A stretch of DNA of 64,000 bases from Patescibacteria group bacterium (GTDB lineage: Bacteria > Patescibacteriota > Minisyncoccia > Minisyncoccales > JAHCRE01), in contig JAHCRE010000016.1 of NCBI GenBank assembly GCA_020148145.1, positions 164,827-228,826 on the forward strand, in the 5' to 3' direction. The notes under the pieces were generated by a model. It ran no database searches, was not told where the DNA came from, and worked only from the letters and a program-made list of their open reading frames with translations. How positions within the stretch are numbered: the stretch's first letter is position 1; each line of letters starts with the position of its first letter. Positions 1 to 64,000 of the stretch are shown piece by piece. A program made the position numbers and the translations under genes.

Positions 1-209
1 CTTCTTTTTGTAGAAAATAGAGAAATCCACCACATCCACAGCCTGCATCTAAAATCTTGGCATTTTTGTCTTTGGGTAAGTGTCTCTTAAAATAACCTTT
101 ATGAACTACAAACTTCTCTTCTAAGTCTTTATGGAAAACTCTTTTTTTCTCTTCTAAAAATTGACTTACATAAACATTATAAATCCTTTTTCTGTAATTA
201 TATTCTTGA
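1..209 (-). CDS. Class I SAM-dependent methyltransferase, N-terminal part only; the gene continues past the window edge
   Basis: Reverse-complement translation from the ATG at 207-209 gives MKDNQEYNYRKRIYNVY...ILDAGCGCGGFLYFLQKE, with the motif I glycine-rich loop of Rossmann-fold methyltransferases. Confidence 0.55.
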
Positions 210-1319
210 TTATCCTTCATATTTTTTCCTTATAATGTTTACAATTCTCTTGGCTGTTTTGCCATCCCAATATTTGGGGATTTTTCCTTTTTTGGTTTTG
301 CCGTTTAAAATCTTCAAACTTTCCTTAATAATGTTTTCTTTTTGAAGCCCGATTACTTTATTTGTCCCAATTTCGCAAGTAATAGGTCTTTCGGTTACTT
401 TTCTTATAGTTAAACAAGGAATGCTCAAGACCGTTGTTTCTTCTTGAATCCCGCCACTGTCAGTTAGAACTAATTTAGCATTTCCCATTAAATTTAGCAT
501 ATTCAAATAACCGACTGGTTTTACTAAAATTAAATTTTTCATTCTTTTAATCTTATCTTTAAAACCAAACTCTTTAATTCTTTTTTTAGTCCTAGGGTGA
601 ATTGGGTAAATTATTTTAATTCTTTTTTGAATCTCTGTTAATGCCTCTAAAATCCCTCTAAAAACTTCCTTATAATCAACATTTTTTGGTCTATGTAAGG
701 TAAGTAGGGCATATTGCCTTCTTCGAAATCCAAATTTCTGGAGAGTTTTACGTTTCAAAAAAATATTTTTATATCTCAAAAGGGTATCAATCATTATATT
801 ACCGACAAAAAAGATTTTTTTTCTTTCTAAGCCCTCTCTTAAAAGATTCTTGATTGCTGATGGTTCAGTGACAAAAAGATAATCTGAAATTTGATCAGTT
901 AAAAGTCGATTAACTTCTTCTGGCATTTTGAGATCAAAACTGCGTAACCCCGCTTCAACGTGGGCTACCGGAATATGAAGTTTTACTGCTGTTAAGGCTC
1001 CGGCTAAGGTTGAATTTACATCGCCAACCACGATTACTAAATCCGGTTTTTCCTTTAAAATAACTTTTTCAAATCTAATCATTATTTCCCCTATTTGATA
1101 AGCATGAGTGCCAGACCCTACTCCAAGATTATAATTAGGTTTGGGGATTTTTAATTCTTGAAAAAAAACTTTTGACATTTCGAAATCATAATGCTGACCA
1201 GTATGGACTAAAACTGTTTTAATATTCCGATGCTTTTTAAATTCTTCTATCAAAGGGGCGATTTTTATAAAATTTGGCCTGGCCCCGGCAACAATTAAAA
1301 TTTTGATATTTTGAGGCAT
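210..1319 (-). CDS. wecB: UDP-N-acetylglucosamine 2-epimerase (non-hydrolysing)
   Basis: 369 aa; the N-terminus KILIVAGARPNFIKIAPLIEEF...HTGQHYDFEMS is the classic WecB/MnaA signature. Confidence 0.85.
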   Translation of the reverse strand: MPQNIKILIVAGARPNFIKIAPLIEEFKKHRNIKTVLVHTGQHYDFEMSKVFFQELKIPKPNYNLGVGSGTHAYQIGEIMIRFEKVILKEKPDLVIVVGDVNSTLAGALTAVKLHIPVAHVEAGLRSFDLKMPEEVNRLLTDQISDYLFVTEPSAIKNLLREGLERKKIFFVGNIMIDTLLRYKNIFLKRKTLQKFGFRRRQYALLTLHRPKNVDYKEVFRGILEALTEIQKRIKIIYPIHPRTKKRIKEFGFKDKIKRMKNLILVKPVGYLNMLNLMGNAKLVLTDSGGIQEETTVLSIPCLTIRKVTERPITCEIGTNKVIGLQKENIIKESLKILNGKTKKGKIPKYWDGKTAKRIVNIIRKKYEG

Positions 1320-1335
1320 TTTATTATCTCTTTAA

Positions 1336-2664
1336 TCAATGGAGGTTCTTTCTCCAATATCTAATTTGTTTAATTAATTCCTTTAAACTCCTAAAATCTT
1401 CTTTTTTAGGAATTAACAAATTTTCCAAACGAAAAGGGGAAATAGAAATTTTTTTATAGAAAAAGATAAACATCAAAGCCATCACTAAATAAGAAATTAA
1501 AGCAGCTATTGCTGAACCATTAATTCCTAAACTAGGAATTAAAATTAGGCTAAATCCGAAGCTAAAAAATAAGGCGACGAAAGCGGCTATAGCATAATAT
1601 TGAGGGAAACCCTTTCCTACAATATAACTTCCCAGAACCTTAGCAATAGAAGAAACAATCATTCCGATAATTAAAATTCTTAAAGCCAATAATCCTTGCA
1701 TAAAGACTTGGCCAAAAAATATTTTTATTATCCAAGGAGCGAAAATAGCCAGAATAATTCCTATTAAAAATGTAAAAAAGAGACTAATCCGGCAACACTT
1801 TTTAGTTAATCTTTCGGCCTCGAAGGCCTTAGTCTCTGCTGAAACTTTAGGGAAGAGAACAGTCCCTAAACTGACCGGAACAAATTTTAAGGCCGTCCCT
1901 AAAAATAAAGCTATTGAATAAATACCCACCGCTGTTGGATTGAGAAAGAAGTTTATTAAAAATATCCCTAATTTTAAATCCATTGTCTGGGCAATATCCC
2001 CTAATTGCCCCTTCAAGCCAAATTTAATACTATCTTTTATAACTAAGAGATCAATTCTTGGTTTTAATAAGGGGGTATTTTTGAAAAGAAAAAAAAGAGC
2101 AACCAAAAAACCAATTACTCCAATGAAAATCAAAATAAAGACTGCGGTTTTTACTTCTGGAAAAATTAAAAGAAAGACTAAAAAAGCTCCAATAGTAATG
2201 ACGCGAGTGATTATAAAAGTTAAATTGTAGCTAAAAATCCTTTGAAGGCCTAATAGCAAACTACGAAAAAGATTACCAATTAAGTAAAAAGGAAGAGATA
2301 AACTAACAAGTAAAATAAAGGAGGGGGCTATTTCTTGAAACAGATTTGGCAAAGAAAAATTTAAAAGGACTATTCCAGCAATTAATAAAATACCCAATAT
2401 TACACCTACAAATAAAGAATTCCCGAAAAGAACAGATAAAGAATATTTTTTAGAACTAATAAAATAGATATTAGCAAAGCTGAGTCCTAAACCGCCCAGA
2501 AGAATAGAAACAGCAATAAGGCTCTGCAAAAATGCGAAAATTCCTCTTCCCTCAGCCCCTAAAATTCTAGCCGTAAGAATGGCTGTAATTAAACCGCAAA
2601 AAGCTGCAAAAACTTCGGTAATAAAAGTAAAAAAAGATTCTTTAACCATTTTTGTACCAATCAA
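1336..2664 (-). CDS. Polysaccharide biosynthesis protein / Wzx-like flippase (MOP superfamily)
   Basis: 442 aa with about 12-14 predicted TM helices; sits in the glycan operon and overlaps the adjacent epimerase by 23 nt. Confidence 0.6.
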   Translation of the reverse strand: MIGTKMVKESFFTFITEVFAAFCGLITAILTARILGAEGRGIFAFLQSLIAVSILLGGLGLSFANIYFISSKKYSLSVLFGNSLFVGVILGILLIAGIVLLNFSLPNLFQEIAPSFILLVSLSLPFYLIGNLFRSLLLGLQRIFSYNLTFIITRVITIGAFLVFLLIFPEVKTAVFILIFIGVIGFLVALFFLFKNTPLLKPRIDLLVIKDSIKFGLKGQLGDIAQTMDLKLGIFLINFFLNPTAVGIYSIALFLGTALKFVPVSLGTVLFPKVSAETKAFEAERLTKKCCRISLFFTFLIGIILAIFAPWIIKIFFGQVFMQGLLALRILIIGMIVSSIAKVLGSYIVGKGFPQYYAIAAFVALFFSFGFSLILIPSLGINGSAIAALISYLVMALMFIFFYKKISISPFRLENLLIPKKEDFRSLKELIKQIRYWRKNLH

Positions 2665-3610
2665 TCATTTTTTTAAGACCCTCCTCCAGAGATACCTTCG
2701 GATAAAAATTAAGAAGTTTAATCATTTTTCCTACCTCTGGAAAACGATGTCTTACGTCTATATCTATTTTTCTATTCTTTACCAATCTGGGTTTAATTTT
2801 TCCTTCAAGACCGACTAAATTAATTATTTCGGTCGCTAAATCAAAAATTGTTAAAGGCCTACCGCTACCAATATTTATTATCTGACCACTGGTTTTCTCT
2901 AATTTCATTGCTCGCCAAGATGCCTCTACATTATCATCAATAAAAGTAAAATCTCTTGTCTGACGCCCATCGCCAAATACTGTTGGAGACTGACCAGATA
3001 AAACCTGCCTTATAAATATCCCCACCACAAAACCATAATCACTTCCGTCCTGCCTAGGACCGTAAACATTGAAGAATCTCAAAGAACAAGTTTTTAGGTT
3101 ATGTTTATAATAATAAGCCTCTAAAAATTTTTCTCCTATTAGTTTAACGGCAGCGTAAGGTATCTGTGGATTTATTGCTCCCTCTTCTTTTTCTGGCAGC
3201 TCTCTAGACTCTCCGTAAACCTCGGAGCTGGAGGCAAAAACAACTTTGGGTCTACCATATTTTAGTGATAGTTCTAGGATATTTTTAATTCCTTCTGCAT
3301 CTTTCAATACCATCAAAGGATTCTCAAGAGTTCTTTTTACTCCAACTGTAGCTGCATAATGAAATACTCCATTAAATTTATATTTTCTAAAAATAAGGGA
3401 AATATCTTTAATTTGGTTTATATCTCCTTTAATAAAAACGAAATTCGGATTTTTTTTAATTGTTAAAATATTTTTTAAGGTCCCGGTACTTAAATTGTCA
3501 AAACAGACAACCTTGTGTCCTATTTTTATTAGCTTTTCACATAAATGAGATCCAATAAATCCTGCTCCACCGGTAACTAAAAATGTTTTTTTATTTTTGT
3601 TTTTTTGCAT
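2642..3610 (-). CDS. NAD-dependent sugar epimerase/dehydratase (UDP-glucuronate decarboxylase / UXS-like SDR)
   Basis: TGGAGFIGSHLCEKL Rossmann motif and extended SDR features; 322 aa. Confidence 0.8.
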   Translation of the reverse strand: MQKNKNKKTFLVTGGAGFIGSHLCEKLIKIGHKVVCFDNLSTGTLKNILTIKKNPNFVFIKGDINQIKDISLIFRKYKFNGVFHYAATVGVKRTLENPLMVLKDAEGIKNILELSLKYGRPKVVFASSSEVYGESRELPEKEEGAINPQIPYAAVKLIGEKFLEAYYYKHNLKTCSLRFFNVYGPRQDGSDYGFVVGIFIRQVLSGQSPTVFGDGRQTRDFTFIDDNVEASWRAMKLEKTSGQIINIGSGRPLTIFDLATEIINLVGLEGKIKPRLVKNRKIDIDVRHRFPEVGKMIKLLNFYPKVSLEEGLKKMIDWYKNG

Positions 3611-4388
3611 ATTTCAAAATTAAATTCAGGGCTTTATTCTTGCAATATTTCTTAAGTATTGTGGCGTTTTCGCAAATACAGTGTCCACCAATGCCGCCTT
3701 TTGGAGGATAAAGAACTGGCCGAACAACATTCTTCTTACCCAACTTTTTATATCCTTCATTATAGGTTCTGTTAAACTCAGTTACCGCTTTTTCAAAATC
3801 AACCCCGGCCTTATCACAAATTTTTTTCATTTCTCCGTGCCAGGCAATACAAAGACCATAATAAGAAGTACTAAAGAGTTTTCCTATTTCAACGATTACC
3901 GATGGCTGAAATATCCTTGTTTTTATTCCCAGGCTTTCTAAATGTTTTTTGGCTAATTGACCTGCTTTTTTATTCTCGGTACCAATATATTTTACGAATG
4001 TTTTAATTCCTTCGTAAAGATAAGGATGAACTCCCCTTACCGGGCTGTAAACTATCATCTTCAGTTCTTTAGGTAAGGCTGAAACCAATTTTTTTGTGGT
4101 GAAAGGGGCAATAGAAGAATGAATAATAGTCAACTTTGGCTTAACTTCTTTTATTTCTTTTTTAACTATTTTTATAAAATTAGGAATCCAAGGGATACAG
4201 ATATGTAAGACCTCTACCCCCTTTAATCCATCGTCCCTCTTCAAATCCTTTATTTTTACTTGCCCGCCGAAGCGTTTGCGAAGGTGGGGACTCTTGTAGA
4301 ATTTAGCTAAAGCTCGACCCATTTCACCATAACCCAGTATGCCAATTTTTGATTTATTTTTTTTAGTCATAGGCATAGAAATTACCAC
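3591..4388 (-). CDS. NAD(P)-binding dehydrogenase-like protein, possibly a UDP-sugar-dehydrogenase-like enzyme
   Basis: N-terminal IGILGYGEMGRA dinucleotide-binding motif; a GGIGGHCICE segment is reminiscent of the catalytic Cys region of UDP-glucose dehydrogenase; overlaps the downstream gene. Confidence 0.4.
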   Translation of the reverse strand: MVISMPMTKKNKSKIGILGYGEMGRALAKFYKSPHLRKRFGGQVKIKDLKRDDGLKGVEVLHICIPWIPNFIKIVKKEIKEVKPKLTIIHSSIAPFTTKKLVSALPKELKMIVYSPVRGVHPYLYEGIKTFVKYIGTENKKAGQLAKKHLESLGIKTRIFQPSVIVEIGKLFSTSYYGLCIAWHGEMKKICDKAGVDFEKAVTEFNRTYNEGYKKLGKKNVVRPVLYPPKGGIGGHCICENATILKKYCKNKALNLILKYAKKQK

Positions 4389-4392
4389 CCCG

Positions 4393-4713
4393 TTAGAAAC
4401 CTTTAGCGAAAAAGGATTTTAATCTATTTTTTAGATATCTTCTACCCATTCCTGATTTAAGGTATTTTTCTCTTGCTTGGGCATCCTTTCTATTTAAACC
4501 GGCCTCATAATAGATGAGTTTCCATGGGATTCCATATTTAGTAGACCTATTCTTGCCCGAATTATGTGTTAAAATTCTTTTTCGCAAATCTTTGGTTGAA
4601 CCAATATACCAATCTCCTTTATTACTTTGTAAAACATAAATATACCACACCCCGTTAGAGATTACAAAGATAAAGAGAAAACACAGAGAAAACAAGTCTC
4701 TAACGGGGCACAT
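4393..4713 (-). CDS. Small GIY-YIG nuclease-family protein (YhbQ/UPF0213-like)
   Basis: WYIYVLQSNKGDWYIGSTKDLRKRILTHNSG...KDAQAREKYLK matches the GIY-YIG motifs. The ORF lies exactly between the 13-bp inverted repeats ccccgttagaaac (4385-4397) and gtttctaacgggg (4717-4729). Confidence 0.8.
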   Translation of the reverse strand: MCPVRDLFSLCFLFIFVISNGVWYIYVLQSNKGDWYIGSTKDLRKRILTHNSGKNRSTKYGIPWKLIYYEAGLNRKDAQAREKYLKSGMGRRYLKNRLKSFFAKGF

Positions 4714-4731
4714 AAACGGTTTCTAACGGGG

Positions 4732-4977
4732 CTACCATTTCTCAATGGTTTTTTTGGTTTTTCGTTTGAGGCGCTGATAAAAATTTACCGCCTTTCTCTC
4801 GACCTTTGGAGAAACTAATCTTAAAATTTCTTTCCCCCAGATTCTATATCTTCCCCCAACTTTGTTTGCCCGGATTATTCCGTTTTTTAGGAAACGCTTA
4901 ATAGTGCTGCTACTTATTTTCAAAAAATCTCGGGCTTCTTTAGTTGTGTAAACCTCATTTGGTTTTATTTCTTCCAT
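4732..4977 (-). CDS. Excisionase/MerR-type helix-turn-helix DNA-binding protein (HTH_17-like)
   Basis: EVYTTKEARDFLKISSSTIKRFLKNGIIRANKVGGRYRIWGKEIL resembles the Xis-family HTH. The start was moved to the internal MEEIKP; the track ORF extends to 5022. Confidence 0.55.
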   Translation of the reverse strand: MEEIKPNEVYTTKEARDFLKISSSTIKRFLKNGIIRANKVGGRYRIWGKEILRLVSPKVERKAVNFYQRLKRKTKKTIEKW

Positions 4978-5079
4978 ATTTCCATAATAAGACACCCCAA
5001 AAGGGGTGTCAAGAGGTATCAATAGAGGTCAATTCATGGCCATTTTTGCAGTTGTCCCTAGCACTTGGGAATTCCCCAA

Positions 5080-5838
5080 TTACTTTTTTAATTTTCTTCC
5101 ATAGCTTTCTGTTTTGTAATGACAATTTCTGCAAAGGGTTATTCCATTCGAAATATCCAAAACTAAAGAAGGATATCTTGATACTGGTTTAATGTGATGT
5201 ACTTCCATAACTCTTTTTTCCCTAAATCTTATGCCACATTTTTGGCAGGTGTAATTATCACGTTCTAAAATTTTCTTGGCCCAATTCTTTAATTCTACTC
5301 TTAGTCTATGTGCTAATGTCTCTTCTCTTTTGGTTAAACCTCCTTTCCAATTTGGATTCTTGGAACCTAGGTGTTTTTCAATATATTCTTTATTTTGCCA
5401 AAGTTTTTTAATAATATTGCTTATTTTATTTCTTATTTCCAGATTATCTCTATATTGCTTTAGCTTTGTCTCTCTTATTTTGTTTTTTATAGCTTCTGAG
5501 AGCTGCTTTCCCCAATTAGGGTGTTTCGGTCCTCTAATTGCTTCACTTATCTTTCGTTTTGTCTCCCCTAAGAGTCTTTTTCCTTTTTGAGCTTGACTAA
5601 TTTTTTTTCTTGTTTCTTCGGAATGATGCTTGCCCAACATTAATGGTTTTCTTTTCCCTTCTCTCCATTGCCTTTTCATGGCTTCACTAATATTCCTTCT
5701 ATGTTCTTCTGAAAATTTTCTACCTTTCATTGCCAAACTTGTTTTCTCTCGTTCTTTCTCATCTTTATATCTTTCTTTCTGAGCTAAACTCATTTTTCTT
5801 TTGTATTCGTTAGTTCTTATGTATACTCCAGTTGGCAT
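5080..5838 (-). CDS. HNH homing-type endonuclease with repeated NUMOD3 DNA-binding motifs
   Basis: Repeated G(K/R)xxSEEx(R/K)xKIS motifs (NUMOD3) and a C-terminal HHIKPVSRYPSLVLDISNGITLCRNCH HNH motif. The start is placed at the internal MPTGVY so that it does not overlap the upstream gene. Confidence 0.75.
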   Translation of the reverse strand: MPTGVYIRTNEYKRKMSLAQKERYKDEKEREKTSLAMKGRKFSEEHRRNISEAMKRQWREGKRKPLMLGKHHSEETRKKISQAQKGKRLLGETKRKISEAIRGPKHPNWGKQLSEAIKNKIRETKLKQYRDNLEIRNKISNIIKKLWQNKEYIEKHLGSKNPNWKGGLTKREETLAHRLRVELKNWAKKILERDNYTCQKCGIRFREKRVMEVHHIKPVSRYPSLVLDISNGITLCRNCHYKTESYGRKLKK

Positions 5839-5845
5839 ATTATTT

Positions 5846-6595
5846 TTATTTCCATTTACGAATTGCAGTTTCATAACGCTCGAAAGTTCCTGTGTCCATC
5901 CATTTACCATTAAATTTAAAACCTGTTAATTTTTTTTCTTTGGCTAATTTTGGGAAAAGGTCTTTTTCAATCATTGAAAACTTGGGGCCAGGATGATAAT
6001 TGAAAATTTCAGGGGAAAGTAAATAAAGACCAGAAGAAATATATTGAGTCGTGGATTTCTTGCCCGCCCAAGTTTTCTTTAAAATTTGGGCGGGTGAAGG
6101 TTTTTCTAAAAACTCTTGAACTAAACCATTTTTGCAAATAACAACTCCATAATCTTGAGGATTTGGAACTTTCACTAAAGCTATGGTTGCCGGGGTTTTC
6201 TTTTTTTGATGGAAATTTTTCATTTCAAATAATTTTATCTTTTTTAACTCATCACCATTAGTAAAAAAGAATGGTTCGGCGGGCTCACCACTAGGTGACC
6301 CTTTAGAAAGCCAATCTTTTAAATAAAAAAGGCCTCCAAAAGTTCCCAGAGGCTTTTTTTCTTCAAATATCTTAATTTTTTCTTTAGGATAATATCTTTT
6401 TTTCCACCAATCAAAATCTTCCCGGAAATCTCTATTAATTAAAATAGCTATTTTTTTTATTCCGTAAGAATGAAAGAGGTCAACCAAATGATTTAAAATG
6501 GGTTTTCTTTTTATTGGCAAAAGGGGTTTTGGTAACTCTTTAGTTATTGGATAAAGTCGAGATCCCGCCCCTCCGGCCAAGATTACTGCTTTCAT
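5846..6595 (-). CDS. Sugar-phosphate nucleotidyltransferase (glucose-1-P thymidylyl/uridylyl-transferase-like)
   Basis: MKAVILAGGAGSRLYPITKELPKPLLPI is the canonical NTP-transferase N-terminus. The track ORF carries a 20-aa N-terminal extension up to 6655. Confidence 0.8.
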   Translation of the reverse strand: MKAVILAGGAGSRLYPITKELPKPLLPIKRKPILNHLVDLFHSYGIKKIAILINRDFREDFDWWKKRYYPKEKIKIFEEKKPLGTFGGLFYLKDWLSKGSPSGEPAEPFFFTNGDELKKIKLFEMKNFHQKKKTPATIALVKVPNPQDYGVVICKNGLVQEFLEKPSPAQILKKTWAGKKSTTQYISSGLYLLSPEIFNYHPGPKFSMIEKDLFPKLAKEKKLTGFKFNGKWMDTGTFERYETAIRKWK

Positions 6596-6692
6596 CGACC
6601 GGAGCTCTACTCTGGTAGAGTGTAGGTCATAATTAGATAATCTAGTTTTTTTCATTTGTCTTTTTTACTTTTTCTTTATAATATAAAATTGT

Positions 6693-9014
6693 ATGAAAAT
6701 CAAGGGCTCTAAATTAAGATGGATCTATTTGATTGGTTTTTTCTTGATTTTGATTTTACCTTTATTTAATATTCCGCCCTGGCTTTCTCCACCTGCCTTT
6801 GGGAAAACTGTTATATTTAGAATCATCCTGTCTTTAATTATTTTTCTATTTTTGTGGAATTTTTTCTTTTCAGAAGAACGAAAACTGTTCTCAAATCTTT
6901 ATTTTCTGCGGGGTAAATCAAGACTCACTTTTTATCTTTTAATTGCCCTATTTTTAATTTTTCTTCTAGCTACTATTTTTTCTTTAGACCGGCATTTTAG
7001 CTTTTGGGGATCTCCTTATAGGGCAGGTGGTTTTCTAAATTTTGCTTTTTATTTAATCTTTGGAGTCTTAGCTTTTTTAACTGTTCACAAAAAGGACTGG
7101 CAAAAAATCTGGAATTTCGCCTTAATTATTGGTGTTTTAGTTTCAATTATTGCCATTTTACAACAATTTGAACTATTTAGTAAAATTTTAATTCCTTATA
7201 CCTACCGTCCTGTTTCCACCCTCGGAAATCCAATCTTCTTAGCAATTTATCTATTGCTTCTTAGTTTCTTAGCTTTGACCTTTGGGATTCAGGAAAAAAG
7301 TTTTAAAAAACGGTTTTTTTATTTTTCTGTCCTGGCCTTAATGCTCTATGCAATTTTAATAACTGAAACTAGAGCTACCTATCTTGGCTTGGCGGTTGGG
7401 ATTCTATATTTTATTCTCTTTTATCCAAGAAGGTTATTCTGGCTAAAAATTTCTTTTTTTATTCTTTTTGTTTTAGGGATTCTTGGGTTCTATTTTTTAA
7501 AAACTAATCCCGATATTTTTGCAACTCAAAATTATGTTCTCCAAAGAATTATTGACAGAATTTCGAGTATCTCTATAAGTGCCGGCGAGGGTAGAATTTC
7601 TGGCTGGAAAGTTTCTCTTAAAGCGATAAAAGAAAGACCAATTCTTGGCTGGGGACCAGAAAATTTCTCAATAGGTTTTGATAAATACTATGACCCTTCT
7701 CTCCCCGAAATAGTTTCCTCTTTCGGGGGTGGCTGGTGGGATAGAGCCCATAGTTTCATTTTTGACATAAGTATCTCGGCCGGAATTCCAGCCTTAATAA
7801 TTTATCTTTCTATTTTTGCTGCTTTATTTTTGGGATTACAAAAGGTTAAAAAAAAGAGGCCCGACAAAGAATCCCTAATTTGTCATGGCGTCCAAGCCAC
7901 TTTTTTAGCTTATCTTACGGCTAACTTTTTTAGTTTTGACACTTTTTCAACTTATCTTATTTCATTTTTACTCATCGGCTATTCTTTACACTTAACTTCG
8001 TTAAATACAACTGAAGAAGCGTTAAAGACTACACCAAGAGATGATGCGCCTTTGTTTAAACTGCCTTATAGAATTTCTAAGTGGCGAGGAATTATAATAT
8101 TTCTTCTCTTTGTGGGCTTGGTGTGGTTTATTTATTTTTACAATATAAGGCCAGTTCAAATTAATAAAGAAATAAACTGGGCTGGTCATTATTCAGAACA
8201 TACATATAAAGGCTTTAATAAAGCTTCGGCAAAAATAGAAAAAGTCTTACCCTCTCATAGTTTCTTAGACCATTATCTAAAACTGCAATATAGTGATATA
8301 ATTGCCAAGGGCATAAAAGAAGAACCAGAAAGAAAATTAGAGCTCGCCCAAAAAATAATTCCAATTCTAAAAGAAGCTGTGAAAATAAGGCCTTATTATA
8401 CCAGAGATTGGATTTTTCTGGCAAGTTATACAAACATCTTGATTGAGAAAAGTCGAGCTCTTAATCCTGGGGCTATTGAAAGATTAAAAGATGAGGCAAA
8501 TTATTATTTAAAAAAGGCTCACCAGTTAAGTCCAAAACGACAAGAAATTTTTTCTGAATGGATAAAGACTGACCTTTTAACTGATGAATATCAAAAGGCA
8601 AAAGAAAAAGCTCAACAATGCATTGACTTAAACCCTGAAATGGCTAAGTGTTGGTGGTTAAAAGGTTTGGCTCATCGTTACGCCGGTGAAGAAAAAGAGG
8701 CCAGGGAAAATATAGAAAAAGCGGTGGAAAAAGGATACGATATCAATTCAAAATCTTCTCTTTTACAATTGGCTACAGTATATGGAAAAATGGTTGAAAG
8801 TTCTGGGGATCTTAAATATTATCAGATTTTATCTGATACTTACCAAAAATTAATAAATATTGAACCTAAAAATTTTCAATATCATGCATCTTTGGCTTAT
8901 ATTTATAAAATGTTAGGCGATTATGAAAAAGCTCGCCAGGAAGCAGAAATAGTGCTTAAACTTTCACCTGAATCAAAAGAAAATGTGGAAGAGTTCTTGA
9001 GAAGCCTGAGATAA
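6693..9014 (+). CDS. O-antigen ligase/polymerase-like (Wzy_C) membrane protein with a C-terminal TPR repeat domain
   Basis: About 10 TM helices in the first ~420 aa, then TPR-like repeats (WWLKGLAHRYAGEEKEARENIEKAVEKG, YHASLAYIYKMLGDYEKARQ). Confidence 0.65.
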   Translation: MKIKGSKLRWIYLIGFFLILILPLFNIPPWLSPPAFGKTVIFRIILSLIIFLFLWNFFFSEERKLFSNLYFLRGKSRLTFYLLIALFLIFLLATIFSLDRHFSFWGSPYRAGGFLNFAFYLIFGVLAFLTVHKKDWQKIWNFALIIGVLVSIIAILQQFELFSKILIPYTYRPVSTLGNPIFLAIYLLLLSFLALTFGIQEKSFKKRFFYFSVLALMLYAILITETRATYLGLAVGILYFILFYPRRLFWLKISFFILFVLGILGFYFLKTNPDIFATQNYVLQRIIDRISSISISAGEGRISGWKVSLKAIKERPILGWGPENFSIGFDKYYDPSLPEIVSSFGGGWWDRAHSFIFDISISAGIPALIIYLSIFAALFLGLQKVKKKRPDKESLICHGVQATFLAYLTANFFSFDTFSTYLISFLLIGYSLHLTSLNTTEEALKTTPRDDAPLFKLPYRISKWRGIIIFLLFVGLVWFIYFYNIRPVQINKEINWAGHYSEHTYKGFNKASAKIEKVLPSHSFLDHYLKLQYSDIIAKGIKEEPERKLELAQKIIPILKEAVKIRPYYTRDWIFLASYTNILIEKSRALNPGAIERLKDEANYYLKKAHQLSPKRQEIFSEWIKTDLLTDEYQKAKEKAQQCIDLNPEMAKCWWLKGLAHRYAGEEKEARENIEKAVEKGYDINSKSSLLQLATVYGKMVESSGDLKYYQILSDTYQKLINIEPKNFQYHASLAYIYKMLGDYEKARQEAEIVLKLSPESKENVEEFLRSLR

Positions 9015-9046
9015 AGTTAATTAATTAATTTTCTTCAAAACCTAAA

Positions 9047-9081
9047 CCCCCCACCAGAATCTGGTGGGGGGTGGATTTTTT
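9047..9081 (+). terminator. Intrinsic terminator hairpin (ccccccaccag-aat-ctggtgggggg) followed by a T-run
   Basis: An 11-bp GC-rich perfect stem followed by tggatttttt, 33 nt after the stop codon of the TPR/ligase gene. Confidence 0.7.
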
Positions 9082-9185
9082 ACTCAAGCCGCCCAAGGAT
9101 AGCCGGCTTGCCCGCCTAAGTTTTACCGAAGGTAAAATTTGGGCGAGTCCATTTCAAGAACAAAACTTTGGATTTCAACTAAGAT

Positions 9186-12100
9186 TTACTCAGGATTGAC
9201 GAATGAACCTGCGAAAATATCGCCACGGAAGACGATTACACCTTCAGAAAGATTTCCTTCACCATCAATACCAAACTTACAATTAGCGTTATTACCATCA
9301 TCTAACCAGAGTTGAAGAGTATCACCATTGGCTTCAAAGTCAGTGGTATCACCGTAAACTTTCAGTTGCTTGGTTAGACCAGCAGGAACAGTAAAAGCAT
9401 TAGTGGAACCAGTATTATCCTCAAAGAGGAAAGTTACACTACCACTAGTATTCAACTGGTCATCCTCTACAGTAACTGAAGAAAGCTGAGTACCATCTCC
9501 ATCCTTCAAATACCAAGTACTAGAGCTTCCATCACTATTGGATGCATAAGCATTAATCTGTACGATTAGCTGATTTGAATCAGTATCTTCAAAGGTAATA
9601 TCCTCAGTATCTTCAGCAGTTACGTCAAAGGTAGCCAATAAGGTCTGTGAGCTAGGTATCAAGTTACCGGAAGGTGAAGCAGAGTTAACAGCAAAGTATG
9701 GCCTGCTTTCGAAGGCATACATCGTATTACCAGCAACACTATCATCTGAATTGGCTTCTGCACCTGAGGCTAAACCAGTGGATTCAATGATATAAGTGCT
9801 TCCATCAAAACCTACTTGAACGTCACCGTCGTCAGTCAAGGTTAAACCATAACCAACTTGGTTCAGCAAACCTTTCACCGTAAGTTCAACATGGCCGTTA
9901 GCTGGAACAGTTACTGTACCATCACTAATAGCTACATAATTAGTTGTGCCTCCCTGAGCTGTCTGAATTGGAGTATCAGCTGAAACTCCATCAGAACGAG
10001 CACTGCTGTAGAAGTAGTAAGTATTTACATAATTACCACCTGTAACACTGATATATATACTATCCAAATCTAGGTCTTCTATCTCGGTAGCAGCTAACCT
10101 AAAGACAGCCAAAGTAGATGTCTTTTGACCAATGATTATGTCAGAAGTAGGCGAAGAAGCATCCTTAGTAACGGTTAATTCACCACTGGCTTTTACGGTC
10201 ATTCCCTGACCAGGACCAGATGGAGTAACAGTAATACTCGCTCCAGTGTCAGCACCTGTAGCTGTTACAGCAGAAATGTCAATCGTGTGAATATCATCAG
10301 TGGTTGCCCCAGTAGAAAGATCACCAACAAAGGCAATCTTTATATAGGTTCCTTTTGGAACAGTAATGGTCTGAGTTAAACTGAAAGCTTGGGAACCACT
10401 ACCAGCGGCTGTTGGGAACTCTGTGTCACTAACTTTGGTTTCATAGATGTCGCCTCTTGCACTATTCTCTGTAGTTAAATCAGCCCAGATTTCGCAGTTA
10501 TCAATATCAACAAATCCTCCTGTGCCAGTCCCTGTTCTGGTGTCAGTAACTGTTATGGAAGTAACATTGACATCTTCACCAGAGGTACCAGCACTGAGAG
10601 AACCAGTCATCCAAACAAAATCATGGATACCTTTGGCCACATTTCTAGCTTGTGGCTCGGTCAAAGTGGTAGCTAGCAAGGCTCCGGCAGCTACTGTCTG
10701 ACGATTTCCCTCAATCGCAGTAGTAGGTGATGGGGTTATTGACTCATTAGTGGTCATTCCCTTAGCCGTAATGTCAGAGTCAGGAGTGTCAATACCAGTT
10801 TCTACATAGTCATCAGTTTCGCAGGCAGAGGCAATCTTTGCCTTTACTGTATATTGGTGAGTACCAACTGGAACAATAAAGGTGTCAGTGAAGTCTACAT
10901 CATTAGTATCAGCAGCGTCTTTGGGTCCACAAACAATGCCTCCATCTTCATCATAAACTTTTATATTGGTCAACTCGTCATAAGTCATACTACCAAAATC
11001 AAAGTCAATATGAAGGGCTGAAATCTTAACTTCCTCACCCCGAGCATAAAAGTCAAAAACAGTCAATTCCTGATCACTAGATGGAGCAATATTACCTGTA
11101 GCTGGAGTGTCTGCTGATATGGAAATAGTCAAGGATCCTTCCTGGATGTTTTGGTCAGTTCCTTTACCAGTTCCTGTACCTAGCCAAGTACCGCTGGAAG
11201 GAGTGATATAAAAGCCGTAGGTGTTACCCTTCACGGTCATTAAAACATCACTGCCATCAACTAAGTCAGCATTAATAGTTAGACCAGAACCACCAACTAT
11301 ATCTAACATCACCTTGAACCTATGGGTTTCTCCTTTGTCAACCACAATGTCTAAATCGGGCCAACTGGCTTTACCTTCTGAATTCCAGCTAGCAACGGTA
11401 CCTAAGCTCTTGCTGTCGGTGACACTGTAGAGTTCAATGTCAGTGGTATCATCCAAAGCAGCAGTTCCAGCTTCCATCACGGTAATTTGCTCAATAGTGA
11501 TGGCTTCCGTTGAACCTGCACTTACTTTAAAGGCAAGTACCTTAACATCGGTATCTCCAATATCTGGTGTGGAATCAACAGTAGTCTCTTCATCTACATC
11601 GGCTGAACCAATAGTTATGCTTACAAAAGTCATTGTATTCCCAGTTACTGGGAAACTACCAGTAATCTCTGAAGCATCAGAAGTTATGTCGTCAGCTGAA
11701 CCAATACCCAAAGCTGCTGTGTTACCAGCAGGAGCAGTAGTAGTAGACTCAACGACTCCAGCTCTAATGTAAAAACTCCTACTTGTTCCGGCTGAAATTA
11801 CTAAATTCGGAACAAAAGTAATCATTGCTCGGTTATCAACATTCAAGCTGCCAAGACTACCGTGATAAACCCCGGTACTAACATCAACAATTTTAATGTT
11901 CTCTATGGCAGAATTAGATGATAAACCTGAGCGAGTTACATAGATCTTGGAGATAGAAACATCCCCTTCAGAACCAGCTGTCAGAGTAAACTTAGTGAAG
12001 TTGGCATTGGCGTTATTAGCCACACTGGCTGCAGCTGAAGTGTCAGCAGCTAAAGCAACACCCAAACCAGCAGCAACTGGAGGAACTTCCTCTTTAACAC

Positions 12101-12605
12101 ATTCTTCTGCTGTACAGACATAACCTGTTGGGCAATCAGCATCAGTGGTACATTCTACTGGAATAGCACACAAATCATCATAGGCAGCCTGAGATTTAGG
12201 ACCAAAGTAGCCCCACCAATCTCCGTATTCTACACCATTGGCATCTTGCCAGGCCTTAACGGCTGCCCGGGTAAGAGGACCAAAGTATGTGGTCTCTGAA
12301 CCAGGTGAACCAGGACCGGAGTCAGCCAAGGTGTAACCCGTGTCGTTCAAGTATTCCTGCAAACACTTTACATCATCTCCACTCATCTCAGGATAGAGAT
12401 TCCGAGTAAAGGTACAAGGACAAACACCAGGTGGAGCTTCTCCTTTAAGGTCTGCTAATTGGGACTGCAAAGATGATAATTGCGCCAACAGAGCAGCAAT
12501 TTGAGCCTCTAATTCCTCAATGGTTACAGCCATAACCGGACTTACAGCCCAAACTAAAACAGTTAAAACCGTGGCAATCGATACAATCTTTTTTAATAAA
12601 CTCAT
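9186..12605 (-). CDS. Large cell-surface protein with signal peptide, coiled coil, peptidoglycan-binding (PG_binding_1-like) domain and a long Thr/Ser/Gly/Asp-rich beta-rich region (S-layer/adhesin-like)
   Basis: N-terminal TM/signal, EELEAQIAALLAQLSSLQSQLADLKGE coiled coil, CLQEYLNDTGY...GPLTRAAVKAWQDANGVE PG-binding-like segment, then about 950 aa of low-complexity T/S/G/D-rich sequence. The coding GC is far above the genome background. Confidence 0.6.
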   Translation of the reverse strand: MSLLKKIVSIATVLTVLVWAVSPVMAVTIEELEAQIAALLAQLSSLQSQLADLKGEAPPGVCPCTFTRNLYPEMSGDDVKCLQEYLNDTGYTLADSGPGSPGSETTYFGPLTRAAVKAWQDANGVEYGDWWGYFGPKSQAAYDDLCAIPVECTTDADCPTGYVCTAEECVKEEVPPVAAGLGVALAADTSAAASVANNANANFTKFTLTAGSEGDVSISKIYVTRSGLSSNSAIENIKIVDVSTGVYHGSLGSLNVDNRAMITFVPNLVISAGTSRSFYIRAGVVESTTTAPAGNTAALGIGSADDITSDASEITGSFPVTGNTMTFVSITIGSADVDEETTVDSTPDIGDTDVKVLAFKVSAGSTEAITIEQITVMEAGTAALDDTTDIELYSVTDSKSLGTVASWNSEGKASWPDLDIVVDKGETHRFKVMLDIVGGSGLTINADLVDGSDVLMTVKGNTYGFYITPSSGTWLGTGTGKGTDQNIQEGSLTISISADTPATGNIAPSSDQELTVFDFYARGEEVKISALHIDFDFGSMTYDELTNIKVYDEDGGIVCGPKDAADTNDVDFTDTFIVPVGTHQYTVKAKIASACETDDYVETGIDTPDSDITAKGMTTNESITPSPTTAIEGNRQTVAAGALLATTLTEPQARNVAKGIHDFVWMTGSLSAGTSGEDVNVTSITVTDTRTGTGTGGFVDIDNCEIWADLTTENSARGDIYETKVSDTEFPTAAGSGSQAFSLTQTITVPKGTYIKIAFVGDLSTGATTDDIHTIDISAVTATGADTGASITVTPSGPGQGMTVKASGELTVTKDASSPTSDIIIGQKTSTLAVFRLAATEIEDLDLDSIYISVTGGNYVNTYYFYSSARSDGVSADTPIQTAQGGTTNYVAISDGTVTVPANGHVELTVKGLLNQVGYGLTLTDDGDVQVGFDGSTYIIESTGLASGAEANSDDSVAGNTMYAFESRPYFAVNSASPSGNLIPSSQTLLATFDVTAEDTEDITFEDTDSNQLIVQINAYASNSDGSSSTWYLKDGDGTQLSSVTVEDDQLNTSGSVTFLFEDNTGSTNAFTVPAGLTKQLKVYGDTTDFEANGDTLQLWLDDGNNANCKFGIDGEGNLSEGVIVFRGDIFAGSFVNPE

Positions 12606-12780
12606 TTTTCTCTTTTTTAATTTTTATTTAATTTTTGTCGCGTCGACCTTGATCTCGCGACCTTACGTATTAGTCACGAGTTTATCCCGTACCTCCTCCA
12701 CCAAATTTTGGCTGGGGGATGGTGTGGGGTCACGACTTTCTAATTTTTTAATATAAATGATAATTGATAGTTAAGCAACT

Positions 12781-13500
12781 TTATTCCTGTGGATAACTCA
12801 AGAACAGGATTTTTTCAAGGGCCTGCCCAAAATCTCCGACTTCAGAATCTTCTTTCGCTTCTTCAAAAAGTTTTAGCTGTTCATCGGTTAAAGTCTGATT
12901 TTCCAAATCCTTAATAAGAAGTTCAGCTATTGGTTCATATAGATCTTCTGGCTCTCTATCTTCACCAATTACTATTCCATGAGATTTTAAATTTTGAATA
13001 TTTCCTTCTAATTTTTTAATCTCAGGAACTATTTTCCGAGCCTCTTCGGGTTCTCTTATTTTAGCTAAATTTTTAGCCGCCTCGGAGACATTGGCCTGAT
13101 ACTCTTCAATGGCTGGAGCCAATTTTTTAATCTGGTTTGTTTCAGTAATTCTGATTAATTCCTCTAATCTTTTGTTGGCAAATTCAAGTTGAACTCTTGG
13201 TTTTTCCTCTCGGGAAACAAAAATTGCCCGGGTTTTTTCAGCAATCTTTTTTAGAGGGAAAATAAAGTCACCGGGCAAAGAATTTTTGGCAAAAACAAAA
13301 GTTCCAATTAAAACTCCCAGAACAACCAAAGTAGCCAAGGCAGGTTTGTATTGAGCCCCCCACCTTAGAAAAACAGAGAACAGTTCTCTGTAACTTGGCT
13401 GTTCGCCTAAAATTTCCTTTTTAGTCAAAACAACCCAGTCTTTTCTGGGTCGAATCTGGCGAAGTTTTCGAATTTTGCCAATGAGTTCTTTTTCAGTCAT
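12781..13500 (-). CDS. Membrane-anchored DUF5667-like protein, putative anti-sigma factor
   Basis: MTEKELIGKIRKLRQIRPRKDWVVL N-terminus, one TM, helical C-terminal domain; located immediately downstream of the ECF sigma factor gene. Confidence 0.45.
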   Translation of the reverse strand: MTEKELIGKIRKLRQIRPRKDWVVLTKKEILGEQPSYRELFSVFLRWGAQYKPALATLVVLGVLIGTFVFAKNSLPGDFIFPLKKIAEKTRAIFVSREEKPRVQLEFANKRLEELIRITETNQIKKLAPAIEEYQANVSEAAKNLAKIREPEEARKIVPEIKKLEGNIQNLKSHGIVIGEDREPEDLYEPIAELLIKDLENQTLTDEQLKLFEEAKEDSEVGDFGQALEKILFLSYPQE

Positions 13501-13537
13501 CCTAATAAGTATGACGGAAAAAATAGCCCTTTTATTA

Positions 13538-13566
13538 CACCCCGTTAGAAAATTTTTCTAACGGGG
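13538..13566. repeat. Intact perfect palindrome ccccgttagaaaatttttctaacgggg; the same 13-nt half-sites flank the GIY-YIG gene at 4385/4717
   Basis: Direct reading of the sequence; 10-bp arms plus an A/T centre. Related half-sites gtttctaacggtcg and gtttctaatggtcg also occur in repeats R1 and R2. Confidence 0.8.
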
Positions 13567-13675
13567 TTACAGTAAATTTACCCGGTAGAGCAACTTCGAC
13601 TTTCCCTTCCCAATAATTCTTGAATTCTCAGTCATACTTTGTGTTTTTCTTTTAGAAAAACACCTGTCGAAGTTG

Positions 13676-14176
13676 TCATACTGGGTTTAACTTATTTTTT
13701 AGGGCTTTTAAGGCCCGGTGGAGCATCACTCTCACCGCTCCTTCCGATTTATCTAGGATTTTAGCAATCTCTGGGATAGATAAATCATCTAAATACCGAT
13801 AAATAATCACATCTTGGTAGTCCTCTTTTAGGTTAGCAAGAACCAGCCTGATCTGTTTAAGATCCGAGTTTAAGTAAGCTTCTTCTTCCAGATTTACCCG
13901 AGGATCAATTATTCGGATATTTTCAGTCGAAACTATCCGGGCTTTGTCTCTTTCTCGATAAAAATCAACTATCAAATTCCGGGCAATTTGATATAAGAAG
14001 GCTGGTGGGTTTTCAATTTCCCTTTGATTTTTAAAGGCCCTCCAGCCCCGTAAAAAGGTCTCCGAACATAAATCTTCGGCGATTTCCTGAGAACTCACCT
14101 TCAAAAAAATAAAACGATATATTTTATTTATATACTCGTCATATATCTTACTGAAAATTTTCCGTGAATTTGCCAT
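13676..14176 (-). CDS. ECF-type RNA polymerase sigma-70 family factor
   Basis: Region 2 (FLYQIARNLIVDFYRERDK) and region 4 HTH (IPEIAKILDKSEGAVRVMLHRALKALK); 166 aa. Confidence 0.8.
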   Translation of the reverse strand: MANSRKIFSKIYDEYINKIYRFIFLKVSSQEIAEDLCSETFLRGWRAFKNQREIENPPAFLYQIARNLIVDFYRERDKARIVSTENIRIIDPRVNLEEEAYLNSDLKQIRLVLANLKEDYQDVIIYRYLDDLSIPEIAKILDKSEGAVRVMLHRALKALKNKLNPV

Positions 14177-14203
14177 AACATTAGGTTAGGACATAATGTC
14201 CTA

Positions 14204-14806
14204 TCATTGTCCGAACTCATACATATATCTATCCTCCCCTTTTAGTCGATAAAAAGTATAGTTTCTCTCCCCTATTCTTTCAATTAAGCCTTGCTCTAAA
14301 AGAGAACGGAAATCTCTTCTTAAAGTTCTCTTGCTTACATCAGGAAAAACTTGAACCAACTCCCCAACCTGCACTTTTCCCCTTTCTTTTAGAATCGCCA
14401 AGATTTTTTGATGTCTACCAGAAACCTCCGGAGGAAGGCTTATTTCTGGACTAACTTTTTCTTCTTTAAATGTTTCTTTTTTTTCTGCTTCTTTCAACTT
14501 TTCTATTTCACCCCCTATCTTACTATATTCTTCCTGAACCTCCAAGATGTCATAGGGGCTGACCCAATTTTGGGCCTTAGCTACTTCAAGAAAACTATCT
14601 AAAATTTCGAGATTTCTTCCGGTTTCAGCGATTAAATTTTTAGGACTATGAGAATCACCCCTAAGAATTGAAATTAAATTGGCTAAAATTTCATCAGCCA
14701 ATCCTCTTACTTTATACCTCAAAGCTTCTTTTTTAGGAAAGAGTAAAGTTAGCCGATAAAGATTTGATGTAAGTTGGATAAAATATTCTTTATCCATAAT
14801 CCACAA
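14204..14806 (-). CDS. Transcriptional regulator: N-terminal four-helix-bundle-like domain plus C-terminal DeoR-type winged HTH
   Basis: The C-terminus HQKILAILKERGKVQVGELVQVFPDVSKRTLRRDFRSLLEQGLIER is a DeoR-like HTH. Confidence 0.5.
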   Translation of the reverse strand: MWIMDKEYFIQLTSNLYRLTLLFPKKEALRYKVRGLADEILANLISILRGDSHSPKNLIAETGRNLEILDSFLEVAKAQNWVSPYDILEVQEEYSKIGGEIEKLKEAEKKETFKEEKVSPEISLPPEVSGRHQKILAILKERGKVQVGELVQVFPDVSKRTLRRDFRSLLEQGLIERIGERNYTFYRLKGEDRYMYEFGQ

Positions 14807-14850
14807 TTAACAGTTTAAAATACTATACCAAAAGTCGCTCCGCTTTTCCA

Positions 14851-15030
14851 GCCCAGAGGGCTGGCCCCCGCCCTTTAGAAGAAAGGGCGGGGTTCGCTCC
14901 GCTCTTTAGACACCTCTCGGTTTCTAACGGTCGCCTAGGACGACCTGTTTTCCTACACAGAGCGATACCCAATCTCCCCGACCCCCTCTGTGCTTTTTGC
15001 TAAAATAAATTTTACCAAAAATAAAAACCT
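14851..15030. repeat. R1: ~175-bp GC-rich structured repeat, 98% identical to R2
   Basis: Near-identical to 16281-16465. Contains the hairpins ccagccc/gggctgg and ccccgcccttt...aaagggcgggg, a gtttctaacgg half-site and a terminator-like cacagag...ctctgtgcttttt. Confidence 0.85.
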
Positions 15031-15257
15031 GTTGCAACAGAACTTTGCAACAGAACTTTAATTTCTCACTTCGCTCGAAATTAAAAAAAGAGGTCAAAAT
15101 ACTCTACAAGTATGGTAGTAGTCACCCTAAAATCACTACAACCACCGCGCCTCTTATGTTTCTTTGTTCCACGGCTTACTTTCTCGTCTTTGCGAATTGC
15201 ACGGTGAAGGAGGTCAAAAAATTCCTTCTTTTGTGGGTGTTCCTGTTTCATAAATAA

Positions 15258-15800
15258 TTACTCTTTTATTTCAGGATGCGTGCCTAAATAATAATCTCTT
15301 AGGGGTATAGCACCCGCTCTTAAAATTTGTCCAAAATCTATTCCTTTATTGAAGGCATAAGTTTTTATCGAGGCAAATGGTTCATAATCTACTAAACTAT
15401 CCATTAAGCTTCTCGCATTTTCTTGAATATCATATTTTGTTTTATTAGGATACACTGATAATTTTCTTGCAAGATTATCTTTTTCTCTTTCAAAAATATC
15501 ATCAAAACCACTTTCTCTTAATAAAGTTTTACCGAACTCTGTAAGGGTCAATCGGCTACCTGTTTTATAAATTTTACTATCTATAAATTTCTGAGCATTA
15601 ACCTTAAACTCTAATAATTTATCTACATCACTTCTTAATTTTTCAATTTTAGTGCAAGCTTTATCTTTTTCTTGAATCAAATTATCCACCTTTTCTTTAT
15701 ATCTTCCTATAGTAATAGAGGCGGTGATTGCTCCTATAACTGCCGCGATAATTAAATTTATTATAAAAATTATTATTATTACCAAAGTATCTGAAATCAT
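15258..15800 (-). CDS. Hypothetical membrane-anchored protein (N-terminal TM, coiled coil)
   Basis: 180-aa ORF between R1 and R2; no recognisable domain. Confidence 0.4.
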   Translation of the reverse strand: MISDTLVIIIIFIINLIIAAVIGAITASITIGRYKEKVDNLIQEKDKACTKIEKLRSDVDKLLEFKVNAQKFIDSKIYKTGSRLTLTEFGKTLLRESGFDDIFEREKDNLARKLSVYPNKTKYDIQENARSLMDSLVDYEPFASIKTYAFNKGIDFGQILRAGAIPLRDYYLGTHPEIKE

Positions 15801-15913
15801 AATGGCTTTGTTTTTATTTTAGTCTATTATACCTACATCTTAACAAATATCAAAAAAGTTGTTAAGGTGCAAATATAAAGGTCGAATTATAAATAATAAT
15901 CTTTAAAAGTAAT

Positions 15914-16195
15914 ATGAATAGAAAAATCCCCCCTATAGCTAAAAGTTTTACTCTACGTCAATTCACTATTATAAAACCCACAAATCAGAAGATGGTTGAT
16001 GTAAGATTTTTTGATGGTAAAAACCCTTTTAAATCAAAATGTATAGGCGGTATCTCGCTCTCACCTCAACTCTTTATCTCCTTTATCAGTATGTTTCTGA
16101 AGTTTTCTAAAGAAAATCGGGCATTCTTTGAAGGTGTAAAAGTTCCAAGAGATTTAGGCAAACTTTCCAGCCCTGACGAATTCCCTTCTGAATAA
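15914..16195 (+). CDS. Hypothetical protein
   Basis: 93-aa ORF on the plus strand between R1 and R2; weak support. Confidence 0.2.
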   Translation: MNRKIPPIAKSFTLRQFTIIKPTNQKMVDVRFFDGKNPFKSKCIGGISLSPQLFISFISMFLKFSKENRAFFEGVKVPRDLGKLSSPDEFPSE

Positions 16196-16280
16196 GAAGT
16201 TAGGTGCTTTTCATTGCCTAAATATATTTGATTTTTGAGTGTTTTTTTTCATAATTTTTACTTGTTGTGAAGATATACTC

Positions 16281-16465
16281 GCCAGAGGGCTGGCCCCCGC
16301 CCTTTTGAAGAAAGGGCGGGGTTCGCTCCGCTCTTTAGACACCTCTCGGTTTCTAATGGTCGCCTAGGACGACCTGTTTTCCTACACAGAGCGATACCCA
16401 ATCTCCCCGACCCCCTCTGTGCTTTTTGCTAAAATAAATTTTACCAAAAAATAAAAAAGAGGTCA
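16281..16465. repeat. R2: second copy of the ~175-bp GC-rich structured repeat
   Basis: See R1; differs from R1 at only 3-4 positions. Confidence 0.85.
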
Positions 16466-16821
16466 AAACACCTTTTTCAACAAGGTAACAGTCACCTTTC
16501 AGTTTAATAGCAAAATTGGATTTGGCACGATTTTGATCAAATTAGCTTCAAATTTTAACAGGGTGACAGTCACCTAGTCAGTGGCAACTAATCACCGAGA
16601 AATATTGTTCCTTCTTCCCCATCTTGGTGTCCTACTCCTCCCTGAGCCTGGATGATTCCTTGAAAATCGCTGGATTGGTAATAAATCGCAATCCTTCCGC
16701 CGAATCGTGGACGACATTAGAACCTATTGGATGATTGCGAAAGAGGTTGTTTCTATACCAAATTATAGTTAGTGAGGTGAGGGACGGACGATGTTAGAAC
16801 CTGTTTGGTTCGGTAAAAGTT

Positions 16822-17328
16822 TTAATCTTTCCGTCCCACAACTATATAAACCGTGTCTGCTTGTAGTGATCCTCCGATTGAACTTGGTTTAACCTCACCA
16901 GAACGCAAGTCTATACCAACTTCGTTAAAGGTTTGACTAATTAAATTTACAACTGAATCCATATTTTTTCCTGTTACAAAAATCTTAAGAAAACCTGTAT
17001 AGTCATTTAAAGAAGTTTGATTTGTTGGAAGGACATTCCATCCAGCATCTTTAAACACCGAAGCAATCTCCTCTGCAAAATCTAAACTCTCTCCGTCCAA
17101 AAGACGACTTACCAGACCTACTTTACCTTTCTTTTTTGATAAGGTAACGGTAAGCTGATTTTTTTGACTAATTGATAAATGTCTTGGTTGAACTTTTTTT
17201 AGTTCTTGTTGAAATTCTTTTTCTATCTTTTTATTAATATAAATCTGACCAATTGTTCCAATTGCTGAAAGAATTATCCCAAGAATTATTAATCCATTAA
17301 AGATTGTTTGGAGATTATTAGCAGTCAT
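16822..17328 (-). CDS. Hypothetical N-terminally TM-anchored protein
   Basis: 168 aa; one TM then a soluble domain; followed 3' by the motif gggacggacgatgttagaacctgtt, which also occurs at 16708 and 17363. Confidence 0.4.
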   Translation of the reverse strand: MTANNLQTIFNGLIILGIILSAIGTIGQIYINKKIEKEFQQELKKVQPRHLSISQKNQLTVTLSKKKGKVGLVSRLLDGESLDFAEEIASVFKDAGWNVLPTNQTSLNDYTGFLKIFVTGKNMDSVVNLISQTFNEVGIDLRSGEVKPSSIGGSLQADTVYIVVGRKD

Positions 17329-17431
17329 AAATTTCTTAGTTTCTTATAAAAATTTAGCGGTTCCGAGGGACGGACGACATTAGAACCTATTTTATGGCCA
17401 AAAAAAGGTTAATTAAGATACCGAGTCATAC

Positions 17432-18172
17432 TTAAAATAATCGGTCAACCATCTCAGCAGATTCATCTTGCCCTCCTTTAACTTTTATAATCATCCCGAA
17501 TGATTTATTTTTAGGCATTTTTATCCAGTTTTTAGCCAAAAACCAAGCCGCTCCGCTTGTTCCCCACTCTCCAAGACCAGCAACAGCAATCCATACCCTA
17601 TTTGGAAAATTCTTCGGTATAATCTTTATAATGAAAGCATAATCATAAGTGCCATCTATTGAGAATTTCTTTTCTTCATTTTTTTTAGTAATAATAGCCA
17701 TCTCGGGGCCACTTGCATCAAAATCATAAAACACATTCTCTTCGTTTTGTAAAACATCTTTTGTTTTTAAATTGTTTAAACCGCCAATTGAACAAAATGA
17801 TATATCTAACTTATCCTCTATTTCTTCGTCAGAAATCAACTTCGGCGAAATATGAACAATTTTCCCGAAGGTTTCGGAAAGATATTTCACAGACCTTGTT
17901 TCTGCAAAAGAAACAACCGAAGATACTCTAAAACCACTGCCAGATTTATGATAATAAGGCCATTTTCTAATATCGCCCTTTTCATCGTAACAAGGTAAAA
18001 GCCTCATTTGGCCGTAAGTTAGGATAAAATTATCTATTGAATCTTTCCCAAATACACCTTTAAAACTACATTTATAATATCTTTTTTTAATTTCTGAATA
18101 AATCCAACCAAAAACTAAAACCGCGGCACCGCCAATGATGTTGTATATAATTTGTTCCAAATGATCATTCAT
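17432..18172 (-). CDS. Hypothetical TM-anchored protein with a C-terminal glycine-rich (AVAGLGEWGTSGAAW) putative nucleotide-binding loop
   Basis: 246 aa; no confident family assignment; adjacent to the MTase-Mrr fusion gene. Confidence 0.4.
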   Translation of the reverse strand: MNDHLEQIIYNIIGGAAVLVFGWIYSEIKKRYYKCSFKGVFGKDSIDNFILTYGQMRLLPCYDEKGDIRKWPYYHKSGSGFRVSSVVSFAETRSVKYLSETFGKIVHISPKLISDEEIEDKLDISFCSIGGLNNLKTKDVLQNEENVFYDFDASGPEMAIITKKNEEKKFSIDGTYDYAFIIKIIPKNFPNRVWIAVAGLGEWGTSGAAWFLAKNWIKMPKNKSFGMIIKVKGGQDESAEMVDRLF

Positions 18173-18285
18173 AAATACTCTCTAACTTTTTTCAGTTTAT
18201 CATTTTTTATCCGAAAAACAAGCTGGTTTAAAATAAAAATTGCCCAGCGATGGGCTTTTCTGTTTTTGCTATATACTTATCTTTA

Positions 18286-19557
18286 CTACATTATCGGCTT
18301 TTTCTTTTCCAGTAAATCTTTAATCGTTATTAATTTTATCTCTAACCCTTCTTTATTTTTAATCCGCGCTGCTTCCTCATAAGCACCTTTAGTAAAACTA
18401 AAAGCTACAATATAACCCTTTTTATAGCCCGCTCTTTTAAGTGCGGTTTCAAAATTATCTACAACATTACGTCCCGCCTTATCAGATTGTTTTACTTGTA
18501 TCCCTGCTCCTTCGGGAATAAAAATATTTCCTTTAATATAATACCCATCTAATCCCATATCTCCAACTTTCTTTCTACTTGATTTTGCTCTCATCTTATC
18601 TATTATCACCCAGTTTTGAAATTCAAATGGCTCTAACTTCTTTACTTCCTTTACAGTAGTCGGCATACCAACAACAATATAATTAACGCCCTCCGTAGTT
18701 CCTAAAGTTCGTTTTAATCGTCTCTGCATTATTTTAATTGCAGTTGGTGAGATATCTATTCCTATCCACTTTCTTCCTAATCGTTGAGCTACCGCTACAG
18801 TTGTGCCACAGCCACAGAAAGCATCTAAAACTACATCGCCCTTACTTGAGGATATTTTTATTATTCTTTCCAAAAGAGCTTCTGGCTTTTGGGTAGGATA
18901 ACCTTCTCGTTCTTTAGAAGTTGGTTGTATATGCTGTATTTCCCATACATCATGCAAAGGAACCCCTACATTTTCTTTCCCCCTTTTTATGTAATTTCCC
19001 TTCTCATCCTTCAATCTCTGAAGTTTGCCATTAATAACAGCCCTAATAGTATCCTCAATTACTTCAGGTTTAGAGTAAGGCTGATACTGAATATTAAATG
19101 TATAATCTTTTGACTTCGAATAGAATAAAATTGTATCGTGCATTCTTTGATAACTTTTAGAAACATTGCTCCATCTTTTATACCACCAAATAATCTCATT
19201 CCTAAAATTCTTTTTATCAAATATTTCATCTAACATAATCCTTATATGAGCGTTAGCGTGCCAGTCGCAATGTAAATAAAAAGAACCTGTAGGTTTTAAG
19301 GCTTCATACATTACTTGGACCCTTGGTTTTAACCAACCAATATAGTGTTCTATTCCTCCTTCCCACCTATCTTTATAACTTCTAACTTCAGCCTCGTCGC
19401 CCCAGACAATTTCGTACTGTTTGTGAGTAAAAAATGGAGGGTCGATATAAATTAAATCCACGCTCTCTTTTGGGAATTTAGCTACCTCCTCTAAATTATC
19501 ACCACAAATAAGCTTATTAACTTGCCAGAGTTTATTTTGTTCCTTTTGTATAGCCAT
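18286..19557 (-). CDS. DNA methyltransferase (N6-adenine/N4-cytosine, DPPF motif IV) fused to a C-terminal Mrr-like PD-(D/E)xK restriction-endonuclease domain
   Basis: IYIDPPFF (motif IV) and FCGCGTT (motif I, beta-class order); C-terminal GDMGLDGYYIKG...IQVKQ resembles the Mrr_cat D...(E/Q)xK core. Confidence 0.7.
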   Translation of the reverse strand: MAIQKEQNKLWQVNKLICGDNLEEVAKFPKESVDLIYIDPPFFTHKQYEIVWGDEAEVRSYKDRWEGGIEHYIGWLKPRVQVMYEALKPTGSFYLHCDWHANAHIRIMLDEIFDKKNFRNEIIWWYKRWSNVSKSYQRMHDTILFYSKSKDYTFNIQYQPYSKPEVIEDTIRAVINGKLQRLKDEKGNYIKRGKENVGVPLHDVWEIQHIQPTSKEREGYPTQKPEALLERIIKISSSKGDVVLDAFCGCGTTVAVAQRLGRKWIGIDISPTAIKIMQRRLKRTLGTTEGVNYIVVGMPTTVKEVKKLEPFEFQNWVIIDKMRAKSSRKKVGDMGLDGYYIKGNIFIPEGAGIQVKQSDKAGRNVVDNFETALKRAGYKKGYIVAFSFTKGAYEEAARIKNKEGLEIKLITIKDLLEKKKPIM

Positions 19558-19635
19558 TTTTTATAGTCGAAATTTAGTTTTATCTACTTTCTATCTACTT
19601 TTAAGATAGCCCGATTTTTTGAAAAGTTCAAGGTA

Positions 19636-19667
19636 AAATAAAAGGGCGAAACCGATGGGATTTCGCC
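19636..19667 (-). terminator. Intrinsic terminator (ggcgaaa...tttcgcc hairpin plus T-run on the minus strand)
   Basis: Hairpin at 19645-19667 preceded by an A-run on the plus strand; downstream of a tiny 27-aa TM peptide ORF (about 19716-19799, minus strand). Confidence 0.5.
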
Positions 19668-20004
19668 TGGCAATATTTTGAATAGAACGTAAAAGATCAT
19701 AAAAGTGAATATTTCTATGAGTAGAGGCGCCACCAAAAAACTCCTCCAGCAACGAGGAGTAATAAAATAATGATTGAGATAACAATTTTTTTGTTCATAT
19801 TTTTTAATTCTACAAGTTCAAAAATAAAAAAACAACCGCCAAGTATGTGGAAAACTTAATCTATTGGTTTACGAAATCAATGGGTTAAATCGATTTGGCT
19901 CTAGCTTATTTTATGTATTTGATAAGTTTAAGCCAACTTAATACCATTTTGGGCAAATGTCCTACCTATGTCCTACCTTTTAGGAGAGGGTTCAAATAAA
20001 AAAA

Positions 20005-20026
20005 GAAGGGCATTTGAATATGCCCT
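20005..20026 (-). terminator. Intrinsic terminator hairpin aagggcatttgaatatgccctt with flanking A/T runs
   Basis: Perfect 8-bp stem lying 3' of the stop of the 20026..20367 gene. Confidence 0.55.
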
Positions 20027-20367
20027 TAATGGGTTTTTAAAAGAGTGGGGCTGGATAGTTTTATTAGAAAGGTTGCAAGCTCCTCAGTAAATTTTGCGAT
20101 TTCGTCTTCCTCAAGAGAGTCGCAAATGTAGATACCGTGTGGCCTAACCTCAAGCCTACAAGGTGGATCAAAATGGACCGCTATAATCATTTTAGATTGG
20201 TCTTTCCCTTCCCGTTTCATCTCGGCCCATTTGCCACGGATTCTTCTTGCTGTGCTCATAAGTAGCTCTAAACAGAAGATTTCTTCTCCAGGTTCCTCTC
20301 GCATCCCAAAGAACTTCTTTTTATCATCAATGCGGGTCATCCTATATATCCAAACTTCCATTCTCAT
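20026..20367 (-). CDS. Hypothetical protein
   Basis: 113-aa ORF with its own terminator/promoter modules. Confidence 0.4.
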   Translation of the reverse strand: MRMEVWIYRMTRIDDKKKFFGMREEPGEEIFCLELLMSTARRIRGKWAEMKREGKDQSKMIIAVHFDPPCRLEVRPHGIYICDSLEEDEIAKFTEELATFLIKLSSPTLLKTH

Positions 20368-20546
20368 CCCTCCTTTAATATCCTATATTATAGAAAATTA
20401 AATTGCGTTTGTCAATCAACCCCGAGAAAAACTACGAACCAGAATAAATTCGGTTCACGGCTTCGCTCTCGGGGCGGGGGCGGCGGAAATAAAAAAGACG
20501 CATTTCTGCGTCTATAAAAAATAATTAGATAAAATGTCATCGGTGA

Positions 20547-20810
20547 TTATTCTTTGTAAACTCTGTAGCCCTTTCGAGCTCTATGATTAACCTTAAGGCC
20601 AATCGAATCACCAGTCTTAGCCTCTTCTATTTTCTCATGTTCGATTTCCATCGATTCAACTGTTTGGATAAAGTCAGTATCTATCCCTCCGACGATTCGA
20701 ATACTATCTCCCAGCCTTAGAGTATCAACAAGTTCAAGCACTGCTACTCCTATCTTGGAATAATAATGACTAACTGTCCCAATCAATTTTTCTGTTTCGA
20801 TTTCTATCAC
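20547..20810 (-). CDS. Small stand-alone EF-Tu domain-2-like beta-barrel protein
   Basis: 87 aa; GDSIRIVGG...TGDSIGLKV pattern typical of translation-factor domain II barrels. Confidence 0.45.
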   Translation of the reverse strand: MIEIETEKLIGTVSHYYSKIGVAVLELVDTLRLGDSIRIVGGIDTDFIQTVESMEIEHEKIEEAKTGDSIGLKVNHRARKGYRVYKE

Positions 20811-20941
20811 CTCCTTTTAAAAGAACAATATAGAAATATTAGCAAAATTAAAAAACTTGTCAAGTCAACCAAAACCCCGAGAAAAACACTCGGGGCGGAA
20901 ATAAAAAAAAGAGGCAAAAATAAGAGAGTTGCCTCTATTGT

Positions 20942-21220
20942 CTATTTCCTAAATTTTAAAGAACTACGCAACTTTCTTATTATTGATAGAAATCTCCAGT
21001 ATCTCCAATGATAGGAATATTCCCATTTCTGGATAGCCACTATTCCAAGATAGCAACCGAGAGCCCCAATTAGAGAAATTGCTGTTATCATCGCTGCAAC
21101 ATTAGCCCATAAAGCCAACGAGAGAAGAGACAAGACAAGCCATCCTATCGCACAGCACACTGCAAAGAAAATCAGATTAAGCATATTCTTAAAAAGAGCT
21201 TCTTCCCATGTATCACTCAT
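20942..21220 (-). CDS. Small membrane protein (2-3 TM)
   Basis: Hydrophobic 92-aa ORF preceded by a TTGACA-17-TATCTT promoter-like sequence and an AGGGATGAA Shine-Dalgarno-like sequence. Confidence 0.45.
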   Translation of the reverse strand: MSDTWEEALFKNMLNLIFFAVCCAIGWLVLSLLSLALWANVAAMITAISLIGALGCYLGIVAIQKWEYSYHWRYWRFLSIIRKLRSSLKFRK

Positions 21221-21241
21221 TTCTATTCATCCCTCTTTCTT

Positions 21242-21270
21242 CAAGATAATAAAAAATTAATGCCTTGTCA
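21242..21270 (-). promoter_or_regulatory. Sigma-70-like promoter (TTGACA ... TATCTT) for the 20942..21220 gene
   Basis: Reverse complement reads gatTTGACAaggcattaattttttatTATCTTgaagaaagagggatgaatagaaATG. Confidence 0.45.
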
Positions 21271-21362
21271 AATCGGCGGCTCCCCAAGAAGGGGCGGGCG
21301 GAAATAAAAAAGAGACAAAAAATGGGGATTTGCCTCTTTAAGTCACAGGCTAGCCGTGGTTC

Positions 21363-21677
21363 TCAGTAGTATTCGCCAGTAAAGGGGTCTTTCCGTCCAA
21401 ATCTGTGGTGCCAAACACCGCGACGCCAGATCTCTTGTAACTCTTCGCAATCCTCTTTTTCCTCTAACGAGATATCATGAATAACATGGTTTCTCTCGCT
21501 TGCTACCTCTATTTTTCCATTCCTATCTATGTGTACAATGTCTCCCTTCGTGCTAATGACAACTAGTTTTATTTCACCTTTCTCTTGTAATAACTTCTTC
21601 ACGTTTTCGACTTGCCTCTGAGCCTTAGCACGGAACCCTGCATATTTATCTTCTTTTTCTTCTCTAAGTTCTTTCAC
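21363..21677 (-). CDS. Hypothetical protein
   Basis: 104-aa ORF, charged and coiled-coil-like. Confidence 0.4.
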   Translation of the reverse strand: MKELREEKEDKYAGFRAKAQRQVENVKKLLQEKGEIKLVVISTKGDIVHIDRNGKIEVASERNHVIHDISLEEKEDCEELQEIWRRGVWHHRFGRKDPFTGEYY

Positions 21678-22121
21678 CTCCTTTTATTTTTAAAGAACGG
21701 TTTGGAGGTTCAAGGAATTGCACCTTGATTAATCTCAACTTGAGACCTCCACAAAATAAAAAACTAGCTCCTCAGTCTGAGGATCTAGTTTGATTTTATT
21801 ATTGATTAAGTTAGTATTCTAATTTTTCTAAATACAAACTCCCCAGACTAAGTTCTGCTAGTAAATTAACTGACATCATTTGTAAATTGTCTGAGAAGTT
21901 TCTCATATTACTAATTTTAGATGTTATATCAGAGAAGGTACCTTGTCAAGTCAAATCCAAAGAAAAACTCTCGGGGGCTGGCGGCTCCCCAGGGTGGACG
22001 TAATCAGAACTTGGTTTTGGGAGAGGTTTCCAACTCCAGAGATAGTAAAATTACCTACTACCACCCCATTTAAATAGGCGCCCAAACTACTCCTTTAAAA
22101 CTTTGTGTTTTTTAACAATTT

Positions 22122-22886
22122 CTATTTTGCTACTTGTTTATAACAATCCTCCTTTATATATTCCCCGTATTTTTTACAACATTCCTCTCTTGCAATTTTG
22201 TGACAATTAAAAAGCGGGTAATTAGAAACAACAATGGAATACCCATGCTCGTCTTTTATACACCATTCTTCAGATGCTTCCTTAGCTTTCTCACAAATAG
22301 TTGTGTCTTTTTTTCTTTCAGCTAGATATCTATAGCACATTTCTCGGATCATTCCTCCAGGAAGGCCACCAGAACCACCAAAGTCTAGTCTTATTTTTCC
22401 ACAAATGGTCGGATCTCCCTTCTTAATAGCTAAAGTGTTATAACATGAGGCTCTTTCTTCTAAAGAAACTTTTTCGCATGAGAACTCCTGCTCCGTCTCT
22501 CTTGCGATATGTGTAATACATAAGTTTTTATTCCAATTGGCACGAATACCAATAAGTATATTACAAAAACTTATATTTTTCGTTGAATAAGCCGCCTTTA
22601 ATATAAATCCACTAAATCCACCACCGACAAAAAGCAAAACAAAAGCAATCCCGCATATTATAAAAAGTAATTGATAATTATTTATTTTTTTCGCTAAAAA
22701 TTTTTTAGTAAGAACGAAAGCAATAATTTCTATTACATAAAGAGCAACCGATAAAATAAAGGAGGAGGCAAAACAAAAAAATTCAGTTGTTGGATCCCCG
22801 TAGCATACAAGTGCAGAATAAATCCAGCCAGAAAAGAAAAAAACCAGGGGTGGAATAATAAGGATTAAAAATGATTTTTTATTCAT
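22122..22886 (-). CDS. Hypothetical membrane protein with a Cys-rich C-terminal domain
   Basis: 254 aa, 3-4 TM helices at the N-terminus and a C-terminus with more than 10 cysteines. Confidence 0.45.
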   Translation of the reverse strand: MNKKSFLILIIPPLVFFFSGWIYSALVCYGDPTTEFFCFASSFILSVALYVIEIIAFVLTKKFLAKKINNYQLLFIICGIAFVLLFVGGGFSGFILKAAYSTKNISFCNILIGIRANWNKNLCITHIARETEQEFSCEKVSLEERASCYNTLAIKKGDPTICGKIRLDFGGSGGLPGGMIREMCYRYLAERKKDTTICEKAKEASEEWCIKDEHGYSIVVSNYPLFNCHKIAREECCKKYGEYIKEDCYKQVAK

Positions 22887-23092
22887 ATTATGAAATTATA
22901 TCACAAAACAAAACCCCAAGAAAAACTCTCGGGCGGCGGGCTTGCCATCCGAAGCCTTGGCGAAGGATGGCTCCCCTAGCTGGACGCGCCCGTCCGTAGT
23001 TCTCTTGTCCATCGAAGTTTTAACGAAGGTGGAAGCGAAGGAGGGATATTAGAATCTATTTAGTAGAAATATTTACTATTTAAGAATTACAT

Positions 23093-23698
23093 TTACTGCC
23101 ACTTTACTAAAAATTCATGATATTCGTCTCCTCGAAAAGGACATTTTGTTTCTTCACAGGTTGCCTTACTTCTAACTATCATCTCAACTACACTAGAGAA
23201 ATACCCAATAAGAGCTTGACAATGAAGTGGATGAAGACGGAAATTTTTAAGCCTTAGAATTGCATATCTTTTTTCTTTATTGAGTTCTATTGTTTTAAGA
23301 TCACCAACCGTAAAATGTCTTTTCCACATTTTTGGAGTTGCTTTAGCCATTCTCTCGAGCGAAACGAAAAACTTCATAAAAACTCTGATAATTAGAGAAG
23401 AAATTTTAGCTTCAAACCTCCCCATTTCTCTAAACTTTTCTTCGTTGAAATTAAAAAGTCTCTTAATGACTAAAAGGGTAATAGCCATTAATCCTATTGG
23501 GTAAAGATCCCTTGACCTTATTTCTTGGTATTTTATTGGATAACCAAGTTTTGCCATCGTATCTTCTAATTTCTTTAATCCTTCTTTTCCTTTTTCTTTG
23601 AGAACGAATTCTAATGTAGTTTTGAGTGGCTCCTCTTTTACTTCTCCTTCAATTTTCATTAATTCGTTAAATTCTTCTTTTGAAATTATTTGCTCCAT
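23093..23698 (-). CDS. Hypothetical protein (possible V4R/ligand-binding-like fold, weak)
   Basis: 201 aa; the C-terminal HCQALIGYFSSVVEMIV...CEETKCPFRGDEYHEF pattern is loosely like V4R domains. Confidence 0.35.
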   Translation of the reverse strand: MEQIISKEEFNELMKIEGEVKEEPLKTTLEFVLKEKGKEGLKKLEDTMAKLGYPIKYQEIRSRDLYPIGLMAITLLVIKRLFNFNEEKFREMGRFEAKISSLIIRVFMKFFVSLERMAKATPKMWKRHFTVGDLKTIELNKEKRYAILRLKNFRLHPLHCQALIGYFSSVVEMIVRSKATCEETKCPFRGDEYHEFLVKWQ

Positions 23699-23913
23699 AA
23701 TTTTTCTTTATTAAAATACTATATTTTTATTTTAGCAAAGGTTTCCCCAAAAAACAAAAACCCCGAGACTACAACCCACCCAAGGACGGGGCGTTTCGCT
23801 CTGCGAAAGCGCCTCGCGTCCCGACCACATCCTCCCGCCTTCGGCGGGCCCCTAAACTCTCGGGCGGACGGCGGAAATAAAAAAGAGGGTAGATTTTTTA
23901 ATACCACCCTTTT

Positions 23914-24150
23914 TCATTTTTCAGCTGGGCTAATTGCCAAGCTTACCTCTTGTTCGACAATCTGCGTTTTGAAATTCCACATTATTCGCTTGTTGCCTTT
24001 TTTAAAGACCCAAAGGTCTTCTCCATAGACAAAGACATATTCCCAGCCTTGCTCTTCTAGCTCTTTCCTGCTGATTTTCTTGCCTTTGGTCTTATTTCCC
24101 TCCTTTTTTCTTTGTAATCTTATCTTACCATACTGTAAAAAAAAGATCAA
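23914..24150 (-). CDS. Hypothetical small protein
   Basis: 78-aa ORF, weak support. Confidence 0.25.
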   Translation of the reverse strand: MIFFLQYGKIRLQRKKEGNKTKGKKISRKELEEQGWEYVFVYGEDLWVFKKGNKRIMWNFKTQIVEQEVSLAISPAEK

Positions 24151-24279
24151 GTCTAAAAATAAACCCCGAGAAAAACTCTCGCCACGTCAGGCGTGGCGAG
24201 GGACGGGCTGCGGGGTGCTTGTTTTAAACTCTTCCGTAAGCAAACGAGTGTTCTAATTTGCTCTCATTTTTTAGTCATT

Positions 24280-26790
24280 TTAAAAAGGTGGAATCTCCCT
24301 CCACTCAGGAAGCTGCATCCCAATGCCCAGGGTCCTGGCTAGACTACAACCATAATCATCACTATCAGTAACTGTTAAGATTATATTGTAATTTCCGAGG
24401 GAAGAATAGGAATGAGTTGGGTTTTGATCGGTTGAGCTTTGACCATCTCCAAAATTCCAGAACCAACTTTTTGAAGAATCATGAAATTGACTCAGATCCG
24501 TAAATTGAATTACCTCTTTAGCGGTTGGATCTTCTGGTAACCAGTCGAAATCGGGCTCAGGAAAGGGGTGAGTCGTCTGAAAAGGGGTTCCTGGTCGAAG
24601 AGTAGTTTCACCAGGAGGATTGGGAGGATAAATCCAATCAGAAGGCTTATTGTCCCTGTCCCAGACTTTTAGGCTCCAATAATATGTTTTACCCCAGGAA
24701 AGTCTTTCCCCTGATTTCTGGAAAACATATGATGAAGCACTACTGAATATCCTTCCCGTCTCTGCTGCTAAAGATCTAAAGTCAGGATCGTCATCGACCT
24801 CAATTTTAAAGGCTGACTGACTATCTCCGGGATCATAAAATTCCCAATTAACCCTGACTGGAGGATGATCTGGATAACCTATATAGGGAGGACAGTAATC
24901 TGTAGAGTTAGGAGGAGTGACGAATAAATTGTGAGCTGTGGGCGGGCTGGGCGGGCCAGATTTTTCAATAGTGATTGTAGCTGAATCAAAGTCAGAAGAA
25001 ACAAATTCTTCAACAATTTCCATCAAAGAGCTTCCCGTCAAGTTGCCGGTGACATCGGTTGATGGTTTGCTGCCGGAATATTCAAAATCAATCTGAAAAT
25101 TTATCTTGTCGCCAGCACCTAAAGTAAACTTTATGGGCAAGGAAGTACTAATCGAAAAATTCTCCACATTCTGTAATAATTTAATTTCAATGTCAACGGG
25201 AAAAGAACCAAAGTTCCAGATAGAGTTATTAAAGGTTGAAACAGTGTTCTGACCAGCTGGTAAATAAACATCTTCTAATTCAAGGTCAAGGCCAGGAGCA
25301 AAACTTCTTTTAACCTGATCTATTGGTTCATCTAAACCTGTCCGGGGATGATTCTTCCAAATGGTGGTAATATAAAGTTTATAAAGTTGATTAGAGGGGA
25401 TTTGATCAATATCAGGTATTTTATAGAAAAAAGAATAAGCCCGACCATTGTCGTCACGAAAAATAGGATCACCGCGTCCATCACGGGGAACAGGGCGAAC
25501 TCCTGGTTCTTGGTTTAAATCTTTAACCAAGAATTTATAATGCCTAACTGCTGTTGAAGCATCTTGATACCATTTATCTCCATCTTTAATAATCTGAATA
25601 TCAATATCGTAATCATCTCCGTCAACAGTTTCATTGTATCGAGTATTAGGATTCCGTAAATTAAAATAGGCATTATAGGCTGGACTGGCGCCTAATTCTG
25701 TACTCGTGGTAGAAAAAGCACCCGGATCTTGAACCCCGAGATATTTACCAGTACCATACCCTATTGTTACTAAGACATCGCTATAAGATAAATTCTCTAG
25801 TATTTGGCTGCAACTTGAATCAAGGCAAAGACTATAACGATAACTGGCATCAAGTAGGCTTAAGTTAACATTTCTTGTATCAGGAGAATCAATCTCATTA
25901 ATAGTAGCGGTTTTGTCTTGTCTTAAAGTTTGGTAAGGATTAAGAGTAATAATTTCTGAATCGAAATCATGACGAAAGACAGCTTCGCGGTAACGGGCAT
26001 GCCAAGTTCCAGCCAGATGAGAGTAAAAATCGGCGTCTTCTAATTTTAAATAAACAGTATTTGAAGAAAAATTCCGATAGGTACAAGTATTGCTGTAAGT
26101 GCCGTTGTATACTATTTTCTGGCTAGTATATTCACAACTAATTCCCGGAGGGGAAAAATCCGGACCATCGGCATAAATAATCGCTTTATAGTAATAATCT
26201 TCATTAGGCATCATATTACTATCAGACCAACCTAATCTGATCGGTTTCCAGAGATAACCTTCTGGTAAGTCTTGAATTATGCCTTTGGAGATTTCATATT
26301 TTGTCTCGTTTGGAAATAAATAACCAAGGCGTTGGATGGACCTGCCACGAATAACCCAATTAGTAAAAGAAGCTGCTCTTCCCCATCGCCCCTCGTAACC
26401 AAGAGTGGCTCTAAGTGCTTCGATTGGGTCATCTCCAGTATTTTTGACAGTATAACGAGCATAAAGTTCAGAGTGAGCAGTGGTATCAACCTTGGCAATC
26501 TTATCCCCTTCATAGTTGAATCTACTGGGTAGACTGCCACCATACCATTTGGTTGGAGCACCAGGAGCAACTTTATAAACCTTTCCGCCATAGGTTGGAC
26601 CGTTGGTATCTTCAATCCAAGCGATTACTCCCTTGCCAGTTGCTGGGTCATAATTACCGAACTCAGGATCATCAATTGAATATTCAATAAGTGTCATATA
26701 AGCCTCCTGCTTAGCTGAAACTCCACGAGCAACTAAAAGAAAAAAGAATATCAAAAGAAATAAAATTAAAAGATTAAACTTTTTCATCAT
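24280..26790 (-). CDS. Large secreted protein with signal peptide, FN3-like regions and a C-terminal PKD domain
   Basis: N-terminal MMKKFNLLILFLLIFFFLLVARGVSA signal; WFWNFGDGQSSTDQNPTHSYSSLGNYNIILTVTDSDDYG is a PKD-domain signature. Confidence 0.6.
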   Translation of the reverse strand: MMKKFNLLILFLLIFFFLLVARGVSAKQEAYMTLIEYSIDDPEFGNYDPATGKGVIAWIEDTNGPTYGGKVYKVAPGAPTKWYGGSLPSRFNYEGDKIAKVDTTAHSELYARYTVKNTGDDPIEALRATLGYEGRWGRAASFTNWVIRGRSIQRLGYLFPNETKYEISKGIIQDLPEGYLWKPIRLGWSDSNMMPNEDYYYKAIIYADGPDFSPPGISCEYTSQKIVYNGTYSNTCTYRNFSSNTVYLKLEDADFYSHLAGTWHARYREAVFRHDFDSEIITLNPYQTLRQDKTATINEIDSPDTRNVNLSLLDASYRYSLCLDSSCSQILENLSYSDVLVTIGYGTGKYLGVQDPGAFSTTSTELGASPAYNAYFNLRNPNTRYNETVDGDDYDIDIQIIKDGDKWYQDASTAVRHYKFLVKDLNQEPGVRPVPRDGRGDPIFRDDNGRAYSFFYKIPDIDQIPSNQLYKLYITTIWKNHPRTGLDEPIDQVKRSFAPGLDLELEDVYLPAGQNTVSTFNNSIWNFGSFPVDIEIKLLQNVENFSISTSLPIKFTLGAGDKINFQIDFEYSGSKPSTDVTGNLTGSSLMEIVEEFVSSDFDSATITIEKSGPPSPPTAHNLFVTPPNSTDYCPPYIGYPDHPPVRVNWEFYDPGDSQSAFKIEVDDDPDFRSLAAETGRIFSSASSYVFQKSGERLSWGKTYYWSLKVWDRDNKPSDWIYPPNPPGETTLRPGTPFQTTHPFPEPDFDWLPEDPTAKEVIQFTDLSQFHDSSKSWFWNFGDGQSSTDQNPTHSYSSLGNYNIILTVTDSDDYGCSLARTLGIGMQLPEWREIPPF

Positions 26791-27243
26791 TTATTTTAAA
26801 ATAGTGATTTCTTCTGCCTTAAATTCTTGCTTTCCCTTAATATTTTCTGAAGAAAGAACATAAAGTAAGTCCCCTACCTTAATGTCTTCAAATTTAGCTT
26901 CCAAAATGTCTTCAAATTCACCTTCCAAAGGATAACCCCATTGGGGCTCTTCAGGAAGATTAATTTTTGTATTTTCATCAACAGTAATCTTTAAAATCTC
27001 AGTCTCGGTTTCTCCAGTTTTCGGATCGATTTTCCCTTCTAAAACATTTGCTTTGAGGTGAATTATATTGCCCTCTATTTCCACTACCTCGCCAGCTCTC
27101 ATAAAAATTTCTTCTGGAATTTTAACTAGTCTCTCGATTTGGCTCTTTTCTTTTTCAACGCCTAAAAAATATCCAATTCCTCCACTAATTGCTAACCCAA
27201 AACAGAAGAAAATAATTATTAGAAAGATTTTTTTTGTTTCCAT
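26791..27243 (-). CDS. Hypothetical membrane-anchored protein
   Basis: Start trimmed to METKKIFLIIIFFCFGLAISGG. The longer track ORF runs into a GC-rich intergenic repeat. Confidence 0.4.
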   Translation of the reverse strand: METKKIFLIIIFFCFGLAISGGIGYFLGVEKEKSQIERLVKIPEEIFMRAGEVVEIEGNIIHLKANVLEGKIDPKTGETETEILKITVDENTKINLPEEPQWGYPLEGEFEDILEAKFEDIKVGDLLYVLSSENIKGKQEFKAEEITILK

Positions 27244-27516
27244 AAATTTTAGAGTTAAAAATCGAGGTCTTCGACCTTTTATTCTATTATACCTTAATTG
27301 CCCGCAAAACGAAAACCCCAAGACTACAACCCACCCACCACATCCTCCCGCCTTCGGCGGGCCCCTAAACTCTCGGGGGGTCCCGCAAGATGACTGCGTC
27401 ATCGCGGGACTCACTCAAAACGGCTTGCCACGAGATGGCGAAGCCATTTTTCGTGGCTCCCCCCCAACTGCACGTCATTCAAACCTGTTTAACAAAATAA
27501 AAGCTATTTCAATTAT

Positions 27517-28518
27517 TTATTTTGAAGAAGCATCAATACACTGTTCTCCATCAAAGCATTTGCCCTCGCCACAGTCACAAACTTTAACTTGATGACTATT
27601 ATCTGGTGAACAACCACAAGGACCAACAAGACAGAGGTTTGGATAATCACTAGTTGCTTTACAGCATAGAGAAGTTGTTATCTCACCTCCAGAATTAACA
27701 CATGCCTCTCCTGCTCTATCTTTTACTTTTCCAGCCTCTTCATCAAAACATTCAATAACCATATCTACTGGGAAATTATAAGGTTCAATAGCTGAACAAA
27801 GAATCGCCCCTTGACCATCATGTACTAACTCCCAATCACCATCTACTTTTGCTGCTAAAAACATGCCTGAATTTTCAGGGCCACCTGGTTGAAATACAAC
27901 TCCACCCCTGAGATGACCTTCTGTCTCTTGATTAATATTTATGGTTATTTCTGCCATTTTCTTATTGTACTTTTCAGCAAAAAGTTTTTGTATTAATTCC
28001 TCTTTAGAAACTAAAGGGTCAATTGAACTATCTCCCTTTCCACATTTTACTTCTACATCTTTCTTATCAGTTTCTAGTGGAATCCACTGGCCGGTTGCTT
28101 CTTTGTATCCACTAACGCCCCCTGCAACAGTACAGACAATATGATCTTTTTTATATCCTGTTAATCCTGAAATAGTGCCTGAAGCTATATTGTAAAGGTC
28201 TACACTAAAACCTCTATCTATGAAAAAAGGTCCAACACTATCATACTGCTCACTTGATATGCTCTCAGCCTCAAATCCTTTTCCCTCTACAGTCACTTCT
28301 TCTATCTCTTCATATTTTTTAACATTCCATTTAATTTCAATTGCTTGTATCTCTGAAAAAATTATCCCAGTCTCTTGCTTGAGGTCCTCCAGAAGATTTA
28401 AAATCTCATCTTCGGGTGGTAAGGGTGCTGGCGGGAGACCTAAATTCTGATAAAGCCAATAGCCTGTTCCCACAACAATTATTATTGCAATAACGATTGT
28501 AATTATTGTCTTGGGCAT
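27517..28518 (-). CDS. Hypothetical TM-anchored extracytoplasmic protein with a Cys-rich C-terminus
   Basis: N-terminal TM; C-terminal CCKATSDYPNLCLVGPCGCSPDNSHQVKVCDCGEGKCFDGEQC. Confidence 0.45.
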   Translation of the reverse strand: MPKTIITIVIAIIIVVGTGYWLYQNLGLPPAPLPPEDEILNLLEDLKQETGIIFSEIQAIEIKWNVKKYEEIEEVTVEGKGFEAESISSEQYDSVGPFFIDRGFSVDLYNIASGTISGLTGYKKDHIVCTVAGGVSGYKEATGQWIPLETDKKDVEVKCGKGDSSIDPLVSKEELIQKLFAEKYNKKMAEITININQETEGHLRGGVVFQPGGPENSGMFLAAKVDGDWELVHDGQGAILCSAIEPYNFPVDMVIECFDEEAGKVKDRAGEACVNSGGEITTSLCCKATSDYPNLCLVGPCGCSPDNSHQVKVCDCGEGKCFDGEQCIDASSK

Positions 28519-28561
28519 ATAATTTTATTATTAAACTTACATTCCGACCTTTCGTTTCTAT

Positions 28562-28760
28562 TCTACCAAAAAACCGCCTTCTTGGCAATTAGAGACGGTG
28601 GGTCTACCCGAGAAAAACTCTTGGGCAGCGGCTCCGGCGGTAGGACTCGAACCCCTCTCGGTCGCCCTAGCGCTATAGGCGTCTCGGTCTCCAGAACGAG
28701 CTCACTGGCTCCGAGGGTGGGACGTAATCAGAACTTGGTTTTGGGAGAGATTTCCTTGTT
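28562..28760. repeat. GC-rich mosaic intergenic element containing a tRNA-3'-end-like ggctccggcggtaggactcgaaccc module and a gacgtaatcagaacttggttttgggagag module
   Basis: The 35-nt gacgtaatcagaacttggttttgggagag is shared exactly with 22001-22040; the tRNA-like module is shared with 35060 and 41680. Confidence 0.6.
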
Positions 28761-28860
28761 TAGAATCGATAAAATTGCCAATTTTAAGTTCTGTAAAATA
28801 AAAACAGCCTCAATATTAAATCAGGGCTGTTTTTAATTATTTTTCTAGGATACTACTCTC

Positions 28861-30210
28861 CTACTCTCCCGGTACGGTTTTATCGAAAAATAGTACGCCG
28901 CCACCACCTGTCCCACCGGCCACCATATAGTTTCCATCTGAAGAAATACAAGCGTGTCCCATACTCATAGGGGTAGGAATGGGAAAATCCTCGTGGGACA
29001 TTAGCAAAGTTGAATATTCCCACAAAGGAACACTGCTGTCTCTCTGAAAAAAATAACAACCAAACTCACCTACTGCCGCTATATGCTTACCATCAGCAGA
29101 AATAGCAACGGAACTAACGGTAGCTCCAGTGTTAGAATCAGAGGCATAACTCCAGAGAGGAACACTACTGTCTTTCTTGAACAAATAAACGGTGCTGCTG
29201 TTAGCCTCATCTCCGTATCTGAAAGCAGATACTGCTAAATATTTGCCATCTGAAGATAGGGATACAGAACAGTAATCACATTCTAATGGATAAGTCCAAA
29301 GCGGCGTGCCAGAATCTTTGCTAAAAAAGTACAACTTATTTGAGCTTCCTGCTGCTACATAATTACCGTCTGAAGATATGGAAATGGAATAGAGGTCAAA
29401 ATTTTTCGCTCCACCCGTTTTATAGCTCCATAAAGGCGCAGCAATTAGACCAACGGGTCTCTGACCTATGATTTCGGCATCTCTTTCGAACAAATATATC
29501 CTTTGCTGATCCGCCAAACTCGGACAAACTGCTGCCACATAATTGCCATCTGAGGATATTGATGTCTCGACTCGAGACAGGTTAAAATCAGCAAGTTCAC
29601 GGCTCCATAATATCTGGCCATCTTTTGAAACCAAAAAAAGCTCACCATAATTCTCCATACCTACTGCTATGTAATCTCCATCAGCCGAAATGGAAACAGA
29701 ACGAAGGGGAACCCACTCATCTTCCTCGAGGTCAAAAGGACGAAGGCCCTTAATCCATAAAGGAGTAGGATTATCTTTCTGAAAGAAGTAAAGCTTGCCA
29801 TCGGTAACAGCAAAAGTGCCCACTGCGATATAATTGCCATCCGGAGAAATGGAGACTGATTGGACTTCAAGGTCATCAACTTGATAATTCCACAGAGGGA
29901 TAGAACTGTCTTTTTCGAAGAAAAGAACATTGTCTGGCCCATAGGCGTCGGAAGCTCCAGCTACTATATAATTTCCATCTAAAGACATTGAGATACCACC
30001 CTCATTCAGGCCCCCATAGGCAATCCAATCCTCTGTAAAATACCACCACAACGGCTCTTTTTCAGTCTTTTTCTCAGCCTCTTCTTCAACTTTTCCGTTC
30101 GATGGAACCGCGCCTTCTTCTTCTACTTTTTTCTCCCCACATCCAGCACCTACCAAAACTAAGACAACTAAAAGTAAAAACAGAACAAAAAATTTTAACT
30201 TGTTTTTCAT
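28861..30210 (-). CDS. Lipoprotein with beta-propeller repeats (WD40-like/PD40-like blades)
   Basis: Lipobox LVGAGC, then at least 8 repeats of about 45 aa containing S(I/V)SIS(A/S)DGNY(I/V)A(A/V)G and LW(N/S)Y. Confidence 0.6.
   Translation of the reverse strand: MKNKLKFFVLFLLLVVLVLVGAGCGEKKVEEEGAVPSNGKVEEEAEKKTEKEPLWWYFTEDWIAYGGLNEGGISMSLDGNYIVAGASDAYGPDNVLFFEKDSSIPLWNYQVDDLEVQSVSISPDGNYIAVGTFAVTDGKLYFFQKDNPTPLWIKGLRPFDLEEDEWVPLRSVSISADGDYIAVGMENYGELFLVSKDGQILWSRELADFNLSRVETSISSDGNYVAAVCPSLADQQRIYLFERDAEIIGQRPVGLIAAPLWSYKTGGAKNFDLYSISISSDGNYVAAGSSNKLYFFSKDSGTPLWTYPLECDYCSVSLSSDGKYLAVSAFRYGDEANSSTVYLFKKDSSVPLWSYASDSNTGATVSSVAISADGKHIAAVGEFGCYFFQRDSSVPLWEYSTLLMSHEDFPIPTPMSMGHACISSDGNYMVAGGTGGGGVLFFDKTVPGE
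30074..30196. repeat. About 123-bp exact direct repeat, copy 1, encoding the shared lipoprotein signal peptide and linker
   Basis: Identical to 30791-30913; encodes FFVLFLLLVVLVLVGAGCGEKKVEEEGAVPSNGKVEEEAE in both genes. Confidence 0.85.
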
Positions 30211-30250
30211 ATTAATTAAATCTAATTAATAAAATTCGACCTTGTTGCTT

Positions 30251-30925
30251 TTAAAAAAATGGTATTTCCATTATCTGGACACCGGCTGGTAATTCAAATA
30301 TGCTATTAGAGATATCACCAAAATCTATATTCTTTATCTCTACCACAGTTGTGCCTTTAGCTGTAGTCCCTTCTGTCCTAATAGGAATTCCGTACCTTGT
30401 CCATATCCACATTTTTACCTCTTCTGTCTCAGTACTGTATTCAACAACCAGACAGGTTTTCCCATCCAGGACTTCAGTGCCAACAGTCACCGGATTATAA
30501 TCCATCACCGACTCAGATTGTTCGGTCGGAGATTCTCCAGCCGTTCCCCTGGCTTTACTCCAATCCATTTTCATAGCTATATTCTGAGCTGGAACATAGA
30601 GATACGCCAACTGCTCTCCCGCATCTAGTAGGTAGACTCCAGTATATCCTTCAAAAGTTCCCTCTACTCTCATATTTGTTCCTTTATACCATACCTTTGT
30701 TGTTATTGCTGCTTGGTCAGGAGCAGTTACTACCACATCATACTTAAGGGAGACAACATCTTTCGCCTTGTCCAAAATATCAGTTAATGATTCAGCCTCT
30801 TCTTCAACTTTTCCGTTCGATGGAACCGCGCCTTCTTCTTCTACTTTTTTCTCCCCACATCCAGCACCTACCAAAACTAAGACAACTAAAAGTAAAAACA
30901 GAACAAAAAATGCTATTTTGCGCAT
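30251..30925 (-). CDS. Lipoprotein, LolA-like/DUF4367-like fold
   Basis: Same lipoprotein leader as the upstream gene, then a beta-rich domain of about 180 aa. Confidence 0.5.
   Translation of the reverse strand: MRKIAFFVLFLLLVVLVLVGAGCGEKKVEEEGAVPSNGKVEEEAESLTDILDKAKDVVSLKYDVVVTAPDQAAITTKVWYKGTNMRVEGTFEGYTGVYLLDAGEQLAYLYVPAQNIAMKMDWSKARGTAGESPTEQSESVMDYNPVTVGTEVLDGKTCLVVEYSTETEEVKMWIWTRYGIPIRTEGTTAKGTTVVEIKNIDFGDISNSIFELPAGVQIMEIPFF
30791..30913. repeat. About 123-bp exact direct repeat, copy 2 (lipoprotein leader cassette)
   Basis: See copy 1. Confidence 0.85.
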
Positions 30926-30944
30926 AATGTTTTTATTAGATTAA

Positions 30945-31655
30945 TTAACAGATTCGACCTTTTTTGTAAAATCGACCTTCTATTACTATTATAACAAAAA
31001 GTATAATCAAAGATAACCATTGGGTTGTGAATAAACCAAAATAGCGAGGATCAGATAAAGAAGTGCCTGCGGAGCGGGTAAAATCTAAGAAAAATCGGGA
31101 AAGAGAATATAAAAACAAAAAAGCGAAAAATAATTGACCAGGCTTTTGCAGACGGGGCTTCAAATATTTAAGAATAAAGAACAAAATTAGAGCGCTGATT
31201 ATCAAGTATTCAGCTACCGGATGCCGAATTGCGCCATCCGGCCAAATGATCCCCCAGGGCAAAGAAGTTTCAGCTCCCTGATGGTCATTAATTAAAGCAC
31301 AACCTATTCTGCCTATGGCAATAGAAATAGGAGCAACCAAAACTGCCATATCTGCGATCGGAAAAAACAAATGAAGATTTTTGCTTAATTTCAAATACAA
31401 AAATCCAGCAATTAAAACTCCGAATACTCCTCCAAGCAAACTCAACCCCCCTTGACCCAACAACATACTTCCTGCGGCTCCACCCAGAAACACCCAAATA
31501 AATAAATTGTGAATGATCTTAGTATCAATTCCTTTTTTGGGGGCCTGTCTCAACACAAAAAGATAAGCCATTAAAGTCCCAATAGCCACAAAAATTCCCC
31601 AAACCTGAAGCGTTATCGGCCCTATCGCGATTTCGCTAAACGAAAAATAAGGCAT
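30945..31655 (-). CDS. lgt: Prolipoprotein diacylglyceryl transferase
   Basis: Polytopic membrane protein; the IGRIGCALINDHQGAETSLPWGI and HPVAEY segments match Lgt signature regions. Confidence 0.7.
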   Translation of the reverse strand: MPYFSFSEIAIGPITLQVWGIFVAIGTLMAYLFVLRQAPKKGIDTKIIHNLFIWVFLGGAAGSMLLGQGGLSLLGGVFGVLIAGFLYLKLSKNLHLFFPIADMAVLVAPISIAIGRIGCALINDHQGAETSLPWGIIWPDGAIRHPVAEYLIISALILFFILKYLKPRLQKPGQLFFAFLFLYSLSRFFLDFTRSAGTSLSDPRYFGLFTTQWLSLIILFVIIVIEGRFYKKGRIC

Positions 31656-32032
31656 ATGATTCCCCCAATAATCATTAAATCAGCGATATTAAAAATAGAA
31701 ATAGGCAGAAAGAAAACTTTAATCCAGTCAATCACATAGCCAAAATAAATTCTGTCAAAAAGATTGCTCAAGCCACCCAAAATAATCAAAGAAAACCCGG
31801 TTATTAAAAGAAAATCCTTTTTCTGCCAACTCCTGAAAAACAAAAAAAGAAGCAGTAATGTTACTGCTCCGATTAAAAAATAAAGTAAACTCGAATTTAG
31901 AGGAATAAAATACAATTTTGGATTTTTAAACAATAGCTCTGAATCCAAAGCTAACCATTTGGTCAATCTATCCAGAATTATTAAACCCAAAGCAAGAAAT
32001 ACTAAAAATCTTGCTCTATTTAGGTATTTCAT
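31622..32032 (-). CDS. lspA: Lipoprotein signal peptidase (signal peptidase II)
   Basis: LDRLTKWLAL...NLFDRIYFGYVIDWIKV...FNIADLMI matches the LspA conserved D/N/FNxAD boxes; overlaps lgt by 34 nt. Confidence 0.75.
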   Translation of the reverse strand: MKYLNRARFLVFLALGLIILDRLTKWLALDSELLFKNPKLYFIPLNSSLLYFLIGAVTLLLLFLFFRSWQKKDFLLITGFSLIILGGLSNLFDRIYFGYVIDWIKVFFLPISIFNIADLMIIGGIICLIFRLAKSR

Positions 32033-32042
32033 CTTCAGGCAT

Positions 32043-33407
32043 TTACTCGCCTTCAGGCGGTTTCTCTTCTAGTAATTGTTTACAAGCTGGTTCCTGAGGA
32101 TTTTGAGTGCAATATTGTTTGCATTCCTCAGGACTAGTGCATTTCCCTTCTAATTCTGGAGGTATTACCATTTCTGGAGGCTTTCCTTCTGGAGGTTTAT
32201 ATTCGCCTTCAGGCGGTTTCTCTTCTAGTAATTGTTTACAAGCTGGTTCCTGAGGATTTTGAGTGCAATATTGTTTGCATTCCTCAGGGCTAGTGCATTT
32301 CCCTTCTAATTCTGGAGGTATTACCATTTCTGGAGGCTTTCCTTCTGGAGGCATGCCCTCTGGAGGTAGTCCCATCTCACCTTCTGAAGGCTTTGGCATA
32401 TATTTTTCAAAACAATTCTTTATTTTCTCACCAACCTCAGGACTAGGCATAAAGGTACCAGTTTGAATTTTCTCCAAAACTTCTTCTCCTACGGTTGACT
32501 TTATACATTCTAAAACTTCTGGTGGCGCTTGCTTTAATCCCTCCTGTAATTGCTGTATGCCTTCTTTCGTTTTCTGAATTTCTTCCTCAGGAATTAAATC
32601 GTGCTCCTTGGCAAAATTAAAACAAACTTCTTGATTAGCCGGGTTGTTGCAAAAAGCCTCACATTCTTCTTTACTCTGACAACCACCTGGTCCTTGGCCA
32701 CCGGTTTTTAAAAACATTTCTTTCTCCTCTGGCGTCATTAATCCAGCTTTAGAGGCAAAATCAGCACATTCTTGAAAATGAATCTTTTGAGCACAGTAAG
32801 CCTCGCATTCCTCTTTAGTCTGACAGCCGCCGGGACTTTCTCCTTTTGCCATTAAAGACACTGTTTTCTTTCCCCGGCTGCACTCTGCTGAAGATAGTAT
32901 TCCTATCTTACAAGCATAGGAGAAGCATTCTCCCATATGATCCGGCTGTGAGCAGTAGGCATCACACTTTTTTTTGGTTCTACAGTCTCCCGGAAAAGGA
33001 ATTCCAGCCAGCATAGCCTTTCTTACCAGCCTCGCTTCTGCTGCTTCGAATGGAGGTATAAGTCCGGCTTTCTCAGCAAAATCTATACATTCTTCTATTT
33101 TGGTCGGCTCTTCGCAATAAGCCTCACATTGAGTCGGGTTTGAGCATCCGCCGGGCGGCACTGCCCCCTCAGCCAAGGCTTTCATCATTTTTTTAGCTTC
33201 TGCTAATTCTTCCGGCGACAATAAGTTGTGGGCTTCAGCAAAAGATACGCACTCTTCAATGTTTTCCCAATTATCACAATAAGCCTTACATTCTTCTTCA
33301 TTCTGACAATTTCCCAATTCTTTGACCGGAAAACTAATTTGAGCAAAAACAAAAACTCCTGCTAATAGTCCGAGAATAAAAATAACTAATAAAAATGTTT
33401 TTTGCAT
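32043..33407 (-). CDS. Secreted Cys-rich repeat protein (CxxxEECxAYC modules) with a C-terminal 52-aa tandem duplication
   Basis: Signal peptide; about 8 modules of roughly 45 aa with 4 conserved Cys; the last 52 aa are duplicated exactly. Confidence 0.5.
   Translation of the reverse strand: MQKTFLLVIFILGLLAGVFVFAQISFPVKELGNCQNEEECKAYCDNWENIEECVSFAEAHNLLSPEELAEAKKMMKALAEGAVPPGGCSNPTQCEAYCEEPTKIEECIDFAEKAGLIPPFEAAEARLVRKAMLAGIPFPGDCRTKKKCDAYCSQPDHMGECFSYACKIGILSSAECSRGKKTVSLMAKGESPGGCQTKEECEAYCAQKIHFQECADFASKAGLMTPEEKEMFLKTGGQGPGGCQSKEECEAFCNNPANQEVCFNFAKEHDLIPEEEIQKTKEGIQQLQEGLKQAPPEVLECIKSTVGEEVLEKIQTGTFMPSPEVGEKIKNCFEKYMPKPSEGEMGLPPEGMPPEGKPPEMVIPPELEGKCTSPEECKQYCTQNPQEPACKQLLEEKPPEGEYKPPEGKPPEMVIPPELEGKCTSPEECKQYCTQNPQEPACKQLLEEKPPEGE
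32048..32350. repeat. Tandem direct repeat (2 x about 156 bp) within a CDS
   Basis: cgccttcaggcggtttctcttctagtaattgtttacaagctgg... is repeated with 1-2 mismatches. Confidence 0.85.
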
Positions 33408-33410
33408 AAA

Positions 33411-33671
33411 TTACTCAAAGGGATTGATTCTCAATCCTTCAAAAGGATTAATTTTCTTAAAAGGATTGGTCTGGGGAATTTTTTCTGCCGGGTTCTGAAC
33501 CATTTCATAAATTTTTTCACCAAAAGTTTTTGCCTCTTCTTTTTCTGGGGGGCCCTTTTTTAAAAAATAAAAAGCGCCTCCAACCACCAAGGCCAAAATC
33601 ACAACAATCAATAATATTTTTTTATTAACCGTCATCATATTTATTATATCGAATATTTCCCGGAAGTCCAA
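33411..33671 (-). CDS. Small membrane-anchored protein
   Basis: 86 aa, one TM. Confidence 0.35.
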   Translation of the reverse strand: MDFREIFDIINMMTVNKKILLIVVILALVVGGAFYFLKKGPPEKEEAKTFGEKIYEMVQNPAEKIPQTNPFKKINPFEGLRINPFE

Positions 33672-33728
33672 GCTTAGTTATTCACACCCCTTCGGCAATT
33701 TTAAAATAATTAAAATTTTAGTTTTCAT

Positions 33729-34919
33729 TTAAGGTAGTAAGTCAGCAATTATTGCGCTAGAAATCCCAGTGCTAAAGGGCCCACAATCAGAAGCAAAATA
33801 CACTCTCCACCCTTCTTCTATTTCGACCACACAAGGATCGGCGGTACCTACCTCCCTTCCTTCTTCATCAATGTATTTTCCAAAAAGAAAAGTTATGTTT
33901 GAAAAACTTAGGCCATCGGCTGAATCGGCGCTGTAAATCCCCTCCATCCCCTCTTCATCCATTTCTTGGCTTCCTGCCAAAAAATAAAGCCGGAAACTAC
34001 CATCAGAAAGTTTTACTATATCTGAAGTACCAATCATATTAGCAAACATGCCATAAAATAATGGTTTTGTACCATCTATTCTGATTCCTGGTTCTATTCC
34101 CCAGCTCAATCCGTCAGATGATATTGCGCTTTTTATTCGACACACGGGCGGAGTAGGAGGAGCAGGTTCATCACAATCCTGCAAATACATTCTATATCTC
34201 CCATCATCTAGCCTAATTACAGTAGGACCCACAAGATCAGTTACTAGCCGAAGACCCTCGACTTGAAAATTGAGTCCATCATTAGAAATAGCGGACTGTA
34301 TGCCACCTGAATTATAATACATTCGAAAGCGACCATCCGGCAACTCAATTACTGAAGGCATAGCATAGTTGAATCCTTCAGGTAGGCGAGTTCCTGGCTC
34401 AGAAGTCCAATTTAGTCCATCCGAGGAAATAGCACTAACGATATTTATGTTTTCAGGATAGGTTCGTGGGTCTAAACCGTAATACATCCTATATCTACCA
34501 TCAGGTAATTTTACAACTTCCGCATCGCAGTAACCACCAGGGATCACCACTCCCTCTATTGTCCAGACAGAAGGGAGTTTTTCTTTTTCTACTTCTACAA
34601 CTTCAACGCATTTATTTTCTTTACACTCGTAACCTGAAGGACAACTCTTACTCTTATATTGCTCATCAAAACAACACCCAAAAGGACACTCTAATTTTTC
34701 TTTAGACACTTCTTCTTCAAAAGCTACCTCTTCTTCCTCCTCTTCTTCAGGTAAAACCGCCTGCTCTTCCACTTGCTCTTCCGGAGCTTCTTTTTCCTCC
34801 TCGATTTTTTCTTTTTCAGCTTCGGGGAGGGAAATATTTTTCCAAACAAAAAACCCTCCTATACCGAAACCAATTAAAATTATTAAAGCAATTAAGATTT
34901 TAGTTTTCATCACTTCCAT
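33729..34919 (-). CDS. TM-anchored BNR/Asp-box repeat protein (sialidase-like beta-propeller fold)
   Basis: Repeats SAISSDGLNWTSEPG, SAISNDGLNFQVEG, SAISSDGLSWGIEPG and SADSADGLSF; acidic linker after the TM. The likely true start is the second Met (MKTK), which has a GGAAG Shine-Dalgarno-like sequence. Confidence 0.55.
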   Translation of the reverse strand: MEVMKTKILIALIILIGFGIGGFFVWKNISLPEAEKEKIEEEKEAPEEQVEEQAVLPEEEEEEEVAFEEEVSKEKLECPFGCCFDEQYKSKSCPSGYECKENKCVEVVEVEKEKLPSVWTIEGVVIPGGYCDAEVVKLPDGRYRMYYGLDPRTYPENINIVSAISSDGLNWTSEPGTRLPEGFNYAMPSVIELPDGRFRMYYNSGGIQSAISNDGLNFQVEGLRLVTDLVGPTVIRLDDGRYRMYLQDCDEPAPPTPPVCRIKSAISSDGLSWGIEPGIRIDGTKPLFYGMFANMIGTSDIVKLSDGSFRLYFLAGSQEMDEEGMEGIYSADSADGLSFSNITFLFGKYIDEEGREVGTADPCVVEIEEGWRVYFASDCGPFSTGISSAIIADLLP

Positions 34920-34924
34920 TCTAC

Positions 34925-35130
34925 TAAAAAACCGCCGAAATGGCGATTAATTATGGTAACTCAGCCCCGAACATGGTTCGATATCCTAGCGGGGTATGGG
35001 GATATTTTTTCTCGAACCTTTCAAAAATATGAGGCCTTTCGGTCTCCCGAAAGGTCTCACTAGCCTGCTCCGGGGGCAGGACTCGAACCCCTCTCGGTCG
35101 CCCTGTCAGGATAGGCGTCTCGATCTCTTA
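34925..35130. other. Conserved GC-rich structured leader-like element, copy A (about 130-nt core plus tRNA-3'-end-like module plus ctcggtcgccct module), ending in a terminator hairpin abutting the BNR gene start
   Basis: Alignable with 36783-36945 and 41545-41710. Contains ggttcgat...tctcgaac long-range stems and gcaggactcgaacccc. Confidence 0.7.
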
Positions 35131-35176
35131 AATTTATTTTTATGTAGTGATAACGAAACAGAAATAATTCGTCATT

Positions 35177-35908
35177 TTATAAATATATAGGATTGCCTTT
35201 TTCATCTATTAGATCGTAAAAGGCCCTGCAATGGTCGAAATTATCCTTTATCCACCTTTTTAAGTCATCGGAAACTGGCTCACTATTCCAAATAGTAAGT
35301 GTGTGATTTAGTTTTTGAAGAAGCATTTGTAATTCCGAATAAGAAGATCTGGTGTAGCATGCTCTGATTGGAAAGGTAATTAGATAATCAAAATCTTTAA
35401 CAATTTCAAACATTTCATGAATCATATGTTTTGTATATTTTGCGTTTGGCAAATATCCGGTTGTCCAACCAATAGAAAGGATTCCTTTCGGATAATATTT
35501 TTTGCAAAGCTCAATAAATTCAATTGGTTCAAATTTAGGAATTCGCCCACCAGGACCTTGCAAAATATCTGCATTGAGAAAAATGGGATTTTCTAAACCT
35601 AGTTTCTGTAATTTTTTAAGGCAATATGAAATAGCTAATGGGTCTTTAAAATCTAGTTTTGCTCCTTTCTTTGAAGTGGCTATTTTTTCGATCCAAATAT
35701 CGAAAGTTATATCAGCTTTCTGATTCGGATCATGCGCCATTACAATATTTTCTCCTCTTGAAGAAATATCTCCTTCGATCATCATGGTCTTTGGAGATTT
35801 ACAATATTGTTCTAATCTTTCGAGATTATTTACCGCATGCGCCCACCTTATATCCCAAGGACTCTTAACTCCAAAAAAAGAAATTGGGAGAGAAACTTTC
35901 TTTTTCAT
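35177..35908 (-). CDS. Menorin/FAM151 (DUF2181)-like GDPD/PLC-like phosphodiesterase
   Basis: The N-terminal W(A)HAVN motif (IRWAHAVNNLERL) is typical of the menorin family. Confidence 0.45.
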   Translation of the reverse strand: MKKKVSLPISFFGVKSPWDIRWAHAVNNLERLEQYCKSPKTMMIEGDISSRGENIVMAHDPNQKADITFDIWIEKIATSKKGAKLDFKDPLAISYCLKKLQKLGLENPIFLNADILQGPGGRIPKFEPIEFIELCKKYYPKGILSIGWTTGYLPNAKYTKHMIHEMFEIVKDFDYLITFPIRACYTRSSYSELQMLLQKLNHTLTIWNSEPVSDDLKRWIKDNFDHCRAFYDLIDEKGNPIYL

Positions 35909-35925
35909 ATTTTTATAGTTCTCAA

Positions 35926-36765
35926 TTATATTATTGATAATTCTCTTGCTTCTCGCTGATTAAATAAGGTAATCTTGTCATATCCAGCACTTTTTAGTTT
36001 TTTAATCCCTTTCTCTAACTCTAAGCCTAGGTTAGAAGGAGAATGGGCATCCGAGCCAATAGTTACCATTTTTACTCCAAAATCTTTACAAATCTTAAGG
36101 AATTCTATACTTGGGTAGGAATCGTGAACAGGATGAATATAACCATATGTATTTAGCTCTATCCCGACTTTGTTTTTTACTAACGCCTTAACCACCTCTT
36201 CCACTTGGTCCCTATATCTCTTGAAAGGAATATCGGCATACTGAACCGCATATTTTCTAATAATATCAGGATGAGCCATTACATCAAACAAACGACTTTC
36301 TATGGCTCTTTTTAATTTTAAAAAGTATTGTCTATATGTCTGGAAAATATCTCTTCCTTTAAAAAATTCATGGGCGCCATTTGGGTCTCCTATAACATAT
36401 CCTTCTATGAAATGAGCTGAGCCCAGAATAAAATCAAAAGGATAACTATTTATTATCTTCTCAATTTCTTTTTCGTAATCCTCAAAATAATCAATCTCCA
36501 TTCCAAACTTTATTTGAATATCAAATTGTTTTCTGGCTTTTCCTATCTTTTGGTAATATTCTGATATTTCATCTAACTTAATAGATATGTTGGGTATTTC
36601 TGATTTTTCAAATCCAGGTATGCTTTCAAATTTTGGAAGAATTAAATGGTTGGTGAAAGCAATCTCTTTCAATCCCAATTCTTGGGCTCTTTTACAATAA
36701 TCATCTACGGTGCCAGTAGCATCTCGAGTGCAATTTGTATGAACGTGATAATCTACTAAATACAT
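35926..36765 (-). CDS. PHP-domain phosphoesterase (histidinol-phosphatase HisJ family)
   Basis: MYLVDYHVHTNCTRDATG...EIAFTNH; PHP metal-binding histidines are conserved. Confidence 0.75.
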   Translation of the reverse strand: MYLVDYHVHTNCTRDATGTVDDYCKRAQELGLKEIAFTNHLILPKFESIPGFEKSEIPNISIKLDEISEYYQKIGKARKQFDIQIKFGMEIDYFEDYEKEIEKIINSYPFDFILGSAHFIEGYVIGDPNGAHEFFKGRDIFQTYRQYFLKLKRAIESRLFDVMAHPDIIRKYAVQYADIPFKRYRDQVEEVVKALVKNKVGIELNTYGYIHPVHDSYPSIEFLKICKDFGVKMVTIGSDAHSPSNLGLELEKGIKKLKSAGYDKITLFNQREARELSII

Positions 36766-36782
36766 TTTTCTCTATTTTATCA

Positions 36783-36945
36783 AAAAATCGTCGCGATGAC
36801 GATTTTTTCTTTGTTCGGAAAAGTTCGATTTCCTAGCGGGGTAGGACGATATTGTCTCGAACTTTTTCTGAAAATAAGATGGGGCTCGGTCACTCGAACC
36901 GAGCACTAGCCTGCTCCCCCTATTGGACGCGTTCAGAACTATTGA
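36783..36945. other. Conserved GC-rich structured leader-like element, copy B, immediately upstream of the PHP phosphatase gene
   Basis: See copy A; the terminator-like hairpin cgtcgcgatgacg plus T-run lies 15 nt from the start codon. Confidence 0.7.
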
Positions 36946-37034
36946 TTGGAGAGAAATTAAAAAGAATCTTAGAAAATTAGAGCCTATTTTGGTAGGAATT
37001 TAAATAAAAAAGAGACGCATTTGAACACGCCTCT

Positions 37035-37820
37035 TTATAGTGCCCTGAAGGTTTCTTTCAATTGTCTGAGCTTAATCTCACAATCTTTGACAGAGTATCC
37101 TGGAGGATTCATCCCGCACGGTGGAGTTAACAAATCTCCTTCTTGAAAATCTATCACATCACTCCTTTCATCTATGCCCCACGCAATTCTTTTGTCACTA
37201 CGATATCCGCTAGATTGAATGAAACGACGACCATATTTAGAGGCATCAAAACTTATAATCTTAATGATATCCAAGGCGAACAATTGATTCCAGTCCATAT
37301 TCCCGCAAGTATGAATGCCGAGTGTGACATTATGTAGGCCTGGTTTTGCCTCAAGAGCTGTGAACAATCTCTTCCATAATTTTCTGTAATCCACGCTCAA
37401 TAGCCCCCGTTTTCTCAAAGCAGATTCACTTAGCCTGAATCTACTCTTGTCAAAGCTGACCATCTCTAACACTGGCTCATCTAAGAAAAGTATAATTTCT
37501 TCTGCGTGCAGACCCTTTGTAATGCCAAGAAGATGGGTATGGGCTCTTTGGATAGCTTCTTTCTCATCGTATCCATTGTAAACTAATGTTGCGGGACCAA
37601 CGCACTGGATTTTTACTATCGTAAAGTCGTGTTTCGTAAATTCCTTCAAACAACTTAATTTGCCTGGTTTTTTGATGTAATCTAACATAGCATCTCCTAA
37701 TGCTGGAAGCTCTGGCAAAAATGGAATAATATCGCTTTCTACGCTGTATTTAACAGCTTCTTTTATATCCTTGTGGGGCAAGGAACCAATTAGGGTAATA
37801 GGAAACATTCTATTCGTCAC
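37035..37820 (-). CDS. Cobalamin-independent methionine synthase (MetE C-terminal domain)-like protein
   Basis: ITLIGSLPH (cf. MetE TTIGSFPQT) and a HTCGN putative Zn-binding His/Cys; 261 aa. Confidence 0.45.
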   Translation of the reverse strand: MTNRMFPITLIGSLPHKDIKEAVKYSVESDIIPFLPELPALGDAMLDYIKKPGKLSCLKEFTKHDFTIVKIQCVGPATLVYNGYDEKEAIQRAHTHLLGITKGLHAEEIILFLDEPVLEMVSFDKSRFRLSESALRKRGLLSVDYRKLWKRLFTALEAKPGLHNVTLGIHTCGNMDWNQLFALDIIKIISFDASKYGRRFIQSSGYRSDKRIAWGIDERSDVIDFQEGDLLTPPCGMNPPGYSVKDCEIKLRQLKETFRAL

Positions 37821-37869
37821 CTTTCTACAAGTTGTTAATGCGCTACTTCTAAAATTATATCATTTCATT

Positions 37870-38010
37870 CAAAAAGTCAAGCCCCGAGAAAAACTCTCGG
37901 GGCGGGCGGCTCCCCAGGTCGGTCTGGAACCCAGATTTAAAGGGGAAATTAGGCGATTTTGAGAGTTCCAAATAACGCCCCTCGGTCGGGGCGTTTTTTC
38001 GAAAAATGAG
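37870..38010. repeat. GC-rich mosaic intergenic element (ccccgagaaaaactctcgggg terminator module plus ggtctggaaccc...aggggaaattagg module plus gcccctcggtcggggcgtttttt terminator)
   Basis: Homologous to 38535-38625 and shares modules with the 20.4-24.3 kb and 28.6 kb islands. Confidence 0.6.
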
Positions 38011-38037
38011 ACGAAGGAAAGAGTATAAAGAAATAAA

Positions 38038-38451
38038 TTACAAATCTTCTTCAGTAATTACTTTTATTCCATTTTTTTTCAATAAAGCAACTGTCACTCC
38101 ATCCCCCTCAATCAATCTATCGGAAAAAGTCCCGTCATAAATTTTCCCGCATCCGCAAGATGGACTTTTTTGTTTAAGGATTGCTTCTTTTATATTAAGT
38201 AGTCTCGCCAAGTGTAAAACTTGTTCTGCTCCTCTTGTAAAATTCTCGGTGACATCCTTTCCGGATTTCGTTACAACCTTATCTCCTTTCTGTTCTGAGG
38301 GCTCTCTTGGAGTTGGTAAACCACCCAATTGCTCTGGACAAATAGGAATTAAGGTTTCTTTCTTTGATAATTCAATAACTTTATCGTTTGGCTTACTCTT
38401 GCTATCATATCGACACTCTATCCCTAATAAACAAGCACTACATAGTTTCAT
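38038..38451 (-). CDS. DUF523 family protein (TudS-like putative thiouracil desulfurase / Fe-S protein)
   Basis: MKLCSACLLGIECRYDS...SPSCGCGKIYDG are the conserved Cys motifs of DUF523. The start was trimmed; the upstream terminator-like module overlaps the longer track ORF. Confidence 0.6.
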   Translation of the reverse strand: MKLCSACLLGIECRYDSKSKPNDKVIELSKKETLIPICPEQLGGLPTPREPSEQKGDKVVTKSGKDVTENFTRGAEQVLHLARLLNIKEAILKQKSPSCGCGKIYDGTFSDRLIEGDGVTVALLKKNGIKVITEEDL

Positions 38452-38459
38452 ATCTTTTA

Positions 38460-38700
38460 TTCTACCAAAAAACCGCCTCTGAGGCGATTTTTGCATGTGG
38501 CCACTCGGTCGCCCTGACGCCTAGGGCCCCTCGGTCTCATGCTCCCCTAGTTGGTCTCGAACCTACGGTTTAAGGGGAAAATTAGGGCTTTTTGAGGGTG
38601 TCCCACAATGCGTCTCGGTCGGGGTGTTTTAAAGCTAAAATGAGACAAATGAGACACTACTTTAGGGTATTTTTAGTGTCTCGTTTTGAATGATTTTCTC
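38460..38700. repeat. GC-rich mosaic intergenic element (tctaccaaaaaaccgcc module plus ctcggtcgccct-N-ctcggtctc module plus ggtctcgaacc...aaggggaaaattagg module)
   Basis: Its modules recur at 28562, 28650, 35090 and 37920. Confidence 0.6.
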
Positions 38701-38768
38701 ACTATACTTTGCTTGGGACCAACCAATTTTTAGTGGGGCTAAATGCTAGACGATAGGTGGGTTAAGAA

Positions 38769-41033
38769 TCAAAATATGCGCTTGGTCTCGTATTTAATAT
38801 TTTTGCAATGTTTTATTTTCTTTAAAAAACTACTCCATTCATCTTTTGTTATTTCTTTTTTCAAAATATGTTTTATATCCATTAAAGGACTATTATTATA
38901 TGAAAATAAATCATTTTCTAAATCATGAATTTCTTTGCATAATTGAAATTTATCGGGCCCCATTAAATTTTTTACTTTTCGCTTTAATTTAAAATATTCT
39001 TTGTTAAGTTCCAGATATTTTTTATTTAGTTTATCTATTTTAGCAACAATACCTTTTTCCTGGTCGGTTCTTTTGTATTTGTGTAAAAATAACCCTAAAT
39101 AAACTAACTTCTCTATTACCCTGGGATGATTATATCCATATCCAAGGTCCACCTTCTCAAAATGTTGTTCTATTAACCTAATATATAAATCTATCAAATG
39201 CTCTACGTCAAAAATCTTATTCTTAAAATTATAACTAATCTCTCTTAATAAAATTTCTAAAACTTGCTCAAGATTAAATAAGAAACTACTTTTTATTTTA
39301 TCTGTTTTTTGAAAATACCAACTCAGCGTATGAAACTGGGTTTTGTATATTTTTTCCAAATCTGTATCGCTAAATTTACTTCTAATTCCATAAATAATCC
39401 TTAAATTATTATCTACCGATTGAATAATTGATAACCCAATTTGTTTATTTTCCAACCCTATATCCCTTGCAAAATCAAGAAGGAAATCACTCCATCTTTT
39501 TAATAATTGTATAAATTTATCTAAATTTTCTTTCTTTTCTTTTTTCTCCTTTATTTTAATGAGCCAATTTATAATATTTACTTGCCACGTATGAAAATTA
39601 ATGAATAAATCACTAATTGACAAACTAAGTCTGCTTGTCATAGATAATAATAAAATTTTTTTCTTTAATTCTTTAAACAAATTTTCCCAAAAAATATCAT
39701 TGTGTTCATACCTATTCCAAGCAATCCGGATCTGATTGAGGTAAATATTTATGAGTTCTTTTAAAAATGTTTCTTTATTGTCTGCAAGACAAAATATAGA
39801 AATTTTATTTATCACTTGATTTATTTGACTATATATAAAATAATTGTCGGTTTTCTGTAATATAAAATTTGATACATTAGATACAGATTTGATAGATTCC
39901 CAAACCCAGTCGTTCTCTTTTGACTCCAATAACTTTTCAATAAATCCTATATAATATGCTGATATTAAATTTAATAATGGATTTTCTTTATAAGCGCCTA
40001 AATTTTTATCGGCATATTTTATATTTAATGAATAACTTAAAATGCTTTCGTAAGCTTCTAGTAAAAAATAAATGTTTTCTTTTCTTTTTTCCTGAATAAT
40101 CCTATTGCCCATTGATTGCAAGTATTCAAGTATTTTGGCTGTAAATCCCTCGTCATCAAAAGAATAAGTTCCCCAAAAAGATGCGGGCATTCTAATAAAA
40201 TATCCGTTTCTCAAGTTTAAATGCTTTAAATATATGTCGTGAATGTATTTTACAGTTAAATTAAAAGAATTTATCTCATTTTTTGCTAATAATCTTAGGC
40301 CTATCTCAAATAGATATTTGACGTTTTCTAATGTAATTAAATGCCAATTACGATTTATTTTATATTGCACATCTAAAGAAAAATCTTTATTTTCTTTTTT
40401 GTATTCAAAAATTTTATTTTGAATATACGCATGTTTTTTTAATTCTTTATTTATTCTTTCTAATTGCTTTATGGCGTCTGTTTTAATTTTTGTTAAAGTT
40501 GTTTCTGGATTTATTCTTTTTCTTAATTCTTTATAGAGACTATAAATAAAGTAAAACGCGACAAATAAAGTAATGACCAATATTTCTAATACATATTTTT
40601 TAAGCAAAATAGGTGTAAAAAAAGACACTATCGTCAAAAACACCAACGACCAAAAGAATATTTTTTCCTTAGGGTCCTTAATGAATTTATTTAAATACTG
40701 AGTAGAAAATAAATCAGCCGTGCTCTGTAAAATAAAGGTTGAAAAAGAAAATATAATAGCAATTGACGCTCCAATAATTCCGGCAGTAGCAAATGCAAAA
40801 CTATATAAATTACCCTCTGAGATAGTTAAATTTAAGTAAATTAAAATCTTGTGTAAAAAAAATACGAAAACACCAAAAAATATAAAATAAAAAAAGATAG
40901 AGTCAATAAATTTTTTTATTTTCTCTCCCAAAAAATGCCATTTATTATTAAGATATTGTTTAGATTTGTAGAAATATAAAAATCCTCTCTGTTTTAAATT
41001 AAATTCTTCTTTCTTTGATTGTTTTTTCGCCAT
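38769..41033 (-). CDS. Large hypothetical membrane protein: about 4 N-terminal TM helices plus a ~550-aa helical cytoplasmic domain, extremely AT-rich
   Basis: 754 aa; strong K/N/I/F/Y bias; GC is markedly lower than the surrounding genes; no recognisable catalytic motif. Confidence 0.5.
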   Translation of the reverse strand: MAKKQSKKEEFNLKQRGFLYFYKSKQYLNNKWHFLGEKIKKFIDSIFFYFIFFGVFVFFLHKILIYLNLTISEGNLYSFAFATAGIIGASIAIIFSFSTFILQSTADLFSTQYLNKFIKDPKEKIFFWSLVFLTIVSFFTPILLKKYVLEILVITLFVAFYFIYSLYKELRKRINPETTLTKIKTDAIKQLERINKELKKHAYIQNKIFEYKKENKDFSLDVQYKINRNWHLITLENVKYLFEIGLRLLAKNEINSFNLTVKYIHDIYLKHLNLRNGYFIRMPASFWGTYSFDDEGFTAKILEYLQSMGNRIIQEKRKENIYFLLEAYESILSYSLNIKYADKNLGAYKENPLLNLISAYYIGFIEKLLESKENDWVWESIKSVSNVSNFILQKTDNYFIYSQINQVINKISIFCLADNKETFLKELINIYLNQIRIAWNRYEHNDIFWENLFKELKKKILLLSMTSRLSLSISDLFINFHTWQVNIINWLIKIKEKKEKKENLDKFIQLLKRWSDFLLDFARDIGLENKQIGLSIIQSVDNNLRIIYGIRSKFSDTDLEKIYKTQFHTLSWYFQKTDKIKSSFLFNLEQVLEILLREISYNFKNKIFDVEHLIDLYIRLIEQHFEKVDLGYGYNHPRVIEKLVYLGLFLHKYKRTDQEKGIVAKIDKLNKKYLELNKEYFKLKRKVKNLMGPDKFQLCKEIHDLENDLFSYNNSPLMDIKHILKKEITKDEWSSFLKKIKHCKNIKYETKRIF

Positions 41034-41057
41034 GTTAATTTCAATTTATTAATTTAA

Positions 41058-41240
41058 CTAAATCTTTTTCTTCTTTGATTTATATCTTTGAGGGCTTATT
41101 CTCCTATCGACTTTGAGGAGTAAATCAAAAAATCCAAAAATAACTGTTAAGCCTCCAATTATGGCTAAAATATCTTTTATTGAAAATTTTTCTATTAATG
41201 GAAAGCTCATATTCCCGTGATACAGTTCGGATTCGAACAA
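41058..41240 (-). CDS. Small single-TM protein
   Basis: 60 aa; overlaps the upstream Zn-ribbon gene by 34 nt, suggesting translational coupling within the operon. Confidence 0.3.
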   Translation of the reverse strand: MFESELYHGNMSFPLIEKFSIKDILAIIGGLTVIFGFFDLLLKVDRRISPQRYKSKKKKI

Positions 41241-41464
41241 ATTATTTTAATTTTTCCATCCTTAACTAAAATTGCTCCGAGATTATCAAGATCAATAACC
41301 GTACTACAATTTAAACACCGGTAGTCGCCATCTTTAAGTTGTTCTAAAACTCCCAGAGAACTTAATAGTTTTAATAAGTCACTCTCATGAACTGCCTTTA
41401 CCTTCGTTTTCTTAAATTTATAGGGAAATGCCCTTATATAAGCTGTAAGTTTATGCCAAAACAT
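41207..41464 (-). CDS. Small zinc-ribbon protein (CxxC...CxxxxC)
   Basis: 85 aa with CLNCSTVIDLD...IICSNPNC. Confidence 0.35.
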   Translation of the reverse strand: MFWHKLTAYIRAFPYKFKKTKVKAVHESDLLKLLSSLGVLEQLKDGDYRCLNCSTVIDLDNLGAILVKDGKIKIICSNPNCITGI

Positions 41465-41544
41465 TTAATTAGTCTTTTTATGGATAAGATTTATCTACTT
41501 TCAAAATAACCTCTTTTTTGAGAAAGTTCAAGATAAAAAACAAA

Positions 41545-41710
41545 AAACGCTTTTCCCTTAGTGGACGAAAGCGATTTTTTTGTTCGTGAAAGTTCGATGT
41601 CCAGTCAGGGTACGGCGATTGTTTCTCGAATTTTTTCCAAAATTAAGTGGGAATCGGTCTCTCGAACCGAGCTCAAGCTGGCTCCGGCGGCAGGACTCGA
41701 ACCCAAACAA
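41545..41710. other. Conserved GC-rich structured leader-like element, copy C, upstream of the AT-rich three-gene operon
   Basis: See copies A and B; ends in gctccggcggcaggactcgaaccc. Confidence 0.7.
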
Positions 41711-41718
41711 CAAAAATC

Positions 41719-42441
41719 TTAGAAGCCGAGGAATTCCCTGATTTTTTTGATGGAAATGGCTGAAACTTTTCCCTCTCTGTCAATTTGATTTAATCCAACT
41801 ACCTGACCTTCAATATTGAATAATGGACTTCCTTCAAGAATCTTTTTTTCAGAAATATTAGTTCGAACGGAATTTTCATCAAAGGTTTTAATAATACCCT
41901 CGTTTACTATTTTTTTTGGGATTCCTTGTTCAAAGATTACACCTAACAAAAAAATTCTCTCTCCTAACTTTATTTTTTCTAAATCGGCAAAGCCCACAGT
42001 GGGTAAATTAGTTTTCTCAATTTTTACTAAAGCTAAATTCTCCTTTAAGTCTCTTTTTAAAACTTGAAAATGGACTATTTCTCCATCAACAAAAAAACTA
42101 AAAGTAGAACTACTGGGAACTAAATTAGCTAAAGTAACCAAGAGACCATCAGAAGTAACAATTAGGCCAGAGCCTTCTAAAATTTCTCCTGCCTTTGTCT
42201 TTGTTTTTACTCCGGCCACCACCTTTTCTACTTTTTCAATAGCATTAATTAAGGCAACATTTTCCTGAATTATGATTTCTTTTCTTTCGGTGACATAAAC
42301 TGGTGATTGCTCAAGTCGATATTGATAAAAAAGTGGCCTTTCGATAAAATAAGGCCATAAAATTTGATCAGCAAAGATTCCTCCGACTGTTCCAATTATA
42401 AAAATGGCTAATATTTTAAGAATATTTTTGACCATTATCAC
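41719..42441 (-). CDS. TM-anchored trypsin-like (S1/HtrA-like, possibly degenerate) peptidase domain protein
   Basis: GSGLIVTSDGLLVT and EGSPLFNIEGQVVGLN resemble the HtrA His-region and GNSGGPL Ser-region, but the match is imperfect. Confidence 0.4.
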   Translation of the reverse strand: MIMVKNILKILAIFIIGTVGGIFADQILWPYFIERPLFYQYRLEQSPVYVTERKEIIIQENVALINAIEKVEKVVAGVKTKTKAGEILEGSGLIVTSDGLLVTLANLVPSSSTFSFFVDGEIVHFQVLKRDLKENLALVKIEKTNLPTVGFADLEKIKLGERIFLLGVIFEQGIPKKIVNEGIIKTFDENSVRTNISEKKILEGSPLFNIEGQVVGLNQIDREGKVSAISIKKIREFLGF

Positions 42442-45197
42442 ACCTGAGCTTTTTCTAATTTTCTTTGTTTTGAGATTTTAACTAAGTCACTAGGTGTTCT
42501 AAAAACAATCTTTTCCTCCTCTACGTCAACAATAACTTTCTCTCCTTTTTTAACTAAACCTGAGACAATTTTTAAAGAAAGGGGATCTAAAATTAATCTC
42601 TGAATGACTCTTTTTAAAGGTCTGGCTCCCAAATTTGGGTCAAAACCTTTTTTGGCTAAAAATTCTTTAGCTGAATTTTCAAATTTAATTTTGATTTTTT
42701 TATTTTCTAATCTTTTTCTAACTTTTTCTAACTCTAACTCAACAATTTTTTTAATTTCCGATTTACCAAGATAATTAAAGATAATAATTTCATCAACCCT
42801 ATTTAAAAATTCTGGCCTAAAATTATCCTTTAGGGCTTCCATTACTTTTTCCTTTAAAGAAAGTTTTGCCTCTTCCTCTTTTTCTCCCAAAAATCCAAGA
42901 GATCCCATCTTAGCAATGTGTTCAGATCCAATATTTGAAGTCATAATCAAAATTGCATTTTTAAAAGAGGCTATCCTACCCTTGGCATCAGTTAACCTAC
43001 CATCCTCGAAAATCTGAAGTAAAATATTAAAAACTTCGGGATGGGCTTTTTCAATCTCATCGAGTAAGATTACGCTATAAGGTCTTCTTCGAATTTTTTC
43101 AGTTAGTTGCCCTCCCTCTTCATAACCAATATAGCCGGGAGGCGATCCAATCATTTTAGAAACTGTATGCTTTTCCATATATTCTGACATATCTAATCTA
43201 ACCAAGGCATTTTCATCATTGAATAAAAATTCAGCTAAAGCCCTAGCTGTCTCAGTTTTTCCTACTCCGGTTGGCCCCAAAAACATGAATGAACCCAGAG
43301 GCCTTTTTTCTTCAGAGATACCAACTCTTGATCTTCGAATAGCATTGGAAATTGCTGAAATTGCTTCTCTCTGGCCTATAACTCTTTTTGAAAGAATCTC
43401 TTCCATTTTTTTCAATTTTTTAACTTCCTCTTCTAAAAGCCGGGTTATTGGAATTCCTGTCCAACGGGAGACAACCTGAGCAACATCTTCTTCTAATACT
43501 TCTTCTTTTAGAATTGGCCGAGTTTTTTGGAATCTGGCTAATTTTTTCTCGGTTGTTTTAAGTTCTTTTAAAAGACGGGGTATTTCTCCATATTTTATCT
43601 CGGCCACTTTTTGTAAATTAGCTTCCTGACCAGCCTTTTCTGCCTGGTATTTCAACTCCTCAATCTTTTTTTTGAGATTTTTAATTTTGGTAATAATTTC
43701 CTTTTCTGACTTCCATCTGGCTTCGAGGGCCTGGGCTTTTTCTTTTAAATCAGCCAGTTGACGAGAAATTACTCTTAACCTCTTTTGAGAACCCTTTACT
43801 CCTTCTTTTTTAAGGGCCTCTCTTTCAATCTCTAATTTTTGAATTTCCCTTTTTAAATCATCGAGTTGGCTAGGCTCTGACTCAATTTCTAATCTCAAAG
43901 CCGACATAGCTTCATCCATTAAATCAACTGCCTTATCAGGTAAAAATCTATCGGTAATATAACGAGCAGCCAACTCAGCTGCTGCCACCAAGGCTGAATC
44001 TCTAATTTTTACCCCGTGATGAAGTTCGTATTTTTCTTTAATTCCGCGCAAAATAGCAATTGTATCCTCGATTGTCGGTTCTTGAACATAAATTGGCTGA
44101 AATCTTCTCTCTAGAGCGGGATCTCTTTCAATATATTTTTGATATTCTTTCAAAGTTGTTGCTCCAATTGCCTTTAATTCTCCTCTAGCTAAAGCTGGTT
44201 TCAATAAATTTGAGGCATCAATTGCTCCTTCAGCTGCTCCTGCCCCTACTAAAGTATGGAGTTCATCGATAAATACAATATATTTACCAGCTGCCCGATT
44301 GATTTCTTTAAGCAGGGCTTTAACTCTGTTTTCAAATTCTCCTCGATATTTTGTCCCCGCTACTAGGGCTCCCAAATCTAAACCAATAATTTCTTTTTCT
44401 TTTATGCTTTCGGGAACATCTCCTCTGACGATTCTCTGGGCCAGACCTTCAACAATAGCTGTTTTACCAACCCCAGCCTCACCAATCAAAACAGGATTAT
44501 TTTTTGTCCTGCGAGATAAGACCTGCATCAATCTTCTAATTTCATTTTCCCGACCAATAACCGGATCTAATTTCCCCTGCCTGGCTAGAGAAGTCAAATT
44601 GCGGGCATATTTTTCAATTACCTGATATTTTGATTCAGGATGAGGGTCAGTAATCCTCTGGCCTCCCCGGATTTTAGCCAAAGTTTTTAAGACAGTCTCG
44701 TAATTTAATTTACCAAATTCCAAAGTGGACGGGCCTCCACTAGGTCGTAAAAAGGTGGCTTTATCTAAAATCTCTTTTGCCTTAGTTTCAATATTAAGAA
44801 GAGCTAAAAATAAATGCTCAACTGAAATAAACTCATCACCCATTTTCATTGATTCTTTTCTTGCTCTTTCCAAGACTCTGGCCATATCCTGGGTTAAATA
44901 AAACTGACCAAGAACCTGAGGAGAGATTATTGCCGGAATTTTATCTAAAGCTAACTTTGTTTTCCGCTTCAGACTTTCAATATCTGCCCCCAATTTCTCC
45001 AACATAGTTAAAACCACGCTTCCTTCCTGAGAAAGTAAGGCGTAAAGAAGATGCAAGGCATCAATTTGTTGCTGTCCTTTTTCCTGAGCAATCCTTTGGG
45101 CCTGAAGTATTGCTCCTTGAGCTTTGTGAGTAAAATTACCGCCTGTAATCATATTATTTGTCAATTTCTTTTTACTATAAGATTTTAAAAAAAACAA
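42438..45197 (-). CDS. clpB: ATP-dependent chaperone ClpB (two AAA+ modules plus middle coiled-coil)
   Basis: Walker A GEAGVGKT and GPTGVGKT, the long coiled-coil M-domain, and the C-terminal D2 small domain. The true start is probably the internal MITGG. Confidence 0.9.
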   Translation of the reverse strand: MFFLKSYSKKKLTNNMITGGNFTHKAQGAILQAQRIAQEKGQQQIDALHLLYALLSQEGSVVLTMLEKLGADIESLKRKTKLALDKIPAIISPQVLGQFYLTQDMARVLERARKESMKMGDEFISVEHLFLALLNIETKAKEILDKATFLRPSGGPSTLEFGKLNYETVLKTLAKIRGGQRITDPHPESKYQVIEKYARNLTSLARQGKLDPVIGRENEIRRLMQVLSRRTKNNPVLIGEAGVGKTAIVEGLAQRIVRGDVPESIKEKEIIGLDLGALVAGTKYRGEFENRVKALLKEINRAAGKYIVFIDELHTLVGAGAAEGAIDASNLLKPALARGELKAIGATTLKEYQKYIERDPALERRFQPIYVQEPTIEDTIAILRGIKEKYELHHGVKIRDSALVAAAELAARYITDRFLPDKAVDLMDEAMSALRLEIESEPSQLDDLKREIQKLEIEREALKKEGVKGSQKRLRVISRQLADLKEKAQALEARWKSEKEIITKIKNLKKKIEELKYQAEKAGQEANLQKVAEIKYGEIPRLLKELKTTEKKLARFQKTRPILKEEVLEEDVAQVVSRWTGIPITRLLEEEVKKLKKMEEILSKRVIGQREAISAISNAIRRSRVGISEEKRPLGSFMFLGPTGVGKTETARALAEFLFNDENALVRLDMSEYMEKHTVSKMIGSPPGYIGYEEGGQLTEKIRRRPYSVILLDEIEKAHPEVFNILLQIFEDGRLTDAKGRIASFKNAILIMTSNIGSEHIAKMGSLGFLGEKEEEAKLSLKEKVMEALKDNFRPEFLNRVDEIIIFNYLGKSEIKKIVELELEKVRKRLENKKIKIKFENSAKEFLAKKGFDPNLGARPLKRVIQRLILDPLSLKIVSGLVKKGEKVIVDVEEEKIVFRTPSDLVKISKQRKLEKAQV

Positions 45198-45466
45198 GTG
45201 TCAAGCTAAATAAAAAAGGAGAGGAAGGAAGAAATCTTTCAATAGATTTTTCCTCACTCTCCATGAAGGATCGAGCTACTTCGGGCTTTTGCTCGAAGTT
45301 AAGCCACGATTTAACTTAAGATCAGAAAAAAGGGGAGATGGAGGGAAAAGGGAGGTAAGAGTTCTTGTTCTGCCCTTACTTTCCTTATCTTTAATTTTTG
45401 TAAAGGAGGTACAATTACCTCTTTAGGAGACTCAGTCTCGACCTTGCCTTTTTCCCTGTTTTCCTC

Positions 45467-45664
45467 TTACTTGCCGAAGGTTTCGTCAAGAAGCTCTTCA
45501 ATGATGATTCTTCCGAATTCCTTCAACTCATCAAGAGAAATTCCGGTAGCTTTGGCTACATTACCCAGTTCTCTCTTAAAGTCCGGGCCCAGTCGGAGAT
45601 TTGAGCGAGCCATCCGGTACTTCAGGAGAATTAAGGCAATCTCGCCTTTTCTTTTCTCATCCAA
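45467..45664 (-). CDS. Small hypothetical protein with a strong promoter and Shine-Dalgarno-like sequence (possible TTG start)
   Basis: The reverse complement shows TTGACA-17-TATACT, then GGAGG 8 nt before TTG. The encoded sequence is ...RSNLRLGPDFKRELGNVAKATGISLDELKEFGRIIIEELLDETFGK. Confidence 0.35.
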   Translation of the reverse strand: MDEKRKGEIALILLKYRMARSNLRLGPDFKRELGNVAKATGISLDELKEFGRIIIEELLDETFGK

Positions 45665-45689
45665 GAAATTCACCTCCTTTTTTCTTTCT

Positions 45690-45722
45690 ATCTTAAGTAT
45701 AGCAAACAAATTTATCTTTGTC
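45690..45722 (-). promoter_or_regulatory. Sigma-70 consensus-like promoter TTGACA-17-TATACT
   Basis: Reverse complement reads cgtacTTGACAaagataaatttgtttgcTATACTtaag. Confidence 0.55.
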
Positions 45723-45779
45723 AAGTACGACAAAAAAAACCGAGGCTTCACCTCGGAAAAATCCTTAAGCGAGAAAAGT

Positions 45780-45960
45780 AATTTTTAGGATAAAATTAAG
45801 TGAGGTAGCTGCTGACAAGGACGCCTCGGAGGCCAAGCGGCCATGGTTCTGCCGAAGGCAGAGAGCGAGGCCAAGAGACGAGCAGCAGTCGTCTCGGTGG
45901 GACGACTGACTGCGTGCCTTGGAAGCAGTCTACCGAACGATGTTCTATTCGCTTCTCTCA
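45780..45960. ncRNA. GC-rich (about 60%) structured island, candidate small ncRNA of unknown identity
   Basis: Multiple hairpins (agacgagcagcagtcgtct; ctgccgaaggcag), no ORF support, and weak partial resemblance to SRP RNA domain IV (ggaagcagtc). Confidence 0.25.
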
Positions 45961-47243
45961 CCCAAAGTTGCCTCAATGGTTTTTTCTTCACCATTCCTTA
46001 AAATCTTCAAAATCACTTTATCTCCAGGATTATATTTCATAATGATTTTGGCTAGAGAATTTTCAGGAGTAATTTTTTCATTGTTGAATTCTAAAAGAAT
46101 ATCATTTTCTTTTAAGCCAACTTCTTCAGCTGCTGAACCAGGGAAAATAGCTGGCTCTCCCCTTTCCCCTTTTTTAATCCAAACTCCATAATTTACTGGT
46201 AAATCATTTTCTCTCTGGATTCCATCGGTAATTAAAATGTATCTTATTCCCAAAAATGGATAGACAATTTTTCCCAAAGTTTTTACCTGTTCAATTGCCC
46301 TTTTTGCCTTATTTATTGGAACGGCAAAGCCAATATTTTCTGCTCCTAAGGCCATAGCCGTATTTATTCCAATTACCTCTCCTTTTAAATTCAAGAGTGG
46401 TCCCCCTGAATTTCCTTTATTAATAGCGGCATCAGTCTGAATTACATCTTCTAAAATCTCAACCAATCCCCCACCCGAAGCCGTAACTGTTCTTCCTAAT
46501 CCAGAGATTACTCCTACTGAAACAGTATTTTTAAATTCTCCTAAGGCATTACCAATAGCAATGACCGTTTGGCCAATTTGTAAATTTGAAGAATCATCAA
46601 GGCCAACCGTCGAGAAATCTCCTCCCTCAATTTTAATTATAGCCAAATCCTGTCCAGGATCTCTGGCTAAAACCTTAGCTTCAAAAGACCTTCCATCATT
46701 AGTCAAAACAGTATATTCTGCTTCTTTATCTTCAACCACATGTCGGTTTGTCAAAATCATTCCCTCTTCAGAAACAATAAAACCGCTCCCTCCGCCGATT
46801 TCTTTTTTCTCAATTCTTTGACGATACTGAGGAATCTGAAAGGGTTCTTCTTCAAAAGGTTTAATATAATATTTTTCAATTACGGGAAGATTCTTAGTAA
46901 TAACTATACTGACTACTGCCGAGGAAACCTCTTTTACCACCCCGATAATAGCCTGTTCTTGGTTTGTCTGAGGAAGATATTCCTTTTCTTTAACAATTTC
47001 CCTTTCGATTATTTTTGGTTCAGGTAATTCAACGTTTAATTTTTGGAAAAAATTCTTTATCTCAAGGTAAAAATGGCCAAGAGAGAAGATACCGGCCAAA
47101 AAACCAAAAAGGGAGGAGATAAAAATAATCAAAATCAAGAGCCAGAAAATTCGCTTCGCTCCCAAGGCCTTTGGCTGAGGTTCACTCAGGGTTTTTTTCT
47201 CCTCCTTAGGGCCTAAAAATTTTGAAGATTCAGAATTTAACAT
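45945..47243 (-). CDS. htrA: HtrA/DegP family serine protease with PDZ domain, N-terminal TM anchor
   Basis: TNRHVV (His), catalytic Asp region, GNSGGPLLN (Ser), and a C-terminal PDZ. Confidence 0.85.
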   Translation of the reverse strand: MLNSESSKFLGPKEEKKTLSEPQPKALGAKRIFWLLILIIFISSLFGFLAGIFSLGHFYLEIKNFFQKLNVELPEPKIIEREIVKEKEYLPQTNQEQAIIGVVKEVSSAVVSIVITKNLPVIEKYYIKPFEEEPFQIPQYRQRIEKKEIGGGSGFIVSEEGMILTNRHVVEDKEAEYTVLTNDGRSFEAKVLARDPGQDLAIIKIEGGDFSTVGLDDSSNLQIGQTVIAIGNALGEFKNTVSVGVISGLGRTVTASGGGLVEILEDVIQTDAAINKGNSGGPLLNLKGEVIGINTAMALGAENIGFAVPINKAKRAIEQVKTLGKIVYPFLGIRYILITDGIQRENDLPVNYGVWIKKGERGEPAIFPGSAAEEVGLKENDILLEFNNEKITPENSLAKIIMKYNPGDKVILKILRNGEEKTIEATLGERSE

Positions 47244-47304
47244 TTAATGTGAATTGTTTCTCTCGCTTTTTTAATATAATTTATTTAAAAAAAGGTAAAG
47301 AATC

Positions 47305-47676
47305 TCAAAAATATGGTAAAAAAATTAAAATCCCAATTATTAAAGCTCCTAGACAAGCCAATAAAACGGCGCCAGCTGAAATATCTTTAATTTCTTTTAT
47401 TTTTGGATTGTAATGAGGCATTAAAATATTTAAAACTTTTTCTATCTGAGTATTAATAAGTTCTAAGGCTAAAACTAAAGCAATCAGAGAAATTAAAATT
47501 TCTTTTTCAATCAAAGTGACTTTAAAATAAAACATTAAGAATATGATAAAAGAAGCAATAAAAACCATCATTTTAAAGGTTTGTTCCTTGAGAGCTAATT
47601 TCAATCCCAAAAAAGCTGTTTCTAGGCTATTTAATAATTTTTTGAAATCTAAAATTTTCATAATGCCCGAACTCAT
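47305..47676 (-). CDS. dgkA: Diacylglycerol/undecaprenol kinase (DgkA family)
   Basis: 123 aa, 3 TM, ELINTQIE (cf. ELLNTAIE). Confidence 0.65.
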   Translation of the reverse strand: MSSGIMKILDFKKLLNSLETAFLGLKLALKEQTFKMMVFIASFIIFLMFYFKVTLIEKEILISLIALVLALELINTQIEKVLNILMPHYNPKIKEIKDISAGAVLLACLGALIIGILIFLPYF

Positions 47677-48352
47677 ATTTAAAAATATCTTTTTTTATAT
47701 CACCAAAAATTATCATATAGAGCTCGGCTAAAACATATTTTAAATAAGTTTTTACCCAGCCATCTTCTTCAAATCTCCGCAAAGAACTAAAAATTTTTGT
47801 CGATCTTAAAATTCCAAATTTTCCAATTTTTTTTGCCCTTCTGACGAAATTGTGGTCTTCAGCAAACTTTATTTTTTCATCAAATCCTCCTAATTTCTGG
47901 TAAACATCTTTTTTGACTAAGATTGCTTGACTGGCGTGAGCTAGATTCTTTTCAAAAATTAAGATTGGCCAGTTATAAAAAATATTAAATAAAAATTTCT
48001 GAGTCTTTCTTTTAGATTGAGAGTCTAAACAGAGGGAGGCTATGTCTAAATTTCTTTCTCTGAATTCTTTTAATACCCTTTCAATAAACTTTTTCGGTAA
48101 AACAACATCGGCATCTAAAAATAAAAGTAAATCTCCCCGGGCAATTTTTGCTCCTTTATTTCTTCCAATAGCGGACAGTCCACCTTTAATAATTTTACAA
48201 CCATAAGCTTTAGCAATCTCTACTGTTTTATCTTTAGATTGAGCATCGGCAATGATTATCTCTAGGTTTTTAAAATTTTGGTCTTTAATAGACTCAAGCA
48301 ACAAGGGAAGAAATTTTTCTTCATTTAAAGTTGGAATGATAATTGAAAGCAT
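47627..48352 (-). CDS. Family 2 glycosyltransferase
   Basis: MLSIIIPTLNEEKFLPLLLESI...DADVV (DxD). Confidence 0.8.
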   Translation of the reverse strand: MLSIIIPTLNEEKFLPLLLESIKDQNFKNLEIIIADAQSKDKTVEIAKAYGCKIIKGGLSAIGRNKGAKIARGDLLLFLDADVVLPKKFIERVLKEFRERNLDIASLCLDSQSKRKTQKFLFNIFYNWPILIFEKNLAHASQAILVKKDVYQKLGGFDEKIKFAEDHNFVRRAKKIGKFGILRSTKIFSSLRRFEEDGWVKTYLKYVLAELYMIIFGDIKKDIFKYEFGHYENFRFQKIIK

Positions 48353-48355
48353 ATT

Positions 48356-49366
48356 TTATTGAATAAATAATTTTTTGGCTTCGTTCCAAATCTCTGGTCG
48401 GCTTTGTTTTACTTTCATCCAGTGCCACCATTCTCCTCCCCATAAATAAAACTTTTTTAAACCGGTTTTTTTAGCAAATTCAATATTCTTTTTAAATTGT
48501 TCTAAATTCATTGTCTTTTCTTGCTCTGAAATTGGTGAGTCATAAAGTAAAGCTGGCCCCCAGGGTTCAGCCTGAAGTTCAATACAAATTACATCTTTTT
48601 TGAATAATTTTTTAATAATCTGAGCCTTTCTCCAATAAAAAACTGGTGGGAAGGGATAGCGAATATAGATACCAACTTGGCGAAACCAGACTTTTTCATA
48701 CATGGTTGTACCAACAATATCGCCAAATATGGCTGCCTGAATCCAAAAAGAGCCTTCACCACTATCTGTAATAACAATTGGTCGATTTTTTGAATCAATT
48801 GATTTTACCAGATTTATTTCTTTTTTCAAAAATTTTTTATCAACCCAGGGGCAGTTTCCAAAGGGAAAAAAAGGTTCATTTTCTATCTGCCAAGCCCAAA
48901 TTGCCTCTGAATCTTTGTATCTCAAAACAGCTTTTTTAAGCATTCTCAAAATCTTCTCTTGTTGCTTTTCTTTACCTAAATTTACTGCCCATTCAGGGAT
49001 ATGACATTCTGGCCAGCGAGGGGTTTTCATACCAATTACTAAAAGAATTCTAACTTCTCTTTTTTCTGCCTCTTTAATTTGCCAATCTAAATCTTCGAAA
49101 TAAAATTTCCCATCTTCTGGTTCAATTAAATCCCAGTGAGCAGCCACTTTCAAGTCTTTAGTGCCCAAATCATCAATTAGGGCTGAATAAGTTTCTTTCC
49201 AATCTAAACCTAAATTTTTAGCGTGCTTTTGGGAAAAATTAACTCCCCAGGTTATTTCTTCTGCCACCGGGGCTGTACCAATAAAAAAATAGCCAAAAAA
49301 AATCAAAAGTAAAAATAGTAAAATTAATAAAATTCTTTTTAAAACTTTTTTAAAATCTAGCCCCAT
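48356..49366 (-). CDS. TM-anchored TIM-barrel glycoside hydrolase (GH5/GH113-like)
   Basis: WQIENEPF (catalytic NEP motif) and the conserved GWGEWWHW-type C-terminal region. Confidence 0.5.
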   Translation of the reverse strand: MGLDFKKVLKRILLILLFLLLIFFGYFFIGTAPVAEEITWGVNFSQKHAKNLGLDWKETYSALIDDLGTKDLKVAAHWDLIEPEDGKFYFEDLDWQIKEAEKREVRILLVIGMKTPRWPECHIPEWAVNLGKEKQQEKILRMLKKAVLRYKDSEAIWAWQIENEPFFPFGNCPWVDKKFLKKEINLVKSIDSKNRPIVITDSGEGSFWIQAAIFGDIVGTTMYEKVWFRQVGIYIRYPFPPVFYWRKAQIIKKLFKKDVICIELQAEPWGPALLYDSPISEQEKTMNLEQFKKNIEFAKKTGLKKFYLWGGEWWHWMKVKQSRPEIWNEAKKLFIQ

Positions 49367-49413
49367 ATTACCTATGGACCGCGATTTCTACGATCGTAGA
49401 AATCGCGGTCCCT

Positions 49414-50316
49414 TCAGAATTTAGCTAAAATTGCCAGACCAATTCCAATAAATAAAATTGCTAGGATTTTTTGGAAAAGAATTTTTCTTGAGACCTCTTC
49501 TTTCAAGATCTGAGGGAATTTTAAGGAGATTAAAATAGTAAATATTAACAAAAATATATATTTTGTTCCTTCTAAGGCATTAATAAAAGCAAGGAGCCCT
49601 ACGGGAACTAAAGCAATCGCCCAATTTTGTAAAGCAAAAGCTAAAGCTCCAGCGCCCTGGCTAGTAAGAAAAATCTCAGCAGTCTTTAGTTTAAAACTAG
49701 TTTGCTTCTGAAACAGTTCCTCCCTTACGTCCTTTGAGAAAAGAAAAACTAAGGCCGCCAAAAACCCTCCAATCCTCATCCAGATAAATCCTGACCAAAA
49801 TGGTTGTTGTAGATAAACGCGTTTAGTTAGAACAAAGGCTAAAGAAAATAAAAAGGCAGACACAGCAGAAATTTTAAAACTTTCCAAAGAAGCAGTTTTT
49901 CTCTTTTCCCGAGTGATAATTACGCTTCCTAAAATGAGCAGGATAAAAGACAGAAGTTCCCAAAAACCTGGAAATCCTTTTCCAGAAAAAAGATAGTTTA
50001 AAACAAAAACAAACAAGGGGCTCAACCCACCAATTGCTGGTACTACCCGGGATGCCTCAAAAAGAGTCAGGGCTTTACAAAACCAAAGAAGAGCCCAAAT
50101 AAAAATTGCCCCCGCTAAAAGGCTTACTAGGATTTGCGAGAAATTAGGAACTAAGAAACCCAAAGGAAAAAACAATAAGGCCAGAATTCCTAAAACTCCT
50201 GTATAAAATGAATAAACTTTGGGATTTGGAATAGGCCCTGCTAAAAGATACTTATCCATTACAGTAGCGATGGCCGAAAAAAGATAACCTAAAATAGCAA
50301 TAAAAATCCACAACAT
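49414..50316 (-). CDS. DMT-superfamily (EamA-like) permease
   Basis: 300 aa, about 10 TM helices in two repeated halves. Confidence 0.5.
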   Translation of the reverse strand: MLWIFIAILGYLFSAIATVMDKYLLAGPIPNPKVYSFYTGVLGILALLFFPLGFLVPNFSQILVSLLAGAIFIWALLWFCKALTLFEASRVVPAIGGLSPLFVFVLNYLFSGKGFPGFWELLSFILLILGSVIITREKRKTASLESFKISAVSAFLFSLAFVLTKRVYLQQPFWSGFIWMRIGGFLAALVFLFSKDVREELFQKQTSFKLKTAEIFLTSQGAGALAFALQNWAIALVPVGLLAFINALEGTKYIFLLIFTILISLKFPQILKEEVSRKILFQKILAILFIGIGLAILAKF

Positions 50317-50320
50317 AAAA

Positions 50321-51538
50321 TTAATTATTAAGGATTAAGGTGTTTTGTTTACAGATTTGGGCGTAATAGAAAGCTGAGGGACGAGGCTTACGTTCCAGGG
50401 TCCTGTAATCGATTTCAATTAAGCCAAATTTTGGTTCAAAACCTTTTTCCCACTCAAAATTATCCATTAAAGACCAGTGAAAATAGCCCCGAACATCAAT
50501 CCCTTCAGAAATCGCTCTATGAATCCAATATAAATGATCCCTAATAAAATCTTTCCTTAATCTATCTTCAGCATCGGCTAAGCCATTTTCAGTAATATAA
50601 ATCGGGAGATTGTATTTTTTCAATTCTTTTAGAACATGATAAATTCCTTGAGGATAAATCTGCCAACCAATGTCACTCAGTTTTATTTCACCTCTAGACT
50701 TGTTTGGAAATGAAATTCCGACTCTTTCCCGAGAATAATAATTTAAACCAATAAAATCTAAATGGTTTTTGATTCTATTCAAGAAAAAATAACTCCAAAA
50801 ATAACGATAAATTATAGCGTTGAATATGTCTAAAGGAGATTTAGGATTAAATGGTTGGAAATAATTATTATTTTTAGCTATCCCCATCCGAATATTCCTT
50901 TTTGATTTATGAAAAACTTCATAAACTTTCTTATGGCAGGCAATTTGATTCCTCACTACTTTTAAAAACAATATTGGATTTTTTTTCTTCGGGGGCCCGC
51001 CCTTAGGGCGAGGCTCGCCTTTTGGCAGTAAGCCAAAAGGTGGCCACCTTCCCTCCCAATAAGAAAGAGAAGTATAAACTAAGGGTTCATTAATTGTTAT
51101 CCAAAAATCAACTAAATCACGGTACTCATCAAAGACTCTTTTGGCAAATCTTGAGAAATGAAAAATGATTTTTGAGTTAGTCCAGCCTCCAATCCTTGCA
51201 AGCCACAGGGGATTGGTAAAATGATGTAAAGTTACCATTGTCTTGATATTCCTTTCTCTCAAGGCGAACAAAACTTTTTTGTAATGTTCAATTTCTTTTT
51301 TATTAAATTTCCCTTCTCTCGGTTCAACTCTTGACCACTCAATTGAAAAACGATAGGCATTCTGATTTAATTTTTTTATCAAATCAAAATCTTTTTCGTA
51401 AAGATTATAATGATCGCAGGCTCGGCCTGCCGGAAAATCTTTTGACCAATCACTATTTTCAATTCCACCTTCAACTTGATAGGCAGAAGTGGCTGTTGCC
51501 CAGAGAAAATTTTGGGGGAATTTTAGAATCTCTGTCAT
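50321..51538 (-). CDS. GH1 beta-glucosidase/beta-galactosidase
   Basis: FLWATATSAYQVEGG N-terminal signature and YITENG nucleophile motif; TLHHF...NEP acid/base region. Confidence 0.85.
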   Translation of the reverse strand: MTEILKFPQNFLWATATSAYQVEGGIENSDWSKDFPAGRACDHYNLYEKDFDLIKKLNQNAYRFSIEWSRVEPREGKFNKKEIEHYKKVLFALRERNIKTMVTLHHFTNPLWLARIGGWTNSKIIFHFSRFAKRVFDEYRDLVDFWITINEPLVYTSLSYWEGRWPPFGLLPKGEPRPKGGPPKKKNPILFLKVVRNQIACHKKVYEVFHKSKRNIRMGIAKNNNYFQPFNPKSPLDIFNAIIYRYFWSYFFLNRIKNHLDFIGLNYYSRERVGISFPNKSRGEIKLSDIGWQIYPQGIYHVLKELKKYNLPIYITENGLADAEDRLRKDFIRDHLYWIHRAISEGIDVRGYFHWSLMDNFEWEKGFEPKFGLIEIDYRTLERKPRPSAFYYAQICKQNTLILNN

Positions 51539-51557
51539 TGTATCTATAATACCACAT

Positions 51558-53045
51558 TCAATAATTTAAAAACTTTAGTTTTTGTTTCTGATTCAATCTG
51601 AAGGCAAAATAGCCTAAAATCAAATAAGAAATAAGAACAAAAATCCAGTGGACATTTTCTAAAGTCAAAGAGGTCCAAGGAATTTTGGAAAACCAATCTA
51701 TTATTTTTAAAATGTAAGTTACCAGAAGCCAGGCTGGCCAGGAAAGAACTTGAGCAAATTTCTGCCAGAAGATCCCAAAAAAAGAAAAAATAAATCCCAA
51801 AACAGTAATTTGAGGTATTAAAGGTAAAATTAAAATATTTGATAAGGGGGAAGTTATTGGAATTTTACCAAAACTGTAAATCAAAATTGGTAAGGTAAAA
51901 AGTTGGGCGGATAGGGTTGCAGCTAAATTATTTCTTAATTGGAGGAAATTCGGAATTTTTTTAAAAAAATCTAAGAAAATTGGTTGAAGATAAATTAAGC
52001 CCATTATTGCCAAAAAAGATAACTGAAATCCAACGTCTAACCTTAAAAGCAGGGGGTTTTGAACTAACATAATTGTTGCTGCTATCACTATTGCCCGAGA
52101 AGCTGAAGATAATCTTCCAAAATGTTGGGCTATTAATAAAAGACCGGCCATAATTCCTGCCCTAACTACTGAAGAAGGAGCACCAATCATTAAAATATAA
52201 AGAATTATTAAAATTATTGAAAAATAAAAAGCCTGCGATCTCCAAAGGCCGATTACTAAAAGAAAATTTAATAAAATAGCTGAAATTATCGTAATGTTCA
52301 TTCCTGAAACTGCTGTAATGTGGCGAGTACCAGTTGAATTTAATTTTTCTTTCCAATCTTCAGAAATGTTTCCTTCGTCGCCAAAAAATAAGGCCTCAAA
52401 AATTGCAGATTGAGGCTCCGGCATTACTTTATTTAAACTCTCTTTCAATTTATTTTTGAAAGAAATTAAAGACTTTTGTAAAAAATTTCCCTGATTTTTG
52501 GCAATTAATTCAATTTCTGGGAAATAAATTACTGCCAAAATACCATCTTTGGCTAAATAGTCTCTGTAGTTAAAACTTTCAAATACTGCCGGGGCTTTTA
52601 ATAAACCTCTAATTTTAATTTTGTCTCCGTATTGATATTCTGGATATTTTCCAGCAGTTACTAAGACCTTACCTATATCTGGCGGAGAACTGTTCTCCGC
52701 TATTGTTTTTTCTATTTTGATTGTTAATTTTGTGCTTTTTTCTCTTGTATCAGGTTCTTTTTCAATTAAACCAATTAAGGTAACTTCTTTCCCAATAAAA
52801 TTTTTAATTGGTGAATTCTCAATTTTTGATAAAACTCCTTGGTGTCGCCAAATTCCAAAAACAAAGAATAAAATACAAAAGCCTAAAACTACCAGTCTTT
52901 TATATTTCCAAAAGACTGAAATTAATAAAATTCCCAAAATTAAAAGGCTCAGCAAAATTAGCTGAGGTATAAATAAGATTGAATTAAGAAAAATCCCCCC
53001 AATAGAAGATAAACAAAAATAAAGAAGTATCTTAGATTTTGTCAT
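51558..53045 (-). CDS. comEC: DNA internalisation competence protein ComEC/Rec2 (membrane channel domain)
   Basis: DUF4131-like N-terminus plus competence domain GTRHITAVSGMNITII. Confidence 0.8.
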   Translation of the reverse strand: MTKSKILLYFCLSSIGGIFLNSILFIPQLILLSLLILGILLISVFWKYKRLVVLGFCILFFVFGIWRHQGVLSKIENSPIKNFIGKEVTLIGLIEKEPDTREKSTKLTIKIEKTIAENSSPPDIGKVLVTAGKYPEYQYGDKIKIRGLLKAPAVFESFNYRDYLAKDGILAVIYFPEIELIAKNQGNFLQKSLISFKNKLKESLNKVMPEPQSAIFEALFFGDEGNISEDWKEKLNSTGTRHITAVSGMNITIISAILLNFLLVIGLWRSQAFYFSIILIILYILMIGAPSSVVRAGIMAGLLLIAQHFGRLSSASRAIVIAATIMLVQNPLLLRLDVGFQLSFLAIMGLIYLQPIFLDFFKKIPNFLQLRNNLAATLSAQLFTLPILIYSFGKIPITSPLSNILILPLIPQITVLGFIFSFFGIFWQKFAQVLSWPAWLLVTYILKIIDWFSKIPWTSLTLENVHWIFVLISYLILGYFAFRLNQKQKLKFLNY

Positions 53046-53054
53046 AACAAAATC

Positions 53055-53750
53055 TTACCTTACTTGGCAAACTTCAAAAAAGGGGGCTATGGTATTGCAA
53101 ATCTTAATTATTTTTTCTTGAGAGTAGGGCTTTATTTTCTCGAATTTCGGGTCGATGGTCTTTTCTGGTCTAAAATTTTGCAAAAAATATTTTCTGGCTG
53201 GTTTAATCCATTTAAAAATTTTTAAGATATCTTCTTTTTTATGGAGAGCAGGAACTACTGTTGTTCTAAATTCATAATCTACTTTTCCTTCTTTTAAAAT
53301 CTCAATGCTTTTTTCAATATTTTTAATATTCACTTTCCCTCCAGCAACTTTATTGTACTTTTCTTTTGGGGCCTTAACATCCATAGCCACATAATCAATC
53401 AACCCTTTATTTATTAGGTTTTTCAATATTCTGGGATTTGAACCATTAGTATCAAGTTTAACAAGATAACCTAACTTTTTTATTTTTTTTATAAAGTTTG
53501 GTAATTCTTTATTAATGGTCGGCTCACCACCACAAATAACAACCCCTTCAAGTAAGCTTTTTCTCTCTTTCAAAAATTTAAAAAATTCTTTTTGAGAAAT
53601 TCCCGGTTGTTTTTTAATTTTCTCTGGCAAAACCAATTCCGAGGAATAGCACCAGGGACATTTAAAATCACATCCGGTTAAAAAAACGGTGCAAGAAATT
53701 TTGCCCGGATAGTCTATCAAAGTTAGCTTTTGAAGACCACCTATTTCCAT
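53055..53750 (-). CDS. nrdG: Anaerobic ribonucleoside-triphosphate reductase activating protein (radical SAM)
   Basis: CDFKCPWCYS (CxxxCxxC) radical-SAM cluster motif; adjacent to nrdD. Confidence 0.85.
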   Translation of the reverse strand: MEIGGLQKLTLIDYPGKISCTVFLTGCDFKCPWCYSSELVLPEKIKKQPGISQKEFFKFLKERKSLLEGVVICGGEPTINKELPNFIKKIKKLGYLVKLDTNGSNPRILKNLINKGLIDYVAMDVKAPKEKYNKVAGGKVNIKNIEKSIEILKEGKVDYEFRTTVVPALHKKEDILKIFKWIKPARKYFLQNFRPEKTIDPKFEKIKPYSQEKIIKICNTIAPFFEVCQVR

Positions 53751-53754
53751 AAAA

Positions 53755-55878
53755 TTATTTTACTACTACTGCTTTTGATAATTTAAATTTCTTTCTTTGT
53801 TTAAATTCTTGTTTTTTGCCAAGGTTCCATTGCTGGACTGGCCTTAAATAACCAACGACTCTTGAATAAACCTCACAGGGTTGCTTAATTGTACACCTTG
53901 GACAGAAAAATTTCTCTCCTTCTAAATAGCCATGGACAGGACAAATGGAAAAAGTAGGAGTTAAAGTAATATAGGGTAATTGAAATTTTTCAAATATTTT
54001 TTTAATCAAGTTTTTAACCGTTTGAATGTCAGAGACCCTTTCACCCAAAAAGAGGTGTAAAACCGTGCCCCCACTGTACTTACATTGTAATTCATTTTGA
54101 AGTTTCAAAGCCTCGAAAATGTCATTGGTGTAGTTAACTGGTAACTGGGAACTATTAGTATAATATGGAGTTTTTTTTACTCCAGCAGTAATTATATCTG
54201 GATATTTTTCTTTATCTTTTAAGGCTAAACGATAGGCAGTTGATTCTGCCGGAGTAGCCTCTAAGTTATATAAATTTTCAGTTTCTTTTTGATATTTAAC
54301 CAGTCTTTTTCTCATAAAATCTAAAACTTCAATTGCAAATCTTCTTCCTCGGCGAGAACCAGTATTTTCCCCAATAAAATTCAAAAGAGCCTCATTCATT
54401 CCAACTAAGCCGATAGTTGAAAAGTGGTTTCCATAATATTGATTCCTCATTTTTTTAGTAGATTGCAGGTAATAACGGGAGTAAGGATAAAGACCTTTTT
54501 CCATAAAGTTTTCCAAGGTCTTTCTTTTGATTTCCAAACTTTCTTTGGCTAAATCCATAATTTTTGTTAATCTCTCAAAAAATTCCTTTTTGGTCTTGGA
54601 TAAATAACCTATTCTAGAAAGATTAATAGTCACTACCCCAATACTGCCGGTTAAAGCCCCACTTCCAAATAGTCCTCCTCCGCCCCGGTTATAAAGTTCA
54701 CGTTTGTCGAGACGAAGTCGGCAACACATTGAGCGAGTGTCCTCTGGTTTCATTTCAGAATTAATATAATTTGCGAAATAATTTATTCCATATTTCGCCG
54801 AGGCTTCAAAAAGAGAATCCAAGGCCGGATTATCCCAATCGAAATCTCTGGTGATATTGACAGTTGGAATTGGGAAATGGAAGGGTCTTCCCTTAGCATC
54901 ACCCTCCATCATACATTCGTAAAGGGCCTGATTTAGCATATCTATTTCTTCTTGAAATTCACCGTAAGTTTCTTCCTGAGGTTTTCCACCAATAATGACC
55001 GGCTGTTTAGCAAAATTTGCTGAAGGCTTAACGTCAACAGTTATATTAGTAAAAGGACATTGAAAACCCACCCGGGTGGGAATGGCACAGTTATATAAAA
55101 ACTCCTGAAGCTTTTGCTTCACCTGACGGTAGTTTAATCTATCATATCGGATAAAAGGAGCAAGCAATGTAGAGAATTCACTTACAGCTTGGGCACCTGC
55201 TGATTCGCCTTGTAAAGTATAAAAGAAATTTACCAGCTGCCCTAAGGCTGTTCCAAAATGTTTGGGAGGCCTTGCTTCTACTTTAGTTGGTACTCCACTA
55301 AAACCTTTTAATAATAAATCATAAAGATCCCAACCGTTGCAGTAGGTTGCCAAAGTATCTAAGTTATGAATATGAAAATCGCCCGACTCTAATGCCTTCC
55401 TGATTTCTTCTGGATAAATTTTGTTTAGCCAATATTTTTTAATAATCATCGAAACCCCATAATGATTCAGGCCTTGCAAAGAATAGGCCATATTAGCGTT
55501 TTCATGAACCTGCCAATCTATTTCCCCAATATATTGATCGAGTCTTTCTACTGTCTCCTCAGTTATCGTCACTGCCTCTCTTATCCTTCTTCTTTGCTCT
55601 CGATATAAAATAAAGGCCTTGGCAGTTTCTACCAGGCCTTCTAAAATTAAAACCTCTTCAACAATATCCTGGATTTGCTCAACATGAGGAATTTCCTCTT
55701 TTTTAAATCTCCGATTTAAAATTTTAACTACTTTATTGGAAAGTTTTTTTGCTCTTTTTCCATCGCCTTTACCGGTAGCCGTTAAAGCCTTGAAAAGGAC
55801 ATCAATAATCCGTGTCTCATTAAAATCAACAGTTGTCCCATCCCTCCTTTGAACTTTTGTAATCTTATTTCCGAACAT
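53755..55878 (-). CDS. nrdD: Anaerobic (class III) ribonucleoside-triphosphate reductase
   Basis: N-terminal ATP-cone, C-terminal Zn-ribbon CPVHGYLEGEKFFCPRC and glycyl-radical motif RVVGYL. Confidence 0.9.
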   Translation of the reverse strand: MFGNKITKVQRRDGTTVDFNETRIIDVLFKALTATGKGDGKRAKKLSNKVVKILNRRFKKEEIPHVEQIQDIVEEVLILEGLVETAKAFILYREQRRRIREAVTITEETVERLDQYIGEIDWQVHENANMAYSLQGLNHYGVSMIIKKYWLNKIYPEEIRKALESGDFHIHNLDTLATYCNGWDLYDLLLKGFSGVPTKVEARPPKHFGTALGQLVNFFYTLQGESAGAQAVSEFSTLLAPFIRYDRLNYRQVKQKLQEFLYNCAIPTRVGFQCPFTNITVDVKPSANFAKQPVIIGGKPQEETYGEFQEEIDMLNQALYECMMEGDAKGRPFHFPIPTVNITRDFDWDNPALDSLFEASAKYGINYFANYINSEMKPEDTRSMCCRLRLDKRELYNRGGGGLFGSGALTGSIGVVTINLSRIGYLSKTKKEFFERLTKIMDLAKESLEIKRKTLENFMEKGLYPYSRYYLQSTKKMRNQYYGNHFSTIGLVGMNEALLNFIGENTGSRRGRRFAIEVLDFMRKRLVKYQKETENLYNLEATPAESTAYRLALKDKEKYPDIITAGVKKTPYYTNSSQLPVNYTNDIFEALKLQNELQCKYSGGTVLHLFLGERVSDIQTVKNLIKKIFEKFQLPYITLTPTFSICPVHGYLEGEKFFCPRCTIKQPCEVYSRVVGYLRPVQQWNLGKKQEFKQRKKFKLSKAVVVK

Positions 55879-56075
55879 GGTGAGAAATCAAGGTTCTTGC
55901 TAGAGGCAAGGTTCTTATTTTTCAGTACATTTATATGATAAAAAATCTTTGTTTTAAAAGATTATTTCATTTTATGCTAATAAAAAAAGCTCGTCAATCA
56001 AAAGCTAAGGCTAAAATCTGTGGAAAACTCATCGGGTCGAATGACCCGATGCCCAGTCGGATAACTGGGTATTTT

Positions 56076-57008
56076 TTAGAACCCAGTAGCAATAACTGTT
56101 ACTTTTACTTCTCCTTTTCTTAGTTTTTCATTCTGAACTGCTCCAAAAATTACTTTAGCCCCAGGGGAAATTTCCTGGGTAATGATCTTGGCCACTTCGT
56201 CTATCTCAGAAAGGCTAATATCTCGACCCCCTGAGACATTAAATAAAATTCCCTTTGCTCCTTTACAAGATTTATCAAGTAAAGGAGAATTAATGGCTCT
56301 CAAAACTGCCTCTTGAGCCCGTTTTTTCCCCCGAGCCCTTCCTATTCCGAAGAGGGCGGAGCCAGAATTTTCCATGATTTCTTTAACATCGGCGAAATCA
56401 ACATTAATAATTCCGGGAAGTAAAATTAAATCAGAAATTGCCTGAACAGCTTGTCTTAAAATCTCATCGCAAGTCCAAAAAGCTGAGACTAGAGGTATTT
56501 CGGGGTCTAAAATTGAAAGTAGTTTATCATTAGAAATGGAAATTAAGCTATCGACTTTTTCTTTTAGTATCAGAACTCCTTGCTCGGCAATCTTCTGTCT
56601 CACTTTCCCTTCAAAAGAAAATGGTTTGGTCACTATGGCCACTGTCAAGGCTCCAAGATCCTTTGCTATTTTGGCAACAATCGGGGAAGCGCCTGTACAA
56701 GTTCCACCGCCCAGACCCCCGGTAACAAAAACCATGTCTGAATCTTTTAAAATTTTAGAAATCTCCTCTTTTTGTTCCTCAGCCGCCGCTCTACCAATCT
56801 CTGGATTCATCCCTGCACCTAGCCCTCTGGTCAAATCTTTACCAATTCGAAGTTTAAAGTGGGCTCGAGTTTTTCTAAGATCCTGGGCATCAGTATTTAT
56901 AGCAATTAAATCTACTCCCCGAATTTTACACTTCATCATTCGGGATATGGCATTTGAGCCTGAGCCACCTACCCCTATAACTTTTATTTTTGTAAGACTT
57001 TTTTTCAT
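56076..57008 (-). CDS. ftsZ: Cell-division GTPase FtsZ (short, no extended C-terminal tail)
   Basis: GVGGSGSNAI (tubulin signature variant) and GGGTCTGASPIVA; 310 aa. Confidence 0.85.
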   Translation of the reverse strand: MKKSLTKIKVIGVGGSGSNAISRMMKCKIRGVDLIAINTDAQDLRKTRAHFKLRIGKDLTRGLGAGMNPEIGRAAAEEQKEEISKILKDSDMVFVTGGLGGGTCTGASPIVAKIAKDLGALTVAIVTKPFSFEGKVRQKIAEQGVLILKEKVDSLISISNDKLLSILDPEIPLVSAFWTCDEILRQAVQAISDLILLPGIINVDFADVKEIMENSGSALFGIGRARGKKRAQEAVLRAINSPLLDKSCKGAKGILFNVSGGRDISLSEIDEVAKIITQEISPGAKVIFGAVQNEKLRKGEVKVTVIATGF

Positions 57009-58234
57009 GGTATAAAAATTTTAAATATTTTCTTTAATTTAGAAATGATACCTTTTCCGAAACTAAAAGAAGGCCCTTCGCTTTCCAGATCAGCTCCCAG
57101 AAGAACTAAACCACAGACAACAGATAATGCGGGGTCCTCTTGGGAAGGAAAAAATCCCTGGGGTGTCCCAATCCGAGCAGGTAATTTTAATTCTTTTTTG
57201 GCCAAATCAACAATTTTTGGCAATTTCGCCCCTCCACCGGTTAAAACCACCCCTCCGGGAAGAAGTTCTTTACGAGCAATTTTCTTTAATTCTTTGTTAA
57301 TTTCTCCAAAAATTTCAGAAACTCTAGCTTCAATAATTCCTACAAGCATTTTTTTGGAAAAGATTAACGGCTCCTTTTCTGATATTACTTCAATCTTTTC
57401 TTTTCTCCGAGGAAAGGTTTTTTTAGTAGTTTTTTTTAAAAGACAGGAGCCAAATTCTAACTTTATTCCTTCGGCTGTATCGATATCGGTTTTTAAACCA
57501 ATAGCAATATCATTGGTAATATGAGCAGATCCAATTGGAAGAATGGTGGTATGAATTAAATCTCCTTCTTCAAATACAGCCAGCCCAGTTGTTCCCGCTC
57601 CAATATCCAAAAGAGCCACCCCTAATTCTTTTTCTCGAGAAGTCAGGACTGCTCTGGCGCTAGCTAAGGGAGACAAAACTAAATCATCGATTTGAAAACC
57701 AGAATTTAAAACTGCCTTGGTTAAATTTTTTAGATAAGGAGAGAAGCCACAAAGAACTAAAACCTCGGTCTCCAGTCTTACCCCTTCCATTCCCAAAGGT
57801 TCTTTTATTCCTTTTTCTCCATTAATAATAAATCCTTTAGGAAAAACGTCTAAAATTTCTCGATTCGAAGGCAAGGAAAGGGTCTGGGCAGCTTGAATTA
57901 CTCTTTCAATGTCCTCTTGGGAAATTTTTTGATCAGCCCGAGAGACAGAAACAAGACCATGGGAAGAAGTAAGAGAAATATGGCTTCCCCCAATATTGGC
58001 ATAGACTGAATTTATTTTTTTATTAGAAATCTCCTCAACTTTTTTAAAAACCAAAGGGATAATTCTCGCCACCTTTTCAATACCAATCACCACTCCTTTT
58101 CTAACTCCAGCCGAAATTTCCTCGGCCTTTCCTAAAACCTCAAGATTTTCTTCTCCAGATTTCTTTTGGGCAACTAAGGTTTTTATTTTTCCTGTCCCAA
58201 TATCTAAGCCAGTTAGAAGATATGTCTTTGGCAT
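57005..58234 (-). CDS. ftsA: Cell-division protein FtsA (actin-like ATPase)
   Basis: LTGLDIGTGKIKTLVA N-terminal phosphate-1 motif; located directly upstream of ftsZ. Confidence 0.85.
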   Translation of the reverse strand: MPKTYLLTGLDIGTGKIKTLVAQKKSGEENLEVLGKAEEISAGVRKGVVIGIEKVARIIPLVFKKVEEISNKKINSVYANIGGSHISLTSSHGLVSVSRADQKISQEDIERVIQAAQTLSLPSNREILDVFPKGFIINGEKGIKEPLGMEGVRLETEVLVLCGFSPYLKNLTKAVLNSGFQIDDLVLSPLASARAVLTSREKELGVALLDIGAGTTGLAVFEEGDLIHTTILPIGSAHITNDIAIGLKTDIDTAEGIKLEFGSCLLKKTTKKTFPRRKEKIEVISEKEPLIFSKKMLVGIIEARVSEIFGEINKELKKIARKELLPGGVVLTGGGAKLPKIVDLAKKELKLPARIGTPQGFFPSQEDPALSVVCGLVLLGADLESEGPSFSFGKGIISKLKKIFKIFIP

Positions 58235-58275
58235 ATTCCTTCGCCGCGTCAGGCGTGGCTCAATTAAATTAAAAT

Positions 58276-58716
58276 TTAATAAATTTTCAAAAGTTTAAGA
58301 TAGTACTTTTGCTTCTTTTCCGTTTTCTCAGCTTCTTTTTTACTCTTTTCATGATTATACCCTAAAAGATGTAAAATTCCATGGATTAAACAGGTAGATA
58401 ATTCCTTTTTAAAATTTGAGCCAAATCTTTTAGCATTTTTTTTAACTTCTTTAAGACAAATAATTATCTCTCCTAACGGATTTGCAATTGGTTGAATGAA
58501 TTTCTTTTTTAATTTTTTCTCAGGAAAAGATAGGACATCTGTTGTTCGATTTTCCCCTCGATATTCCTGATTTATTTTTTTTATTCTTCCCTGACCAACT
58601 AAGGCAATCGATAAATAATAATTTTTCTGACCTTCAGTTTCTAAAACTTTTTTGGTGACTTTCTTTAAAAAATTTTTGTTAATCGGAGTTAAAGTTAAAT
58701 TATTAATCTCAATCAT
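58276..58716 (-). CDS. ybeY: rRNA maturation endoribonuclease YbeY
   Basis: HGILHLLGYNHE zinc-binding motif. Confidence 0.85.
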   Translation of the reverse strand: MIEINNLTLTPINKNFLKKVTKKVLETEGQKNYYLSIALVGQGRIKKINQEYRGENRTTDVLSFPEKKLKKKFIQPIANPLGEIIICLKEVKKNAKRFGSNFKKELSTCLIHGILHLLGYNHEKSKKEAEKTEKKQKYYLKLLKIY

Positions 58717-58877
58717 GTCTCAATTTATTTAATTTAGCACATTTTTCAGGATTGGTAAATTCTTTTCTGCTTTTTGGGCTTATTTTGAAATGATTTAATA
58801 TTAAACCGACAAAAAACTAAAAACCAGGCTAAAGCCTGGTTTTTAGTAACGAAATCTTTAAAAAACTTCAATTCGTT

Positions 58878-59348
58878 TTAAGAAAGGTATGTTATTTTTT
58901 TAATTTTATAAACTATCTTTATTGGTGAAGAAACAATAACCTCCTCCCCCACTCTATGACCCAAAAGTGTCCTACCAACTGGAGACTCATTGCTAATTTT
59001 TCCAAGAGAAGGATTGGCTTCTAGGGGGCCAACAATTTTGAATTTATCGGTCCGGCCATCTACTTCAACTAAAACCGTTGCCCCTAAATTAACAACGCCT
59101 TGCTTTCCTTTTGGAGGAGTTTTAATTAACTTAAAATTTTTGAAAATGTTTTCTAATTCAACTATTCTGGACTCTAAAAAACTTAAATTTTCCCAAAAAG
59201 AAAAATATTCAGGGTTAAAATCCTCAGATTTTAAAAATTTCGGAGATTCCCCTTTAATTTTTAAAAGTCTAAGTTTTTTCAAGTCTCGATATTCTTTTTC
59301 TAATTTTTTCAATCCCTCTTTAGTTAGATAGAAATTTTTTTCTTCCAT
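58878..59348 (-). CDS. greA: Transcription elongation factor GreA
   Basis: N-terminal coiled coil plus C-terminal SPVGRTLLGHRVGEEV. Confidence 0.85.
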   Translation of the reverse strand: MEEKNFYLTKEGLKKLEKEYRDLKKLRLLKIKGESPKFLKSEDFNPEYFSFWENLSFLESRIVELENIFKNFKLIKTPPKGKQGVVNLGATVLVEVDGRTDKFKIVGPLEANPSLGKISNESPVGRTLLGHRVGEEVIVSSPIKIVYKIKKITYLS

Positions 59349-59610
59349 ATTCTATTTAAGGCAAGAACCTCCCGGGTCGGGAGGTTCAGTGGTTTGCTAA
59401 TATTTTTTTAATCTTTAATCTCTTCTTTTTTTACTACTAAACCTCCCAGCCAATTCTTTTTTTGTAGTGGTAATGGAAAAAATCCTCCCACCTGAGATCC
59501 AGCTGGTTAAATAGTTTAGAAGATCGATTTTCTTTATTTTCTTTATCATTTTCCAAAATTCTTTATTCAATTCTTCCTCTAAGTTAATAATAACTTACCA
59601 AAAACTCTTG

Positions 59611-60180
59611 TCAAGTCTCTTTCCATTTTTCTAACAATTCTTTAACAATTTTAGAAACTTTGCTTCCCTCTGCTCTTCCTTTAATCTTTGGCATTAAAAC
59701 TCCCATCACTTTTCCCATATCTCTAATGCCAACTTTTTCCCGCTCCGAAGGAGCGCCCGCTTCGCCTTGCGTTGAGCGAGGCGAGAGGCTCGCCTGTAGG
59801 GCGGCAATAATCTTCCCTGCCATATTTTTAATCTCTTTCTCTGATAGTTGTTCTGGTAAATATTTTTGCAAAACCCCAATCTCTTTTTTTTCTTTCTCTA
59901 CCAAATCTGACCTTTTTCCTTTTTCAAATTCAAAAATCGCTTCTTTTCTTTTTTTGATTTCAGAAGAAATCACCTCAATTATCTCCTCATTGGTTAATTT
60001 GCTTTCTTCAATCAATTCTTCTTCAGTTAATTCTTTTTCTTCTTTTGTCAGCTTATATCTCTTTTCTTTTTCTCTATTAATTATCGCCGCATTTAACATT
60101 CTCAATGTCCCAACCGTTATATTTCTTTTCTCTTTTAGAGTCTTTTTTAAATCAATTTGAATTTTTTCTCTCAAATTCAT
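59611..60180 (-). CDS. GatB/YqeY domain protein
   Basis: The C-terminus REKVGIRDMGKVMGVLMPKIKGRAEGSKVSKIVKELL matches the YqeY family. Confidence 0.8.
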   Translation of the reverse strand: MNLREKIQIDLKKTLKEKRNITVGTLRMLNAAIINREKEKRYKLTKEEKELTEEELIEESKLTNEEIIEVISSEIKKRKEAIFEFEKGKRSDLVEKEKKEIGVLQKYLPEQLSEKEIKNMAGKIIAALQASLSPRSTQGEAGAPSEREKVGIRDMGKVMGVLMPKIKGRAEGSKVSKIVKELLEKWKET

Positions 60181-60185
60181 ACAGT

Positions 60186-60407
60186 TTACTTTTTTAATTT
60201 ACCCAGCTTTTTTAATCTTTTATATTCTTTTTTTAATTCCTCTTTTCTTAAGGCTGCTCTTTTTTTAGCCTGCTCAGATTTTTCCCTTTTCTTAAATCTT
60301 ACTTTTCTTGCCTGACGCAAAATCCCGCTTTTTTTCACTCTTCTCGAAAAGCGGCGAATTAAACTGATAGAAGTTTCTCTCTTTTTTTTTCTTGCTTCTA
60401 AAGGCAT
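60186..60407 (-). CDS. rpsU: Ribosomal protein bS21
   Basis: MPLEA...SLIRRFSRRVKKSGILRQARKVRFKKREKSEQAKKRAAL follows the S21 pattern (MP...ALRRFKR..EK.G.L.E.R.R.Y.KP...RK). Confidence 0.65.
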   Translation of the reverse strand: MPLEARKKKRETSISLIRRFSRRVKKSGILRQARKVRFKKREKSEQAKKRAALRKEELKKEYKRLKKLGKLKK

Positions 60408-60408
60408 A

Positions 60409-60660
60409 GTGGTGATGCAAAGCGAAGTCGTTCCGCTTTTTAAAAACCCTGGGACGGGAGTTTCCGCAGAGCTAAGAACTCTCGCGTCCCTTCGGTTTTT
60501 AATATTTTCCTACACGGGGAAACCGGAAGGTTCTCCAGACGGGGCTTTCCGACTCAACCCGCTTCGCAGGTTTCGCGGAGAAGCCTCGCGTCTTGACCGA
60601 CCCCTCTCCGATTTGGGTTGTTATATTATTTTATGGCATTCCTGGGATATCCCTCTCTTT
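60409..60660. ncRNA. About 250-nt GC-rich structured island between rpsU and the HIT gene; candidate ncRNA or rpsU leader
   Basis: About 58% GC against a 30% background; no ORF support (the track ORF 60409..60681 is a low-complexity read-through); several hairpins (gaaaccggaaggttctc; cgcttcgcaggtttcgcggag). Confidence 0.3.
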
Positions 60661-60981
60661 AGCAGTTTTCCATCCAGCTAGTAAGTGTAAATGAAGATGA
60701 TCTATTAATTGTCCCCCTTTTTTGCCAACATTAATTATTAATTTATATCCATCTAAATTTTTCTCCTTGGCTATTTTTCGAGCAACTAAAAAAATTTCTC
60801 CAATTAATTCTTTATCTCCAAATTTCAAGTGATCTACTGAAGGAATATGTTTTTTTGGCAAAATCAAAAGATGAAAAGGAGCCTTTGGATGAATGTCTTT
60901 AAGGGCTATAACTTTCTCATTTTCATAGAGAATCTCAGACGGTACTTTTTTATTAATAATTTTACAAAAAAGACACTCCAT
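60631..60981 (-). CDS. HIT-family (histidine triad) nucleotide hydrolase
   Basis: DHLHLHLL histidine-triad motif; 116 aa. Confidence 0.85.
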   Translation of the reverse strand: MECLFCKIINKKVPSEILYENEKVIALKDIHPKAPFHLLILPKKHIPSVDHLKFGDKELIGEIFLVARKIAKEKNLDGYKLIINVGKKGGQLIDHLHLHLLAGWKTAKERDIPGMP

Positions 60982-60982
60982 A

Positions 60983-62284
60983 CTACTTTTTGAGTTTCTT
61001 TTTCATTTTTTCCACCACTTTTTCTAATTTTACTAATTCTTGCCTACCTGTTTCCATTGTTCTTATAATAATTGTTCCTTCCAGAGCCTCTTTTTGGCCA
61101 AGAATCAAAGTGTATTTTACTCCCATTTTATCAGCCCTGGATAGTTGGGCTTTTAAAGAATCTCTACCAAAAGATTCAGTAACTTCAACTTTAGCCTTTC
61201 TAAAATCTTCAAAAATCTTTAAACTCTTTCTTTTGGCTAAAAGGCCTAATTGGGCCAAAAAGATTTTAGGTTTAGAAGATAAAGGAAGTTTCGTCTTTTT
61301 TATCTTCATTAAATTTATAATTCTTTCAACTCCAGCCGCTCCCCCACAGGCAGGAGCCTCCTTTCCGCCCAAAATCTTAACTAAAGCATCATATCTCCCA
61401 CCCCCAATTAATGCTCCTTGGATTCTGCCTTCTTCACTATTTTCAGAAATTTCAAAAACAGTTTTAGTATAATAATCAAGGCCTCGAACTAAATAAGGGT
61501 TTAATTGATAAGGTAATCCCAACTCATCTAAAAACTCCAAAACTTCTCTAAAATGGGAATGGCATTCATTACAGAGATGATCGATTATTTGAGGGGCTTG
61601 AGATTTAATTGGCTGACACTTTTCTTCCTTACAATCTAAAATTCTCAGAGGACTCTCCCTGAGACGGCGTCGGCAGTTAGAACATAAACTGACTTCTCTT
61701 GATCTCAGATAGCTTACCAAAAGTTTTTTATAATAAGGTCGACATTGAGAATCTCCAATACTATTTACTTCAACTATTAAATTTTTGAATTTAAGATTTT
61801 TTAAAATATTATAGAAAATTTGAATAATCTGGGCATCAATTACTGGATTTTCTTCACCCAAAACCTCAAAGCCAAATGAATGAAACTGCCGAAGCCTCCC
61901 AGCTTGTGGTTTTTCATAGCGAAAAAAGGGACCAAAATACCAGAGCTTCACTGGTTGGGGAAGATTTTGCATTCCCTGTTCAATATAGGCTCGGACTACC
62001 GGGGCTGTTCCTTCTGGTCTCAAAGCCAAATAGTCTCCCCCTCTAGTTCTCAAAGTATACATTTGCTTCTGGACAATATCAGTGGAGATGCCTACTCCTT
62101 TTGAAAAAAGTTCTCTCTCTTCAAGAATTGGAGTATCTATTTTTTCAAATCTATAGAAATTAGCAATATTTTCAACTACACTATAAATCTTTCGAAAATA
62201 TCTCTGCTCAGTTAATAAAATGTCATGCATTCCGGTTGGAGCCTTAAATTTTGGTTTTCTAGGTTTTTTTGGATTTTTTTCCAT
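60983..62284 (-). CDS. hisS: Histidyl-tRNA synthetase
   Basis: Class II motifs, GGGRYDALV His-binding motif and the anticodon-binding C-terminal domain. Confidence 0.9.
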   Translation of the reverse strand: MEKNPKKPRKPKFKAPTGMHDILLTEQRYFRKIYSVVENIANFYRFEKIDTPILEERELFSKGVGISTDIVQKQMYTLRTRGGDYLALRPEGTAPVVRAYIEQGMQNLPQPVKLWYFGPFFRYEKPQAGRLRQFHSFGFEVLGEENPVIDAQIIQIFYNILKNLKFKNLIVEVNSIGDSQCRPYYKKLLVSYLRSREVSLCSNCRRRLRESPLRILDCKEEKCQPIKSQAPQIIDHLCNECHSHFREVLEFLDELGLPYQLNPYLVRGLDYYTKTVFEISENSEEGRIQGALIGGGRYDALVKILGGKEAPACGGAAGVERIINLMKIKKTKLPLSSKPKIFLAQLGLLAKRKSLKIFEDFRKAKVEVTESFGRDSLKAQLSRADKMGVKYTLILGQKEALEGTIIIRTMETGRQELVKLEKVVEKMKKKLKK

Positions 62285-62292
62285 AATTAAAT

Positions 62293-62856
62293 TTAGGGGG
62301 TTTCATAGACTGGCGTTTCAATCTTAGCCAAGGCAGTAAATGGCCAGGCCCGAAAGAATACTAGACCAACAATATTTTTCTTTGGTAAGGCCCCCCAACT
62401 CCTTGAATCAGAAGAAACATCTCGATTATCCCCTAAAACAAAGAATTCTCCTTTGGCTAAAGAAATTTGAGCATTTCCTTTAGTTTTTAAAAATTTGGGA
62501 AGATAACTCGATTCATCTAATATCTCGGTTATACCATTTTTCGATATTTTAACCTTTCCCTCTTTTATCTCTACCGTCTCTCCGGGAAGCCCAATGACTC
62601 TTTTGATAAAGCGCTGGGAGGGACTATTAGGAGATTTAAAAACTATCACCTCTCCTCTTTCAGGTGTTCTAAATCGATAAGAAATTTCATCAATAATTAA
62701 GTAATCGCCATTTTCAAAATTTGGTTCCATTGATTGTCCTTTAACTAAAAAGGGTTGAAATAAAAAATAACGAATAGGAACAACGATTAACAAGGCGATA
62801 ATAACAATTTTGACAATTTCCCAAAGAAAAATAAGAAAATTTTTCAACTTTTTCAT
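62293..62856 (-). CDS. lepB: Signal peptidase I
   Basis: GQSMEPNFENGDYL (Ser box), KRVIGLPGE (Lys box) and GDNRDVSSDSRSWG. Confidence 0.85.
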   Translation of the reverse strand: MKKLKNFLIFLWEIVKIVIIALLIVVPIRYFLFQPFLVKGQSMEPNFENGDYLIIDEISYRFRTPERGEVIVFKSPNSPSQRFIKRVIGLPGETVEIKEGKVKISKNGITEILDESSYLPKFLKTKGNAQISLAKGEFFVLGDNRDVSSDSRSWGALPKKNIVGLVFFRAWPFTALAKIETPVYETP

Positions 62857-62924
62857 ATTTTTTAATTATAGCATTAATTATAGCAAAATTTTTTATTTTG
62901 GCAATCTTTTTATATAATTAAGGA

Positions 62925-63515
62925 ATGACTTTAATTATCGGCCTCGGTAACCCCGGGGAGAAATACGCTAAGACTCGACATAGTCTTGGTTTTCGAATTG
63001 TTGATAAATTTAGAATGAGAAAAAAATTTTCCAGTTTTAAATTTTCAAAAAAAATTAATTCTCTAATTTCAAGGGGTAAATTTAATAAGAAAAAAATTAT
63101 TTTGGTTAAACCCCAGACTTTCATGAATAAATCAGGAAAAGCAGTAAAATTTTTAATTAAAAATTTAAAATTGAAAACTAGAAATCTTTTTGTAGTGCAC
63201 GATGACATCGATTTGCCCTTAGGAGAAACTAAAATTTCAATTGGCCGAGGCTCAGCCGGCCATAAAGGAGTTCAGTCGATAATTGACGAATTAGGTAGTA
63301 AAAATTTTGTTCGTTTCCGAATCGGAATAAAACCTAAACCCTATACCCTAACCCCTAAAACCCTAGAGAGTTTTGTTCTTAAAAAATTTAATAAAAAAGA
63401 GGAAAGAATTTTAAGAAAAGTTATTAAAAAAACAGTTGAAGCAATTGAAGTAGCCTTGAAAGAAGGAGTAGGAAAAGCAATGAATGAATTTAATAAACCC
63501 CGTCTGACGGGGTAA
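62925..63515 (+). CDS. pth: Peptidyl-tRNA hydrolase
   Basis: MTLIIGLGNPGEKYAKTRHSLGF and HDDIDLPLG; contains a Lys-rich insertion. Confidence 0.85.
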   Translation: MTLIIGLGNPGEKYAKTRHSLGFRIVDKFRMRKKFSSFKFSKKINSLISRGKFNKKKIILVKPQTFMNKSGKAVKFLIKNLKLKTRNLFVVHDDIDLPLGETKISIGRGSAGHKGVQSIIDELGSKNFVRFRIGIKPKPYTLTPKTLESFVLKKFNKKEERILRKVIKKTVEAIEVALKEGVGKAMNEFNKPRLTG

Positions 63516-63591
63516 ATAAAAAAGTCGAGTAAGATTTTTCTCACTCGACAAAAAAATGGGAGAAATGGAGGTTTTATCGCATTTTGATCCC

Positions 63592-63816
63592 CTATGCATT
63601 TCGTTTAAGATTATTTATAACCTCTTGGCTTTTTTTCTTCGCTTCTTCAGTCACTACTATTCCTGCTTCATAAAATGCTTGTCTTAATCTTAAATTCCAT
63701 TCTCTCGGAACATCCGCTCTACTGCATAATTCTGCCAAAGTCTCTAAATGACGTTTAGGGTCCTCTTTTAATAATTCAATTGCAACTCTATGTATTGATC
63801 TTTTTTCCTCAGGCAT
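63592..63816 (-). CDS. Hypothetical small helical protein
   Basis: 74-aa ORF, no recognised domain. Confidence 0.3.
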   Translation of the reverse strand: MPEEKRSIHRVAIELLKEDPKRHLETLAELCSRADVPREWNLRLRQAFYEAGIVVTEEAKKKSQEVINNLKRNA

Positions 63817-63952
63817 TTTCCATCACTCCTTTTTCGATTTTAAGAGAGCGTTTTGCCCTCCAGTCTATCTGCGAGCACTATGATTAATAAAGATTACTTC
63901 ACAACCATAGAACTTTTGGCTCATTAGGTTTAAGGAGGGATTACCTAGTTTT

Positions 63953-63987
63953 CACCTATTAAAATTTTAAGAAAATTTTAATAGGTG
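63953..63987. repeat. Perfect 16-bp-arm palindrome cacctattaaaatttt-aag-aaaattttaataggtg
   Basis: Direct reading of the sequence near the window end; an operator- or terminator-like hairpin. Confidence 0.7.
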
Positions 63988-64000
63988 GAGCCACTCGCAG

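Follow-up and report, generated by a model that had tools for sequence, protein, structure and literature searches.

In this study, a structured element with a unit length of about 145 nt was found in three copies in a 64,000-nucleotide stretch of DNA from a Patescibacteria group bacterium (the window). The element is probably a tRNA-trailer module, combining an RNA fold, a terminator and a promoter, which marks large serine recombinase (LSR) junctions of accreted and shuffled gene blocks. The element family was defined by 98 covariance-model hits in 69 Patescibacteria loci (L numbers below), of which L009, L069, L049, L040 and L061 each contain several copies. It would be a new conserved RNA motif, absent from Rfam. 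No Rfam 15 family reached its gathering threshold anywhere in the window, the three copies matched none even at E up to 5, and no relevant match was obtained in 46.5-64 kb. Literature searches likewise found nothing, in agreement with an earlier note on this DNA, which had judged the element undescribed.

Anatomy of the three copies

All three copies were located on the minus strand, the strand of nearly all genes in the window, and at the places where the earlier note had aligned them. With the filters off, covariance model R1 (built from relatives) matched copy A (34926-35071) with 166.7 bits and an E value of 9e-35, copy B (36782-36917) with 97.9 bits, and copy C (41541-41685), the most divergent copy, with 63.5 bits. 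The folding z-scores were -3.1, -4.3 and -1.1 for copies A, B and C, respectively, copy C being the weakest. A fourth, partial copy at 28568-28712 contained the first hairpin and the terminator only and scored 20.7 bits with model R1.

The anatomy was shown to consist of three hairpins and a terminator. The element starts with about 20 highly conserved, unpaired nucleotides (AGGCUAGUGAG..), followed by the hairpins P1-P3 and then by an intrinsic terminator. In copy A, the GGAGC junction is at 35067-35071, the P1 hairpin at 35029-35060, the P2 stem at 35012-35022 with 34969-34981, the P3 hairpin at 34955-34968, and the terminator, a GC-rich hairpin and then a T-run, at 34926-34948, of which the sequence scan located 34930-34948. 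In copy B, P1 is at 36879-36906, P2 is formed by 36857-36868 with 36818-36828, P3 is absent, and a terminator of the same build is at 36782-36808. Copy C has P1 at 41647-41674, P2 at 41626-41637 with 41588-41597, and the terminator at 41542-41576. The core common to the copies, the long-range stem (GGUUCGA/UCGAACC) and the hairpin and T-run at the end were present as first described, while the "conserved hairpin" said to lie within the long stem turned out to be a conserved, roughly 30-nt loop (..GUACCCCGNUAGGA..; 34982-35011 in copy A and 36829-36856 in copy B) with little consistent pairing.

The left arms of the copies were of two kinds. Copies A and C are preceded on the minus strand by a 24-nt fragment that corresponds to the last 24 nt of tRNA-Asn in relatives. 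In copy A (35067-35090) it runs from the T-loop to the acceptor and ends in ..GGAGC, the sequence class of the 3' end of intact tRNA-Asn in L002, L015, L020 and L021; in copy C (41681-41704) it directly follows the stop codon of a Trypsin_2 gene. The tRNA-3'-end-like segment proposed for all copies was thus confirmed for these two and not for copy B, where the severed 3' end of an LSR gene (..LLPLLDAFRTIDWREIKKNLRKLEPILVGI-stop) was found on the plus strand at 36913-37003, with the site core at 36913-36942. In copy A, the tRNA fragment is itself preceded by a module termed M3 (..GAGACGCC-UAYNNNGNUAGG-GCGACCGAGAG; 35091-35127, minus strand), which starts like a truncated element P1. M3 precedes the tRNA fragment in many loci (L012, L040, L045/66, L049, L069 and L081) and again in the window at 28655-28707.

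In a sequence scan, a promoter with a TG-extended -10 was predicted whose -35 and spacer are formed by the terminator stem and T-run. Promoter A, predicted over terminator A (34908-34946, minus strand), has the -35 TCGCCA at 34941-34946, a 17-nt spacer and the -10 TAGAAT at 34918-34923, with a likely leaderless start ATG at 34908-34910. Promoter B, predicted over terminator B (36763-36802, minus strand), reads TCGTCA-N17-(TG)TAAAAT, and the ATG of the PHP gene (36763-36765) lies 8 nt past its predicted -10. In the promoter scan, both predicted promoters matched the sigma-70-type TG-extended -10 consensus. The same predicted arrangement was found in 43 of 63 copies elsewhere, with the ATG 6-9 nt after the predicted -10 in about 20 of those, and the overlap of promoter and terminator was shown to be conserved. 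This overlap, with the ATG 6-9 nt on and a leaderless mRNA, would explain why the terminator abuts the start codon, and the next gene would consequently be transcribed from downstream of the structured part. A distance of 10-20 nt between terminator and start codon had been reported for every copy; it holds for copies A and B (16-17 nt) and not for copy C (77 nt).

This arrangement of a conserved structured RNA and then a terminator near a start codon had suggested a transcription attenuator or riboswitch-like leader of the downstream gene. The P2 loop of about half the copies carries AAUCGCC, a sequence identical to the terminator's 5' half, and could thus compete for the 3' half. However, this only candidate for an anti-terminator pairing (P2 loop with the terminator 3' half) showed no covariation, and the similarity of loop and terminator is lost where the terminator changes (L020, L064, L069, L058 and L019). 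The downstream genes also speak against a leader, since they are unrelated: a 396-aa secreted protein without Pfam match after copy A (previously taken for a BNR-repeat protein), a PHP phosphoesterase, a small ORF, Menorin, EamA and many others. Moreover, the conserved predicted promoter is within or after the terminator with the ATG 6-9 nt after its -10, the element is located 3' of a tRNA or junction and not between a promoter and its gene, and Rfam gave no match. That the copies stand precisely where gene blocks appear to have been stitched into the chromosome by a serine recombinase likewise argues that they are not riboswitches, and the attenuator was considered highly improbable.

Pairing pattern and strand of the element

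Support for compensatory changes was strong in the model-fitted alignment, where 85.7% of cells were paired compared with 78.8% in shuffles, the slid controls were far lower, and double changes were found at 23 of 32 pairs. Helix 5 was 95% paired with double changes at 6 of 6 pairs, as expected of an intrinsic terminator. In a plain MAFFT alignment of 35 close copies, most stem pairs were simply conserved and covariation was weak (0.153 vs 0.141), with 15 of 500 shuffles reaching the score. RNAalifold on raw MAFFT alignments recovered the 7-bp P2 stem only, because P1 and P3 were misaligned. Together, the alignments provided moderate covariation support for the three predicted hairpins. Outside the terminator, G.U pairs exceeded A.C by 94:38 and 193:92, or roughly 2:1 when the tRNA-sense strand is read, and this excess favours that strand. 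Proteins that the window has in common with related loci were only 45-68% identical, yet the elements scored 130-165 bits, which indicates a strong constraint on the element. On the other hand, the halves of P1 were chimeric and poorly pairing in L013, L039, L033, L060 and L067, and a copy in L049 beside an intact tRNA-Asn had lost the 5' strand of P2, which argues against an indispensable RNA fold. We infer that P1-P3 act at the RNA level, and the element would be transcribed as a tRNA trailer or a 3' UTR.

Two further features were tried and rejected. The changes in a pseudoknot of the loop CCCCG with the downstream CGGGG were not compensatory. An opposite-strand ORF across the whole element was dismissed as the open frame differs between copies; coding-like behaviour on that strand was restricted to about 35 codons left of the junction.

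It was also considered that the element acts purely as a recombination site at the DNA level, such as an extended att arm or an integron-attC-like repeat, to which the recombinase and accessory proteins would bind. Its hairpins would then be by-products of inverted repeats that bind protein, and its RNA would be functionless. The 5' edge of the element is the junction, GTTCGAG-like motifs are present 3-4 times, GACCGA(GA) occurs in P1 and twice in M3, in some copies the P2 region (42 bp) is nearly dyad-symmetric about a central GTAC, the P1 chimeras break at the TTCGAG motif, and the unpaired 5' segment AGGCUAGUG ranks with the best-conserved parts. Nevertheless, LSRs of the same family are located at tRNA-Asn and tRNA-Gln in genomes without the element within 10 kb, many junctions carry other right-hand modules, and the spacing in P2 varies by up to 7 nt. 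Since double-stranded DNA sites would yield neither the one-strand G.U excess over A.C nor the compensatory changes in P1, P3 and P4, both count against such a site, which was regarded as rather unlikely.

If the element were instead a trans-acting small RNA family, a functional tRNA 3' trailer, its proximity to junctions would be incidental, since tRNA ends are integration hot spots. Its native place directly 3' of tRNAs with a terminator at the end, the loops (GAGACCGA, GUACCCCGAUAGGA), which are more conserved than the stems, and its high conservation despite the divergence of the proteins between genomes agree with this. However, the strict pattern was present in only 7 of about 185,000 GTDB species representatives, so that the element is lineage-restricted, the array-internal copies have no obvious promoter of their own, P2 or P1 is broken in some copies (one of them beside an intact tRNA), and no target complementarity was identified. 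A trans-acting family was therefore judged unlikely as an explanation of the whole, while the "multi-copy small RNA gene" of the earlier note is possible for the RNA part.

Recombination junctions, tRNA genes and the serine recombinase

At the boundary ...GGAGC/AGGCUAGUG, identical right sides were joined to unrelated left sides. In L049a, L025, L066 and L008, 94-100% identity extended over 450 nt right of GGAGC/ with unrelated left sides, and L060 contained a one-gene insert between tRNA-Asn..GGAGC/ and tail..GAGC/element when compared with L002 and L021. By comparison of these loci, the boundary was shown to be a recombination junction. As at tRNA-anchored att junctions, a tRNA 3'-end fragment was found at copies A and C and at 28631-28654, and in the related loci the same flank was joined to different DNA.

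In 10 of 67 distinct contexts (Asn 7, Gln 2, Trp 1), the end of an intact tRNA was no more than a few nt away from the start of the element; the left side was a tRNA 3' fragment in a further 18 and a recombinase tail in at least 22. Where the tRNA was intact, the usual order in relatives was rpoD, tRNA-Asn and element; related element subtypes follow tRNA-Gln and tRNA-Trp. An array head with an intact tRNA was found in L049, L060, L016 and L061, while ARAGORN detected no tRNA or tmRNA gene in the 64-kb window, so that no intact tRNA is at the array head within it. A permuted or ordinary tmRNA and a degenerate tRNA were rejected, as ARAGORN was negative and no pairing was found 5' of the T-loop in the fragments. 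Group I introns splitting Patescibacteria tRNA-Asn are located at position 35/36, with a 3' exon from the anticodon loop (PMC13011429). The fragments start at the T-loop, gave no Intron_gpI match, and the M3 upstream does not match the tRNA-Asn anticodon arm, and the 3' exon of an intron-split tRNA-Asn was rejected.

The recombinase was identified through the tails. The copy B tail matched residues ~525-550 of the LSR members P0011, P0048, P0074 and P0116, and its peptide class recurred in many loci with synonymous changes. The LSR family has more than 5000 members, and the protein of L003 contains the domains Resolvase, Recombinase and Zn_ribbon_recom. The LSR genes of L003, L063 and L070 end across such junction sites, and in L077 and L075 the LSR 3' end overlaps tRNA-Asn and tRNA-Gln. 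Among the best 120 of the more than 5000 LSR homologues, an antisense-tRNA translation was present at the end in 47, a stop within 3 aa of the crossover in 41 and a D.[VFI]RT tail in 26. The link of the junction to the recombinase was shown in this way at the level of gene ends and sites. An integrase gene abutted the site in L003, L063, L070, L075 and L077 and not in the window, where no recombinase gene was found and no Phage_integrase domain was detected among the genes scanned. Since the window contains neither a recombinase gene nor an intact tRNA, its local history was reconstructed from relatives. An exact protein look-up for the flanks of the source contig yielded only a 1.8-kb contig, whose end is inside the repeats. 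A viral origin was rejected, as the pattern was present on only one IMG/VR contig; the viral LSRs (L073, L074 and the one in L049), about 450 aa long, have neither the tail nor the site.

The best-supported crossover is after the last tRNA base (GGAGC/). The tRNA fragment of L061 matches the tRNA allele of L049, and the crossover may sometimes be inside the T-loop. The first ~20 nt of the element would represent a recombinase half-site, with a putative B' in AGGCTAGTG.

A small non-autonomous, MITE-like mobile element with a terminator and promoter, inserting upstream of genes, would also be multi-copy, would stand before unrelated genes with regulatory signals on board, and could agree with the contigs that often end inside the element. 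It was considered very unlikely, because neither terminal inverted repeats nor target-site duplications nor an associated transposase was seen, the element is always bounded on its left by a tRNA end or by a recombinase tail with GGAGC at its end, and related genomes differ by whole gene blocks and not by the element alone.

In the preferred reading, a tRNA-trailer module at LSR junctions, the module would natively start at the last base of a tRNA gene, the tRNA-Asn downstream of rpoD, and its 5' edge (..GGAGC/) would be the crossover point of the LSR family. Integration by the LSRs would take place precisely at the tRNA-Asn and tRNA-Gln 3' ends and would cut the LSR's own gene about 35 codons before its stop. 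As tRNA bodies are absent from the window and the left side is a tRNA-Asn end (copies A and C) or a recombinase tail (copy B), the three copies appear to be attR-type junctions and would therefore mark boundaries of blocks accreted and shuffled by site-specific recombination. In line with this, the cassette content varies: the element directly leads Menorin in L081, whereas in the window PHP stands between the element and Menorin. Each copy would terminate incoming transcription and restart it for the block it leads. The proposal of the earlier note that the element is an "att-site remnant" marking cassette integration beside tRNA-like sequences was largely borne out by the tRNA ends, LSR tails and exchanged flanks.

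The LSR model accounts for a single element per array, located at its far end. For arrays with several copies, it must further be assumed either that element-led blocks are excised or integrated or that islands carry a copy of their own.

A possible gene-block array and known systems

Some ten additional junction sites of this kind were found at 16.7-38.6 kb, and the junction sites divide 16.7-41.7 kb into co-oriented gene blocks. All of the following are on the minus strand. A composite junction without a full element (28560-28736) consists of an LSR-tail site (28708-28736), M3 (28655-28707), a tRNA fragment (28631-28654), a CCCAAGAG hairpin and then a terminator-promoter module (28560-28590). 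A junction of a third type (38449-38563) has its site (GGUUCGAGACCAACUAGGGGAGC) at 38541-38563, followed by a short M3-like piece and a terminator-promoter module at 38449-38489; in L070 a site of this type abuts the LSR 3' end. Further isolated sites of the same family are at 16697-16725, 16779-16802, 17360-17388, 21984-22012, 27456-27486 and 37909-37931.

A broader reading, which is tentative and rather doubtful, is that 16.7-41.7 kb is an array of a tRNA-anchored, serine-recombinase gene-cassette system in Patescibacteria, a functional analogue of the integron. Gene blocks of 0.6-6 kb would have a tRNA-3'-end mimic or a recombinase-tail site at their end, would be captured immediately 3' of tRNA-Asn or tRNA-Gln and accumulate co-oriented, and would be mobilised in trans by an LSR family with the attP inside its own coding sequence. 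The module of structured RNA, terminator and leaderless promoter would lead each cassette and insulate its expression.

Integron attC arrays are similar in that a conserved, structured repeat (130-200 nt) stands between co-oriented blocks, the cassette content varies among relatives, and most cassettes have no recombinase of their own. In contrast to integrons, no R''/R' core sites and no IntI were found here, the system is tRNA-anchored and linked to a serine recombinase, and the repeat has its own terminator and predicted promoter, whereas integron cassettes are mostly promoterless. An integron attC itself was rejected, since the inverted repeat GTTCGA...TCGAAC, compared with R'' RYYYAAC ... 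R' GTTRRRY, has the wrong order and a C at position 4.

In SSV-type archaeal viruses, the integrase gene contains the attP and is partitioned when the virus integrates. Similarly, the recombinase ORF spans the attP here, its 3' part is severed and left at the far junction, and the att core resembles a tRNA 3' end. Unlike SSV, which uses a tyrosine recombinase, a serine recombinase and bacterial hosts are involved here, and the exchange is limited to about 35 C-terminal codons; the body remains intact and gains a new tail. The 3'ETS-leuZ of E. coli is a functional tRNA 3' external transcribed spacer. Like it, the element is immediately 3' of a tRNA, ends in an intrinsic terminator, and is presumably co-transcribed and released by tRNA 3' processing; unlike it, the element is longer, more structured and multi-copy, overlaps a promoter, and has no known sponge target. 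Intergenic repeats of the Correia/ERIC/REP type carry regulatory signals and are likewise multi-copy units giving their neighbours terminators or promoters, whereas the present element is without terminal inverted repeats or target duplications and always has a tRNA-type recombination site as its left boundary.

The att sites of tRNA genomic islands (Islander/TIGER; PMC4383910, PMC7192596) share with the present junctions the tRNA 3'-end fragments at insert ends, an integrase gene abutting the tRNA, and co-oriented arrays after repeated integration. They differ in that a large serine and not a tyrosine recombinase is present here, in that the best-supported crossover is after the last tRNA base, so that the tRNA is not split, and in that the blocks are small (0.6-6 kb), mostly without integrase, with a conserved structured module after the site. 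The use of tRNA genes by S-Int has been described as not previously reported (PMC7192596). Serine recombinases have been regarded as a class not targeting tRNA genes; the Patescibacteria family of more than 5000 members would differ in using the extreme end of tRNA-Asn and tRNA-Gln as a recombination hot spot. LSRs with well-defined natural att sites could interest genome engineering. The terminator hairpin embedded in the predicted promoter of a leaderless gene is an unusually compact design. If the array reading is true, an integron-like platform for gene capture would have been invented a second time, by an independent mechanism. The module offers a testable picture of how accessory genes may be exchanged and expressed in the ultra-small, host-dependent Patescibacteria.

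The element and its relatives

The repeat is an undescribed, lineage-restricted tRNA-trailer module in which a putative RNA fold is combined with terminator and promoter. It is carried on the minus strand, as are nearly all genes of the window by region reading and the ORF map; the gene content, which includes ClpB, HtrA, DUF5667, sigma factors, Lgt and LspA, indicates a Patescibacteria (CPR) chromosome. On this strand, a left arm (tRNA-3'-end-like or other) ending in GGAGC is followed by AGGCUAGUGAG and the hairpin P1, which holds the nearly invariant GAGACCGA. CCUCAUAUUUUU comes next, before P2, a long stem (GGUUCGA/UCGAACC with a GAA/UUC extension) enclosing a conserved loop of ~30 nt that contains GUACCCCGNUAGGA. 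A variable hairpin (P3), the terminator hairpin with its T-run and the next gene then follow 3' of P2. The earlier note had described three such copies, and this observation is sound, with corrections: copies A (34926-35071), B (36782-36917) and C (41541-41685) are mutually alignable and, with filters off, matched R1, the covariance model built from relatives, at 166.7, 97.9 and 63.5 bits, respectively. The next-best R1 match in the window was a partial hybrid at 28568-28712 (20.7 bits). No tRNA or tmRNA was detected in the window by ARAGORN, and Rfam 15 gave no match at gathering thresholds across the window, nor at the three copies with the E-value limit relaxed to 5.

Relatives were searched using a pattern taken from the P2 region. 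Among GTDB species representatives it occurs in 7 loci, each from a Patescibacteria-type MAG; it was also found in 63 metagenome loci but in only one IMG/VR contig. R1 gave 98 matches at E up to 1e-3 across these loci, and L009, L069, L049, L040, L061 and L045 resemble the window in having more than one full copy (two or three, at 1-2 kb spacing). Since the proteins common to the window and the related loci are only 45-68% identical, the near-identity of the element points to strong constraint or horizontal spread.

Other repeats were also observed. Two copies of a 175-nt repeat (14853-15027 and 16282-16456) are 98% identical, and more diverged GC-rich relatives lie at 60190-60400 and ~23740-23830; all are intergenic, share the motifs GGGGUCGG, GUGUAGGAAAA, AAACCGAGAGG and AGCGGAGCGA, gave no Rfam match, and may form a second structured element family. 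Tandem repeats within coding sequences were found at 29076-30001 (7 units, ~120-180 nt spacing, WD40/PQQ-like protein) and 32608-33292 (5 units of ~160 nt, Cys-rich 454-aa protein). A NUMOD3 + HNH homing-endonuclease-like gene (5080-5910) overlaps the end of a nucleotidyl-transferase gene, and the unannotated stretch upstream of it (4714-5079) appears to contain a small helix-turn-helix-like ORF.

Putative RNA fold and terminator-promoter overlap

The model-fitted alignment (85 distinct sequences) has 85.7% of its cells paired, compared with 78.8% in shuffles. Double changes were found in 23 of 32 pairs, including the P1 pair 19-83 (CG 27, GC 23) and 6/6 terminator pairs, and slid controls scored far lower. 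Covariation was weak when 35 close copies were aligned with MAFFT alone, so the structural support comes mostly from conservation and between-subtype differences. G.U pairs outnumbered A.C pairs 94:38 and 193:92 outside the terminator, and sense-strand folds were slightly better than antisense folds; together these favour folding of the tRNA-sense transcript. Against an indispensable fold, some copies have chimeric P1 halves and copy C folds weakly (z-score -1.1). At L049 4876-5024 and L061 202-350 the P2 5' strand is replaced by GGGCUCUAGGAAGUCC, in one copy directly after an intact tRNA-Asn, and thus P2 appears dispensable there.

The terminator is unusually conserved in sequence (AAUCGCC-N5-GGCGRUUUUUU). 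Its 5' half holds TCGCCA, 17 nt upstream of a T(G)GTAGAAT placed directly after the T-run; this arrangement was detected in copies A and B by consensus scan and is present in 43 of 63 copies. In ~20 of these 43 copies a long ORF opens with an ATG 6-9 nt past the -10, a spacing indicating predicted leaderless mRNAs; the implied start codons are at 34908-34910 (copy A) and 36763-36765 (copy B). In copy C, by contrast, the ATG is 77 nt downstream and the promoter-like site is a different one. Because the terminator is overlapped by a promoter, the module is predicted to end incoming transcription and restart it, which suits a site of repeated foreign DNA insertion upstream. The attenuator or riboswitch leader preferred in the earlier note failed three defining tests. 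The listed start (38496) of a 2-thiouracil desulfurase ORF (38038-38496) overlaps a terminator-promoter module at 38449-38489, and the gene probably starts at the ATG at ~38449-38451, 7 nt after TAGAAT, on a leaderless mRNA.

Left flanks and the large serine recombinase family

Among 67 distinct contexts, an intact tRNA 3' end lies within a few nt of the element start in 10 (tRNA-Asn 7, tRNA-Gln 2, tRNA-Trp 1), with a separate element subtype for each tRNA type, and in 18, including window copies A and C, the tRNA is reduced to its last 24 nt (T-loop to acceptor). The order rpoD, tRNA-Asn, element is recurrent in related loci. In L054, no tRNA-Asn was detected by ARAGORN between rpoD (415-585) and the element (5421-5566); group I introns have been reported at position 35/36 of Patescibacteria tRNA-Asn (PMC13011429), and this interval may conceal a tRNA interrupted by an intron.

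A left arm of the form AGGUUCUAACAUCGUCC-N7-GGAGC was found in at least 22 contexts; copy B has a left arm of this recombinase-tail type (36913-37003, plus strand). The opposite strand of the arm encodes LL(P/R)xxD(D/A)(V/F)RT.., then ~25 codons and a stop, and differences between loci in this stretch are mostly synonymous (e.g., L060 versus L024). In L003 this peptide forms the C-terminal end of a large serine recombinase (LSR) of 559 aa with Resolvase, Recombinase and Zn_ribbon_recom domains. The LSR genes of L003, L063 and L070 end exactly across a ..G(G/C)AGC| site, with their bodies on the other strand, to the right of the site, and the tail fragments in the window match residues ~525-550 of family members.

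At an E cutoff of 1e-30 the family counts >5000 proteins, mostly from Patescibacteria, which share ..YSQSP(T/M)LL and diverge after it. In 47 of the top 120 (P0001-P0120) the tail corresponds to a tRNA T-arm translated in antisense (..LLRGQDSNLQP..), in 41 a stop comes within 3 residues, and 26 have a D.[VFI]RT tail; ~73% end in the antisense of a tRNA (tRNA-Asn or tRNA-Gln) or have their stop at most 3 aa from the crossover. The LSR 3' end overlaps the tRNA-Asn in antisense in L077 (11584-11656; gene order dnaG, rpoD, tRNA-Asn) and the tRNA-Gln in antisense in L075 (11584-11655). According to PMC7192596, serine integrases had not been reported to use t(m)RNA genes, and such cases were rare in the survey of that paper; this enzyme class has been considered not to use tRNA genes.

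The GGAGC| junction and a proposed integration model

Over 450 nt right of GGAGC|, covering the element and the next gene, L049a, L025, L066 and L008 are 94-100% identical, and their left sides are unrelated: an intact tRNA-Asn, an LSR tail, M3 (the module preceding the tRNA fragment in many loci; window 35091-35127) plus a tRNA fragment, and a fourth sequence, respectively. Judged from these comparisons, the boundary is a recombination junction. With tRNA ends and LSR tails on the left and the same right sides joined to unrelated lefts, the att-site remnant next to tRNA-like sequences, which the earlier note had listed as an alternative, was essentially right. In L060 an 840-bp one-gene insert lies between tRNA-Asn..GGAGC| and tail..GAGC|element. 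In L081 a full element stands immediately before a Menorin homologue (82% identical), which has another site after it, unlike the window, where a PHP gene stands between element B and Menorin.

Alternative modules right of GGAGC| are a bare terminator-promoter, an CCCGAGAG hairpin with a TTGACA promoter, and M3, and LSRs at tRNA ends are also found in genomes without the element; the element body is therefore not required for recombination. The first ~20 nt of the element (beginning with AGGCUAGUGAG), unpaired yet among its most conserved, are a plausible recombinase half-site. In the simplest model, attP would lie inside the LSR gene, ~35 codons before the stop, and attB would be the tRNA 3' end plus whatever sequence follows. 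Integration would join the tRNA to the LSR body at attL and the LSR tail to the former tRNA flank at attR; where the element forms that flank, the predicted attR is exactly the arrangement seen at copy B.

The conserved hairpin CCCGAGAGUUUUUCUCGGGG, a right-hand module alternative to the element, was observed at 20862-20894, 21943-21975, 22901-22933, 24151-24183 and 37869-37901; it lies directly 3' of ..GGGGAGCC(GCC) junctions, with a TTGAC-type promoter after it. A 62-nt repeat (37936-37997 and 38569-38630, 76% identical) lies upstream of GGUUCNAGACC-type junctions and is homologous to the sequence just past the LSR stop codon in L070. A fusion of an N6/N4 DNA methylase with an Mrr-type restriction endonuclease domain (18286-19557) also lies in the junction-rich region, and the L075 island likewise has a methylase, along with Vsr and a SacI-like restriction enzyme.

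The wider context is of more interest than the element: a large LSR family that would target tRNA 3' ends and whose genes would be split when they integrate, and putative arrays in which small gene blocks share one orientation.

Follow-up and report, generated by a model that had tools for sequence, protein, structure and literature searches.

Three abutting reading frames of 85, 50 (or 60) and 754 aa occupy positions 38769-41464 on the minus strand of the 64,000-nt stretch of DNA that was analysed (hereafter, the window), as an initial annotation of this DNA had proposed. The stop codon of the 85-aa ORF and the ATG of the 50-aa ORF share an ATGA (a 4-nt overlap), and 24 nt separate the small transmembrane (TM) ORF from the 754-aa gene. 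Read in the direction of transcription, the locus comprises:

41540..41718, minus strand: GC-rich mosaic intergenic repeat (families D7, D14 and D17) between p240 and the Zn-ribbon-like ORF
41207..41464, minus strand: Zn-ribbon-like ORF (KJA15_03080), 85 aa, with the pattern C50xxC53...C76xxxxC81
41058..41210, minus strand: small TM ORF (KJA15_03075), 50 aa from its ATG; a TTG start at 41240 gives 60 aa
41034..41138, minus strand: probable leader or promoter of the 754-aa gene's own, ~105 nt of upstream DNA conserved in locus L002 and partly in L010
38769..41033, minus strand: 754-aa gene (KJA15_03070 / MBZ9572285.1), labelled "hypothetical protein" by NCBI; the conserved, mobile unit
38541..38700, minus strand: non-coding element of ~150 nt, directly downstream of the 754-aa gene
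38455..38489, minus strand: "leader" repeat (family D8), a hairpin and T-run, then GGTAGAAT, 7 nt ahead of the 2-thiouracil desulfurase start codon (ATG)

Composition and surroundings of the locus

The neighbours of the locus within the window are p240 (a trypsin-like, HtrA-like protease), ClpB, 2-thiouracil desulfurase, PHP and Menorin, and this copy of the 754-aa gene thus lies among housekeeping genes, outside any defence island; the sole restriction-modification (RM)-like gene of the window, an MTase-Mrr fusion at 18286-19557, is ~20 kb away. The unusual AT-richness and the abundance of K, N, I, F and Y codons, both pointed out in the initial annotation, are readily recovered: the two 1-kb bins covering 39001-41000 have GC contents of 0.252 and 0.245, the lowest of 64 bins (about 0.25 versus 0.36 overall; window mean 0.357, sd 0.042, z about -2.7 to -3), and the K+N+I+F+Y fraction is 0.455 versus 0.325. 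The low GC of the 754-aa gene is concentrated in the first two codon positions (z -2.3 and -2.2), whereas GC3 is not an outlier (0.228 versus 0.279, z -1.0), so that the anomaly reflects mostly protein composition and not foreign codon usage. Composition therefore does not support a foreign origin. Across loci, the GC content of homologs of the 754-aa gene correlates with that of their flanks (r = 0.75), and the low GC seen here is to be taken with caution, since it reflects which amino acids the protein uses, whatever the host, and not a recent foreign origin. The 85-aa ORF is ordinary in composition, with GC1-3 inside the host range. A missing Shine-Dalgarno sequence was likewise rejected as a mark of foreignness, since just 8 of 55 window genes carry one.

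Repeats are indeed present on both flanks, as the initial annotation noted, yet they do not behave as the island boundaries for which they were taken. The ~150-nt element also follows the gene in two other loci (L010 and L011), with independent copies in L002 and at window positions 37909-38018; it ends with a piece resembling a tRNA 3' end (38536-38564), has a folding z-score of -2.4, and matches no tRNA and no Rfam family. The "leader" repeat, a terminator-like site with four copies in the window, belongs to the 2-thiouracil desulfurase gene downstream of it (Pfam PF04463) and not to the three-ORF stretch. On the other side, the mosaic repeat folds no better than shuffled sequence and includes a tRNA-3'-like piece (41676-41704); the tRNA-like piece beside p240 is also present in a relative (L015) that lacks a 754-aa homolog on its short contig. 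Because these repeats, a genome-wide intergenic family, fill the majority of the gaps between genes from 14.8 to 41.7 kb, and because the p240-side copy occurs in a relative lacking the module, they do not delimit an inserted element.

Several further identities were considered for the non-coding DNA. A tRNA-targeted island, which would have an intact tRNA gene at one end and a duplicated 3' fragment at the other, was rejected, as neither the window nor any of 22 related loci contains a tRNA, relaxed ARAGORN predictions amounted to noise, and the two flanking tRNA-like pieces are just 62% alike to the family reference. An integron cassette array was also rejected: with attC sites defined by R''(RYYYAAC)...R'(GTTRRRY) cores downstream of an ORF, 18 intergenic gaps (5.6 kb) contained 0 core pairs, and 0.76 were expected by chance. 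Nothing in the window reached Rfam gathering thresholds; the one sub-threshold match, to the Moco riboswitch (35001-35137, E 0.12), is probably due to chance.

The two small ORFs are orphans. Both the 85-aa and the 50-aa protein are singletons among ~15 billion proteins (a search of 5.8 billion clusters with the 85-aa protein returned solely itself), and neither gave a tblastn match in 93 other loci carrying the 754-aa gene, which removes the basis for reading the three-gene operon of the initial annotation as a conserved module. The 50-aa ORF, with one predicted TM helix, is uncertain as a true gene; its last 27 codons match elsewhere solely as non-coding DNA, and in L002 the frame matching its 3' half contains a stop codon. 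Upstream of the 754-aa gene, blastn similarity reaches window position 41138, and this ~105 nt of conserved DNA, which overlaps the small TM ORF in its 3' half, is probably a leader or promoter belonging to the 754-aa gene; a promoter/terminator scan gave signals no higher than in shuffled sequence. Furthermore, the genes upstream of 754-aa homologs differ at nearly every locus, neither of their flanks yielded a conserved small partner, and the neighbours that do recur (199, 111, 222, 467 and 314 aa) are without Pfam or PHROG match.

A conserved family of membrane-anchored helical proteins

The 754-aa gene is real and under selection. It has 205 full-length homologs of equal length at 58-91% identity, matches 179 clusters among 1.84 billion representatives, and belongs to a wider family of 750-850-aa proteins at ~20-25% identity; dN/dS values of 0.10-0.21, alike in the TM and solenoid parts, indicate purifying selection. 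Pfam, PADLOC, PHROG and NCBIfam held no usable match to the 754-aa protein or to either of the two small ones, and a PDB sequence-profile search was empty too, in agreement with the initial annotation, which could name no family. PADLOC-DB v2 (5027 defence models) returned no family at E<=1 for any protein of the locus, and the best PHROG match of the 754-aa protein (E 0.078) does not make it a PHROG member. No enzymatic family or catalytic motif is recognisable, including any nuclease, ATPase or RM-binding domain, and no description of the family was found in the literature. The protein is best read as representing a new family. Its parts are as follows:

Residues 42-166, codons 40536..40910, minus strand: four-TM module with predicted N-in topology and weak similarity to DUF2254
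Residues 81-120, codons 40674..40793, minus strand: TM2 and juxtamembrane segment, GIIGASIAIIFSFSTFILQSTADLFSTQYLNKF
Residues 172-754, codons 38772..40520, minus strand: all-alpha solenoid on the cytoplasmic side, of the HEAT/ARM-like helical-repeat type and free of catalytic motifs

The arrangement anticipated by the initial annotation, four N-terminal TM helices followed by a large helical cytoplasmic domain, emerges from both hydropathy and structure prediction. The helices (residues 42-60, 84-102, 125-143 and 148-166, from hydropathy and charge bias) follow a K/R-rich N-terminus and are also present in the AF2 model, which is all-alpha (pLDDT 83.6) and includes a solenoid of ~580 aa. Foldseek retrieved generic HEAT/ARM-like matches only, with TM-scores of at most 0.26 and sequence identities of 4-15%; the likeness to HEAT/ARM solenoid proteins such as the PP2A A subunit, symplekin, TOG domains and designed helical repeats is one of generic architecture and not evidence of homology or shared function, and none of these has a 4-TM bundle at its N-terminus as a membrane anchor. 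The two most conserved stretches are residues 81-120 and 241-260, the former reaching a mean of 0.93-0.94 versus 0.55-0.62 in residues 1-80, and G88, A92, I93, F95 and Q103 are retained even among members at 17-20% identity. An identity as a Ca2+/Na+ antiporter was considered and rejected, since this would need Na_Ca_ex domains and ~10 TM helices, and the protein has four helices and no such Pfam match at E<=1.

The membrane module is likely a distant relative of DUF2254 (PF10011 / IPR018723), judging by profile similarity, with family membership not established. Both share an N-terminal four-helix membrane module; a precomputed PF10011.16 match accompanies 16 of the 120 close homologs listed, and distant homologs match, at E 1e-5 to 0.035, positions ~5-167 of the 368 in the profile, with one match extending to 217. 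The scored relatives (P0124, P0131, P0156, P0160 and P0170) reach 13-25 bits, all below the PF10011 gathering score of 28.8, no match spans the whole profile, and the window protein itself has no PF10011 match at E<=1. The two also differ in what follows the membrane part, as the 368-position profile has its own C-terminal domain and the 754-aa protein continues into its ~580-aa alpha-solenoid. DUF2254 is described as a predicted membrane protein without assigned function (PMC11184937); in the literature we found it only in a protein-knot survey that gives no function, and the relationship consequently gives the 754-aa protein no mechanism.

Mobility and gene neighbourhoods of the homologs

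As the initial annotation would have it, the large gene is accessory and mobile; it does not behave as a syntenic core gene. The ClpB-p240 block is kept in 28 loci of related Patescibacteria with no 754-aa homolog downstream of it (within up to 8 kb, or less where the contig ends), and homologs occur in 67 distinct neighbourhoods, with dS merely 0.23-0.46 between the 754-aa gene and copies in unrelated contexts. The gene is horizontally mobile among Patescibacteria and other uncultured bacteria. The Clp ATPase of one locus (L008) is 41-46% identical, versus 61% for the 754-aa gene, a comparison that is a hint of horizontal transfer only, because orthology is uncertain. Where homologs are assigned to other phyla (Caldisericia, Elusimicrobiota, WS2), the label is that of a MAG bin, and the 150-nt element of the window recurs on L002, a contig labelled "Caldisericia", which suggests possible mis-binning. 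By tblastn the 754-aa protein matched none of 50,697 phage or 72,556 plasmid records (a plasmid search with the distant relative P0147 was equally empty), and IMG/VR yielded 1 match in 2.9 million contigs.

A census of the nearest neighbours of homologs at 60 non-redundant loci agrees with the expectation that they keep company with defence, restriction-modification and mobile-element genes. The commonest families among 150 such neighbours were N6_N4_Mtase (12), ResIII (7), serine recombinase (7), GmrSD_N (5), HNH (5), SWI2_SNF2 (4) and S24 (4), joined by N6_Mtase, D12, HSDR_N, Eco57I, SLFN_AlbA_2, Tsp45I, HpaII and AIPR. None of these RM, defence or recombinase families was among the 25 commonest in a control of 148 ORFs from Patescibacteria ClpB loci; since this control is syntenic and redundant, the preference of homologs for defence and RM genes holds qualitatively. 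Individual loci include type I RM with AbiTii and ThsB_TIR, EcoRI-MTase with GmrSD, SLFN_AlbA_2, RT, CBASS (SAVED/SMODS), DGR and serine recombinases. A large serine recombinase lies within ~6 kb in 21 of 67 locus groups, terminase genes TerS/TerL (phrog_38, E 2.6e-77) with an adjoining ParB-MTase in 8 of 67, and S24/LexA-like repressors and HTH_3 recur.

The position of the gene within these neighbourhoods is also characteristic. Of 54 loci, 41 have a same-strand gene upstream, and in 25 this gene lies within 30 nt or overlaps, with the 754-aa gene as the last of an RM/recombinase-type operon; MTases, GmrSD-HNH and ResIII nucleases are frequent among the upstream partners. A deltaproteobacterial member (24% identical) lies 76 nt downstream of a type I RM operon.

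Possible functions of the 754-aa protein

Our leading interpretation, to which we give slightly less than even confidence, is that the 754-aa gene is a solitary, horizontally mobile conflict gene serving defence or exclusion, a function read purely from genomic context. The N-terminus and the ~580-aa alpha-solenoid would face the cytoplasm, with the four-helix bundle anchoring the protein in the inner membrane, and the gene would travel as cargo, both of RM/defence islands and of integrative elements with a serine recombinase (in part prophage-like), typically taking the last place in whichever operon it joins. The solenoid may be the surface that binds and recognises a component derived from the invader, upon which the conserved polar TM2/juxtamembrane segment might execute the response at the membrane, either as an ion leak with depolarisation (of the abortive-infection type) or as a block to DNA entry. 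We infer both the defence role and this division into sensor and effector; partner genes vary, so that a mechanism is not readable from a conserved operon. Against a role in defence stand the housekeeping neighbours of the window copy and its 20-kb distance from the nearest RM gene, as well as the missing PADLOC match, specific structural relative and visible effector chemistry. The horizontally acquired defence or abortive-infection module suggested by the initial annotation thus stands as regards mobility and defence-type contexts, but no known defence family matches.

Known anti-phage membrane components offer functional analogies. RexB (lambda RexAB), KwaA (Kiwa), the TM effectors of CBASS, Pycsar and retrons, and SjdB would resemble the 754-aa protein as multi-pass membrane proteins among defence genes, with abortive infection or exclusion at the membrane as the presumed logic. 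They act in multi-gene or signal-activated systems; the 754-aa protein is solitary and has its own large cytoplasmic domain. SjdB of the "San Juan" system is a 4-TM protein, and Patescibacteria (CPR) have tiny genomes, few known immune genes, mostly no CRISPR and only one described phage (PMC12366544). The 754-aa gene is a concrete and cheaply testable candidate, being strongly conserved, mobile and single-gene and riding with restriction systems and integrative elements. If defence is confirmed, the protein would add an effector of new design, in which a membrane bundle is joined to a solenoid and no enzyme is present, and would give the DUF2254-like membrane module its first known role; without a phenotype, the family would still serve as a marker of gene-flux hot spots in these genomes.

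A more specific proposal, possible but doubtful, is that the protein founds a new single-gene anti-phage family in which a solenoid sensor is fused to a DUF2254-type membrane effector, spread as a promoter-less add-on 3' of restriction operons and also in prophage accessory regions, mainly of Patescibacteria but also of other uncultured bacteria.

The recurrent serine recombinases, terminase and ParB-MTase genes, and S24/LexA-like and HTH_3 repressors, together with the membrane location of the protein, could instead point to cargo of prophages or integrative elements (a "moron") that mediates superinfection exclusion or blocks entry at the membrane without killing the cell. We regard this as unlikely, given the single IMG/VR match, the empty phage and plasmid searches, and the many loci that are RM islands without hallmarks of an element. 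P22 SieA and lactococcal Sie2009 share the membrane location, and a subset of 754-aa loci lies beside prophage-like integrase/recombinase and terminase genes; the 754-aa protein is, however, far larger, has no homology to either and is nearly absent from catalogued viral contigs. Described Sie proteins are small, and none is known to carry a 580-aa solenoid.

An ordinary membrane protein (a transporter, channel or envelope scaffold) that has come to lie in variable regions by chance is quite unlikely. Its relation to the widespread, uncharacterised DUF2254, the JGI label "Ca2+/Na+ antiporter" on some homologs, the host-like GC3 and tracking of flank GC, and the housekeeping neighbours in the window would all suit such a protein, but it has four TM helices only, matches neither Na_Ca_ex nor any other transporter at E<=1, is patchy and missing from the syntenic site in relatives, and is found in neighbourhoods whose dominance by RM, defence and recombinase genes is unlike the control.

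The close same-strand linkage to upstream MTases, GmrSD-HNH and ResIII genes, and the distant branch appended to a type I RM operon, would be consistent with an accessory or back-up to restriction, co-transcribed 3' of RM operons and either tethering restriction to the membrane or the site of DNA entry or serving as a second line upon restriction inhibition (PrrC-like logic), and recall PrrC with EcoprrI, and AbiTii or RhuM in type I RM loci, whose genes are likewise embedded in RM operons or close them. The partners are nevertheless of unrelated RM types (I, II, III, IV) or missing, as in the window, which makes a specific physical partnership unlikely, and no nuclease, ATPase or RM-binding domain is recognisable; we consider a restriction accessory very unlikely.

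Finally, a conserved system of Zn-ribbon regulator or sensor, small TM partner and large effector, to which the ATGA overlap and 24-nt gap in this genome and an unrelated CxxC...CxxC ORF upstream at one other locus (L109) lend some appeal, is already contradicted by the orphan status of both small proteins, the locus-by-locus change of upstream genes and the non-coding counterpart of the 50-aa ORF in L002, and is barely credible. The Zn-ribbon and 50-aa ORFs are lineage-specific additions that may be co-transcribed with the 754-aa gene.

The 754-aa protein and the ORFs upstream of it

The AT-rich stretch 38769-41464 carries three minus-strand ORFs, listed here with their annotation in the source record, a Patescibacteria MAG:

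41464..41207, minus: 85-aa ORF with a CxxC...CxxxxC motif (KJA15_03080, hypothetical protein)
41240 or 41210..41058, minus: small ORF with one hydrophobic helix (KJA15_03075, 50 aa, hypothetical protein)
41033..38769, minus: 754-aa ORF, the large gene (KJA15_03070, hypothetical protein)

The stop of the 85-aa ORF overlaps the ATG of the small ORF (ATGA), a gap of 24 nt separates the latter from the 754-aa ORF, and the arrangement is identical in L123, a locus from an independent assembly of a sequencing run. The initial annotation treated the three as one module, a view contradicted by the small proteins being singletons among ~15 billion sequences (the 85-aa protein found no relative but itself in 5.8 billion clusters) and by the genes directly upstream of large-gene homologs varying between loci. 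Upon tblastn comparison with 93 loci bearing a large-gene homolog, the Zn-ribbon ORF gave no match and the small TM ORF matched over its last 27 codons only, in L002 only, where the frame is interrupted by a stop. At the DNA level, positions 41034-41138 are conserved ahead of the large gene in L002 and, in part, in L010; they more likely represent its leader or promoter than coding sequence. At another locus, L109, an 80%-identical homolog is preceded at ~185 nt by a 70-aa CxxC...CxxC ORF (985-1197) whose sequence shows no relation to that of the window's Zn-ribbon ORF; this single case may be coincidence.

The 754-aa protein has 205 full-length relatives (58–91% identity, length almost invariant). 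Only 179 clusters match it among 1.84 billion cluster representatives, including a wider family of 750–850 aa that aligns full-length at ~20–25% identity. Compared with five relatives, dN/dS is 0.10–0.21, alike in membrane and cytoplasmic parts; the gene is functional, real and under selection. Hydropathy places four TM helices at residues 42-60, 84-102, 125-143 and 148-166, preceded by a K/R-rich N-terminus, and we therefore predict an N-in topology with a cytoplasmic C-terminal domain. A confident, all-alpha AlphaFold2 model (42-sequence alignment, pLDDT 83.6, pTM 0.75) presents this domain as a predicted alpha-solenoid, like HEAT/ARM proteins in fold class only. These predictions agree with the 4-TM protein with helical cytoplasmic domain proposed initially, here encoded by a solitary gene.

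As also anticipated, no family could be named: searches against Pfam, PADLOC, PHROG and NCBIfam models and against PDB sequences gave no match. The sole family lead is DUF2254 (PF10011), itself uncharacterised, to which the membrane module appears related below threshold: precomputed matches exist in 16 of the 120 close homologs listed, and distant members reach E-values of 1e-5 to 0.035 over positions ~5–167 of the profile, under the gathering score. DUF2254 is thus the closest named entity, with a sub-threshold likeness confined to the membrane part. Conservation is highest at residues 81-120 (TM2 and the next segment) and 241-260, lowest in the N-terminal tail and TM1, and G88, A92, I93, F95, Q103, P176, D293, N351, P352, R638, K652 and F736 are kept down to members of 17–20% identity.

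Composition, synteny and mobility

The low GC of 39001-41000 is real, since its two bins (0.252 and 0.245) are the lowest of 64 1-kb bins across the window (mean 0.357, sd 0.042). GC1 (0.293) and GC2 (0.217) of the 754-aa gene each lie 2.2–2.3 sd under window genes, whereas GC3 is only 1 sd lower (0.228 vs 0.279), and K, N, I, F and Y make up 45.5% of residues vs 32.5% on average; the 85-aa ORF is of ordinary composition. The anomaly is largely a trait of the 754-aa protein, such that the stretch is indeed AT-rich but its description as compositionally foreign mostly reflects amino-acid composition. Homologs are more AT-rich than their surroundings in all 37 non-redundant loci with sufficient flanking DNA (mean GC 0.289 vs 0.370), yet track host GC (r = 0.75), and low GC alone is therefore no proof of recent foreign origin.

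For synteny, we compared 28 loci of related Patescibacteria (Nealsonbacteria/Paceibacteria-like) whose p240, the HtrA-like protease gene beside ClpB, is 50–79% identical. ClpB is kept upstream in 27 (the exception being one short contig), and none of the 28 has a large-gene homolog within 8 kb downstream (less at contig ends), so the gene is not a conserved core gene at this position. In relatives with enough downstream DNA, homologs of the window genes from 14.8–9.2 kb begin 2.3–7 kb after p240 (blocks compared: 9186-14806 and 41719-51538, the ClpB-p240 block). Window 14.8–41.7 kb is therefore non-syntenic; these intervening 27 kb are a lineage-specific or rearranged variable region, at whose edge the three ORFs lie.

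The 93 homolog-bearing loci represent 67 different neighbourhoods, and copies in unrelated contexts differ by a dS of merely 0.23–0.46. Carrier MAG labels include Komeilibacteria, Levybacteria, Caldisericia, Elusimicrobiota and WS2, with Deltaproteobacteria in the distant branch; as such labels are fallible (the "Caldisericia" contig shares a 150-nt intergenic element with the window), we claim horizontal mobility but not cross-phylum transfer as proven. The large gene is accessory and mobile, in line with the horizontal acquisition first suggested.

Gene neighbourhoods and candidate functions

We surveyed the 150 nearest neighbours across 60 non-redundant loci; this census was led by N6_N4_Mtase (12), ResIII (7), serine recombinase domains (5–7), GmrSD_N (5) and HNH (5), then SWI2_SNF2 (4) and Peptidase_S24 (4), with N6_Mtase, D12, HSDR_N, Eco57I, SLFN_AlbA_2, EcoRI methylase, Tsp45I, HpaII and AIPR lower; methyltransferase models also lead the PADLOC census of neighbours. 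The census families are missing from the 25 commonest of a control set (148 ORFs of Patescibacteria ClpB loci), imperfect because syntenic. An HTH-EcoRI methylase-GmrSD(HNH) set abuts the homolog in two loci, while single loci hold a type I RM operon with AbiTii and ThsB_TIR; GmrSD-SLFN_AlbA_2; AbiTii plus a T4 coupling protein; a Bsp6I/C5-methylase pair not far from CBASS; or a serine recombinase accompanying a DGR (RT with bAvd). Furthermore, HsdM-HsdS-RhuM-HsdR ends 76 nt before a deltaproteobacterial member (24% identity), which is followed by an HTH-SocA_Panacea gene, and a second distant member has a nuclease, a coupling protein and HxsD/radical-SAM genes as neighbours. Of 54 loci, 41 have an upstream gene in the same orientation, and in 25 this gene overlaps the large gene or lies ≤30 nt away; typically, the large gene is the last member of another system's operon. 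It is habitually associated with restriction, defence and integrative-element genes. Within the window, the only RM-like gene among those scanned (18286-19557, minus), 20 kb from the three ORFs, encodes a 423-aa protein in which an N6_N4 DNA methyltransferase is fused to an Mrr_cat restriction-nuclease domain.

We class the large gene among single-gene membrane proteins borne by defence islands or MGEs. The phage-defence membrane effector envisaged initially fits these neighbours, but the family is missing from PADLOC v2 and function is read from context alone; on that basis we tentatively favour a conflict protein, serving defence or exclusion. The solenoid would bind an invader-derived ligand as sensor, and the conserved polar TM2 region would act at the membrane as effector, through depolarisation of abortive-infection type or a block of DNA entry, either mechanism being less probable than the conflict role itself. 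Resemblances to RexB/KwaA-type membrane defence components, RM-embedded Abi genes and Sie proteins are analogies. A recent functional screen (PMC12366544) reports ldgA and ddgA, defence genes confined to Patescibacteria whose fold is unknown; we found no publication on the 754-aa family.

A prophage exclusion moron would suit the terminase genes in 8 of 67 locus groups (TerL, phrog_38, E 2.6e-77; with ParB-methylases) and the large serine recombinase in 21; the gene occurs in 1 of 2.9 million IMG/VR contigs and in none of 50,697 phage or 72,556 plasmid records, and we consider this role unlikely. An ordinary membrane protein, as the likeness to DUF2254 might allow, sits poorly with the neighbourhoods and seems less likely again. 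Least probable of these three is an accessory of restriction systems, for which the methylase-rich census might speak and the variable upstream genes do not. At L003, L007/L079, L089, L091, L097, L098, L100, L101 and L119, TerS/TerL and a ParB-N6_N4 methylase are found no more than a few kb from the homolog, in most cases together with a large serine recombinase. Such loci appear to be prophage-like elements from uncultured bacteria, with the large gene as cargo.

Intergenic repeats

GC-rich repeats occur on both flanks of the three ORFs and were taken to bound an island; this does not hold, as the same family recurs in most intergenic gaps of 14.8–41.7 kb. Within these 27 kb (14800-41720), nearly all gaps between minus-strand genes hold GC-rich mosaics of common modules. 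Coordinates of these mosaics and of the other recurring elements described below are:

Mosaic repeat examples: 14853-15027, 16282-16456, 20862-20919, 21983-22055, 23821-23867, 27334-27380, 28556-28780, 34914-35127, 36770-36917, 37869-37932, 38455-38564, 41592-41704
~150-nt element copies: window 38541-38700 and 37909-38018; L010 7622-7767; L011 5339-5435; L002 12418-12571
Repeated "leader": 28556-28590, 34914-34948, 36770-36804, 38455-38489

One mosaic module resembles a tRNA T-arm and acceptor 3' end (GGGTTCGAGTCCTGCCGCCGGAGC). An origin of such pieces as attachment-site remnants was considered and rejected, since neither the window nor 22 related loci contain a tRNA gene; the p240-side copy also lies behind p240 in a relative whose short contig carries no homolog. 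ARAGORN and Rfam found no RNA gene in the mosaics, and attC-type cores were absent from flanks and repeats. Within one mosaic (35001-35137, minus), the Moco riboswitch model of Rfam scores 21.9 bits (E 0.12), short of its gathering score of 36 and probably by chance.

The structured, non-coding ~150-nt element (hairpin GAGACACTA...TAGTGTCTC, then CCCCGACCGAGA...GGTTCGAGACC...GGGGAG) lies directly downstream of the large gene at 38541-38700, and at the same position in the two closest loci. It also occurs independently elsewhere, its copies, beside and away from the large gene, being 74–78% identical; its presence on the Caldisericia-binned contig marks either a mobile element or mis-binning. 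DNA-similarity boundaries vary between loci, and there is therefore no defined transposable unit.

The "leader" comprises a hairpin flanked by A- and T-runs, then (G/A)GTAGAAT or GATAAAAT only 0–8 nt ahead of the ATG of the following gene. In appearance it is a terminator joined to a -10 box that would serve leaderless mRNAs, a reading in keeping with the few window genes (8 of 55) that have a Shine-Dalgarno motif.
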